Assembly (NCBI GenBank): GCA_051362555.1
Contig: CM120646.1
Location: 7,068,001 to 7,132,000, forward strand
DNA length: 64,000 nucleotides
From: Lingula anatina
Taxonomy: Eukaryota; Animalia; Brachiopoda
Direction of reading: 5' to 3'
The notes under the pieces were generated by a model. That model saw only the letters and a program-made list of their open reading frames with translations. It made no database searches and was not told the origin of the DNA. This document shows positions 1 to 64,000 of this stretch, piece by piece (the stretch's first letter is position 1; the number at the start of each line of letters is the position of its first letter). The translations under genes were made by a program, and so were the position numbers.

Positions 1-157
1 CACTTGGAGATATATTGACTTATGCATTAAGCGGACAAAAAGAAAAGTTACCTAGTTAAACTTGCGACACTCAAGAGTGCAGGGAACCACAGGCTCCGTT
101 CATGTTAAAGAACACGAGCCAAATTAAGAGACCAATATGTCACAAAACCTCACTCAC

Positions 158-212
158 CGCTATAGAATCTCTTATGTTACGTTTAATATCAATGACCTTT
201 TCAATCCTCTCC
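158..212 (-). CDS. GNAS-like: G-alpha (Gs class) coding exon 3; gene continues beyond the window start
   Basis: ttttttcag|...|gtgagt, 55 nt. Reads ERIEKVIDIKRNIRDSIA in phase, resembling the 55-nt Gs exon EKATKVQDIKNNLKEAIE. Confidence 0.92.
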
Positions 213-527
213 CTGAAAAAAAAAAACATCGTTATTAAAAATGCAGTAAATAAATTCGTGACTTTATAAAGGTCATCAACTTTTACAATTACTATTATTG
301 TGATATTTACTACCCCATCAATTCCCTATATGTCATTATGCTAACATAATATACTACATATCATATTATCGTAATTTACTTGAAACATGTTCCAGTAGTA
401 TACTGTTCCAGTAGTAAAAGTGGTTAGAAACAAGGTGAAAATAAATTCCATCAGTGTATTGTGGCAGATGTGATGTCAACGCAATCGTTCTCTTTACGGC
501 AATGTCACAAACGCGTGCGCTACTTAC

Positions 528-600
528 CCTCTGTCAAAACCGTTGATGTGAATAATCTTCATTTGCTTTGTGATTGTGCTTTTGCCCGCTTCACCGGTTC
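528..600 (-). CDS. GNAS-like: G-alpha (Gs class) coding exon 2, P-loop
   Basis: ttttcctag|...|gtaagt, 73 nt. Reads (G)[23 protein letters not shown](G) in phase with exon 1. Size and content match vertebrate GNAS exon 2 ([21 protein letters not shown]). Confidence 0.95.
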
Positions 601-659
601 CTAGGAAAAGAAAAAAAATATAAATGACAGAAATAGACATTTAATGCACACAAGCACAA

Positions 660-662
<3 letters not shown>

Positions 663-735
<73 letters not shown>
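663..735. repeat. Compound (CA)n(GA)n microsatellite
   Basis: Directly visible; in G-alpha intron 1 close to the acceptor. Confidence 0.95.
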
Positions 736-738
<3 letters not shown>

Positions 739-1059
739 GAGAGGGAGCAACAAACCGCACAGAACCTTTTAATCATTTGTTTGGGCTTATTCGGTCAACG
801 TGACCTTTATTACAAATTCTGCAGCCAACCAAATAAATGACATAAAAGCCTTATTCCCAGCAACGTTGCCGATTTTATCGTGTGTAAATCTTGTTAAACT
901 GATGGCGATCTATGAATGTCAGCATAATTAAGGCGTGGATGGCGGTAACGACGCACAGTAAAAGACGGGTGCTTTAACCGGAACAAATACAGGCTTCTTT
1001 AAGGGTTACCGTTAGTGACGGAAAGGTGGACCGTCTGTCATTATTTTTTGGTTCTCTTA

Positions 1060-1285
1060 GGGTGCTTTCCCAGAGATTTAGATCGATCTATGGATTAAGT
1101 TTTAGATCGACCTAACTCCCTGGGGGTTCAGGCTAAATTGCAGTCAGCCGAGCGGACACCATAGTTAATTACCCCTTTACAGCTTTTAGTAGGCGGGACA
1201 GACGCTTAAGCCGGCCAAGCTGACAGTAATCTAGTGAGATTCCCCACAGGGATAGATCGATCTAAAAATCTATGGAAATGGGGTC
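1060..1285. mobile_element. MITE, PIF/Harbinger-like
   Basis: Imperfect TIRs (gggtgctttcccagagatttagatcgatct / agatcgatctaaaaatctatggaaatggggtc) flanked by TTA on both sides. Confidence 0.65.
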
Positions 1286-1966
1286 TTACACTATTTTTGC
1301 ATGCGTCAGCGTTCTCCAACTGACATCACTGCTAGTTGCTCGCAGCTGATAAACGGTTCTCTTAATATTTTTTCATTACGTTCTCTATACGAGAAGAAGT
1401 GAATTACCGATAAGCACTGCTGCAGACTTACTTACTAACAGCCTCTCCTTCATGTCCTTACTGGCCTCGGGAAATCAGTCCGTCGGACTCTAAATTGATT
1501 TTTAATTTCAGCTTGTAGAACGATGATTCATTGAATTATGTTGGCAAACACTTGAGATCTGGGTGAACGTTTAACTACTGAGACTTGGAAAGTTCCAATC
1601 ATCGAATCATAGATACGTGCAAGTAACTACCGTACTTAAAACTCTATATCGTTAGAATATCATTGTTTAACCAATGATTAATTTTCCGACGATTTCAACG
1701 TACTTCAAATCTGTGCCAAGGGCTTGTTGGAGCCGAATGGTGACACATAATCGATTTTGTGTTGAACCGACTGTAAGTTAAAATAATTTCAACTCAGCGA
1801 AAACGCCTTCTGATATACATACACGGGATGCTTAAGTAAGAGTTGCCTACAGAAACTAACATAGTTGTCATTCGCAGGGACTCTAGCAATAGATTACCAT
1901 AGGTTTACTTTTTTTGCGGACGAAAATGACCACCTGCAGTTCATTCTTTACAAAGTTCATTAGTCT

Positions 1967-2006
1967 GGTCCTGAGGAAGGCTCTTGAGTAGAGCCGAAAA
2001 TTAGAC
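1967..2006 (+). ncRNA. Minimal hammerhead-ribozyme-like motif (Penelope-type)
   Basis: gtc-CTGAGGA-a-GGCTC-ttgagta-GAGCC-GAAA-atta-gac: both core boxes, a 5-bp stem II, a short stem I and a palindromic loopless stem III. Confidence 0.5.
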
Positions 2007-2439
2007 ATTATGAAAAATATTTAGATAAAACTGTCTGTAAAATGATTAATTTAACAAACCTCCTGCACTTCACTTAAAACATTTTTATACGCCTTTTACC
2101 CACATTTCCGCCAAGTCTTATCGGTCAAGTCAATACTGTATTCCATACTCAGTGACCAGCTTAATAGCAGTCGTCAATAAACTCGCTTACAGTTGCTTGG
2201 TTTCAAAAGGTTAATTCTTTATTTAATTGTGTATCGGCATCTTCTCAATTCAGGCGTACGCGGCCATCAGAGGGTATTGAGATAGCTCGGACTTTTACAT
2301 CACTTTCCGTGATTCTGTATAAATAAGTGATTTTAAACTTATGATGTCAATGTCTTTCAAACATGTAAGCTGACACAAGTTGGATGAAAGTGCGTCTCTA
2401 CATTATTAAATAATCCCAAAGCCATCATGGCTTACTCAC

Positions 2440-2626
2440 CTAGAAGTAAAAGTTTGTGTCTCCGCAGATCGTGCCTATGTTCTCTCTTTAGCATTCGGTC
2501 AATCCGCTTGCTCTGTTGGGCAGATTTATCCTGATCTTGGTTTCCAAGGAATTTCATATTGACCGGACCAACGCACGAGCACATCGTCGTCTCTGCGTCT
2601 GACGGTCTCGGATCAGAGGACCGCAT
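2440..2626 (-). CDS. GNAS-like: G-protein alpha subunit (Gs class), first coding exon; start at ATG 2626 (MRSS...) or ATG 2584 (MCSCVG...)
   Basis: Encodes ...SKRIDRMLKREHRHDLRRHKLLLLG, the alphaN helix and beta1 of G-alpha. It ends at a phase-1 donor G|GTGAGT (2440/2439), the conserved first-intron position of G-alpha genes. A good acceptor (tttattccag|, exon start 2659) lies just upstream, implying a further upstream exon. Confidence 0.92.
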
Positions 2627-3599
2627 TTTGTAGCGCTTCAAGTTTCCCGCGGTCTCTTTCTGGAATAAATGGATTTGGCATGGTTAATGAATACTCCCCA
2701 GTTTCAACAACCAACGTTCCCGCTTAACTTTGTATGTAGCTTCTTGAAGTTGACTTCTCATGAGGGCGTATTGAAACTATAAAAATACTTCAGAAATTAA
2801 TATTTTTCCACGAATTTATCCAGTCGACGTGTACTTATGAAACAAATTTTTCCAAACTCGCCCACAGGGGCAGTCAGCCAATGAAAGCGGAATATGTAGG
2901 CAGGGCGTTTACGGGTGGGATCACACAGCGTGGCTGCGCAGTTACCTAATTTCATGAAGAGTTTCACAGAGAGATTTCATCTCGGCTATTTTTGATGAGC
3001 AAACTTAACTGTGCACGCCCACATGGGCTGGTTGAAAAAACGTCGCTTTTTATCATTTTTTTTCTTTAGAATGTTTTGACCGTCAAGCATATCAACACGC
3101 TTGACATTTACATTTCCTTGAAGAAATACCTGTACACATGAGAGGGGTCCATTGTAAGAAATCAAGGCAATCACGTCTGAGTCTGTAAAGGTGTTTTTAA
3201 TAACCACGTGTGGATTAGGCGTCACGTTGTCAGACCGTCTCAGTGACCAAAGTGAGAAAAGTCGACTATTGTGAAATAACGTGTCTTACTCCTGCTACAT
3301 AAGTATAAAATGGTGTCTGGATTCCACTAACTCAAGTAAACTATATGCATTTTGAAAAAAACTCTTGAGTACATTACTTGGTTTATCCTTTCAAATTATA
3401 CACAGACAGAGCGCGTATACAAGGAATTAAAGGAAATGAAAAACTCTGAAACATAAGTATGAAGGCAGATAGCTGTTCTAGGCACTTGGAACCTTTTACC
3501 TCTTTCTTTTAAAGCGAAGTGAAATGTACACACGTGCCTCGAAATTCTCAGGTTAGTTAACAACCCGATAGTGTCTTCAACACCGTTTATGGCTGGTTG

Positions 3600-5474
3600 T
3601 GACGTCAATCCCTCTTTATCGCCAGCGCGTGGCTGTGATCTACGACCATTTAATAAGTTTTCATCGACATCCAAACTTCTTTGTATACAAGTATATTGAC
3701 TATCTTTGATATACAGAGAATAATAGAGGGCGTTTATGAAACATTGTAATATTTTTGGTAGCACGATAACCCATGGGTCAAGCGATCCCTGTACATCGCC
3801 TCGGAATGACGTCATAATCTCTTCTATTATGTTCCTTCACCTCGCTACGCCTGAGTGTTTGGGCAGGCTCCATATAAAAATAGCTCTGTCTGAGCTTTTA
3901 CGCCAACATCAGCCAGGACGATTGAAATAGATTTCATTATTATGACTCTCTTATGGTTATTGTTATTTTTATGCTAAAATGCTACCGAATTGTCAGTCAT
4001 GTTAGTCATGTCTAATTGGCTACTATTTTGGTATCTTCTAATTGTAGACCGCACAATTGTACGGTAACTAAAACCCAGAAAATTTATAACAGAAGGTCAA
4101 TAGAGCGTAATATTGTTAGCAAAGCGGAGCGAAACGTCACATACATTGGTCCTTTACATCGAGCGGTGCAAATTGGCAATTCATTCTCTAATGGTTCACT
4201 TTGACAGGTAACAGGGGCTTGACTCTCTTTCACAAGTTCTCCAAAGGTGCGCTTCCTGCTGTTTAGTTAAAATAATTAATGGCCTTTCCGAGTGCGGAGA
4301 TTCCTTTTAGGTGTATCTGTTACAGTAGGTTTGGGCAAACAATAAGGTAATGACATGTTCAAGCTTTACGTGATAGCCTGGTTTTTTAAGTTGTCAATCA
4401 CTCATATTGTACCGGTATAGAGTTTATCGCTATTTTAGTGAAAAGGGACGTAAACACCAACAGTAGCATCAGACACGTTCGTTTTCATCCAACTTTCAAT
4501 ACATTAGTGCTGGGTAAGGTCTTTCCTGCTCTGGGTGATCAGGGCCTTAGCCAGGGGGTGGAGGGTGGGGGTGGGGGGTGGGGGTGGGGGGGCTTTAGCT
4601 GGGATAATGTCCGCTCTGGATAAAATTAGATCTAGGTACACGAAGCTTCCATAGTACAATGTTCAGTTTTTCAGAAAAAGACCCCCCCCCCCCCCACACA
4701 CACACACACACACACGCCTTTGAAAGTTCCTGCATCGAGATGCAAATGCCGGCCACGGGCATGCCCTGTGAAATGTTACGAAGTTTTCTTTAGACCTTCA
4801 AGTGCAACTTAACGTAACCGATTTGCAGGAACCTTCTAACTAACATGCAACTGGGACCCACACATCCAACAATTTTGTGGGTTCTAGTAAGTATATCAAG
4901 TAGTGCAGAAATACAGTCATGAAAAGAGGCATGCTGGAAGACCGTGATCAAATTGTATAACAATCTTGCGTTACCTACACAACTGTATGTTAGTAAATTA
5001 TCTCAGGCACATTGATACTCACCGAAACTTGTCGTAACAGTTCGAACGCTGAGAATCTTCGGCCCGTGTCAGAATTCATAGTAATGCAATTAATTTTTAA
5101 AAAATGGCTTCCACTCTCTTCTAGAATGTGGACCTACCTAGCTGTGTTATACTTGATCGTTCACTTTTGAATGCGAGTATTTATGAAACGCTTAAATATA
5201 TCGTACTGAAATACCTCGCGTTATCTACCTTGCTGACGTCATTTGTTGACATACAGAGTGTCTCAGAAACGCGTGGATATCCTTTTATGCACATTTAAAA
5301 GATAAATGTTACATGTTTGTAAGATAATTAAACAAGGAAGTATGGGTTAAGGTTTGTTACTGTTGTTATACCTCAACGTTAATAAAGCACATTTCGGTCA
5401 CATATTTACTTCTACCTAGGGGAGTTTTTTTGTCATGGCGTGACCGATGTTTTTGGAAAATAAAGATGACGTCA
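3600..5474. promoter_or_regulatory. Cluster of four perfect CRE palindromes (TGACGTCA)
   Basis: TGACGTCA at 3600-3607, 3807-3814, 5234-5241 and 5467-5474, about 1-3 kb upstream of the G-alpha first coding exon. The motifs are certain; their function is inferred. Confidence 0.55.
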
Positions 5475-7578
5475 TTCTAGTGAAGATAAGGGTTCTGTCA
5501 CTAATAGTTCAAGAGCCAGTTATGGCATTTAGTTTCTGAGAAATTCTTGCGTTGTCACAGTAATATAAATGGACCTATTTCTTGGACGCAGTGCTTTTAC
5601 ATTTCCTCTTGCTCAGCAATTACCGTCCTCTGAGGAATGAACATTGTGGAGTGGGAAATACATGTGAATACCTGGAAGAAGCCAATCGCCTCCTTGTTAA
5701 ACAACCATTGACTTGTACTTCTTCTAACTCGTTTATTATAAGCTTGTCATGATCGACCTGTGACTGTACTTTAAGTGGAGATGTTATCACGCTCTCTTTT
5801 CGCGAACTTGTATTCGAACAAGAGCTTTTGTAACCTGGTAAAACAGCTTGTTTTTTTGGACACGAATTCACCAAAGACCTGATTAGATCTAAATAGCTCT
5901 TCCCTCATTATAACAAGAAACATATACAGTATACCCTTTTTCGAATGTTTAGTTGTTAGGATAATGGGATTCTTGGAAATACGTTAGGTAAGGTCTTTTT
6001 GACGACAAATAGTTATTTCATGGCAATAGACAAAGAGATAGCGTTGATAGTTATCCCCATCGAATGATTTTAGTTTTTTTTTTCCAGTGCTCCAAAACAT
6101 TACACCAAAAAGAGTGTTTTCTTCCCACTGCATCTTGCTTTATGACTAAAAAAAAGATCAGCCTTACAAAACGGACTGTCCTTTAAATACAACAAACAAT
6201 AATAATAAAAGAACTAAATAACAAGACGCATGCATAAAAAAAGAACTAGATACCAATCTTTGTTCCAAAATTAAAATGAAGATGCACTTACGCACTCGGA
6301 GCTACACCACAGCACTGGGGAAGACAGCAGTGCAGGGGGGGGGGGGGGAGGCAGACATACCCAGCACTCATGGCCGTCAAACGAACACACTTCGCAAGGC
6401 TCTTATGTTCTCTTATTTAACAAACATCTGGCCAACGGTTCTTCAACATTATCTTCTCATAATAAAAACTGTCAAAAGATCAATCCCTCATTTATGATTA
6501 TATTATCATTAATATACATTGCCCAAATGCGTATCATGACATGTTAGGAACATCAAATTGCAACACATTGCCTGTTACCACAATTAAAGCCTCGTTAATG
6601 TATCGTAGACACTTAGGTCTCTCGACCCGAGCAACGTGTCCATTGTATATTGGAGAGATCTGGTTCAACGCCTTAAGTGCTTTCCAAACACGGAAATACT
6701 TCCTGATAACAGAAATGCGAAGTTTTCCCCAAGCCCAGAAATTCCAAGTATACGCATTTCCAAGGGATTCGCTGAAGTGTAAACATTTCCGGAAAACTGT
6801 TTAGTTAGGTTACCTCAACAACGTATCAATTAAGATGCTGCTTAATTTCATGCAATTACACCTTATTTCCTTTCTGATCCCCACTTTAAGTGCTATCAAC
6901 GATATATAAAGGATATAAAGGGAATTAGTTGCTACTGATCACTACCCGTGTGCCAAATTGTACCAGATTTGTTCCCTTCCAAATTTCAGTGCGACGCATG
7001 CTTGGGTCGCACTGGGGCCTGTCTGCCGATGTTAAATTTAAGGTTACCGTGGCAACAAATTTTCTTTGATTCCCCAGTGGACAAAGTTTCTTTTTGTCTA
7101 TCCACACTTAAACAAATTGTTATCTCAGGGCAGCGTTTTTGTGAAGGCTTTTTGTGTTGAACAAGAGGAGTTAATGCACTGAAATTGTCATAGGGTAATG
7201 AAGTTAGAGGTATTTCGTGGGGTTTTGTCTAGCTAGAAAAAAGAAGATAAATAAATACTTAAATATAACTTGACGTTTCCAACAATTATCTTGCAACAAT
7301 TATATCTCATTCAAAGCTGCAATATACGTTTCAGGCTAATTTGTTTTCCTTTTGCCCAAATCATATGAATAGTGACATTCATTTCTAGAAATCTTTTCCC
7401 TGAACAAAACCAAATTCCGAAAAGGAGAAAAAACTGAAATCACACGAGATGGACTAAATATGTATTTTACATACCAGCTATTAGGTTTTAAATAATTCGT
7501 ATGCAGAGGAATGTTCCTTTATAGGATAAATTTTATACGCAGAGCTATTCACACGTACGAAAGCATTAGAAGCAGTTA

Positions 7579-7750
7579 GAGCGCATTCAGAGCAGCGAAC
7601 TAACAGATCTGAGGATCAAATATGGCCACCCGATTAAAAGCTTGCCGCTTAATTCCCAAATAGACACTGAATAGATTACGCAAAAAGCATTCAAATGGGT
7701 CGGTCATATTTGATCTGCGGATCTGTTAGTCCGCTGTCCTGAATGCGCTC
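7579..7750. mobile_element. PIF/Harbinger-like MITE A
   Basis: TIRs GAGCGCATTCAG...CTGAATGCGCTC with longer imperfect arms; TTA at 7576-7578 and 7751-7753. Confidence 0.8.
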
Positions 7751-7753
7751 TTA

Positions 7754-8051
7754 GATCGCATTCACAAAAAGTTGAGCCATGGCTTTACAAATCCTGGAAC
7801 TAAATATGGCGGACGTACATGAAAGAAAAACCGCCTAATCTTGTAATAGTCTCTCCGCCTCTCAAACGCCCATGTGTCGTCCCAATGGAGCCGAGATTTA
7901 ATGACTGTACCCCCGCAGGGACGACGCATGGGGAGGCGTGTGAGAGGCGGAGAGACTATTAAAAAATTAGGCGGTTTTTCTTTCATGTACGTCCGCCATA
8001 TTTAGTTCCAGGATTTGTAAAGCCATGGCTCAACTCGTTGTGAATGCGATC
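7754..8051. mobile_element. PIF/Harbinger-like MITE B
   Basis: Near-perfect ~85-bp TIRs GATCGCATTCACAA...TTGTGAATGCGATC; TTA on both sides (7751-7753, 8052-8054). Confidence 0.88.
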
Positions 8052-10672
8052 TTAGACCCTTTATCGCTGGCCCTTCTGGATTACACATCTTCCATGACTT
8101 TCGCACTTTGTTTGCAGAAACGTGCACTGGGCTCAGCTCTGCTTATACTTACATGACCCGATGGGGGAGCGCATTCGTTGTCATGATTTAAAAGACGTTA
8201 TATAAGTATTTATATCGTTTTACTCTGAGAAAAAAATATTGATTAAACAAACCGATATTTCAAAATGCAACCCTATTCTCTAATCAGTGAATTTATACAA
8301 AACAATTGTTTCATCTGAATAAATCCAAAGCAATAGTAACTCAAGGCGACATTTTTTTCTCATTTTCACAGTTGCCTTGCCACCTTTAGGAAATTACATT
8401 GTCGGGAATATCTGATGTAATTTAGCGAATCATTTGTTCTTGCAGGAACAGAAACCGGCTGTTATAAATCTTCTCTGTATTCAAACAAGGCACATAACTG
8501 CAGACATCACAAACTCATTAGTAATCTGCCTCGGTACACATATAAACTGTAACACAGGTATAAAAACTCAATCGAAATGCTTGCAAAATCTCTTCATTGT
8601 TTACATTTCATGCTGTAACCGGGCCGTCACAATAACTGAAGTGTGCCCTTACTCAGGATTATCCAATGCCTGCGAGGGTTATCCTCAGTGGGACCTTGAG
8701 TAAAAAGGAGGGGCCCTGATCGGGATTGGTTAACACCTATAGAGTCAGGTTAGTGAAAGCCGGGTCACCTTTACGTAAACTATCAGCCTTTAACTAAGCA
8801 ATTTATCTGCTACGTAAATATATATATCCATGAGCATGTCGAACGTAAGCGTTTAGACATACACAGATACATACAGAAATACAGAGACGTGACTTCCACC
8901 CGTGGAAATGATAGTGGAAATGTCATATTTACCTTCAGAACGGAGAAATCAGAACTTCCAGCTTCAAATCATTTCGCATCTGTTGGTTCAGAAAAAAAAG
9001 GAAAAATTGCTTTGGGTGCACCGATACGGGGAATGTATCAGTGATATCTGAGGATAAGGATTTGAAATGGTTTCACGCAGATGTTGAAATTAGTTCATAA
9101 TACATTATATATAATCTCACCTCATTTTGAATGCCAAAATGGCCTATTTAAGAGTGCGTTAGCTATCTTTTTATTGGGGAAGGACCAGGTTTGGCGCAAA
9201 AGAAAGGGGGAACACATGTACATGTACAAATAGAAAATATGCCCTCACCAAAAGTCAAGTTTAAATCTACCTTTAGTATTTTGTGACACCAGATGAACCA
9301 GTGTAACGTGAACAGGTAAGCCTCGCTCTAGATCTTGACCCACTAAAACCAGGCTAACCCTGACCATAATAACTAAATTGAAGGCGGGCTTTCTGTAACA
9401 CGGACCCTCAGTTTCATTACACCGGTACTGTTTATATTTTACTGCTTCGTCGTATCTTTATCTCTAATTGTTCTTTTTTCTTTATATGCGAGAGGAATAG
9501 TGGCTATTGCTTTGATTCTCCATGTTAGTTTTCACAAGATAACATGCCAACATGGGGATAGGATAAGAAACGATATTGAGTCCTGATATGTCATCACCTT
9601 GTTTTCGAATACTTAAGTTTTTCAAGAATAAAGTTAAATATTGATATATATATGATAGCGACAATACTGACTAAACGACCCATCCAGACGGTTTGCAGAT
9701 TCACCTACTATCCCCATTCATATTTTATACAACAACTTCTTTCTGAGCTGTGAAAGAGAAATCCTAATACTTATATCAATCCAATTTCAGACGTAAAACC
9801 TCAAACCCTCCACCCAAACATAGTGCACTGATAACGAGGAGATTGCATGCGAACCGTCAGTCCCAACGCCCAGTTTAAATATCGCCCAAATTACACATTT
9901 ATAGGAATAAGTTCCTAGTTGGGAAACAATTTAAACCACAAATTCTGCCAACGATTAGGGTAACTGCTGCTTGAAGGGGGATAGGACGCTGTCATCATTC
10001 ACATAGAGTACAGATGTCCAAAATGTTAGTCCCTATCAATGGCGTAAAAAATCAAATAGAAAAATACATACCTTTTAGTGTCGAGATCCGGCTTACTTAA
10101 CTAATCAACAGACTAGCAAAGTCGCAATGTTGCACTTCACTACTATAGAAATCAGCCGAGAAATGAAGATTTAGAAGATCACATTAGGCTTCTATCCATA
10201 GGCCACGGTATCATACACCCAGCCTGGCCCAAGTAGATGGCGAGGCTAAGTATATCAACTGAGGTGGCATAAAAAGGACAACTTATTCCCTTATTAATTC
10301 CTAATTGCCATGCAGATCAGGCTATTTATAGCTACGATACAGAGATTTCACCTGAACGCTGACACCAAAGTGCACTGAAGGTAACACGAGCGTCTTGTCT
10401 CCGTGTGACACGGTAACCGGTGACATACCGACGTCCCCTGCCCCGCAACCACCCGATGACTATAATTACACCAAATATAAATGCTTAATTTCATGGCTAG
10501 GTGTATTAACATAATTCAAATGTTGATGTGGTAGATAATTAGGACGGGTGAATTATCATTATAACTTAGTTAAGTGCAAAACCAGCTCACTCGTAAACTT
10601 CGGGGGTTGGGTGCTGGGGGTTGGGGGATAAAACTTGGCACGGGTTGACCCAGGGTTTTAGCTGACGGGTTT

Positions 10673-10725
10673 TGGGGTGGGGTGGGGTTGGGGGAGGGGG
10701 AGGGGGGGAAAGGGTAAGGGGAGGT
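10673..10725 (+). other. G-rich tract with G-quadruplex potential
   Basis: Many consecutive G3-G7 runs separated by short loops. Confidence 0.5.
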
Positions 10726-11108
10726 GCTACAGATAAGTCTATAGGAGAATCACGGCAAATCTGAATGCTGATATTAATTCGAGATAAGCTAATTGAGTGT
10801 GGAAGAAAGTGCTAGACCCATTTTTTCATTGTTCCCACAATTGTTTTCTGTTTAGTCCCCCTTCCTCATTTTTTGTAGTATTTGATCATTTCCCTTTCAC
10901 TAAGTAATGCATTCAAACCTTTACCCTTTTTAACATAAAGTTTATTTTAAAGGCTATTTATATTCATTTTAAACTCATGACTTAACCACAGTTAATTTTA
11001 AAGAGTTTAACGAGATGCGGAGAGGATTTTTAAGGCCGAATAAGTATAACAAATTTTCTTTATTAATAATATAATATTCACACCCTTTACGTATAGTGTT
11101 GAATCTAT

Positions 11109-11144
<36 letters not shown>

Positions 11145-11430
11145 GATAAGATTTTATTAGTAACACCTGAACACTGGTAAACCGGAACACTTTGTTGTGA
11201 ATCCAATCAGCAAGTAAGGGTGCTGCTCAGCACGTGACTGTCGCATTCTTAGTGTCTCGATCACCTTACACTTAGCACACTTCCTTGTAACCGTCAGAGT
11301 ATAAAACTTGTCTACATATATCAACTAACAATACAAAACTCATTGAGAGAGATCCAAGGACCTCGGCTACACCGGTAACCTAGTATTTAGAGGTGACCTC
11401 TCACTAAAATTATAATAATGTAAGTTATAT

Positions 11431-11728
11431 CAGTGGCGGATTTAGAGGGGAGGGGGGTCAGTGGGGTCCTGTCCCCCCCCCCCCCCCCCGTTCGAATTCT
11501 GGTCACCTCTTGAAATTAGAATTTTGACTAGCTGAATAATAGTTCTAAACTGTACCGAATGGCTCCATTCGCCCTCTAAAATACCAAAAATATTAGGGGC
11601 CCTTCAGCGGGCCCCGAACCCCATACCAAGTGTGTGCGTGTGTGTGTGTGTGGGGGGGGGGGGGGGGATCGGCTTAGCGACCTCGGACCCCCCCCCCCCC
11701 CCTTCAAATAATCCTGGATCCGCCCCTG
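11431..11728. mobile_element. hAT-like MITE (CAGTGGCGGAT...ATCCGCCCCTG)
   Basis: Short TIRs beginning CAG with poly-G/poly-C subterminal tracts; TSD degenerate. Confidence 0.75.
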
Positions 11729-12905
11729 GTATACATTGTAGAAATATTGTTTATATATATTTATATGTCTTTATTCAACGTGACAAGTGACAAATATACA
11801 GATCACCGGCCCTATGAGCCTACAAGTCACCATTAGGCACAGTTATCAAACCATAAAAATCAAGGTTAAACGTTATAAATAGAACATTTACCTGACATTT
11901 GGTACCCACTTGTTGGATAAAAGCAATCATCTTTAGAGAGAAGAGGAGGCATGTGGCGGTATCGGTGGCGTATACAGGGGTCATACTGGACAGGAGTTAC
12001 CAGTTTTCTTTTTAGCCCCCCCCCCAAAAAAAAAAAGGTATTACAAGCGATATACTGCGTACATGTTGCAGAAGCGAAATGTGCGGTGCTATCTCACCTG
12101 TCCGTCAAATGTATTATATATCAGTATTCATGTTTTCAAAGGAGGTAATAAAATGTCTGTGCCCCTAAGCCATCCTCTAATAAAAACGGTGGATCTGGAA
12201 GTAGGGTAGGGGCATAGAGGTGGGGGGGGGGTACAGTATTTCGGCTCTGTCTGTCTGTTTACCTACATAGGACAGCTTAAAGACGGGAGGGGGGGGGGGG
12301 GGCTAAATGACATCAATATCATCCCAACCTAAGCGCTTATCACAAAAATAAATATTAGGAACACTATGTCATTCGAGTTGTCCCAGTCAGTGACTTACGA
12401 CTATATTTAACTTAAAGTTTTGATGGTGTCCCGCTACCCCGTGCCAGCTGGCACAGAGCTCTACATATGACTCAGTCATTATCAGTGTTTGATGACGAGG
12501 AAAACTATACTTCTCTACAAGCTGTGTCAGATTATTGAAATAAGTACACCTATTCTAAGTTCATCTGTTTATAAATGATATCAGGCTGTAAATTTTCTTT
12601 TGTCACAAACTAATAACTATCAGTGTATGACAATGGGGAATCCTCATCCCGCTATCCAAAGTATACTCGGTACAGTAAATCCGCGAGATAAAACAATGGA
12701 TACAGAGACAGTTACGCCACGATACAAAATGGTATTTCGATAGCAAATAGGTAACTGATCGCACTATGGAAACACAATATGTCCTACATGTTCGGGCACT
12801 TTCATGACCAAACAAAATTTTATTAGATAGGTAAGGCCTATGTTGATTGCGCTGCAGTTCTTCCGCTGACCTGTTCGCTAGAGTGTTGAACCCAATGTAA
12901 ACATG

Positions 12906-13100
12906 CAGGCCCGTAGCCAGGGGTGGAGGCGGGGGTTCGTGGGGTTCGAAAGAACCCCCCCTCCCCCCCCCCCCCCCCATTTTGTTTGGAAGAAGTCCCC
13001 TCTGAGTAAAATTTCATCTAGATACAGGAAGGTTTCATGGTAACAGGACCAATTTTTCAGAAAAAGAACCCCCCTTTTGAAATTGCTGGCTACGAGACTG
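12906..13100. mobile_element. hAT-like MITE (CAGGCCCGTAGCCAG...CTGGCTACGAGACTG)
   Basis: TIRs of about 15 bp; flanks acatg / ccatg (5-bp TSD, one mismatch). Confidence 0.75.
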
Positions 13101-13332
13101 CCATGCATACTTTTGCACTTGTATTTTAACTTTGTAAAATAATGTATGCAGCCAGGTCTTGGTATCAGCAAAGTATCAGCCTGTTCTAGTACCAGTGATG
13201 GAGATTATTTTAAATAAGGAATCACTTGTCTGTATATCTGTAATGTCTTTTTTGTCCATAGAATTTATGTGTACTATGTGCTTCACACACGTAGGCCGTT
13301 GTGTCACACTTTTGTGAGAATCGTTGCACAAA

Positions 13333-13374
<42 letters not shown>
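13333..13374. repeat. (ATT)n microsatellite
   Basis: Directly visible. Confidence 0.95.
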
Positions 13375-13375
<1 letters not shown>

Positions 13376-14929
13376 GTCTTAAATCCATATAAAATGTTCA
13401 GTAGACTTTACAGGGGTAACGTTAACAGAGTAAAAGTAAGATCAGAGCTAATGGTCACGCGCACGATGGTCACATCTTGGGTCATCTCAAATCTTGACCA
13501 ATTAGTCTCCATTTAAAGAAGGCCAAATTACATAAATTATATCTTAGTAACATGCTGGTGAATGTGCTGCGAATACTCTGTTTATGATTCACGACACACC
13601 ACTCTGTCAGAAAAAGAAAAACATAAGATCCTTCTGCGGTATTCTACTTGTACATGTAACAGACGATCAAACATATGAAGCTTAATCAATAAATCTGTCT
13701 GAAAATACCCCCAAAGGATGAAATTAATTCACACGCCGATGCAGTGAAGGGTATCTACTCAGCTGGAATACCAATGACATCGTTAACAAATGTAAGAAAT
13801 CAGTTTTCTGTAAAGGCGCCTTAGTGGGAATTGCCAGAACAATGTAAAAGCAAAAAAAATATCTATTATCTAATGGATTTACATGCATGTAGTTTCAGCC
13901 AGTTCGGCATACGATTACTTTGTAATACAAATCAAACCCAAGCAATCTGATTCTTTAGGGAAATCCCACTCAACCCCCCACAGTAACTATCTACAAATAA
14001 AGTCACATAATTTTTGCCTGAGCATCTCCAAAATGGACGTGGATTGATTCTGTTAATGCGTGTTTACTTGTAGAGTTATTTCGTGTTTACACTTAGTCTT
14101 GAGATGAAGTAAGTTATGTTTGATACTGTAAAATGTAGGGCAAACACTTTAAAAAACCTAATGATACAGTTATCACCAATGGTGAATAATAAGTGTATAT
14201 TGCTGGCCTGATATTCACATCTCTCGCTGCTCGACCGTCTGTCAGAAGGCAAACACTGTTAGATAAATGTACAAAAGGACGGGGAACTCAGCGAAGCACT
14301 CGAATTTAAAAAAAATCATGTGGATTAACCGACGACACATCCTCAGTTTCACAGGGAAAAATGACAGAAGCTAGTTGATAACAGAGGCAACTTTCCAGCT
14401 ATCTCTAAAACTAGGGGTATATAATTCACGTCTCCCAGGGTGTCTCTCCTACCCCCTATTGACATCGCATTTATTTTCAAGAGAAACCTTGCTGTGCTTC
14501 ATGAAAGTCTGGGAAGAGCACTCGAGGTCTCTCTTCAACCGTCTCCAGATCAGGAAAGATACAATCACTCATTTTTCCCTTTTCATACCATTGTTGCCTG
14601 ATATTTTCAGAAATTGAGCAATGAAATAAAAAAAATGATATTTATTTTCTACTTTATGTTCATAGACTGTTTTACTTTTTGTGCAGCGGTGACGTACGCA
14701 AATCCACGTAATTCTAATGCTATTCTTACGTACACAAATGTATATATGAAAGTAACTGGACGCCTATTTTGTGCGTTAGGACCACTGAAGTTGAATTTAT
14801 AAGGTTGTCTTAAACTTCCTTCGCTCATGTCAAGATACCTCTCCAATGATGACTCGTTTATGTATACTATACTAACTCTCGCGTTATAAAAAAGAACATC
14901 AAAATGAACGTCCACTAAAGTAGCCTTAC

Positions 14930-15063
14930 CTTTTACAATAAGCCAGCGGACAGCTTACTGCGGTGTCATTAGACCTCGTGACTGACGGTCCACACAACGT
15001 CACGTTCCAAAGTTGAAAATCTCGGCGACAACCAAATCTCTCCGTGCCACTGCTGTTTATATA
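14930..15063 (-). promoter_or_regulatory. Candidate TATA promoter plus non-coding first exon (possibly of the G-alpha gene)
   Basis: Minus-strand TATATAAA at 15063-15056, then ~100 nt of higher-GC sequence, then a strong donor AAG|GTAAGG at 14930/14929. It contains only a 4-codon uORF (14969-14955). Confidence 0.5.
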
Positions 15064-17238
15064 GCGTAATCTTCTTATTGATATAGCCTATAAATGTAAA
15101 TGTATATAAATCAGCCGTTACCTGTGCTATATACTTCCTTGTGTAAGCATTGAGCAGTGTTTAGTGTAAGTTTAATTTTTCATCAGCTTTTACGTCCGTG
15201 CTATTTTCGGTCTTATATAACAGATTTTCTCTCGCTAAATCTTTCTCTTCTCAGTGTAATCTTGTTGTCGATAGAGAACTGGAACATCCACCACAAAAAA
15301 TCCTTCCCTTAGAACAACCACAACATTCATACATGTATATTCAATATCTTTTGCTTTTAACCTTTATTTGGACAAAGCTGTTGTTCTTTTTAATTTGTTT
15401 CTCCCAATTTTCAAATCGATATCCTTATAAATAAATAATGAAAATATTGTTACAAAATCATCACAATTATCTTTTACTATATTGTTCTGCATTAAATTAT
15501 CTAGCCTATTGCATGATAGGTAAATTGAGGTTGCAAAGTCCTGGAAGGCAAATCATGAGACGAATTTCCCTATGGATTTCAAAACAGTCAGCTGTCCCAG
15601 AGGGCGACTATTCCCCCGATTTCCAATATCGGTGCTTTTTCCAACTGTTTACCGGATAGCAGTAGATTTTCTATATAACACGTTATTGCATCAATCAGAC
15701 TACAAAGTCTATTCTCGAGTTTCAAAGCAGTATCTCAAATCCGCGCAATGATTGCGCCTCAGTTATGTCATATGCAGACAACCATACACAATACTGAGAA
15801 AATACAATTGTGCCCACGCTGCATCGACTAAACTCCTTAGACTCGATCAACGGCAGATTCAACTAATGCCAAAATTATATCTCCTTCTTTAAAGATTCTG
15901 AGGATGCCGCTCTTCACGTTAAGATTATGTCGTCTGAAATTCTGTAATTTTAAATGTAATCATCCGGCGGCCGTTGTAACTGAGTTACATGTTTTTACTA
16001 TGTACAATGAATGAATTCTTATCCTGCCTTTATGACATCTCTATCCCGTCAAAGTCGTGCCCTTTCACTGTACAAGTATGTGTCTTTTCCAGGTCGGTAG
16101 CTTTCTGTCTTTATATAGGTATTCGCCACCAAATCCATTTGAATCCAGCGCTAATCTAGCAAATGTAAGGCCACCGTTATCGTAAATTAATGCTCTGAGA
16201 AAGGGACAACGTGACGCTAAATACAGCGCGCGAGAACCCCCCCCCCCCTCGATTTGCACCGCAGTGATATCAGTATCTTAGATCCGCTCGGGTCAGCGAC
16301 AATTCCCGTAAAGGCACCGTAGGGCCTGTTTCAGCTTTATAGACTTATACACTGTTTTCTTTCTTCCGTCAGCTTACCACTAGGACTGAAGTAACTTACC
16401 TTCATTAAAAAACAGGTACAAAACACTGAACGCAAGTCACATGCAGAAAAGATATATCTTCGTCCTCTTCTGTATAAACAAAGAGTGTTACAAGTGATCC
16501 TCTTGACTTGGAAGGAAAAGCGGCTAATTTCCACAGCTAATTGCAGACGCCCTCCCGGCTGACTACAAATACAGACACTATCATCGCGCGTCGTTATGAA
16601 CGAGCTGTCATTAAATATCAATAAAGATACGAGGTCATAATTTCTGTACGAGGAAATGTACGTGTTGTACGCATAAAATCCAGTGCTCGTTTTAAATCAA
16701 GTTGGCTGTCCGATAAGCTGATCATGACGGACCTCAAAGACAGAGTCAATCCGAATATCGCTTTCCAGTCAAATATTAAGATGGAAATACCTGATAGGTG
16801 GTTCGTCACTTCAGAAAGATTCCTCCGGCTCTCACCCCTCCAGCCTTATTTACCTGTAAAAAGTGTCAAGTGTGATGTTATGTGAAATGCGGCATGAGAT
16901 TAGATTCGTTCATTATTTTACTGTGCCACTCGTTGTTGATGTATACTGTATAGACAACTGCCGAGTTGAAGCAAAAGACAAATGATGTCAATGCACACTT
17001 TCTTTTTCCAGTTTTTCTGTAAAGATGGTTCGCTATTTACTTCCTTGTGTAAGCATCAGTGTTTAGTGTAAGTTTAATTTTTCATCAGCTTTTACGATAG
17101 CGATATGCGATCTTGCGTTCTATAAATAAATTTTAGGGTTTTTGGATTGCGTGATGTAAATACTTCAGTATATAAACGAACACTACACAACTCCGTGTCA
17201 TTTTTACGCACCTGTATTCAGAATATTACTGTCAAAGT

Positions 17239-17269
<31 letters not shown>

Positions 17270-18763
17270 TCGTTTGTGTGTGTGTGTGTGTGTGTGCGTG
17301 AGTTTGTCTGTCTGTGTGTGTGTGCGTGTGTGTGTGTTAAGGGGGTGGTGTTGGGGGGGGGGGGAAGAGGCACGGCTGGAACAGAAATACCACAAAGTTT
17401 TGTAATTTTAGGATAGTTGAAGATATGAATATAGTTATAAAAAGTTTATAAAATGTGAGAGTAGGCCGAAACCCCCGGTTTTCCCGTATATTAGACTATC
17501 ATGTGGATTCCCAGGAGGGGGGCTTGATGTGCATTTGTGCGCCATTGCCGTTCTTGTTACATTTCGGGTGTGGTTCGGGGTGATTCTCCCTTGGCTAGAT
17601 CTTGATGCTACATCAGTTTATCTCTGCGCCGATAGATGCCTCTGCAGGTCGCTAGCTGAGAGGTAAAGCTGTAGGTAAATAGATTTAGATAAACGGTTTT
17701 GATAACAAGTAACAGATGGCCAAAATGCTAATAAAGTGCTGACATGTGCGGAATTTCGATGTGTTTTGACCCAAAACATATTACCAGATATATTGCCCGT
17801 CCCTGTAAGTCATACACATGCACAAACACACACGCATGCCCCCCCCCCCCCCCCCCCCAAAAAAAAAAAAGAAAAAAAAAATTCAAGCGCTCGCGTTCTC
17901 TTTATCATCCAAACGCTGTAGGCCATTCACATGAGGCTGTTTCACAAGTCCCGTCCCCTACAGCGTGTCACCTATACGAGGACCACTTAAAACTCTAGTG
18001 TTTGATGATCAGTCTCGAATTGTATAGGTGTCTGTGTTTGAACGAGCTAGTGTAACCACTGAAGTATGTGACTCTGCATAATTCTTCACGATTCTGCCAC
18101 CGTTACGTGGTTCAATATGTCATAAGTGATATTATTTTTAGTAAAAGGGTTTGTGCATTATTTACAAATAGGCACTATCAGTTTGATTCCATAAACACAC
18201 TAATGACGCATTTATTGAATGAGGGTCATTTATTTCTATTGATAAGGCAATCAAACATTTAGGATTAGGGTCAAGTAATGATATCGGTCACCTGGTGATA
18301 CCCTGAATTCTGGCGGTGTTTTCATCGTGGCACCCCGTGCCTGCTACATGGAATGGGCCCTTCGATATTATCTGACTCCCAGGGTACGTGCATCATGCAG
18401 TGCAATGAGTTTGGACCTGCTAAGTTTAATCTTTTTGAAATTACACTCACTAGTGTAGCCTACTTTAGAGAAAGTCACTTGTCGTTACTATAGTAAAACG
18501 TGCATCTTTTCACCTGATATCTAATGGTTTTCTTTCAATTGTCCTTGTTGTAAGTACACCTAGTTTCTTTTTATTATTTCGAGTATTATTTTGGTCTTTA
18601 TCAGCTCTAGCACGAAGTTTGCAGAGGCTGTGACCCAACTCCAAGCAGATGCTTTATTTACAGAGTAATGCTGATCGATATGTAGGTCAGTTAATGAACT
18701 GGATTCCTATACATTTATGGTTGTGTGATTTTTGTGGTCAAATATTCTACCGCTTAACATGAT

Positions 18764-18819
18764 CCCAGCAAACACAGAACCTTATGGTGATGTTCTAATA
18801 AGGTGTTGTGTTTGCTGGA
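18764..18819. mobile_element. Tiny TIR element (CCCAGCAAACAC...GTGTTTGCTGG), EnSpm/CACTA-like MITE remnant
   Basis: Inverted 11-12-bp termini around a ~35-bp core. Confidence 0.5.
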
Positions 18820-19954
18820 CTTCTGCAGTTAGCGTTATTTGTACACGTTTTTATGACTGAGTTTGAAATAGTTCTAGTTAAAAGCTTTGAATCACACCAC
18901 GATATTCAATCATGTAGTTGAAGTTAACTAAATATGGCATTCATGATATACAGAAAAATGCAAATTGCTCATGTTGCGTCTAAAACTTACTATTTTCAAA
19001 GTCATACATTTATCAGCTGCAACGTAGGGAGTAACAGGAGGCATGACTGTAATGCGACAGTTGTACTACTGGCACAGCTACCGCATTCCACCAAATCGAA
19101 AGCAAGGGGATCTCCATTTTCGCAGAATTGAATATATATATTAATTAGTCATAGACAAACTATTAAGTATAATAAGCAAAAATTGCTCTTACAGTCACAT
19201 TAAGGTCTATGAACATTTCAAGTAGCTCAATTTTCATCATATAATTATTTTAGAACCTGGGAAAATTTCTCGATTCATTCCTATTTTATCAGGGTCAAGG
19301 CGACACAATTTGTTCGTCTACAATGAAAGTGAAACTTGCTGAGTAACCCACTGTGGGCATCAAGTGTGTTGTATGTCCGAAAATACGTATAGCTGACCAA
19401 CGTATATATATGAGGACACCTTTTCGAGACTACAAGTGGCAATGGAAATACAACCGAATGAGCAAAGCTTTGGGTGACGTGGAAGGATCTTCCCAGCATA
19501 TTGTGAGTGTTACAAGTTAGAAATCATATGTGTCATGTGTTGCAAAATGGTCAAGTCTTCCGGTTTCAGACCAATGATGTGTATATATTGCAGTTTAAGA
19601 ATATCTTATGACTTAGGTACATCATATGTTGTTCAAAGAACGATTTCTAATATCTTTGGTACAAGTGTATGTCTTCACAAGCTTTGGTAAAAGCACTTTT
19701 TGAAACATTTGTTTTATCAACATATTAAATTGAATTTTTATAACAATTGTTTGACTACAGTTCTAGTGCTCCAACATTTAAAATCATCCCTTGCTTCCCC
19801 CCCCCCCCCGCCCGTTTTTTTTCATTTTTTTCATGTGACAAAACACAACATCAGTAAATTCACGTTAGAAATATTTATTGAAATATCCAAAGCATTTTAC
19901 ATTTATTTTCATTTGCTTGTTACTTTTCTTTTTAAAAGAAAACAATGCCTTAAG

Positions 19955-20153
19955 CAAAGGCGGATTCGTGGTTTTGCTAAGGAGCACTAAGATAAAAATT
20001 ACTCCCAAAATAGCAAACAATGACAATCACAGGGTGCATAATAAATGGTTTACCTATATCACTTATTTCACCATTGTTGTTTGTGAAAGGGTTGGAAGAG
20101 AAGGGAGTACCTCCTAAGCTAAGGTGGGTACGTGCCCCTTGAATCCGCCTTTG
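19955..20153. mobile_element. hAT-like MITE (CAAAGGCGGATTC...GAATCCGCCTTTG)
   Basis: Perfect 13-bp TIR; flanks ttaag / taaag. Confidence 0.7.
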
Positions 20154-21090
20154 TAAAGAGCATGTTTTTATAAGCAGTCGATGTGATCGGTCAGGGACTG
20201 TCTAGCGAACATGTTTGCTGTAACACAGAAAGCTCGTGGCATGAAATCAACTACTGGTGCACTGTAACATATTGTAAATAAGTGCTGTTAAATCTGATTC
20301 AATACGCCTACATTATTTCTCAAAGACGCTCACAGCAAAAGGCTATAGGGGTAAAATGCTTAAAATATGTACACACTATTTTTGATCAGCCAACATTAGT
20401 AATGGTCAAAATGCGGTATTGTCATTGTTCAACTGGTAGCCCACGTTTTGCCAGCATTCACTATCGGTTGTCCCACGTAAAGGCCTACTTCGGTTCTCTC
20501 TTGACAAGCTTGTTATCTGATTCCCATTTGGTCTATTTGCTATGTATCGTTGTCTAATGGTATGTTCCTTAAAAGAACCCATAAATGGACACGGTACATT
20601 ATACATTCTATAGCTAAAATTAAAAGTTCCTGGAAATTTCAGCATTTTCAAAAAGTTCCATATTCAAAACCACTGCACAAATACCAAAAAGGTTACAAAA
20701 AAAGTAATCGAAACTAGTTAGAGCATCGTGAATTTTTCAATAGTTGTGGATCCAGTATACATCGGGGCTACAGTAACAATTTCTAACATTTCAAGCAATA
20801 TACATTTTTTGTCATATAAAGGGCTTACGGTAATAGAATAGCGTATTTTAATAGGTATATATTCTCCATAGACATGTAAAACGCTTTGTTTGGTATCAAG
20901 CCAGCCGTACACCAATGTCGACATGTGGTACACTGAAATTCCTTTAACATATACTATTACTGTTTCTATATTGTAACATTAAATTGTATTGAACTATTTT
21001 TAATGTAAATGTGGCAGTCGTTATGAGTAATTTTGAAACTCAAGCTTTGGACACCAGATTTAACCTCATACGATGCTTAATAACAATATA

Positions 21091-21430
21091 CAACATTGGT
21101 CAAAAAGGTTGTCCCACCCCCAATTCCATGTGCTTTTATCTTCAAATAGTCACCTCACAGGGGTAACTTGTTATAAACAGTGCTTATATTCCACATCTAA
21201 TATGATAAATGGTTCAGAAAATAGAAATAGTGGTGACAATATCCATAATGTATAATGGTAAAAAATATGGATATCGTCACCGCTATTTCGTGTTTTCTGA
21301 AATAATAATCATGTTAGATATGGTTTCTGGAATAAAAGCACTGTTTATAACAATTTACACCTGTGGGGTGACCATTTGTAGATAAAAGCATATGGAATTG
21401 GAGGTGGAACAACCTTTTTGACCAATATTG
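21091..21430. mobile_element. Tc1/mariner-type MITE, fully palindromic, same family as 22535-24130
   Basis: TA|CAACATTGGTCAAAAAGGTTGT...ACAACCTTTTTGACCAATATTG|TG; arms of about 165 bp. Confidence 0.85.
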
Positions 21431-21676
21431 TGCTGTTTACAGTAGTGCATGCTAGACACTTATAGTGAACACCACAGCCAAAATGCAACTTAACTCAAGT
21501 TGATAAAAAAGTAAATCAATTGTTAAGGTACCCAATCTGTTTCCACCCTCAGTAGCCTATACGTTGTCTCTCAATATAGTTTTAAACCATTTCCTTTTTT
21601 GCGAGTGTAATTTGTTTATAGATTTTGATAGAATGATGATAATTTAAGAATTATCCGAGGTCGTTAACCACACTAA

Positions 21677-22199
21677 GGCACCGTTCACATGAAAAATCCA
21701 AATTCTAAAAATCCAAAAATCCATTGGCGGTATCTAGTGATCACGGTCTGTGTCCTGAATACCTCGCGGCGTAATTAATTAGCAGCGCGAGCGAGTTACT
21801 TCCAAAGCTGTAATTGAATCTCGTTTGCGCTCGGAGGAGATTCTGACACTTGGACGCATGCGCAGTAATAAGTTAGAGAGAAAGAAAATGGCGGTTGCTT
21901 TCAAAAATGTGTTTGTCGATTTTGTGCAACAACAAGACAAAGACGATGAGGTCCACATACACACTACAGCTGTGAGTGCAACCGTCATGATCTGATGGCA
22001 AGAGATACCACTGCGCATGCGTCCAGGTATAAGAATCTTCTCCGAGCGAAGCCGAGAATTAATTACACCTTTGGAAGTAACTCGTTCGCACTGCTAGTTA
22101 ATTACGCCGCGGGGTATTCAGGGCACAGAGCGTAATCACTAGATACCGCCAATGGATTTTTGGATTTTTGGAATTTGGATTTTTCATGTGAACGGTGCC
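21677..22199. mobile_element. PIF/Harbinger-like non-autonomous element
   Basis: TAA|GGCACCGTTCACATGAAAAATCC...GGATTTTTCATGTGAACGGTGCC|TAA; arms of about 185 bp and a unique ~150-bp core. Confidence 0.9.
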
Positions 22200-22534
22200 T
22201 AAATGTGCCAAATTTACGTGAGTCGTCGGTACAAAGCAACCTTTAGGAAGGTCTATATTGCCTGTAATAAGGCTGGCCAACTGACAGGGAAAAAGTTCAA
22301 GCCTGACACTTCAAATTAAGGGATTTTGGCAAGGAATATGGAGTTAACGAACCCAAAAGTAATTGTTTTGTGATATTTGGAGTTCATAACACTCACAGTA
22401 TTTTACACTCGAAAGAGTGGGATAGCACGTTCATTTCTAGATGTATTTGCGGTCAGACCTTACGGACTACAAGGTTTTTACTCGCTATCAAAGTTCTTGG
22501 CCCCCTTGTTGACTTGATCACATGGTTGGTTATA

Positions 22535-24130
22535 CAACATTGGTAAAAAAGGTTGTCCCAGCCCCAATTCCATGTGCTTCTATTTAAAAATGACCACCTT
22601 ACAGGTGTAAATTACCATAAATAATGTTTATCATTCCAGATACCATATCTTACCTGATGAATCGTTCAGAAAATACACAATGGTGGTGAAAATATCTATA
22701 TTTTATAACATTAATTCATATTTAGAGTATGCACCCCCTCAAATCAGGTGTTTCACTGTGACTTTCACAAGGGTAATGAAATGTCTGTTAAATTAAAAAG
22801 ACACCGCCAAATATCACCAAATTTACACAAAACCGCGTACTGCAATTATCTCCTGTAGGCGGCGCGACAAGCCTTCATCAAGGGTAAAGATCCTGTTTTG
22901 TGGGATATTGTCCCATTCCTCTAAAAGAACTTGATGTTGATCCAGATTATTTGAGGATTGATTCTCCTCTGCATTGCACAATCCAATTCATGCCACATGT
23001 GCTCAGTAGGAAGAATATCAGGGCTCAAAGATGGTTGTTCCACCCTCAGAACATTGTGTTTCTGCAACAAATCACTTGCCAGACGAGAGCTATGAGCAAG
23101 TGCGTTGTCACAATGAGGCCAGTAGCATCCCAGATGTCACCTCTTCAAATGGAATGAGATACCCGTAGAGAGTGTTCAGTTAAATGCCTCAATACCGTTC
23201 TGTTCCAGAAGGAACAATGTAATAATACCATAGGCATGGAATGCTCTCCAAACTCGAACTAATTAAATCAGACACCTTAGGCGATAATACACTACACACA
23301 CCCTTATTAGAAGCCCTCTGCAACATGTCTTCAGACCCTCATTTGACCATCAGTGGAACACAAGAAATGCCTTGATTCTTCAGCAAAACTAGCTTCCTTC
23401 CAGTGGTGGTTGACCAAGTTCCGGTACCTCTGGGGTCACTGTACGTGATATTCTCAGCCGATATTTCACTCCATCTGCTGGAGCTAACTTGGGGGTTAAC
23501 TCCAGGATTCATCATGACAGCGCACTTGCACACAGCTCTCCTCTGGCAAGTGGTTTGTTGCAGAACACAATGTTCTGAGGATGGGGCAACCATCTTTGAG
23601 CCCTGATATTAACCCCACTGAGCACCTGTTGCATGACATTGGAGTGCACAATGCAGAGGAGAACCGATCGCCAAATAATCTGGACCAACATCGCCAAGTT
23701 CTTTATGAAGAATGGGACAATAAGCCACAAAACAGAATTGTCACCCTTGGTGAAGGCTTGTCGCGCCGCCTACAGGAGATAATTGCAGCACGTGGTAGAC
23801 ACACACGCTATTAGACACGTGACATTTAACGAGCACTTGCTAATTTTGGTGATATTTGGCGGTGCCTTTTTAATTTAACAGGCGTTTATTTGCCTCCGTG
23901 GAAATCACAGTGAAACACCGGATTTGAGGGGGTGAATACTCTAAATATGAATTAATGTTATAAAATATAGATATTTTCGCCACTTTTGTGTATTTTCTGA
24001 ATGATTATTCGTGTACGTTATGGTATCTGGAATAAAGAACATTGTTTAGAACAGTTTCCATCAGTGAATGATCATTTGTACATAAAAGCACATGGAATTG
24101 GGAGTTGGACAACCTTTTTGACCAATGTTG
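22535..24130. mobile_element. Foldback Tc1-family element with decayed transposase 3' ends in both arms
   Basis: TA TSDs and inverted arms of about 630-680 bp. The right arm encodes SPDINPTEHL...LYEEWDNKPQNRIVTLGEGLSRRLQEIIAARGRHTRY (Tc1 C-terminus); the left arm carries its reverse complement. Confidence 0.9.
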
Positions 24131-25199
24131 TAGAAACGATTTACTTTTTTACCATTCCTACATCTAAAATACCATATATTTAATATTTTTCAGCGTTGGC
24201 TTGTTATAATTGTTACTTAGTATATCTCTCCGATAGGTAAATGCATTTCCGTTTAACCTTTGGCTGAAATGTGCATTATTCCCATCGTTGACATAATCAA
24301 AAATACCAAGACAACAACAAAAAAATATTTAAAGCATTGCAGCAGATATCACTGCATTGGTAAACAATGCCCATAGGTAAAGGTACTCCGCGTTCTTTTT
24401 TTTTACCATAATCCAGTATACAAGTTCACTAGTACATCAACAGTCGAGATTGTCCATTCAAATAAACCATATTTCAATACCAAACAATGACTACATTTCT
24501 GAATGATGTTCAATAAAATTAACTAAAAGTTTTGAAAAAAAATCCTTGCACCCAGGTACACATGTATAAGACAACATGTGAGTTGAAGATGAGAGTTTGA
24601 CAAAATGAACTTCGTCTTTAATCCTCATTCTGATACAAGGACGTGGAAGTCATGAAATGCACGTCATGCATTTTACGTCTTCCGAGAACATTACCACCAT
24701 TAAAATGTCTTAAAAATAAAGTGCAGTTTGGTAAGATTTCTCAATAAAAATTTTATATTATTTTATGTGAGTGCTAGAAAAACTTATTTGCCTGCTCTAC
24801 TGTTGAAATAAGTAAGATTACATCAATTATATATGATAATGTCATATTGCCATTGTTAATTAAAGCTATTTACAAAACCTAGTTAGACCAGACAAAATTG
24901 TATCAAAAATCAAATTCTTTTGCACATATTAATCTCACAAATGGTTTAGTAAAAGGGGCTTACAATTAACTCCACAAAAATCTCAATGTTGTTTTTATGT
25001 TCAAAACTGTCTACACTGCGAATCTGAAGTTTCCTCTAAAAAGAAAAAAGTCCATATGCTATAACAATACAAATGTAAATTCGTCTACCGTCCATCATTT
25101 TTCTCTGATCTTCACAGGCAATCTGGTGAAGGTGTATGTTTGCCACCAGGTATTGATCTAGTTATGTACTTAACATACTTTCCGAAACGTTATTAAAAT

Positions 25200-25303
25200 T
25201 CATACTTGGGTCTGCAGGGGAATAGCGGCGTCACCCAGTTCCTCGTCTGACACCTCAGTGGGAAAACTGGTTCTGCGGAAGTATTCACAGAGAAGTTTTA
25301 TTT
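25200..25303 (-). CDS. TNFR-like receptor exon 5 (cytoplasmic tail, stop)
   Basis: tttgctttcag|, in phase: (Q)IKLLCEYFRRTSFPTEVSDEELGDAAIPLQTQV*. CAA|GTATGA could instead be a donor to a further exon. Confidence 0.75.
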
Positions 25304-25553
25304 CTGAAAGCAAAAAGTGTTTCTTGTATTCGACAATACGTAAAACGCCTCACCGGTACCGATCAAATCTTTTCCATCATATCTCGGAATGGCATGTAAA
25401 TTATGTTACGCTAAAATACACGATACACATAAAAATATAGAGAGTGAAAATCTGTCCTCTCGAATGAAACATTTAATATAGATTTTTGGTAAAGTTTCAC
25501 ACATGACAAACATGTTTATGTCATTGCCTACCCTGTAGTTGGTGATGTCACTT

Positions 25554-25703
25554 CAGGGCCGTAGCCTGAGCAAAATGCCAGGGGGGGGGCAGTAAGCGGA
25601 CACGAGGGGGCGAAGCTACCGAGGGGGGAGGGTGTGGTGTGTAAAATTCCAAATTCCAGGGGGGGCAGCTGCCCCCCCTGCCCCCCCGGAGGCTACGGCC
25701 CTG
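25554..25703. mobile_element. hAT-like MITE with 5-bp TSD
   Basis: CACTT|CAGGGCCGTAGCCT...AGGCTACGGCCCTG|CACTT; perfect TIR and TSD. Confidence 0.9.
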
Positions 25704-25714
25704 CACTTACTTAC

Positions 25715-25903
25715 GTTTTCGTTTTGTGATGATCAACACGCCTATTAGTAGCACTGTTACACCAGCGCCTAAACCGAGTGCTATATATCCGACGAGGCCG
25801 TCCCAATTTTGAGGAGACACGGGTGAAGAGAGGGCGACTCTTCCTGTCGTAGTTACGTTCAAGTGTGTAGAGAGGGCAACTGTTTCTGTTGTAGTTACGT
25901 CCA
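25715..25903 (-). CDS. TNFR-like receptor exon 4 (Thr-rich stalk and transmembrane helix)
   Basis: cattttag|...|gtaagt, 189 nt: VDVTTTETVALS...GLVGYIALGLGAGVTVLLIGVLIITKRK; hydrophobic TM segment followed by a basic stop-transfer signal. Confidence 0.88.
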
Positions 25904-26818
25904 CTAAAATGAGATACAACAAGATATCAGCTTTATTATTATTCAGGTCTTTTGAGGTCAAATGTATTTTTGGTTGATTGCCTTTGGAGCATTTAGTATT
26001 TATCACAAGGTTATATTTTATCTTTGTGTACCTTTCAGTTTGCTCTTACCATGCAGATAAGTATGTGAATGTATGTTGTCAAGTTTTGATAAGAAGGGAG
26101 AAACGCAGTCCGGGGTTGGCTGGGGTCGCGTGGTACAAAGACAGCATTTTTAATCAAATATTTGGTTTCGAATTTAATTCTGTGTCAATTCACCCTCTTT
26201 GATATTTGTAGGTGATGATATCCATTTGGATAAGATGTGTGGTGGGCCCCTGTTTTAATCTATAATCACACCGAATCACAACGAGATATTTTAGCACACT
26301 GTAACTTCTGAGGCAGTTGTTTGTTTAAATGAGAGAGACAGAGAAATGTTAATGACCGACTAGTTACATTCATAACCTGCCCGTTGCATTTTTTGAACAC
26401 AGGGTATTCTCGAGATGGCATATTGTGTTGATACATAAATATAGCACACGATTAAACTGTGTGAATGCACGAATTGCAAAATTGTTATCTGCTGATGATA
26501 GATAGTTTACATAGCTTAAGTCTACATACCCCCCCTGTTGAGAAGATCTAGTGCTTGGAAGTAACGCTTATAAACATACCCCTTCAAAAAAAAAAAAAAA
26601 AAAAAAAAAACATTATAACAGGAAATAGTGGGGGCTGATTGTCTAGTAATAATTAAAAGAAATATATACTGCTATCGACATAAACTCGTATAAAAGACGT
26701 GTTTTGATAAAAAATATTCCAAAAGAAAGCTGCACAATTATTTTATCTATATTGCCTATTGCATTTTATTTTGACACATGGAATCAAGTTGAGTCTATTA
26801 CATTTCATGTTTCTTTAC

Positions 26819-27009
26819 CTGCTGTAGTGGAAGTATTTGCCGCCAAATATTCAGAATGTTTGTTATAGGGACACAAATAAGCTTGCCCCAAATCGAAACA
26901 TTCGGATGAGATTCCCCCTTGATGTATACCACGACATTCGCTTTCTCCCGTGTAAGTGATATTACCCTCGTCCTTACGGTGAACACAGCAAAAGTCACAA
27001 GGTTCGCAC
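26819..27009 (-). CDS. TNFR-like receptor exon 3 (cysteine-rich domain)
   Basis: ttttttgcag|...|gtaaag, 191 nt: CEPCDFCCVHRKDEGNITYTGESECRGIHQGGISSECFDLGQAYLCPYNKHSEYLAANTSTTA; open frame, phase 2 to 1. Confidence 0.85.
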
Positions 27010-27182
27010 CTGCAAAAAATTACAAGTATTTTTCAGCATAGTCTTTTAAATTGTATTCTTACAGGAAAATAACTAATATGTTTTTGTCTTCAAATTAGTT
27101 TATCAATATTGGGTTTGGGTTATATCATCATTTCAATGACAATGTATAAATAATAATGTTAAGAAGAGATTTGATGACTTAC

Positions 27183-27265
27183 TGTTGAGTGGTAGGGTTA
27201 AATGCAGTGTGTTTCTCAGTGCATGGGGGAACCGCTGCACACATCACTACCACCATCAAGATACC
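27183..27265 (-). CDS. TNFR-like receptor exon 2 (signal peptide core and CRD start)
   Basis: tttcgcatag|...|gtaagt, 83 nt: GILMVVVMCAAVPPCTEKHTAFNPTTQ(Q); phase 0 to 2. Confidence 0.8.
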
Positions 27266-27389
27266 CTATGCGAAAGTAAATTATATGCGTTCAGTAAAAG
27301 TTTTTTATTATTGCTTTTATAAACACACTTTTTGGGTTTCCAAATACCTTCTATATTAACTAAATGTGATAAAATAACATTAATATAGC

Positions 27390-29330
27390 AGACAATGTGC
27401 TGGTAGATAAAGTTCAATTCGGGCATCCAGGCAATGACCTACATTGATCGAGGTAGTCACGTGCTTTATTCAAATCTTTAGGTCTAACATTTGCGCAACA
27501 TTTTAGCATTTCTGCAGCAGATGGAACAAAATAGACGGCAAGGAAAAATGTTCTCTAACTGGTAAGGCACTATTATTTTTGTACTTTGTAAAGCCATGGT
27601 GTGAAGCAGAGTTGTATCTTTGTTAAGGTGTATGTACAATGAAAAACAAGGGGCTGCTTTGGGGACACCTTTTCTTCTCACTAGACAATGGCATATTTGC
27701 ATCAATACTAAACAATACTTTTTACATTTGTCATTTTGAATTCCCATTTTATACCAAAAGTGGTGTTTTTCTGTTTAATACCAGATAGTACGGTACATCT
27801 CCATGTATTGATCTTCTATACGAATGCCTCAGTTAGATGTGCTAGGTCACAGGACTTTGTGTCACTTTCGATTTCATCTTTATACCATATGATAGATGTA
27901 GCTCCATAAGCTTACAATCGATTTAATAAATAGGTACTTTGGAATCTGTCTATCACCTATACGAACTGCATGTCCTAAGTATTTGGTAGAGTGGGGCATT
28001 GTAACTGTATTAAATAGAAGAGTAAGACTGACAATGTTTTGGACGACACGTCTTTCTAGGAGAGAGCTTTGCCAAACTAACTTACACATATTTTGTGGAC
28101 TATGTAGATAGTCGAATGTGACACTTGTTCCATCAGGATGTCTTTATTAATGTCTAACTTATATAAATTTATCCCGCTTTGACCTAGGTAAACATTGGCG
28201 ACCTAATTGCTAGGCAGCGTCATGATCAATACGTACTGTGTGCTATTTGATCTGAGGCATTATGCTAACCATTCATCCGAAAACAATTCGGGTCAACTTG
28301 CTATGTTTAAACACTCAAGCATGTGTTTCAACACACTAGTTTACCTGCACATGTGCTACACTGAATCACAAGCCTGGAGTTGTGAATCAATATGTACTGG
28401 TATTGATAACATTTAGCTTTTAGCAATGATAAACTGAAAGCATATGGGTGACGTTTGGTTTCTTCCCCCGTCTTGGCTCAGGCTTTGTGAGATACAAGTC
28501 TAGTCTTCAGTTTCGTGTACGAGGCGAAAAGTTAAAATAAATGATCACTATCAATAAAATGAATTTCGAACGGATTTTCTTCAGAAAATCAATATATAGT
28601 TGCAAAAACATCATACACATATTGTTTATACTAGATTTAAACAAAATGGCTTAATTTACATTACAATAATTTACTCAAAACTACAGGTATATTTATGGTA
28701 CCAAAGGAATGAGTTGCAACAGAACAGGAAAAAATTACTTATTGATCAAAAATAATTACAGGGGTAAATAAAAACTATGAATATTCTACTAAAAACGTAC
28801 TAAAATCCAATTTAGCAGTTTGGAGAATACCTTAAAGCTTTTGTCTGCATCCTTCATGTTTTTATGGCATATACACTTAGCAAAATCAAAAGTTTGCAGT
28901 AATATTACTGCAAGCTAAAAATTTGCAGCAGCGAGTTTGAAGAAGTTTGCAAGAAAAATTTCTTGCTGCTAATTTGCAGTCGTGTTACAGCAAATTTGTT
29001 GCATATTTACAAGCAGAAATCGCAAATTTGTTGCAAATCGCTGCTAATTTGCAGCAGGCCTAATATTTTGCTTAGGACTTGTCCATATAGTTTCTTTACT
29101 TAGAGTAATGCAATTTACCTGTCTTGCTTGCAATCATAATCAGTTATTTATGGAAATGAAGTGGAATTAGGAATATCTGTATATTTTTGGTGTAGTTTAC
29201 GTTTTGTAAGTGTAAGTCCTTGAAATAATAAACTTTAAAAGCATTTAAGCTGGGTGAAAAGAAGTAACAATGCCAGATATCAAATTTTATTTTAATTAAA
29301 ATACCTAGGGCGATGCACAATATCTATACT
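27390..29330 (+). repeat. ~1.9-kb direct repeat, copy 1 (intron 1 of the TNFR-like gene)
   Basis: Colinear and highly similar to 35448-37370; both contain an internal (gcaaatttg)-rich TIR element. Confidence 0.92.
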
Positions 29331-29407
29331 GTAATTAAGCCTGACAGTGCTTTTGTAAACCTGTCTGGAGTTTTCAAAGTTTAACCTGGTACATGTGTTT
29401 TTTTGTA

Positions 29408-30066
29408 GGATTCTAGGACAATTCCCCCCCCCCCCCCGGACTATTTCCCCCGGACAATTCTCCCCCGGACAATTCCCCCCAGGACAATTCCCCCAGGACG
29501 ATTCCCCCCCAGAAATATATATATTTATAAACAAATATAAAGTAGAAAGTGTTAAGTTAAAAACAGTTCTTCCTTTTTATTGATATTTTTAGTGTGAAAA
29601 TACAACTTCATCATGAAACAAATTATTTTATAACAAATTCCTTTTTCATTGAGTACAAGTACAGAAAGATTTATCAAATATCTAATCAAAGTATTACCAC
29701 CCATCCTTCAGGTAAAGGTGGGTAAACAGATGAACAGGTAAACAGATATTTTTACATCTTTACCTGGAGATAAACTTTGAACAGATTTTTAATAAAATGT
29801 TCCGTACTTCTATCTTGAAAATTTTATGTACTTGTACTCCATGAAAGTAATTTGTTTAATGAAATTAATATTATTTATCCTCCAGTTTGATCATCACACT
29901 AAGAAATATTCAGAAAAAGGATGAAAAGATTTGAACTTTGTACTCTTTACTTTATATTTATATACAAATATACATTATTGGGGGGGGGGGGTCGTCTGGG
30001 GGGAGGGGTTGTGGGGGGGGGGGTTGTCCGGGGGGAATAGTCCGGGGGGGAGATTGTCCTGATACC
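29408..30066. mobile_element. Foldback/MITE with subterminal (ccccggacaatt)n arrays
   Basis: ggattctaggacaattcccccc ... ggggggagattgtcctgatacc termini, and long imperfect AT-rich inverted arms. Confidence 0.78.
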
Positions 30067-30186
30067 ATCTGTAGTCCCGTGCGTAACCCATCATGAATTT
30101 TTTACAATTATTTAGAGAAACGATCAAAAGAGTCTTTATGAAGATGTAAAGGTGAACAATTCGAACTGAAATATGAAGGCACATAC

Positions 30187-30219
30187 CTGTACATATCTAA
30201 CACATGTAGATATATCCAT
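30187..30219 (-). CDS. TNFR-like single-CRD receptor, exon 1 (MDISTCVRYVQ)
   Basis: ATG plus 11 codons ending CAG|GTATGT in phase 0. It joins the next exon to complete a plausible signal peptide. This is the least certain exon. Confidence 0.6.
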
Positions 30220-30679
30220 TCATCACAAAAATAGCTGGATATATTTCCTAAACAAGCTTCTAAAACTAATACTATAAGGTCACCAATACTTACAATATAA
30301 GGTCAAAGTGTACCAGAAATAGTCAAATTATTCATTCTTATACCAAGGCATATTATTTGTGCCCTACCTTCTCGGGAAAAGTGGTATAGACTTATCTCAA
30401 CTGTTATAAAACATTCCCCTAAATCAAAATTTCGTGTTATGGAGTGCTTTTAATAATGGTGTCATTTTTCATCTTTGTAAAGTAGCCTGGTGGGAGAGTT
30501 TCGGATATTAGGACTATTTACTGTTAATTTTACAGGCACTCTAAACAATCAAAATATTTACCTGGTCCAATATCAATGGATATGTTAAATCCAAATATAT
30601 TCAACTTTTAGGGAGACATGATTTCTTTAGTAGACCCAATTACATTCGGCTAATACAAATGGCTTACATATTATACATT

Positions 30680-32010
30680 GCAATAGATTAACGTTAAATA
30701 TTGTCCTTAACAATATCTCTAACATTTACCGTGTACTCCCCCCACTTGTATATATTTTTCATGATTCATTTTTCCTGCTTAAACTATGAGATAAATATTC
30801 TGGGCATGCTTTCACGAATCTACCAAAGGGAGCGCCCAGTACATGATGGCAAAATGGCGAACTAGAATGTGTTTACTTGTCAATCACAATTGGGTAATAT
30901 TAAGTGCAGTTTTATAATGAACTTGGCGTAGCCTGTAGGCGGTATGTTATGTCTATTTATTTGACATATTGGTTTTATCGATAGAGTGTGCTCCTCTTAG
31001 AGCTTAATACAACTGAAGTATGCTTTACATTGGTGTATCTCTACGGTATGTCGAGCGATTTGTGACTCTAGGGCTTGTGGAAAGGTTTTGAGCCTCACAC
31101 TGTAATAATCAGGTATTTGGATTCATTCTGTTTCATCTTCTAATAAGTCCCCTTAAAGCAACAACACGTTCTTGTTCCATCTAGTAGGCCAGACCCGATT
31201 AGTAAAATCCAGCAGCTTGGACCCATAAGGTTGTAAACATCCACAGCATCTGTACGCTCATCATTATCCTATAATATTCCTCTAGTATATTCCTTTAGTA
31301 GACTCAATGACAGCCTGGACACGTACAGGTACATGTACATACTTTATATATTATACGTTGAAATGAATCTACTGGGTACTCACCGATACTTGCATATACT
31401 TAGCTATTTGGTAGTTCATGTTTCCTGCTTAAAATGTGATATAGGCTACTTTACTAAACCGGAAGCAAGATAAGCAATAGCATGTGACTGTTTTAATTTG
31501 CCAATCACAATTCAGGTTATATAAATCCCAAACGCGTAAAGTTGTCGAAGCATTTATGAGTTGGTTACACATACATGTACCTACAAGCATTTTCTACAAT
31601 TGTGAATCGCTATCTACCAGTACATTATGATGACAAAATGGCATACTAGAACGTGTATGTGTTAATTAGCCAATCACTGTCAAGTTAGTATAAATTCCAG
31701 TCTTAAAAATTTGTTAATGCAGTTATGAGTTTGTTACACATACCTATGAGCATTTCCTACTGTTGTTAATCGCTAAAAATGATATTGCGATACAAGTGTG
31801 TGTGTGTTTTGAATCGAGTATACATATAAATGCTCAGTTTGAGTTTTATAATGAAGTTGGAGTAATCTCTAGGACTCGTATATGGTGTCTATTTATTTGT
31901 GATAGTGATTTTATTGAGAATGCTCCCTCTTTATAGAGAGTGCCTTATTCAAGTGATGTATGCTTTATACATGCATTGGTGTTTTTTCTTGGTATGTCAA
32001 GCGATTTTTG
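30680..32010. repeat. Degenerate local tandem duplications with promoter-like motifs
   Basis: 30905-31050 resembles 31840-32010; 30850 resembles 31630 (caaaatggc..actagaa..gtgt...caatcac); 30730-30785 resembles 31370-31435. Confidence 0.65.
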
Positions 32011-32190
32011 GCTTTTGGACATTTAAGTGCGTGTCCATGAGAAACCAGCCCAAATGCACAAAATGCGGCAAGGTGAGGGTCAACGGATTTACACCATATT
32101 TGGTGTATTTGATCATCTACATGTATATGAACAATATCTGAAGCTGCAATATTTCCCTTAACTGATCCCTACTTAGAGATTTATTATTAT

Positions 32191-32438
32191 TTATTGCCTC
32201 CGCCAAGGAGGTTATGTTTTCACCCCTGTTTGTCTGTCTGTCTGTCTGTCTGTCATCAGCATAACTAAAAAGTTTGAAACCGGTTTTAATGTAATTTTCA
32301 GGAACTGTCAGAAGTGGGCCAAAGAAGAGATGATTAGTTTTTGGTGGTGATCCGGATTAATTATCAATCAGTAATCAATAATAATAAAAAAAATCGCTGC
32401 CTTGGCGGAGGTCTGCTCTCTCGGAGTTCTTTTCTAGT
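32191..32438 (+). mobile_element. Non-autonomous Helentron-type element (HINE/DINE-1-like)
   Basis: 5' subTIR cctccgccaagg with adjacent short IR, a (gtct)n microsatellite, 3' subTIR ccttggcggagg, and a terminal hairpin followed by ttctagtt in a T-rich site. Confidence 0.8.
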
Positions 32439-35400
32439 TTTATTTATTTATTTATATATATTTTTTTTGGGGGGGGGGGTGTTATCAACCCAAAGGATGT
32501 GCTGGTAATCATTGGCAAAGTGCCCATCGTCAAATTTTAAAAATAATTTGCTATTATAAATGATGCATATATTTGTTGTGTGAAAAATATTATTTGGTTT
32601 TAATTTCTGATATGTGGGGAGGGGTGTAGCCTGTTGTATGCAGTCTAATGAATGTGTAAAAAGGAGTTATATGTTAAATACTTGTGGTGTGGCACAAGTT
32701 AATGGGAAAGAAATTCTTTTTTTAATCCTAGAGAAGAGACGGAGGGGCGGTGTAATACTGTATTTTCTCTCAGAAGCCATCACTGATTCCACTCTACTGT
32801 ATAAAAGTCTTGTAACTAGGGCAACTTGTTTCAGTATATTTATTCATTTTATGTATTTTTTCCTAGACCAGCATTTGTTGGTCTAAATAGTTGTAATAAT
32901 GACAAATACACATTCTGTAAAGGATAATTATAGAGCAAAAAAGCTGTTACAGTAACAAAAAAAAAAAAAAAAAAAAAAAAAATGTAAAAGCACTGTGAAT
33001 GGCTGCTTGGAATGTTTCCAATTACCATAAAATAAATAAGGTATAAATTCTCCCAAAATAATGATAAGGTAAAAGTAAAAACTAAATGAAAATAAAGCAT
33101 GCATCATAACAGATATGGACCTTGTATAGAACGCACTGCAATAGTTACATTACGCAAAATATATATATAAAAATATTTGAATAAACATGTATAAGAAACA
33201 ACAGATATTCAATCAGATGTGCTGTCCAAAACACTTTCGATCTCACTAATACCGTCATCACTTTATGTTGGTAAATATGAGGAATCTAAACAGCCTTCTC
33301 GACAACATAATTTTCGATTGTACCCTTGCCTTCTTTCAAACCCCATCTACCACAGGACTGAAGTGATTTGTGCACAACTTCCAACTGTCTGGGAACCTAA
33401 TTTACACTGACAGTACCAACCACTGATGGGTCTAGTTTAGCTACGGGAATTCTGAATCCATAAGCTTAACTGGTGGCTAGATGTGTGCCTTAATTAACTA
33501 TATTTTGGCTCTGATTAAATCATGTGCATCCTTGCATACACTGATTTCGAACTGGCCATCTAGCAGATGCTTTATCTGGTAAACGTCTGGTAATTAATTA
33601 TAGGCTGGTGGTCTCTTCTTTCGACAATTTACCAAGTCAATAGGCTTTCACTGATCTCCACGACATCAGAGGCCATTCATAGCATTTTGGAAAAAATGCA
33701 GTGCTATTACAAATAGTGCTGGTGTGGAAAGTTAACTAACTAGGGTGCTTGTGATGGAGCCTTTCATTTTACTTTTTATGCAAAATAGATGTAAACGGGG
33801 GTATTTACACAATGATTTTAGTTGTACAATATGTACTTTCATGTCCATTAGGAGTGGGGTGGGTCAATCCCACCTAATATGTAGAGGGTCTCTATAGTAT
33901 GGGTCTCTATATAAAGTAGGTGCCACCACAATGTACGTCTGCTATTATCATAATTAATATCTGAAGAACAATTTACATGTACATTTTATCTTTCTTAATC
34001 CTAAGAAATAAGAATAAAAAATATACTAACTGTATTTAGACTCCATTTCTCATCCATGTTTTCGTTTTTAGCATGCATTACATGAAAATGAATTTTCTTT
34101 TTCTACTTGTAACTGAAGACATTTTTACTGATTTTAACCCCTGCTCCCCTTTTAAAGACCTACTGTTTTTTGGTGTTGTTCTTTTAGTACAAAATATACA
34201 CTTTGTCTGTCTACCTATCCTATGTAAGCATTTAGCAGCTACCTCGTGGCAGGAATAAACATGGCCGACTGCTAGCATATGGACTGAAAATGTCCACATA
34301 AGGTTTGAGATATCAAGCCCAACCCTAAGACAAGCTGATTTTCAATTCAATTATTTCAATTTATTTCTGTACTGGTACATAGATTGTCATGACCTTGTAC
34401 AATTTGATATACTAATGATGATACAATACAGTTAGTGCATTACCATCTTTATATAATGGACATACGTATCAGTAAAATTACTCATAAAATATTCTATCTA
34501 AGCAATGCGATAAACCTTGGTGTGATTTTAAATTTATCATAAACATACTATAAACATGTTACACAAAAAGAATATGTTTAAACTTAAAACCAAGGTTACA
34601 TAGCTGTTTAAGGCCAGTTTGATGACATGGATAATTACGACTAATGACAATTACATAAGACAGATAAGTAAATAAGTGACACAGGTATAAATATTGTGCC
34701 ATGTTCAGTCCCACTGCCGAGTCACTTCTCACAACAGTGGGACCATACACTGACATTTTAAGGGATATGCTAAGAGTTACCAAGCAGAGCAACCACTTCA
34801 CTTCTTTTCTTGAATGATTTGATTATAAAGTTGGAGAGGGACACTAGAGTATCTTTTTTGGCACTGTTAAATACATGGCATAAATGACTGTCTGGTGACC
34901 TGGGATCAGCTTTTAGGATTGAGGTTTTACTTCAAATATATCTCACCTTATATTCATGTCTTTTCAACCATGAATAATTAGCTTGTCATAGGCAGGGGCT
35001 CATATATAAAATGAACATCTTTTATCCTCAAGTCATTGTGAGATTATTCTTTCAATCAGCACTACATATACGAATAAAGCAATCAAAATATTGATCACAG
35101 GCATCAATTGACCACTTATTGTCTTTCTTTTTTAAACTGTCACCTTCTGTACCCATAGTTTTCACCTTACTACAAGTATAGAAGTGTAGCAATATATTTC
35201 AGAACTCCCCTAAAACAAACATTTTCATTAATATTTTACAAGATCATTTGACATTAATATTAGATATTTCAAAATTAAAAAAAAAAATTAAAGTGGATCA
35301 AAAAAGTGTAAGACCTTCATTTTAATTTGGTGTCATTTTTTTTCATTCATTCCCAATTTATTTTTCATGTACAAAGGTGGGCACTTTTACCCTCTTATTA

Positions 35401-35447
35401 TCACTCAAATCTACTCTAAATGAAGGCACTATTATTTTTGTACTTAG

Positions 35448-36600
35448 CAGACGAGGTGCTGGTAGATAAAGTTCAATGAGGGCATCCAGGCAACGACCTG
35501 CATTGATCCGGTCAGGTGGTATTTTCAAATCTGTAGGTTTATCCTTGCGCAACATTTAACATCTTTGCAGCAGATGGAAAAAAAACCCGCGACAAGTTTA
35601 AAGGAAAAATCTACTCTAACTGGTAAGGCACTATTATTTTTGTACTTTGTAAAGCCATGGTGTTGAGCAGAGTTGTATCTTTGTTAAGGTGTATGTACAA
35701 TGAAAAACAAGGGGCTGCTTTGCGGACACCTTCTCTCCTCACTAGGCAATGGCATATTTGCATCAATACTTTTTACATTTGTCGTTTTGGATTCCTATTT
35801 TATAACAAAAGTGGTGTTTTTCTGTTTAATACCAGATAGTGCGGTACATCTCCATGTATTGATCTTCTATACGAATGCCTCAGTTAGTTGTGCTAGGACA
35901 CAGAACTACGTGTCTCTGATTTCATCTTTAAACCATATGATAGGTGTAGCTCCATAAGCTTACAATCGATTAAATAAATAGGTCCTTTAGAATCTGTCTA
36001 TCATCTATACGAACTGCATGTCCTAAGTATTTGGTAGAGTTTTAACTGTATTAAATAGAAGAGTAAGACTGACAATGTTTTGGACGGCACGTCTTTCTAG
36101 GAGAGAGCTTTGCCAAACTAACTTACACATATTTTGTGGACTATGTAGATACACGAATGTGACACTTGTTCGATCATAGTGTCTTTATAAATGTCCAACT
36201 TATATAAATTTATCCCGCTTTGACCTAGGTAAACATTGGCGACCTAACTGCTAGGCAGCGTCATGATCAGTACGTACTGTGTGCTATTTGATCTGAGGCA
36301 TTATGCTAACAATTCATCCGAAAATAATTCGGGTCACCTTGCTATGTTTAAATACTCAATCATGTGTCTCAGCACACTAGTTTACCTGCATATGTTCTAC
36401 ACTGAATCACAAGCCCGGAGTTGTGAATCACTATGTACAGGTATTGATAACATTTAACTTTTAGCTATGATAAACTGAAAGCATATGGGTGACGTTTAGT
36501 CTCTTCCCCCGTCTTGGCTCAGGCTTGGTTTGTGAACTTTGTGAGATACAAGTCAAGTCTGCAGTTTCGTGTACGAGGCGAAAAGTTAAAATGTATGATC

Positions 36601-36671
<71 letters not shown>

Positions 36672-37370
36672 ATATAGTTGCAAAAACATCATACAAATAT
36701 TGTTTTTCTAGATTTAAACAAAATGGCTTTACATGTACAATAATTTACTCATAACTATATTTAGTGTATCAAAGGAATGAGTTGCAACAGAACAGGAAAA
36801 ATACTTATCCATCAAAAATAATTAAATAAAAATGATGAATATTCTAGTAAAATGTGCAAAAAAGCCAACTTTACAGTTTGGAGAATACCTTAAAGTTTTT
36901 GTCTACATCCTTCATGTTTTATGGCATATACTTAGCAAAGTTAATATTGATGCAATCTTAAAATTCGCAGCAGCGAATTTGCAGAAGTTTGCAAGAAAAA
37001 AAAAATCATGCTGTTAACTTGCAGTCGTGTTGCTGCAAATTTGTTGCAAATTTACAAGCAGATATCGCAGAAATCGCAAATTTGTTACAAATCGTGCTTA
37101 TTAGCAGCAGGCCTAATATTTTGCTTAGAACCTGTCCATATAGTTTCCTTACTTAGAGTAATGCAAATTACTGGTCTTGCTTGCAATCATAATCAGTTAT
37201 TTATGAAAATAAAGTGGAATTGGGAATATCTAAATATTTTTGATGTAGTTAATGTTTTGTAAGTGTAAGTACTTGAAATAATAAACTTTAAAAGCATTTA
37301 AACCGGCTGAAAAGAAGTAACAATGCCAGATATCAAATTAATACCTAGGACGTAGCACAATATCTATACT
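35448..37370 (+). repeat. ~1.9-kb direct repeat, copy 2
   Basis: Matches 27390-29330; carries an extra (AT)n tract at about 36603-36665. Confidence 0.92.
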
Positions 37371-38112
37371 GGGAGACCCTTCCCCCTCCTCACTTTCATC
37401 CGCCCACCCCTAATCCCACCTAAACACCCTTCATGGCTTTCGCTGTGAAGGCGGCCTGTGCCTCGTAGAGGCGGGCATCTAGTATTCACCGCACGGCGAG
37501 AAAAAACCGTAACTCCCTGAATACCCTGCCCGGAATCCGCGGTGAAGTTGCTTGTGCGCCGCTGATACGGATCAGCGGCCGTCTTGGCCTACCCACACGA
37601 CCGAGAGAGACCGTTGTATTCAGCACAGCTTCCTCGGTGAAGGCTTCCTGTACGCCGTAAGCAATAATCGGCGGCCGTCTTGAACTCAGCGAACGGCGAG
37701 GAGAGACGGTAACACCCTGCCCGGCTTTCGCAGTGAAGGTTACATAATCGCGGTACACGATAATCGCCGGTGGCCTCTCCCTCCGTCCACCCCTGTTTCT
37801 CTCAGCAAAAACGATTGTGGCTTCTCAGAATCGTTTTTGAAAAACGACACTAGTTTCTGGTTGCCAGAATCATTTTTCAAAAAACGACACTGATTTCTTG
37901 GCATCAGAATCGCTTTTGAATATTCAATAAAATTAAATATTATACCTCAAATACAAAGGGAGACCCCGGGGGCCCTTTTTCCCAACTCACCCTCACCCGC
38001 CAACCCCCAACTCCACCTAAACAGCCTTCCCGGCTTTCGCTATGGAGGCGGCCTCTGCCTCTCCCTCCATCCACCCCTGTTTCTCTCCGCAAAAACGATT
38101 CTGGCTTCTCAG
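37371..38112. repeat. GC-rich unclassified insertion with internal repeats
   Basis: Recurrent ggctttcgc(t/a)gtgaagg, cggccgtcttg and aaaaacgacact units; 37371-37460 plus 37773-37828 is re-duplicated at 37958-38112. Confidence 0.6.
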
Positions 38113-38209
38113 CGCTCCGCTACTTGTGTGTATTTTGCAATTTGATGACTCATGTTTCCTGCATATACATGTAGTAGGCAATAGATTAACGTTAAAGTTT
38201 GTCGTTACA

Positions 38210-38380
38210 ATATAATAATAATAATAATAATAATAAGATTCTTATATGGCGCCTTACATTCTATCTCAAGGCGCCTTACAATAATGGCTAATATACTAAA
38301 ATCATTAAAATGACTACAATATTTTAATCATAAACTCTCATTGGAAACCATTTAAAATTTACACTACTAAAAATCAATCC

Positions 38381-38432
<52 letters not shown>
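38210..38432 (-). mobile_element. 3' tail of an L2/CR1-type non-LTR retroelement (or derived SINE)
   Basis: Minus strand reads tgtaaggcgccttgagatagaatgtaaggcgccatataagaatc(tta)n. The insert is flanked by aatat, and the paralogous site at ~30712 (ttaacaatatctct) is empty. Confidence 0.7.
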
Positions 38433-38435
<3 letters not shown>

Positions 38436-39917
38436 CTCTAGGATATACCGGGTACTCACCGCCACTTAAGTCATATGGATGCATCCTACTCAGAACACAT
38501 TCAATCAATCTATGTTACTACCACACCTGTGCATAAAACAAAAACACACAGACATCTTGTTTGTATATGTGTAATATGATATCGACAAAATTGTTTAGAT
38601 AACTGAAATATCTGAAAATTATAACAGTCAAAATGAAAGACCCAGTTATGAAAACAAGTTCCAACAAAGCTACTGAAATTGGATTTAGCGATGCACTATT
38701 AGTAACATTTCAAGCACAATCTTCCCAAACCACTTGTTTGTGGCTGTTCTGGGCACACTGTCTGGTTGTATAAAGCACATGGTTCACTGCAATACAATAT
38801 AAAGTACTGATAAGAAGTGGAACATTTGAATTAAAAAAAAAGAGTTTGTGATGTATATGCCACACTTATTGGTTTATCTCTGCAAAAATCTGTGCAAGTG
38901 TGTAGGATTAGTAGACTGACAAACTCATGCTATAGAAAAGAAAATTTGGATAAAAAATAAAGAGATAGCAAATTAATTCATAAGACAGGGGTCATAAATG
39001 ACCCCACACGATCACTTGAAGGTAAAGGAATATTTTCATATTTGAGAAACAGCATTTCAGCCCTTGCAATTTTAATAAAATTGTGAAATTTAATGTACAC
39101 ACCATATCAGTAAAATGTTTCTGAGAAGATATAAGGGTAAGTGTAGGTCGCTTTCCGTATGCCGTAATTAGTGATTAGTTTAACTCTAGATCTATAGATT
39201 TCTTTTTTCGCACAGTTTCAATTCATTACTATGATAAATTCTGTGTCTGCACAGATATTTATCAGTACTCGCACATGAACCAGTGCACTCAGTATGCTGT
39301 TATCACTTTGAAGTGAAAACGGCCCTAAAATTACAGAATAATGCAACAAAGAAAATTGTCTTCACTGGCGATATAAAACCATAGTTTATCATGTCTTGGT
39401 GAAGATGAAAAAAATTTAACAAAAATGTAAACCTTGTCCAATTCTTGTAAATTTGGAATTTCAAATTCAGGGGGAACCTTTTGGTGTCTACATGCGACAG
39501 TAATGATAATATGCGATGGGTCACCGGGCGTCCATTCTCCTATCTACCATTCCTTTTACATTTATACAATTTTCCTTAGTAAATCGCAACTTGAATCATG
39601 CCCTCTACAATATAAATTTACCGTGTAAAAGTTAAAGATTGCCATCACGCTATTTCTAATATCTGCATGTTCTTACCAATATACCTGTAACAGTACGCGT
39701 CATGCCTTCCACTTAAATTAAGACTTATATCAGTAAAGTTGTATTCCTACTTGTATTTCAACAATATCAACTCAAAAAAATGTAGATCAGGTTCAAGGTC
39801 GTACATGTAACTCGGAACGAGACATGCGCCTCTTTGCATTGTGGTACCCTCTGGTGGCAGGCTTTAGTTAAACATATGATGCACCGTCATGAATGGGAAG
39901 GGTAAAAAACCTTCAAA

Positions 39918-39919
<2 letters not shown>

Positions 39920-40002
<83 letters not shown>
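39920..40002. repeat. (AT)n microsatellite
   Basis: Directly visible. Confidence 0.95.
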
Positions 40003-40004
<2 letters not shown>

Positions 40005-40639
40005 ACTGCCCCATTTGTAATTTAGTCCACAGGTAACATGAGGTGAAGTAGATACTTGAATTGCATACCGGGATTATTCTTTATCATTCTAACATTCAGG
40101 GTCGAGCAAGCGGTTGACATCAATCAATTGGCCCATAGAAGAAAACAGAAAGCCCACACACACACATACACAGAGAGAGAGATAGACACCCATAAAGAGT
40201 ATTCTATCTTATAAATTGTTAAAAATAAATTGGTTATATTTATAAATTTCTACAATAATAGGCTCGCACCAATGTGCTATGGAATAGAAAGAGACTTGCA
40301 ATAGTTCAGTATATACAAAATACATAATGATAAGATATAAACATATGAAATACGTGTTATAGGTCCTGTGAATATAATAGTAGGAAAATTTAAAATTTCT
40401 ATGTGCATCAGGCAACAGTTTACAGCTTGAAAGATATTTAGTAAGATTGTGTGTATTAGTATCACTCATGCTATTCTTTAACATTCACCAAGCCTCATAT
40501 TCCTATATTTGTTTATACCATATTAATCAGCTAACCCTACCGGTATGTTTGCATAGCTTTGACCTACAGGTAAGATAGCTGTCGATAAGCCTGTGGTCAT
40601 GCATCACCCCACTTCTTAAGAATGCATTATTTTAAGATA

Positions 40640-42017
40640 TCCAACCCCTGTACCTTCATAAGGGAGGAAAACATTTCTAGTTGATTTATGTAGAAAGTGT
40701 TGTGAAGGAAATTTTCACAGATTATAAGTATCCATTACTTCTTTTACAGCTCCAATCACCGTCATTTTAGTTAAAGAAACGTTATGCACCAAGCGTCATT
40801 TCATAAGAAATAGATAATATTTTTTTGTGAAATGCTACAGTTCTGCATAATGTTTTAAAGACTAATTATTGTGATAAACTTTTGTTGTTTTGCCTAAACT
40901 GTCATTTCTTTCGGTTATAGTTGAAGGCACATATTGTATTAAAGTAAATGCTTTACACCTTCACTTATAACAAGTAATAATTAAACAGGAGTGAAATGAG
41001 TGATGATAGGGAGTTATTGAGTATAAGTTAAATATCAACAAGTGTATAAATTTTCGTGGAAGGAAAAGATGGAATTTGGCAAAATCACGACGATCTGATT
41101 GATGAAGACGGACTCTTTTTAACGTTTGATAAATTTTGTACACGATACCAGATTAATTGTCCCTTCACGGTATTTGGGGGGCGGGGGGTAAACAACTCAA
41201 TAACTAGTTAATGGCCTCAAATTGTGAATGTCAGGGATAGGATTGAGAGGACCTTCAAGCCAAAATTCATTGAAATTATTTGTAAGGATTCAAAAGGATC
41301 AAGATCAATATATGACATAATTATTAAGAGTAATAAACCTTGTGCAGAATCGAAATGGGAAACGATGTTCAACTTAGGTGATAACTTCAACTGGAAAAAT
41401 GTATACCGAAATATTTTTCAGTGCACTGTAGATACAGTATAAGGTGGTTGCAGTATCGAATAGTGCACAGGATTTTAGCTACTAACGTGTATTTATATAA
41501 AATTAAGATAAAAAATAACTCACGATGCACATTTTGTGAAGAGGGAGAGGAAACATTAAACCATTTATTTTTTTTAATGTAAGGAGGTTCGACCGATATG
41601 GCAAAAAATGCAAAATTGGATAAAAGAAAAGTCCTCATTGGAAATTGAGTTCTCGTGTATGGATGTTTTATTTTTAAAAAAATTGGACGAAAATACCAGT
41701 CTTTGAATTTACTGATATTATGGACAAAAAACATAATTTATAAGAATAAACTGCAAATAAGGCATCTAAACTTTATAGAATTTCAGGCTAGCATCAAAAA
41801 TATTTTGAAATAGAAAAATATATGTTCTTGAAAGAAGGGAAGAGGGATAAATTTGAAACAATATGGAACACACTTCTAAACTTATTTGTGTAGTTTGAAG
41901 GGGTTAGTGTCTACATTATGTGCGGGTGTATATATACATGTACTTATATATTGAAATGGAGTATATAAACGAAAGAGTAGAAATAGGTAGAGTGTATGTT
42001 TTTGGTTGATGCATAAC

Positions 42018-42077
<60 letters not shown>

Positions 42078-42373
42078 GTAATGCTATTATTATTATTATT
42101 ATCATTATCACTATTATTAGTATCATCAGTTACTCTTAGATTAGTTTAAGGTATAAAGAAATTGTGCGTATTCGTCTTCAATGTATCCATTTTTTTAATA
42201 AATATATATTAGTTAGATATGTTTTTTTGTCTCTATGTATACTCTGAATTATTTTCTTTATTATTTTTTTTTCTGTTTCTCTTATTTTGATCCTTTGTGC
42301 CACTACAGGTATCGATAATTAATTATTTTATTAGTTGATTTACAATTGTATAGTTATTCATTCTATTTTCTGC

Positions 42374-42404
<31 letters not shown>

Positions 42405-44060
42405 CATTTAGTTCAATTAGTTTGGTAAAAAATCTCAGTAGATTTGCAGGTTTCTATTACTTGTTAGATACATGAAAACTACGGATAGATATGGTCCAAG
42501 TACGATTAATTCAAACATATTTTAAACCTTATTAACTAATAAGGAAATGTTGAATGGCGATCACGCAAAGACTATGAAAAGAGAAACGAGTAAATGCGTG
42601 ATCAGTACGGAGAAATAGAGTAATGGCAAATTTTCAAAAGATAATCAAATTATTTTCTAGCATAACTCCATTAGGTAACTTGGAAAACCCTTAGAAATAA
42701 TGTGACATCATCACAAATATATATTTTGAAAAAAAAATCTGTTTTCATTCCAGTTTAAAGAATATCCCATGTCTTTGTAACACAGTTAATAAACTGGCAC
42801 TGTAATATATCGTTAGTCACATCCAAAAAGTAGGCCTTGGAAGGAAACAGAAACGTAACCAATATATAATTTGTTCTTTCTCATGAATATTTTATATAAT
42901 AGTTTACCACGATATCAAACATAGCGGGCACCCTTGTGAAAAATTGAGGATTCCATTTCTTTTTACATCAAATCGGTGTTTGTCTTAAATGTACATGTAT
43001 GCACTTATCTCAGATTTTCACACATGTCCAGCATCAGATGTCCAAATTTCAAACTGAAACAAATTCAGGCACAGAAATTTGCATTTAACTGTTTATCACT
43101 CATGAAATTGTGTTTTCTCACCAGGTGCAATGTTGGCTTAAGTGGTCCATACAGCAACCACATTTTCAAATTGACAGGGCTCAGTCACCAAGAGATCGTT
43201 GTCAGTCATATTGGGCGGAGCAGTTGACAGTTTAAATTTTTGGTATCAGAAGGTAAGAACATGGGGGGGTTCTGTGAAGGGCAGAAACCACTAAATCAAC
43301 CAATCCATTGGGATCCAATCCATTAAATATGTACCCTTTTAAGACATCAAACCCCAGAGCCTTCATTAGAGAGGGGGATATTGTTAGCTGATTTATGTAC
43401 AAAGAGTTGTGAAGGAATTCTTCACAGATTTAAAAAAAACTTCGTCACTTCTTACACAGCTCCCATTACCATCGTTTTAGTTCAGCTAATGTTGAGCACC
43501 GCGCGTAATTTCATAACATAATATAAGTTATCATTTTTTAGAGAAATGCTATAGTTTTGCACAATGTTTTTAACTAGACAGTATTGTGAAAACATTCATT
43601 GTTTTGCCTAAACTGTCATTTATTTCATTTGTGATGGGAGACACATATGTGCAAACTTTTTTCTATATGTCGCTTAAGTAACTTGGAAAGTGTAAGACTC
43701 TATAATCTTATAGCCAGATACATCATCAAAAAATCTTTCAATTTTGAAAAATTACAAGTTGTGTTCATTTAAGTCAAATAAAGCAGCTCATGCCTTCGTA
43801 ACACAGTTACTGTTACTGTTACTGAAGTGTTACTGAAATATTTTGGAAATTTGTGTGGTCACGCCCAAAAAGCATTCTTTGGGCCCAAGCAGAAACGTAA
43901 ACAGTATATTTTATTTTCTTATTCGTCTTCAGATATATTATATAAATATATCTGATTAATATTATTAATACAAATAATTTACCAAAATATCAAACATACT
44001 ATTGTGCTCCTGTAAAACAGTGATCATAAGGATTCCTCTTTCTATATCAAGTCGTTGATT
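40640..44060 (+). repeat. Old tandem duplication (first unit interrupted by the LINE)
   Basis: 40640-40935 resembles 43330-43650, and 42670-42990 resembles 43675-44065. Confidence 0.7.
40990..42401 (+). mobile_element. 5'-truncated, frameshifted Tx1/L1-clade LINE
   Basis: Remnant ORF2 C-terminus DLIDEDGLFLTFDKF...WKNVYRNIFQCT..RWLQYRIVHRILATNVYLYKIKIKNNSRCTFCEEGEETLNHLFF (zf-RVT zinc knuckle). Stop at about 41893, AT-rich 3' region with (ATT)n, and poly(A) at 42374-42401. Confidence 0.85.
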
Positions 44061-47000
44061 ATCTTAAACAATTTTTGATTAAATCAATAGTGGTGAAAAG
44101 GAAAACGGATGAAGTTGAAAAAAAATCCATCTGATAATTATACATCCAATGATTTCATTGTTTTGTTTTGAAAATAATAAGTAAACATCTTGAGCTCGTG
44201 AACTATTGTGCAAGGATGTATTGATACTGTAATTTTCAGGTAGTGATTTAACATATAATGCTGTATTTCATACTGTGTCATACACATGCATTGTATGCAT
44301 CGATCATTTTTTTCTGCAAACTTTCCATTTCCTAAGTGGAAGGCAGCATTCTAAAGTGTACATAATGGATTATTTTCCTATATTATACATATTAATGCAC
44401 GACTGTTGGATATATGGTGGTCACAACAAGCCCATTATGCTGAGGCATTACAAGCACTGCAACGTATTCTCTCTCTATTGGCACATTGCTACATTGTCCC
44501 TATATACTTTCAGAAATCAACCAAAACGACTATTTTCGTCTGTAAACATGCCAAAGAACGTTGAGCCATGTTTCTCCTTGGAACAACACGGCTCTTCTTG
44601 ATGCATTTTTGTAAAGGAGATCATTTCGATCACTCTTGTGTCCTTTGTAGAAAAAGAAAGAAAAAAAAACTTGTAAATGTGTTCATAACGAATCAGGTCT
44701 TATTCAGACCAGTATACAGTTCGTTGTTCATGCACATTGTAAAATTCTGGGGTTGGGAATAAATAATTTAACTCGGTCAGTAGAAGCTTGCACTTGCATA
44801 TGAATCAAATCTCAGTTTTGTCTTGTTTTGTTGTAGGTCATGGCAGGGACAATTGTATGCAGTGGTCATTAGAAATGTCGCCAGATCCACCACGATGCTC
44901 CGGCCAGCATGGACACTGTCCTGCAGCTCAGATCTGGTGCGATTATGAATAACCTATTATCCTCCCGCGGCATGGAACAAACTTCACTGCGGTTTGAGTA
45001 TGAAAAGAGGATCACTAAAATGAGTGGCTTCGGATTTCGTTTTCAGGATAACTACAAAACAATTGTCGCAATAATCCTTGTTTTTAAATTGATTTAGGTA
45101 TTTAATCAATACATACATTTTTACGGTGCATATTTACGCTATTTACTTAACATATTTACAGTGACTAAGGCTGTATAATATATTCAGTAATTATACTACA
45201 TGTACATGTAGTAGCAAGGCACAAAAACTGTGTTAAAATAAATGCTGATTGTAATCAATGTACATGTTAACTAAAAATCAACAAAAAGTGCTATTGTATG
45301 TACCATATTCGAAATAAACCCCGGCAGTTAATGGTCAAAGATCGCTTCTTCGTTTATTTATGTTTTACATTTAATCAGTTGGAAATGCTCCAAAATTAAG
45401 TCTTACACATACATAGGAAATTAAAGTATTAAATAAATTATTTCAAACAATAAATTACAAAGTATTTTATCATTTAAAAGAAAATGATTCGTTACTCCTC
45501 GTCACGCTTAACATAGTGCAAGTTAACGATCACCAAAATTGGCACCGTAGTTCTGGAAAACCTTATTTTCTTTGATTGATAACAAATTCATAAGTTTACA
45601 AATCTCAAGTAAAAAGAGAAAATTAATGTTTCTTTGAAAATCAAGTCCATTTAACTTGCGTCATTTTCAGAAAGGTTTTCTTTAGATTTTCATTGAAACC
45701 ACATTTGTTTTTTTTTTAATTCTTATTTTAAATCTTAAACTACTGAAGTTATAATAGATCTTTCTATACATAGGTCAATAAAATACTTTTCCTGTATTTT
45801 TCTCTTCACTTAACGGATAAAGGACAGTGATTGATTTTAAATAGGATTAACATTTTAAGTCTTTGTCTACAGTAATGTAATAGGATGTTAGATTGTGTAA
45901 AAAGTGTCAATATTGCTATAGATGTGTATAAGCCGGGCACATCTGATGCACTACATAAACATATCTGAACAGTTTCATATTTTACTGAACCACTCCCTTG
46001 TGTGTGTGTGTGGCAGTGTGATTCAACTATTTTTGTATGTGGCAGTGTGATCCAGTTATTCCAAGTAGCAGCTTAATATATATACATGTATAGCGTACAA
46101 CAGAGGACTTTTTGTTTGTTTGTTTTTTTTTACGGAATCTTCAATAATAATTTTAATTTAAATATATAAGAATATATAATATACAATATAATGATCCCCT
46201 GCTTGGTCAGTTTATTAGCCAAATTGATATTTTGGAAAAATTTCAGGCTAAAAAGCAAAGATGCTATGGATGAGCTCATTCTCATATCGAGGCGCTACAT
46301 TTTTTTCTGATCTATGTGGAACGCCATCACTCCGGCAACATTTCAAAACGTTTGAAATTTACGCACAGACACGTCAGGTTCACCCTCAAGAGGATACCGT
46401 ATAAAATATTGAAATCTGTATTTGATTTTTTAATATCGTAAGCTTATTTAATAGTTCATTCAGTGAATTTTTGTGAAAAAATCCATTAAGAATTTGAATG
46501 AAAACAGTGGTTTATGACTCGATTATATATATTAATTTTATTTATTTATTTATCTATTTTTATTTATTTATTTTATTTTATTTTATTAATTACTTAATTA
46601 TTTATTTATTGGTTTTGGGAGTATAAATAGCTTTGAAGCTACAAGACATGCAATGGCAGATTTAGTGGAGGACACAGCAGGCACGTATCCCTTACATTAA
46701 TCTCCCGTGGTACTTTCTTTTTTTTAACTATTTTGGAAGTTGCAAAGTGCAGCATAAACCCTTTTGATGTGCCATTATTAGTTGAATTAGCCTGAACTTT
46801 TTCCCTAAATAATTTGCAAGATTCACATAGAATACCTTTTTCTTCGAGAAGGAAACGATATAAATATCAGGTGCTTTATTTTTTCATTGCACTGTTCATC
46901 AATGCAAGCTGCAAATATAAAATTAAGAATAAAAAGAACACATGTTTAACATGATTTTATTATGCTTAAGCACAAGCACGGCGAAACACAGTAGATATGA

Positions 47001-48767
47001 ACGACAACCAATGATTTAAAAAAATCAAAATTATATGATACCATGTAATATGTTTCCAATAATAAGCTCCCACGTACACTACAAATAGTACAATGCAGAA
47101 TTTGTTTCTAGAATATTTCCCAAATAGGTTTGTTTTAACGGAATATAATTTTTTCGTCGTAACATTGATGGTGTACAATTGCATAAATAAGATTGAAAAT
47201 TTCCCACAATTTGACCACTTTGTCGAAATTAACTGTAGAAATGAATCAAAGAAAACAAAGGGTTTATAACTTAAACCTAAATTAATAAACACGAGCACCT
47301 CTTAATAAAGAACCACATTATATATCATAAGGGTTATACAAATTGTTTTAATGGTTGCCAATACTTAAACATGTAAGAAAAGTCAACGAAGAACCAAAAG
47401 AATTGCGAGCACCACCAGTTTCAATATTCAGTGTCCATTGTTGATTTCCGTTTGGTCATTTTGTCCTTTAGCCGCTGTAGGGTTGCCTCCGTTTAAGTAA
47501 AGATCATTTAAGTTCGCTGACGGAAAGTCCTTTTAGTAGCAAAGCATGTTTGCAAGTTGCAAGACTTCGAAATAACGAAAAGAGACAGTTTCTACTAGTT
47601 ATTTGAACAGTTTCAGTGGCATCATTTTGAGTCCCAAGTGGTCTTGTGTCCATATACCGGTACATGGGTGTAAGGTTTGAGGGGGCGTTCAGCACTCCCC
47701 TTTAGCTCACACCGACACCTGAATATAGTACCCTTATAGTGTCCTATTACATACACGCCCATAAGCTGACCTTTTCTTCATTATCAAAAAAGCACAAATG
47801 TCTGTAATAATTTTGACATTGCTTGTCTCCAACATGTCTAAAATATGTCATGCAGCTCTCATTCTAGCACCCTTACACTTTCTTTCGGTATTTGTTTGTC
47901 ATATCCTGTACTGAAATGGCAATTTCTGTGAGCATCGATCTTTCCATGATAATAAACGTCATAATTAATAATAAATAATAACGTATAATTATGTAACTAC
48001 GGGATGGAGCAATGAATTCGAAAAATTAATCACCCCAAAAACTTCTTACTAAAATAACTTATAGAATATCTACGAAAACATACATGTAACCAAAAGCATA
48101 TATCGAATAATTCTTCAGCTGATACTTTTCTTTTAACGTTAAGGAATTATTAAAATACAAAGTCGAAATAATACTATTAGTTCCAATTTGGTAAATAACA
48201 TGTACATGCACATGTTAAAAAACATATCTTGTTCTATTTCATCCATAACATTTTATCTAGAGCGTGTGAGTCTTAAAAGTAAAGACACCGCATTGCAATG
48301 CATATCCCTCGGTTAAAACTAAAAACATCTCCCAATTATAAGCGAATTCTATGCTCTACCTCGACTTAAATTAATTACGAAATTACTTATCTCGAGAAAA
48401 AAGTTAACATTACATACATGCATAGTTCCAAATGAAGTCATAATGTCCTTTGATTTAATATCAGTGGCAGATATCATTATGCTTGTAATATTATCATTAT
48501 CTTCAAACAAGCTATTGGACACTATCGAGGATAACCTTATGAAAAAAAAAAAAACGGATATACACACTAGATATTGTAAACGTCTATAAAGCGGGAGAAA
48601 AATGATATTACTTATTCCCGTGATACTTGTTATTGTTTATTTTGGAGAAACCCGTGCCATAAAAATAAAGAAAGAATTATGAAGCTTGTCTCAAGGCATT
48701 TTAACTAGCCAGAAAGAAGATACGAGGGTAGTTGGGAGTAGTTGGAGGCGTCTGGGGTCTTGTCCAT

Positions 48768-48777
48768 TTATGGCCAC
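48768..48777 (-). CDS. Single-VWD protein copy 1, terminal exon coding part (P-W-P-stop)
   Basis: tttcctttcag|GTGGCCATAA; minus-strand AATAAA at about 48641-48636; the acceptor is conserved in copy 2. Confidence 0.55.
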
Positions 48778-49016
48778 CTGAAAGGAAATGTGTCATAATG
48801 ACTCCACTTGCATTTCGTCTTACCGATGATATTGTTAAGAAAGGTAGTAAAAAACAATGATAAAAAGACAGAAAATTATCCAAAATGGCGAGTTCTGTTC
48901 CCTTCCAGAAACTGTCAAAAAAGAAAAACTCCCACAGATATTTGTTTTACGCAACGCATGCTGCAACAAACATAATGTTATACTATTTGTTTGGAAAATT
49001 AGAGACAGTTTTTAAC

Positions 49017-49195
49017 GGGGGAGTGGAGAAGTTGGGTTAGTTTCTCCCCTAGCTTAAAGCGCTGAATTCAGCAGTAATGGTGTATACAGAAGATGATAAT
49101 ACGGGGTAGGGGTTGGAGTGAGAGAAGTGGGGTAAGTTCCCTTCCTCTCTTAATGCTCTGAATTCAACAGTAATGGTCAATAGTAAAGATTTTAT

Positions 49196-49236
<41 letters not shown>

Positions 49237-49300
49237 AAGGTTACCCCCCCCTCGCTAAAAGACACGAGTTTCCCAGTTATGGTTAATACAAATAATTTTA
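49017..49300. repeat. Three ~85-100-bp degenerate tandem repeats, one with a 36-nt poly-G
   Basis: Unit gggg..ggaga..gggttagttt..ccctcgcttaa..ctgaatt..cagtaatgg..aatac; three matching units at 59908-60152. Confidence 0.8.
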
Positions 49301-49305
49301 CTTAC

Positions 49306-49643
49306 GGCCACAAAGGAGAAGTAGCATTGACGAGCGGTCCCCAAGGGGTGTCTCCGCTCGTGAGAATGTCTAGGCTGATCTTGTCGTTATCTGGGTTTGT
49401 GTTCCAATCGCCACATATGCCACGAATACGGTCGCACCAAATAGGGGGGATGACAATCACCATACAGTGACGGGCAATATAGAGCTTGATCTTGAAGAAT
49501 TTGCATTCGATACAGAGATAATACCCTGGTATGTGGGCATTTAGCCACACAACCGTGACGCGAAAATATATCCCATTAAACAGGAATTGCGGTCCTGTAA
49601 TTGATGTCGTCAATACTATGGGGGTTCCAGGACCATCTTCTAT
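49306..49643 (-). CDS. Single-VWD protein copy 1, exon 3
   Basis: ttattacag|IEDGPGTP...RIRGICGDWNTNPDND...SPLW; matches the VWD end motif GLCGNxNGxxxDD. Donor CC|GTAAGT, or read-through stop TAA at 49304-49302. Confidence 0.9.
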
Positions 49644-50513
49644 CTGTAATAAAAAAAAGACTTAAATAATAATGTTAGCTTTGTAATAGCATGGAAAAAT
49701 GGGATACTAATAGAGTCTCAAGGATGAATGACAAAAACACCTGCGTGCGCAGCATGGAAAAGTAGTCCGCTAGGAACCCTAGTCATTTTCCCATAACTTT
49801 CAACAGGTGCCGATCGTCCCTTTTAAGTCCCCGGATGGTAACTGCAAACACAAAGTCGGTTATTTATGAAATTGTTCAGCAACGTTTTATTAGAAAGATT
49901 ACATTAGTAATGTTAATAATATTAGAGATAACAGGTAAAAAGAGCTTTTAGCAAATAATGCTTTATGTTCCGCTCACTAAAGATGCAGGCGTGCATTGAC
50001 ATCGTAATTATACATTTTGTAAAGACATAAAAATGGAATAAATACATCATATCTATCTTACGTTTTATACTTCAGATAAGTTATTTGGTGTCCTTTCTAA
50101 AAATAATTTGGGACGGGGTTTCAGTGGCAGTTTTCAGTAGAATAAACACCTGAGACGAACATGTACATATTTTGGCAGGACAAGCTCAGTGCAGAAATTT
50201 GGATAATTGTACGGAGAATTATATTTTGCACTGCCGCGTTGCCCTACAACATACTCAAAATTGATGGTTCGAACGATATGCCTTGTCTGTAATGAGTGAG
50301 AATTAATCTTACAATGTAGCAGACGAATCAAGAGAACAATATATTTGAGAATGATTGTTAATAAAAATGATGGGTGGGGTTCCTGCTGCAGCGCAATCGC
50401 AAAAAATCTACCTTTAAACTCGTTAGATTGTGTGATCGCTTTACGACAACAAAAAAGATGAAAAGCATTATAATTTGTTGGTTCATGCTCCTTCTACAGT
50501 AACCAGAGATCAC

Positions 50514-50515
<2 letters not shown>

Positions 50516-50570
<55 letters not shown>
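50516..50570. repeat. (AT)n microsatellite
   Basis: Directly adjacent to the exon-2 donor. Confidence 0.95.
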
Positions 50571-50571
<1 letters not shown>

Positions 50572-50576
50572 CTCAC

Positions 50577-50857
50577 TTGTACAATGTATATTCCGGCGAA
50601 CGTGGTCTTGAAAAGGACGGTAACGCTACTTCTCCAGCAGCCAAATTTCACAGCTTTCAATCGGGTCTTCGGGGGACCATTGAAGAATTCGTGCCTTGTC
50701 AACACATACCACATACTACATCTAGGAAGGCCTACTGCAAAACGAGGCATTGCCATAAAGCCGATATGAGCAGGACTGGTGTTGTACTTAAACTGCCTTT
50801 TATCGCAAGTCATATAGCGGATATCGCCGTGGGCATGGCAATAACAAGTGCCAAAGT
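50577..50857 (-). CDS. Single-VWD protein copy 1, exon 2
   Basis: ccattccag|...|gtgagc, 281 nt: YFGTCYCHAHGDIRYMTCDKRQFKY..., resembling the VWD start C..xGDPHYxTFDGxxF. Confidence 0.88.
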
Positions 50858-53401
50858 CTGGAATGGATAAGTAACATGATAAGTATACCCGCAGAGAACA
50901 CATGGTAACGGCGCATTTGTGTGATATACATTCATTGGCAGTTAACTGGGATGGAACCTTTCATAAAACGACTAACTAGAAAAAATATGATATTATGCAC
51001 ACTTTTCTACGTTAGACTAATTCTGATTTATACGGGATGTTATACCGAAATCTGACAATAGCATTGTTAGTTTCTTTTTACCAATTCCCAATGGTTGCAC
51101 TTTCCCACTCTAATGGTCAAAGGAGGAAAAGGCAGAAATTGCAATGTTAATAAATTAAGATCATCCAATTTCAAAGTACACTAAAATTCTGCAGTGTCTA
51201 TGCACATTCCTTATGATAGGCCTCTCAATCTCCAAAAGTTTCAACTTCCTCACTCTTAGGGTCTAAAAGGAGTTAACATAAATTACAATGTGAAAAGAAT
51301 TTTAATTCTTAAAAGAATCAACCACCCACAGGAACAGCAGAACCCCCAGTTGCACTGAAACGCTTAAGTGCCCATGCGCTCACAAGCATTTATATATATC
51401 TGTACGCTTGTATATAAAAAACGCGTTTGAACTCACTAATATGCAAATTTACTGAAAAAAATCCTTGATGTCAAATGTATCCAGTTTTTGCCACTTAAGA
51501 AAATAATTTGCTGGTTCCGATGAGGAGCTTGACCTAAAAGATGCTGGACCAAACATTCTAGGGGTGGGCGGGAGGGAGGGAGAAGGGGGTTGTCTCTCCC
51601 CCACTGTCCGCGGTGGGGGTTTGGGGGAACTCCCCTCGAAAAGTTTGAAAATTTAAAGTAAAATGGTAAATTTCGGTAGCATTTCACCTGCATGTACATT
51701 ATGAATTAACGGGTATTAATAGGAACACTACATTTTAAATCTTTTTTTCAAAAGTTATGAATACATTTGGTAATAAAAAACCAAACATTTTTTATCATCA
51801 CTTCTCATTGCCAAAAAGGTTCATTTTAGGTCATATATCTACCAGCCGTCAGCCCTGACGAGTACATCTCTCAATTGTCACAGTTACAGTTAAATAATTA
51901 ATGAACCTTTTAAATCCAGAACTTCATGTTTAACTGTTAGTAAGGGTAATGTTTCTCAATTTAATATTCTAATGGTTAAAGTGATCACCGTCACTGCCGC
52001 CACTGTCAGACAGTTAGTCATGGTCACTGACATGTTGATGTGACGAGTATCTGGCTGATCAGAGTAACCTTTTGTAGGACGATCTGCAGGGCCGGCCAGC
52101 TATGGCCTTGTCAACAAAAATTATCCACGGAAATTAACTTTTCCCAAGCTAACCGCAAGTGTCTTTGCCTGGAAAGTTCATATTATTTGCTTCTTCTCTT
52201 TTTTTAGGCAGCGATAGGTCCTTTTTGCCTGCATTCCCACTGCTCGGAGCGACGGTGAATTTTTAGAAAGCGAACGTGTCATGAACTAATACGACCTACT
52301 TAAAAAGTTATCGCAAAACATGTAAAGGCTCAGTGCTTGGGTTTAAATTATACATCTTACGGTTGAAATATCCTTCAGAAACAAATAAATAAATTGCCAA
52401 AGCACACAACACTTTATTTGGTAGAACGAATTATATTATTAGAGCTGTTCCCAATCATTTATTTCTTCTTTTATGTTACCGCTTTTTTCACGTTTTCCTC
52501 AACCAAGTTTTCTTCCAAGAGAGTAATACATAGGCATGCACATGCTTCAAGATTTTGACTAACCATTCGAGGCGACCATAGTCTCATGACATCTACTGTT
52601 ACCAAATTTAGTAAGAAAGTCACAAAATACTGTCACAGTCAAAGTTAAGAGATCGTCGACGAAATTTTGAAAATAAAAATTTAGATACCTGTGTGTTCTA
52701 GTACTCTTTGTAAAATACGCATATTCTCCAATAGTCTCTTGAATATATGTCCCTGTTCTGTATTACAACCAATTGTGCCGTGCCTGTACAATTCAATGAC
52801 TGCTCAGTTGATCGGTAGGATAAACCAGAAATAAGTACATGTAATCGTAATGTAACACGCACCGGTTATTTGTAAGTTATTATGTAGCTATTGTAGTGAT
52901 TATGTTAAGGTCCGTTTTTAATTGATTCATTTCTTAATAAATGTCAGATGATCTGTCAAAGCACACACCCACTGCGAACGTTAGTGTAAAGAGGCGCCTA
53001 TGGCACAGAACGGATTGCTCGAGTCTGTCTTTGAACGCTTCATGAAAATTGTTATCTAAAGAAAGGAACAATGTGAATCTTTATCCTAAAACTTTGCAAC
53101 CTGCAAAGTTGAATTAACAAAGTCATCAAACTGTGTTTTTATAGGAAATTCAGACAACCGCCGTAAGGAAAAGACAATTCAAACTGTCCGACAATTCAAA
53201 CTTTCAACATTAGATCCCTAAAAAAGCATTTACATGTATCTAAACACCATGTTCTGTCCATACCTAAAGTGGACAATGACCACTGTTTTGACTCACAGAA
53301 TAACGTCTTTCTCAGATAATAATAATAATAAAAATGATATTTAATTCAATGCTTTTTTCAATGATAATTACATGTACAAATCTGGTAATATCATTACTTA
53401 C

Positions 53402-53600
53402 AGTAACAAGGCAGGGGTTTAACAGGAAAAGAACAGTCCCCATAGTAGGCTTGCTCTTCGGGTGTCAGTGAGTTCCACATGTCATTAAATGCAATTGATA
53501 TGTTTTGTTCTTCCGGGGTAAGCTGAGCCTGGACAGAAACAAAAGCTACCATTGCCACAGCAAGGAACATAAGCACGGCCAAGTTACTGTTCCCTGTCAT
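53402..53600 (-). CDS. Secreted single-VWD-domain protein, copy 1, exon 1 (signal peptide)
   Basis: MTGNSNLAVLMFLAVAMVAFVSVQA-QLTPEEQ...KPLPCY; donor T|GTAAGT, phase 1. Confidence 0.88.
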
Positions 53601-53650
53601 TTTCAAGCTGGAGGCTTCCTGGCACTGCTGTTCAAGGTGAGGCGCACAGC

Positions 53651-53684
53651 AACTGATATTTTCTCTCTTCCACCCATCTTATAC
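53651..53684 (-). promoter_or_regulatory. Core promoter of VWD gene copy 1 (TATA-like box and Inr)
   Basis: Minus-strand TATAAGA at about 53684-53678 and TCAGTT at 53656-53651, ~30 nt apart and ~55 nt before the ATG. An NRF1-like gcgcatgcg lies at about 53740. Confidence 0.6.
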
Positions 53685-56600
53685 ATTTATTTGTAAGTGG
53701 GCGTAAAGACCGCCTTCGCCACGGTGGCATACGAAGCGTGCGCATGCGTCTCAATTGCCACAACTGTGCCTCGTCTCTTTTTGAATCTTTTCCAAAGGAG
53801 GACAGTCGTTTGCAGAAAACCGTCATTCTAAGCATGTGTTGAGAGCGTTTTCATAAATTTTGCTTCAAAATCAATGTTGATTTTATATCTCTCAAATTAC
53901 CAGACCAACATTTTCAAAGTCCTGCTGGGTTACCGTTGCTTTCTTTTACCATCTAAAGCTTTTTGACAACGATCTATTTTATATGTTCCTAAACGATATG
54001 CAATGGTGATCGGTAACACAAATGACCAAGTTTCCCAGCTGGAACCCCTTTACTGTTCAGACTATATTATTTAAGTAGAGTCACCATTAATTCTAGCATG
54101 CATTTAAGATTACGGGGGTCACTACCGTTGTTTCAGAAATTGACAAAAATGCTAATTTTTATAAATGTTTATCAAAAAACCATGTAAGAATGGTCTGATT
54201 ATTGAGTTTTTCTGAAATACTTGAAAAAAAAAAAAAAAAAAAAAAAACATCTTCACTGTGTCAATGGAGAGGACACACTCGATTCTCAAATTCTGAATTG
54301 ATATTTAGATTATGGATAAGGGACGGCGTTATGAATTTAATCTTCACTCCAGTTATATCTCAACGCAGTTAGAAGTGAACGAAATTCAATCTTTTCTAGC
54401 AACACTTAATTGACATTATTTATTCAAATCATAGGAGACAGCGAAATGCATCAGTAGGCACAAACTGCGCAATTAATTGAAATGCATAGTATTTTTCTAG
54501 TCTGTCGAGAAAAATTTTGCTGGTACCGGTGACTTTTTTAAAGGTAAATTAAACGTCTTCATTTTTATGTCCTTTTGATGACAATCTTCATATTCATTTA
54601 AAAAAAGTGTAGGCCACAAAACTGACAAAATGAGGCATTGCAGTCATGCAGCATGGCCGCTTTGATTTTCCATACATTTCCAACACACTTTTTAACTTTT
54701 GCCAAGCTGTATGATTATACTGAACACTGTACTGGATAATGATTGAAATTATTTTAATGTCACATGAAGAGGTGAGTGTAAATGTGATAACTCAGTTAAT
54801 ACCTCAGTTAATTGGTATCATCAGCACAGAATAATTTTAATCAAACATTTGTATTTTGTGTAACACAGAAGGGTTCATGCTCCTTACTTCTGTCACCTCT
54901 TTTAGTGCCCTTGGAAAACTTAACAAGATACTTTGAACACAGTTTTCATAGCACTTTTCTTCATATGGAATTTTATGTCCAAGAATGAACTTTTAATTAA
55001 GCGCTTATTCTTCAAATTAAAAGATGTGATGCCACACGAAAGACAACTCACCACACAAAAATACTGAATATTTTAAAACGTAGTGGTTTGTTGGTTAGCG
55101 AAAAAGATGCAGATTCATCGCATAATCAATCAACAGGAAGGGAATTTGCTGCAAACTGACTATACATTGAGTTGATTTTTCACATTTTGTTATACTGAAA
55201 AATCGCCATTCTTAAGTATCGTGTTCTTAAAAAACAACAGCTATCCCTAATTTACACGAGGTTTCAAACAATGGCGCATCCTCAAACCACAGGTACATGT
55301 AAATTTACCCCCCCCCCCCGAACAATTCCCTAATTCCCTTTCAAAATACCGAGTTGTTTGTGATGTTAAGGCCTTGAGTCAGACCTCCTATTTTGACAAC
55401 TAATCACTAAAACACCTATGTTTCTTCTGGTGAGCTGTAATTACTTAGTTGATTAAGATTGTGACAATCCAATTTCTTACATGTATCAAGAAGGTTTTTC
55501 GGAATGTCTTTTTTTAGCGCTATCCGGCACAAGGTGTGCCAAAGAGTTGAAATAGCAAAACTAACCTACCTTTTTAAATAGCAAACAAATTTCTCCGCAA
55601 AATAACGTATTTCAGATAGGGAATTAACACAACAACATTTCTTAGACTCCATCTTTCCATCTTAGCGGTACTTAATTTGTATATTACTCTCAGCCAGCAG
55701 ATAGTTAACCCAAGTCATGGGTTTTGCAAGGAGCCATGTCATTGGACGGATTTTTTTAGGTTATCGTAATGTGTTCATATCAGACCAATGACAGCATACG
55801 TATCATCACCAACATTTCATACTAGGATCCTTTCAATTTCTAAGTTCTCTGTAAAACATCAATATTATAAAACACGCCGGGCGTCCCTACACGCGAGCGG
55901 CAACAACACGAATTTTCCTTTGAATTTCACTCGTATTTATCATTTAAGTTAGATACACCTCTCAACTCCACTAATGGTAATATAATAAAATCTATAGACT
56001 GTGCGGGGCTTTTTCCAAACACACAACGCTGCATGCAGCCGTTCTACACACTTGCACGCCTTCCTAATAGAGCCATCAAGTACAATCCAGGGCGGTAGAT
56101 ATTATAGGCACATTTTTCAATTCATAGTTAAAAGATTGGCCACATTTAGCCAGAGACATAACCTGTGAATATCTAGTGAAAAATCAATCAGTGGACCTGG
56201 TAGAGGATAGGGATAAGCATGCTGAAAGCAAGAAAAACATCAACTGCGTTAGTAATGAACACAAACGCCAACCTTCTCCCTACAATCGTTCGAAGGGCCT
56301 TATAAAACTGGACAGTACCCATGATGCGCGAATGCTGTCACCAAGTTTCTTTTACCGACCAAACGACCACCAAGACGGGCCAACCAGTTACTAGTTAGTA
56401 AGTGAATAATGAAATCCATATCATGTTTTCCTTTCTATAGATACTGCTCTCAGTTAAGGATATGCCCACAGTCAATCAATCCAAATAGTAAGTGTACCTC
56501 TCTCTGATGCAGGTATGGGTCCTCTAAAAGCCGATCAATCAACAATAATAATAAAGTAAATAACTCGATCAGCGTCACTACAATAAAGTAATAATAATGA

Positions 56601-56838
56601 CGCCTACAAATTAATTGAGAACATTGAAATTTTATAAAATCATTTTGGCATTATCTTCAAACTGTGTTGAGGGACTTGTTTTGGCCATTTGAAAAAAGGT
56701 ACGTTTCAGGTATTTAAACGTACATAGACGAAGAAACACTTTTTTTGGCTGAAATCTGCACTGTCCCCTGTAGCACTGGGAAAAGATGAGCAGTTGTACT
56801 TTAAATGTACGCTCCATTTTCGAAGCCAGCAGGAAAAA

Positions 56839-56840
<2 letters not shown>

Positions 56841-56893
<53 letters not shown>

Positions 56894-56908
56894 AATAAAT
56901 AAATAAAT
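56841..56908. repeat. (AAT)n/(AAAT)n microsatellite
   Basis: Directly visible. Confidence 0.95.
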
Positions 56909-59475
56909 GGATAGTGTAAAAATACTACTCCGCAACAATGTTGAACCTTTCCTCGCTTTACTTAAACGTCTATTCAACAACATTTCACACTAAAGATTTG
57001 TAAGTCATTTATACGGTAACTACGGTAACTACTATAGAGATTACAGCCTAATAAAAGCCAAAGATGGTATGGATGACCCCGCTCTCAGGTGCGACGTTTT
57101 GTGTCTGTGCTTTGTGGAACCCCATCACTCCACCAAAGTTTTAAAACTTTTTGAGTTTACGCGCCAGGTGCATCCTCCAGAGGATACTGCACAATACTGT
57201 GGATTTGATTTTTTAATATCATAAGCTTATTTACTGGTTCATTCAGTGATTTTTTGTGAAAAAATCCATTTAATATGAAAACTGGTTTATGATATGATTT
57301 CATGTATCAATATACGCCGTGCATTGGGGATGACTTTTTTCGTTTTTGATTTTATGAATTGCTTTGAAGCTACGAAACATGCAATGGCAGAAACAGTGGA
57401 GGACACCAAAGGCACGTTTCCCTCACTTTAAGCTCCTGAGGTATTTTCTTCTTGTTTTATTAATTTATAAGCTGTTAACAGGTCAGGTATTGGAAAGAAT
57501 AAACCATCTTGATGTGCCACTATCAGTTGAATTAGCCTGAGCTTTTTGTCTTAAATTATTTGCCTGATTCGCATAGAATATATTTTCCTCGAGAACGGAA
57601 TTATAAAAATATCATATTTTTTTGCATTGCACTGTTTATCAATGCATGCTGCAAACAAAAATTAAGAAAAACAAAGTACATACGTTTAACAACATTTTAT
57701 TATGCTTAAGCACAAGCACGGCGAAACACAGGAGATTTGAACGACAACCAATGCTTTTAAAAAATCAAAATTATATGATACCATGTAATACACGTTTCCA
57801 ATAATAAGCACCCGCGTACGCTATAAATGCCATAGTACATTGCAAAATTTGTTTCTAGAACTTTTCTCAAACATTTCTTTGCTTTAACGGTACATATTTT
57901 TTTTTTCGTTTTAACATTTATGGTGTACAGTTGCATAACTAAGATTGACAATTTCCCACTCAGTTTGACCACTCTGTCGAAATAAACTATAGAAATAAAT
58001 CAAAGAAAACATATAGGTTATAGCTTAAATTTAGAAACGTGAACACCTCTATATTAATAACCATATTATATGTCCTCAGGGTTATATACACAAAAAATTT
58101 CAATGGTTGTCAATATTTAAACATGTAAGCAAAGTCAACGAAGAACCAAAAGGATTGCGAGCACCACCGATTTCAATATTCAGTGTCCATTGTTGATTTC
58201 CGTTTATCATTTTGTCTTATAGCCGCTTTAGGGTTGCCTCCGTTTAAGTAAAGATCATTTTAGTTCACTGACGGAAAGTCCTTTTAGTAGCAAAGCATGT
58301 TTGCAAGTTGCAAGACTTCGAATTAACGAAAAGAGACAGTTTCTACTAGTTATTTGAACAGTTACAATGGCATCATTTTGAGTCCCAAGTGGTCTTGTGT
58401 CCATATATTTGTGTGTAAGGTTTGAAGGGCGTCCAGCACTCACCTTTAGCTCACACCAACGACTGAATACAGTACCCTTAGTGTCCTATTACATGCACGC
58501 CCATGAGCTGACCTTTTCTTCATTATCAAAAAAGCACAAATGTCTGTAATAATTTTGGCATTGCTTTTCTCCAACATGTCTAAAATATGTCATGCAGCTC
58601 TCATTCTAGCACCCTTACACTTTCTTTCGGTATTTGTCAGTCATATCCTGTACTTAAATGGTAATTTCTGTGGGCATTGATAATAAACTACAAATAATTA
58701 TGTAACTACGGGCTGGAGCAATAAATTCCAAAAATTAACCACCCCAAAAACTTCTTACTAAAATAGCTTATAGAATGTATATGAAAACATACATGTTACC
58801 AAAAGCATATATCGAATAATTCTTCAACTGATACTTATCTTTTAACGTTAAAGAATTATTATAAACACAAAGTCGAAATAATAGTATTAGTTCCAATTTG
58901 GTAAAGAACATGTACATGCACATATAAAAAAAAACATATTTTGTTCTATTTCATCCATAACATTTTATCTAGAGCGTGTGAGTCTTAAAAGTAAAGACAC
59001 CGCATTGCAATGCATATCCCTCGGTTAAAACTAAAAATATCTCCCAATTATAAGCGAATTCTATGCTCTACCTCGACTCTACTTAATTACGAAATTACTT
59101 ATCTCGAGAAAAAAGTTTACATACATGCACAGTGTAGTTCCAAATGAAGTCATAATGTCCTTAGATTTAATATCAGTGGCCGATATCATTATGCCTGTAA
59201 TATTATTATTATTTTTAAACAAGCTATTGGACACTTTCGAGGATTACCTTATGAAAAAAACGGATATACACACTAGATACTGTAAACGTCTATAAAGCGG
59301 GAGAAAAATGATATTACTTATTCCCGTGATACTTGTTATTGTTTATTTTGGACAAACACGTGCCAAAAAAGTAAAGAAAGAATTATGAAACTGTCTCAAG
59401 GCATTTAACCAGCCAGAAGGAAGATACGAGGGTAAGTAGTTCGGAGTAGTTGGAGGCGTCTGGGGTCTTGTCCAT

Positions 59476-59482
59476 TTACCAC
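59476..59482 (-). CDS. Single-VWD protein copy 2, terminal exon coding part (P-W-stop)
   Basis: tttcatttcag|GTGGTAA, at the position paralogous to the copy 1 terminal exon. Confidence 0.5.
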
Positions 59483-59548
59483 CTGAAATGAAATGTGCCA
59501 TAAATGACTCCGCTTACCAATTTGATGAGCACATGGTGATATTGTTAA

Positions 59549-59660
59549 GAAATATCGCTACATTTTAAAATTTTCAATAATATCTAGACTAAGGTACATA
59601 TTTTACCTATCCACGTGGGAATAATGAACATTAAAGAGAATTTAAAATTAACGTGGTTCC
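59549..59660. mobile_element. Small TTAA-flanked insertion (Kolobok/piggyBac-type MITE)
   Basis: TTAA on both sides with weak TIRs; the paralogous site in copy 1 (48835-48838) has a single TTAA. Confidence 0.65.
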
Positions 59661-60161
59661 TTAAGAAGGGTAGTCCATGAATAACAATGATAAGAAAAGG
59701 AAAGTTATGCAATTTCAATTAACATGTTATCATAGGTGAAACCAGGGCGCTCCCCCCTCCTTTCATAAATCAAAATGACGAGTTCTGTTCCCTTCCAGGA
59801 ACTGTCAGAAAAGATTAAAACCCACAGAAAACAGCTTTAAGTCATGCATACCACAACAAACATAATATTATACCATTTGTTTAGATGAATAGAAACAGTT
59901 TTCCACAGGGCAGTGGAGTAGTAAGGTTAGAGTACCCCCTCAATTCATGCCCTGAATTCATCAGTAATGGTTAATACGAAATATTAAAATACACGGGGTG
60001 TGGAGAGATGGGGTTAGTTTTGACCCTCGCTTAATGCCCTGAATTTACCAGTAAAAGTTGATACACAAGATTATAATGGGGGTGGAGATACGGGTTAGTT
60101 TCCCCCTCGCTTAAAACACTCAATTTACCAGTAATGGCTAATACAAAATATCTTACCTTAC

Positions 60162-60499
60162 GGCCACAAAGGAGAAGACTCCTCTACGAGGGGTCCCCAA
60201 TCTGAAGCATCGCTCGTCGGAATGTCTAGGATGGTCTCGTCGTTAAGTGGGAATGTGTTCCAGTCGCCACATATGCCAAGAATACGGTGACACCAAATGG
60301 GGGGGATTTTAATCACCATACAGTGACGGGCAATGTAGAGCGTGATCTTGAAGAATTTGCATTCAATAGACAGGTAATACCCTGGTATGTGGGCATTTAG
60401 CCACACAACCGTGATGCGAAAATATGTCCCCTCAAACAGGAATTCCTCTTTTGTAATTGTTGTCGTCAAGATTACGGGGGTTCCAGGGCCATCTATTAC
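60162..60499 (-). CDS. Single-VWD protein copy 2, exon 3
   Basis: gattatag|VIDGPGTP...RILGICGDWNTFPLND...SPLW; same 338-nt length as copy 1; read-through stop at 60160-60158. Confidence 0.9.
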
Positions 60500-60679
60500 C
60501 TATAATCATAAAAAAGACAAAAATAATAAAGATAGCTTTGTTAAAACATTATCCATAGAATTTGCGTGCGCAGCATGGAAAAGTAGTCCGCTAGGAACCG
60601 TAGTCCGTTTCCCATAACTTTGTACAGGTGTCAATCGTCCCTTTAAAGTCCCCGGATAGACACTACATTTAAAAATGGA

Positions 60680-61125
60680 CTTACATTTAGAATTAAACAC
60701 CCATTCACCTGCACTAGCTCAAATTTAATTTATGTATTAACTTGCAGTGGATGCGGTGAGAACTATATAGGACAAACTGGAGACACTCTCCGACACAGAA
60801 TGACCGTTCACAGACAACAAATAAGACAACCCAAATATCAGCGCACGTCTGTGAGTGGGCACATTAGGGAATGCTCTATGAACAAAAACAAGGACTTTAC
60901 GGTATTCCCATTTTATAAATTCACTAGGGAACCCAAACAGAAAGGGAAATTAAAGAAAATCTATTCATTAATAAGTATTAACCTACATTGAATAGATAAT
61001 AGCATTGGTGAAAGCAACAATTAAACACCCTTTGTTACAGACGTCACATTTTAGCCTTTATGACATCACCTAGTAACAAATAAACAAAACCCCCTGAAGA
61101 AAGAATGGAACCGGTCGGGGCAAAA
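60680..61125 (+). mobile_element. Penelope-like retroelement 3' fragment (GIY-YIG endonuclease)
   Basis: Translates as PFTCTSSNLIYVLTCSGCGENYIGQTGDTLRHRMTVHRQQI...VSGHIREC, followed by a degenerate ctgaaga...gaac hammerhead-like tail at about 61094; absent from the copy 1 intron. Confidence 0.85.
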
Positions 61126-61796
61126 TTTTCTTTTTATTATATATACATATATATATATATATATAAAAAAAGAAATAAAAAACAGCGGTTATAATTTATT
61201 GTATCAAAAATTTAAAAGAAATATCGAATTAAAACACAGACTGCACACCGCACATAATAGGCCAAGGCCAAATACTCAAGGTAATATTAACATGTTCTAC
61301 AATTCACATTATATGTTATACAAATCCAATAGTTCAATAGTAATAAATACAGGTACATGTCTTATATTTGTGGAGATGTAAGACCTGTAAAAGTGCTTTT
61401 CATCGAGTAAACTAGTTAGTAAAATGTCAAGGTGAATGGAATGATCACAATTATGTCACACCGGTTAACAAATGCATATCGATATCAATTATCCAGGTAA
61501 ATAGGGATGAAAATCTCATTCTCCTTTGCTTTCACTTTAGGTACTGTGCTAATGATATTTCTGTCAGTCTGTGTCAGATATCTTTATCATATTTTTATAC
61601 ATGCACAGTTGACACGATTGCATCTATATTAGGATAAACATGATATTAGTTTTGTTGCTAAGGTGATTGGAACTTTGTATTAAATTGGATCGCCAGACCC
61701 CCAGCACTAGTTGCTGACGCAGTGCGCAACTAAAATGCGCGACGTTGCTGCACGTTATAGCATAAAGAAAGTACATTTAAATAGAAAGGAACTGTA

Positions 61797-61800
<4 letters not shown>

Positions 61801-61830
<30 letters not shown>
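61801..61830. repeat. (GA)n microsatellite
   Basis: Directly adjacent to the copy 2 exon-2 donor. Confidence 0.95.
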
Positions 61831-61832
<2 letters not shown>

Positions 61833-61836
61833 TCAC

Positions 61837-62096
61837 TTCCAAAGTGTACGTTCCTGTGAACGTGCTCTTGAAAAAGACGGTAACACTACTTTGCCAGCAG
61901 CCAAATTTCACAGCTTTCAATCGGGTCTTCGGGGGACCATTGAAGTATTCGTGCTTTGTCAACACATACCACATTGGACATGCAGGCATTGCCATAAAGC
62001 CGATATGATCAGGGCTGGTGTTGTACCTGAACTGTCTTTTATCGCAAGTCATATAGCGGATATCACCGTGAGCATGGCAATAACAAGTGCCAAGAT
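61837..62096 (-). CDS. Single-VWD protein copy 2, exon 2 (exon 1 beyond the window end)
   Basis: ccattccag|...|gtgagt, 260 nt: LGTCYCHAHGDIRYMTCDKRQFRY...TYTLE; in-frame 21-nt deletion relative to copy 1. Confidence 0.88.
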
Positions 62097-64000
62097 CTGG
62101 AATGGATAAGTAGCAGGATAAGTATACCAGCAAAGAACATATGGTAACGGTGCATCTGTGTGATATGCATTCATTGTCAGTTAACTGGAGCCTTTCATAA
62201 AATGACTAACTAGAAAAAAGTCAGATATATTATGCACACTTTAGTCTTTTCTACGTTAGACTAATTCTGATTTATACGGGAAGTTATACTGAAACCTGAC
62301 AATAGCAATGGTTGCACTCTTATGGTCAAAGGAGGAAAAGGCAGAAATTGCAATGTTAAAAAATTAAGATCATCCAATTTAAAAGCACACTTAAGTTCCA
62401 CAATGCACATGCACACCCCCGATGATAGGCCCATCAATCTCCAAAAGTTTCAACTTCCTCACTCTAATGGTCTAAAAGGAGTTAACAGAAATTACAATGT
62501 AAAAAGAATTTTAATTCTCACAAGAATCAACCACCCCCAGCACTGAAACGCTTAAGTGCCCATGCGCTCACACGCATTTATATATATCGGTATGCTTTTA
62601 TATAAAAAACGCGTTTGAACTCACTAATATGCAAATTTACTGAAAAAATCCTTGAACTCAAATGTATCCAGTGTTTGCCACTTAGGAAAATAATTTGCTG
62701 GTTCCGATGAGGAGCTTGACCTAAAAGATGCTGGACTAAACATTCTACGGGTGGGCGGGAAAGGGGGAAGAAGGGGGTTGCCTCCCCCCCCCCTCTGTAC
62801 GCGGTGGGGGTTTGGTGGAACTCCCCTTGAAAAGTTTGAAAATTTGAAGTAAAATGGTAAGTTTCGGTAGTATTTCACCTGCATGTGCATTATAAATTAA
62901 CGGGTATTAACGGGAACACTACATTTTTAATCTTTTTTTCAAAAGTTATGAATACTCTTGGAAATAAAAAAAACAACATTTTTATCATCACTTCTCATTG
63001 CCAAAAAGGTTCATTTAAGGTCATATATCTACCAGCCGTTAGCCCTGACGAGTACATCTCTCAATTGTCACAGTTACAGTTAAATAATTAATGAACCTTT
63101 TAAATCAAGAACTTGATGTTAAACTGTTAGTAAGCGTAAGGTTACTCAAATCTTTTAATGGTAAATTTCTAGAGTGATCACTGTCACTGCCACCACTGTC
63201 AAACAGTGAGTCATAGTCACTGACATTTTGATGTGACGGGTATCTGGCTGATTAGAGCAACTGTTTGTATTACGATCTGCAGGGCCGGCCAGCCATGGCC
63301 TTGTCAACAAAAATTATCCATGGAAATTAACTTTTCCCAGGCTAACCGCAAGGGCCTTCGCCTGGAAAGTTCATATTATTTGCTTCTTCTATTTTTAAGG
63401 GAGCTAAAGGTCTTTTTTGCCTCCATTCCCACTACTCGGAGCGGCGGAAATTTTTTAGAAAGCGAACGTGTCATAAACTAATACGACCTACTTAAAAACA
63501 TGTAAAGTCGCAGTGCTTGGGTTTTAATTATACATATTTCGGTTGAAATACCCTTTGAAAACAAATAAATAAATTGCCGAAGCACACAACACTTTACTTG
63601 GTAGAACAAATTTGGAATACAAAACATTTTTTATGGTTGTTCCCAATCATTTATTTCTTCTTTTATATTACCCCTTTTTTTCAAGTTTTCCTCAACCACG
63701 TTTTTTTCCAAGAGAGTAATGCATGGGCATGCGCATGCTTCAAGATTTTGAACTAACCATTCGAGGCAACCATAGTCTCATGACATCTACTGTAACCAAA
63801 TTTAATTTTAGTAAGAAAGTCACAAAATACTGCCACAGTCAAAGTAAGGAGATCGTCGACGAAATTTTGAAAAGAAAAAATTAGATACCCGTGTGCTCTA
63901 GTATACTTTTAAAAATACACATATATATTGACCAATGTTTTCATGATTATATTTCCCTGTTCTGTATGACAACCGATTGTGCCGTACCGACACGTCCTGT

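What the first reader, a model, noticed from the sequence alone, without database searches (positions are those of the whole stretch)
25200..30219. Hidden 199-aa TNF-receptor-like protein with one BCMA/TACI/Grindelwald-type CRD and TRAF6 and PDZ motifs
Seen: five phase-consistent GT-AG exons (33+83+191+189+104 = 600 nt) give a signal peptide, an 8-Cys ectodomain starting C-TEKHTAFNPTTQQ-CEPCDFCC, three N-glycan sequons, a Thr-rich stalk, a TM helix and a ~35-aa tail with PTEVSD and terminal TQV. Known: BCMA/TACI/BAFF-R and Drosophila Grindelwald have single short CRDs of the form C-x(n)-[FY]-x-x(4-5)-CxxCxxxC; PxExx[DE/aromatic] binds TRAF6; T-x-V-COOH is a class I PDZ ligand. Inference: a death-domain-less invertebrate TNFR that may couple TRAF signalling to a PDZ scaffold. 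The second half of the ectodomain (CC...C...C...C) does not fit a standard CRD and may be a new variant. The gene is small enough to be unannotated or labelled uncharacterized.
Basis: partly seen in the sequence, partly recalled or inferred. Interest (0 to 1): 0.78.

Follow-up and report, generated by a model that had tools for sequence, protein, structure and literature searches.

The report
Unannotated minimal TNF-receptor-like lamp-shell gene
A lamp-shell (Lingula) gene not found in the protein collections searched encodes a small membrane protein with one cysteine-rich head and a short tail, likely a minimal TNF-family receptor that would signal through TRAF adaptors much as fly Grindelwald does, though its fold and partners are untested.

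Summary
Real, weakly expressed, apparently unannotated Lingula anatina gene. Sparse RNA covers exons 2 and 3 and probably 5, but no splice joint was listed. The product has a signal peptide, an 8-Cys head, a Thr-rich stalk, one membrane helix and a 37-aa tail with TRAF6- and TRAF2-type motifs and a class I PDZ end. The first hairpin plus CxxCxx(x)C matches the signature used for short invertebrate TNF receptors. The second half fits neither the Grindelwald C2 module nor a six-Cys CRD, and the BCMA/TACI DxL tip is absent, so 'BCMA/TACI/Grindelwald-type' is only half right. No homolog was found, single-exon folds were unreliable, and the whole ectodomain was not folded: TNFR membership rests on pattern and topology. 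Death-domain-less single-CRD receptors are widespread in invertebrates, and TRAF plus PDZ coupling is known (Grindelwald-Veli, Fas-Dlg1). The scan had not noted this DNA; it noted a similar hidden gene in an arthropod (e1-7833958). Modest interest.

The parts
31384..31419 (-). Likely true first coding exon (ATG at 31419, 12 codons, phase 0, donor GTGAGT); start of the predicted signal peptide
   Evidence: One of 5 ATG/phase-0 candidates in 27300-39000; about 54 nt of depth in X8 and about 50 nt in X7; junction inferred from binned depth, not listed
30187..30219 (-).
   Evidence: bin 30211-30467 empty in 4 of 4 runs
27183..27265 (-). Exon 2: signal-peptide hydrophobic core, first ectodomain Cys (C27) and hairpin with Phe34
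   Evidence: depth in X7, X9 and X8
26819..27009 (-). Exon 3: seven Cys (C41, 44, 47, 48, 65, 77, 86 in 200-aa numbering), two sequons, start of stalk
   Evidence: depth in X5, X7, X8, X9; the X5 depth of 50-53 nt in the bin that holds 51 exon bases fits a read ending at the donor
25715..25903 (-). Exon 4: Thr-rich stalk, third sequon, TM helix (25725-25796, residues 140-163), basic stop-transfer
   Evidence: RNA support not separable from the repeat at 25554-25703
25200..25303 (-). Exon 5 coding part: cytoplasmic tail and stop
   Evidence: about 135 nt (X9) and about 70 nt (X7) of depth in its bin at 90% likeness, none at 95%
25239..25262 (-). Overlapping TRAF6-type (PTEVSD) and TRAF1/2/3/5-type (SDEE) motifs
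   Evidence: motif definitions from PMC9597381
25203..25211 (-). C-terminal TQV, class I PDZ-ligand pattern
24622..25199 (-). Likely 3' UTR; first ATTAAA at 24622, first AATAAA at 23890
   Evidence: About 465 nt of depth in X4 in bins 24507-25508, all first-mate-plus like the X5 exon-3 read; signals
35445..38165 (-). Partial duplicate of the gene's 5' end: intron-1 copy (85% over 2005 nt) and a broken exon-1 copy (38118-38165, 75%) without a donor; no copy of exons 2-5

Best explanation
The gene is transcribed at a low level and encodes a small single-pass membrane protein with one 8-cysteine head on a Thr-rich stalk and a short tail without a death domain; it likely works as a minimal TNF-family receptor that would be clustered by a trimeric TNF-like ligand and would recruit TRAF adaptors. 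Shown: exon chain, open frame, topology by hydropathy, motif matches, sparse RNA over exons. Inferred steps: (1) C27-C41 closes an A1-type beta-hairpin whose tip contacts the ligand, and the other six Cys form a three-disulfide second module of non-standard spacing; (2) three receptors on a ligand trimer bring three PTEVSDEE stretches to a TRAF trimer, which needs avidity, and drive JNK/NF-kB signalling rather than caspase-8 death; (3) terminal TQV ties the receptor to a PDZ scaffold at junctions or the apical membrane and so limits where it signals.
For: Exon chain and topology. Expression in 5 of 6 runs laid, counting the X4 3' UTR reads. The Cys cluster satisfies both CXXCXXC and CXXCXXXC, and the TM starts 99-113 residues after the first two Cys; these are the signature and the 80-120 aa filter used to call invertebrate TNFRs (10.1101/2024.07.27.603686). 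The Thr three residues before the hairpin-closing Cys (T38) sits like Grindelwald Thr51, which is essential for Eiger binding (PMC8024323; Cys54 is deduced from the module limits). An aromatic residue lies 7 before that Cys (8 in Grindelwald). In 100,000 shuffles of the tail, a TRAF6 motif appeared in 4.4%, a class I PDZ end in 3.0% and both in 0.13%. The motif has none of the three negative features in Table 2 of PMC9597381. No death, TIR or protease domain was found in 161 of 161 downstream ORFs of 52 aa or more.
Against: No sequence relative: exon 3 gave none (2 hits, both repeat artefacts); exon 4 gave none; Pfam matched 0 of 4 exons. The domain is split by an intron and was only searched exon by exon, and Pfam's TNFR model also misses Grindelwald, so these blanks are weak. 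The Cys spacing 13-2-2-0-16-11-8 fits neither a six-Cys CRD nor the C2 module, and there is no Asp-x-Leu tip. The TRAF6 motif is low-complexity (10,451 matches in the human proteome) and lacks the Trp+5, Asn-2 and Glu+1 preferred in the screen. The shuffle tests are post hoc and no ortholog was available to show conservation. No splice joint was listed, and exon 4 has no clean coverage.
Confidence: 0.55

Rival explanations
1. An orphan, lineage-restricted mucin-stalked surface protein whose disulfide head only borrows, or mimics by chance, an A1-like hairpin. It would bind a non-TNF ligand (microbial, matrix or cell-surface), and its tail motifs would serve trafficking or be incidental.
For: No homolog in 1.84 billion representatives or in the Atlas (best 0.80). 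Five of the seven Cys gaps are non-canonical for CRDs. Aromatic-x(6-7)-CxxC also occurs in GCC2/3 and furin-like repeats (recalled). p75NTR shows that even true CRDs can bind non-TNF ligands.
Against: The hairpin pattern, CxxCxx(x)C, TM distance and a TRAF motif in a short tail occur together, as in Grindelwald, Fn14 and BCMA. Short CRDs are known to escape BLAST and Pfam.
Confidence: 0.27
2. A trimmed descendant of a multi-CRD, death-domain-less invertebrate TNFR (EXT/EDAR-XEDAR-TROY-like or coral/bivalve type) that kept only its membrane-proximal repeat; an ordinary member of an existing but poorly described subfamily, possibly a decoy or modulator.
For: EXT receptors mostly lack a death domain (3.4% have one), and XEDAR and TROY use TRAF6. 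I recall coral and bivalve TNFR-like proteins with a membrane-proximal CxPCxxCC...C...C...C module; this comes from no call and was not tested. One X9 read seems to run about 10 nt past the exon-3 donor, where a stop follows four codons later, which would give a soluble head.
Against: No such relative was retrieved. The PITA preprint found no lophotrochozoan EXT ortholog in its tracing. A text search for CXXCXXCC-type terms found 1 unrelated paper.
Confidence: 0.13
3. The chain is wrong at its 3' end or non-functional: the transcript splices at CAA|GT to further exons, for example a signalling domain as in other receptors of this genome, or it is a decaying duplicate with leaky transcription.
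For: No joint listed; very low depth; decayed copies of the first exon lie upstream; scan notes report TNFR-protease fusions in this genome (unchecked).
Against: The CAA|GTATGA donor scores 0.9 against 2.6-6.2 for the used or candidate donors (rough recalled matrix). About 135 nt of X9 depth exceeds the 98 nt available before that site if it is one read, and X4 reads lie downstream on the gene's strand. No Pfam domain above cut-off downstream (exons in ORFs under 52 aa were not scanned). The frame is intact over five exons.
Confidence: 0.05

Closest known systems
Drosophila Grindelwald (PMC8024323; PDB 6ZT0 as cited)
   Same: Single 8-Cys ectodomain, hairpin with an aromatic residue and a Thr three before the closing Cys, followed by CxxC; no Asp-x-Leu tip; tail coupling TRAF and a PDZ protein (Traf2, Veli/Lin7)
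   Different: Grindelwald has X2 (two disulfides in the hairpin) plus C2 (Cys57-x3-Cys61-x11-Cys73-x3-Cys77). Here there is one hairpin Cys pair plus six Cys spaced 2-0-16-11-8. A long Thr-rich stalk is present, and the PDZ site is C-terminal (Grindelwald's Veli site is internal; recalled).
Human BCMA, TACI CRD2 and Fn14
   Same: Short CRD, no death domain, TRAF-binding tail; A1-like first module (spacing recalled, not aligned)
   Different: [quoted passage not shown]
'grnd-like' single-CRD receptors of annelids, molluscs and cnidarians (10.1101/2024.07.27.603686; 115 homologs in 148 proteomes)
   Same: Meets their stated Cys signature and TM-distance filter
   Different: Their HMM, tables and any Lingula entries could not be seen; that study mined annotated proteomes, from which this gene appears absent
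Human Fas (PMC6219722) and p75NTR (PMC4800290, listing and start of abstract only)
   Same: TNFR-family receptor with a PDZ partner; Fas ends in the class I motif SLV and binds Dlg1 and Lin7c
   Different: Both are multi-CRD death receptors

Membership tests
TNF receptor superfamily (broad, invertebrate usage) | Single-pass type I topology with extracellular Cys-rich domain | tested here: met
   Hydropathy and exon chain, (no SignalP or TMHMM run)
TNF receptor superfamily (broad, invertebrate usage) | CXXCXXC or CXXCXXXC core and TM 80-120 aa from the CRD | tested here: met
   C41/44/47 and C41/44/48; TM starts at residue 140 (criteria)
TNF receptor superfamily (broad, invertebrate usage) | Canonical about 40-aa CRD with six Cys (C1-C2, C3-C5, C4-C6) | tested here: not met
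   Eight Cys over 60 aa, spacing 13-2-2-0-16-11-8; definition. Grindelwald also has eight.
TNF receptor superfamily (broad, invertebrate usage) | Profile match to TNFR families | tested here: inconclusive
   0 of 4 single exons matched Pfam at E<=10; the domain is split between exons 2 and 3 and was not scanned whole
TNF receptor superfamily (broad, invertebrate usage) | CRD fold | tested here: inconclusive
   Exon-3-only models had pLDDT 47 and 51; best Foldseek E 4.6, best VIA Z 3.2
TNF receptor superfamily (broad, invertebrate usage) | Binds a trimeric TNF ligand 3:3 | not testable with these tools
   No Lingula TNF sequence was in hand; no complex run
Grindelwald | X2 hairpin with two intercalated disulfides | tested here: not met
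   Only C27 and C41 bound the hairpin
Grindelwald | C2 module C-x3-C-x11-C-x3-C | tested here: not met
   First C-x3-C present (C44/C48), closing C-x3-C absent, two extra Cys
Grindelwald | TRAF and PDZ-protein sites in the tail | tested here: inconclusive
   Motif patterns are present; binding and conservation untested
BCMA/TACI/BAFF-R/Fn14 | [quoted passage not shown] | tested here: not met
   Asn-Pro-Thr at that place; motif from PMC8024323
BCMA/TACI/BAFF-R/Fn14 | Direct alignment to these CRDs | not tested
   Reference sequences were not returned by any search; PDB phmmer with exon 2 or exon 3 alone gave no TNFR at E<=10
Death receptors | Cytoplasmic death domain | tested here: not met
   37-aa tail; no death domain in downstream ORFs
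EXT (EDAR/XEDAR/TROY-like) | Three-CRD cluster homologous to EDAR/XEDAR/TROY | tested here: not met
   One Cys-rich unit only; with a phase-0 exon 1 joining directly to exon 2 there is no room for further CRD exons (definition)

The most novel reading that the evidence does not exclude
A true TNF receptor with a CRD architecture not yet described (A1 hairpin plus a three-disulfide module with vicinal Cys). It would have reached the Grindelwald design (one CRD, TRAF site, PDZ tether) independently in brachiopods, vary strongly between individuals or hidden paralogs, and also be made as a soluble decoy by intron-3 read-through.
Probability: 0.2. Interest if true: 0.6.

Novelty: new variant of a known kind. 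Interest (0 to 1): 0.4.

Why it matters
The function and ligands of death-domain-less invertebrate TNFRs are listed as open questions (PMC4979521). If this is a TNFR, it shows that proteome-based counts miss minimal receptors even in a RefSeq-annotated lophotrochozoan, and it adds a new second-module type to the CRD catalogue. Its 60-residue head and 37-residue tail are small enough to synthesise and test directly. The signalling logic itself is not new.

Tried and rejected
No whole genome is held, so paralogs outside the window were not searched; inside the window tblastn and blastn found no second copy of exons 2-5. The first lay (15 kb, 90%) was swamped by repeats; 42 joints were not shown. 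The second lay (95%) listed no joints and lost most gene reads. Homolog searches were blank: exon 3 'longer' (2 candidates, 0 scored), exon 4 'longer' (1413 candidates, 0 scored), representatives (2 hits, rejected as summed repeat matches), metagenome contigs (0 of 92 stretches), Atlas (best 0.80), PDB sequences (2 saposin hits at E 0.65-0.75, rejected; none). Single-exon AlphaFold models were too poor to use; their fold searches give no verdict, and the second model was not searched. No complex job was run. Shisa, Ly6/uPAR, WAP, somatomedin-B and PSI Cys patterns (recalled) do not fit by eye. Literature searches: Lingula + TNF receptor (8 papers), TNFRSF + Lingula, brachiopod immunity (28 papers, 15 listed) and CXXCXXCC terms (1 unrelated); none of the papers I opened describes this gene. 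Three papers were not held. A Lingula immune-repertoire paper that I recall (Gerdol et al. 2018) did not appear in these searches and may list transcript-based TNFRs.
Full report
Observation. The five minus-strand exons are as described: 600 nt, GT-AG ends, open frame, 199 aa. Used donors rank at the 97th-99.7th percentile of all GT sites under a rough, recalled matrix. Exon 3 is the only one of 281 open candidate segments with CxxCxxC and at least six Cys.

Organism and annotation. An exon 35 kb away is identical over 113 of 113 residues to Lingula anatina XP_013393452.1. The window is therefore from L. anatina or something very close, and at least that RefSeq protein is in the searched collection. 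Exon 3 found no relative among longer proteins or among 1.84 billion representatives, and exon 4 found none among longer proteins. The gene thus appears unannotated. This is an inference from blanks, backed by one positive control.

Expression. Six of nine listed runs were laid, each only in part. No joint at the gene was listed, so everything here is arithmetic on binned mean depth. In X8 about 54 nt fall at 31239-31495, 110 in the exon-2 bin and 108 in exon 3; 54 + 83 + 13 makes one 150-nt read running from a new first exon through exon 2. X7 shows the same pattern at 90% likeness. A search for ATG/phase-0 exons gave five candidates, of which 31384-31419 is the one in the covered bin, so the likely product is 200 aa. 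In X5, 50-53 nt lie in the bin holding 51 bases of exon 3, which fits use of its donor. In X9 one read seems to pass that donor by about 10 nt. About 135 nt in X9 lie in the exon-5 bin, more than the 98 nt before the CAA|GT site, and X4 has about 465 nt at 24507-25508 on the gene's strand; both favour the TQV stop. Exon 4 has no clean coverage and X1 shows nothing on exons 2, 3 or 5. Most X9 and X7 gene reads vanished between 90% and 95% likeness, so they come from divergent alleles or paralogs; this was not resolved.

Anatomy (200-aa numbering). Predicted signal peptide to about residue 23 (hydropathy only). Cys at 27, 41, 44, 47, 48, 65, 77 and 86. Sequons at 56, 98 and 119. Stalk of 41% Ser+Thr. 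TM 140-163. Tail of 37 aa with a juxtamembrane Cys172, PTEVSD (181-186) overlapping SDEE (185-188), and terminal TQV.

What the head is. It meets the CXXCXXC/CXXCXXXC signature and TM-distance filter that a survey of 148 proteomes used to call invertebrate TNFRs (10.1101/2024.07.27.603686; parts 1-5 of 6 read; its supplements and tables of homologs were not visible and may bear on novelty). Thr38 lies three residues before the hairpin-closing Cys, as Grindelwald's essential Thr51 does (PMC8024323; passages and first part of section 8). The C2 spacing and the Asp-x-Leu tip given in that paper are not met, and six Cys remain for the second module. Pfam, PDB and Atlas searches exon by exon were blank, and exon-3 models were unusable. 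The whole ectodomain, which spans an intron, was neither folded nor scanned, so the fold is open. Short CRDs are known to defeat BLAST and Pfam (10.1101/2021.12.26.474206, parts 1-3 of 4; PMC9646898 passages). I recall a similar CC-containing membrane-proximal module in coral and bivalve TNFR-like proteins; this is untested and, if right, would lower the novelty to a new member of a known kind.

What the tail does. The TRAF6 motif PxExx[FYWHDE] and the TRAF2-type [PSAT]x[QE]E are defined in PMC9597381 (passages and section 2.1). The site avoids that paper's three negative features but lacks its preferred Trp+5, and such matches are common. In 100,000 tail shuffles the TRAF6 motif arose in 4.4%, the PDZ end in 3.0% and both in 0.13% (post hoc). 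No known signalling domain lies downstream: 161 of 161 ORFs of 52 aa or more were scanned, with one sub-threshold DUF hit. Across the window 300 of 370 such ORFs were scanned.

Mechanism. The most likely reading (0.55) is a minimal TNF-family receptor: ligand-driven trimer clustering, avid TRAF recruitment, JNK/NF-kB output, PDZ-dependent placement. Only the gene structure, motifs and sparse expression are shown. Separate odds: real gene about 0.93, new exon 1 about 0.85, TNFR-type first module about 0.68.

Comparison and novelty. Single-CRD receptors are reported as the predominant invertebrate mode (115 homologs), and most invertebrate TNFRs tabulated lack a death domain (PMC4979521; part 1 of 4, passages and first part of the supplement). 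Grindelwald binds Traf2 and Veli/Lin7. Fas uses a class I PDZ end to bind Dlg1 and Lin7c (PMC6219722 passages). Fn14, BCMA, TACI, XEDAR and TROY recruit TRAFs (PMC3920183 and PMC3697994 passages). PMC11463336 passages added nothing on Lingula TNFRs. What is new is the gene itself and its Cys layout.

Scan notes. None matched this sequence or place. Notes on TNFR-protease fusions in this genome prompted the downstream check, notes naming Lingula were confirmed, and a similar hidden short receptor was noted in an arthropod. These are leads only.

Verdict. Observation partly confirmed (exon 1 revised); interpretation partly supported; new variant of a known kind; interest 0.4.

Noticed in passing
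window 35445-38165, 30765-30789, about 38435-38500: Decayed copies of this gene's 5' end: an 85%-identical intron-1 block, an exon-1 copy whose donor is replaced by other sequence (37371-38117, partly repeated at both ends), and further exon-1-like stretches. No copies of exons 2-5.
   Followed up: partly
window 26808-26819: One X9 read appears to run about 10 nt past the exon-3 donor; read-through stops after four codons and would give a secreted head. Could be pre-mRNA.
   Followed up: partly
window 26819-27265 and 25200-25303: Most X7 and X9 reads over these exons are only 90-95% alike (X9 exon 3: about 535 nt at 90% versus about 146 nt at 95%; exon 2: about 245 versus 0), suggesting divergent alleles, a divergent population or paralogs.
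   Followed up: no
window 46240-63988 (minus strand): Tandem pair of small secreted-looking genes with a weak VWD match (E 0.005, below cut-off); one copy is L. anatina XP_013393452.1 (266 aa, uncharacterized), the other is 73-81% identical to it and was not returned as a protein.
   Followed up: partly
window 7749-8056, 21090-21431, 21669-22207, 22530-24135, 29447-30048, 25554-25703: Several inverted-repeat (MITE-like) elements, including one short element in intron 4 whose copies are common in unrelated transcripts.
   Followed up: no
window 60647-60988 (+) and 41385-41579 (+): Retroelement fragments: GIY-YIG (E 2e-4, just below cut-off) and zf-RVT (E 5e-8).
   Followed up: no
window 24300-24556: Four X8 reads, all first-mate-plus, run over the end of the laid stretch here, with weaker depth in X7 and X9; could be the distal 3' UTR or something else.
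   Followed up: no
window 25725-25796 and about 25287-25289: The TM has a G-x-x-x-G stretch and the tail has a membrane-near Cys172; these could be a helix-dimer motif and a palmitoylation site (recalled, untested).
   Followed up: no
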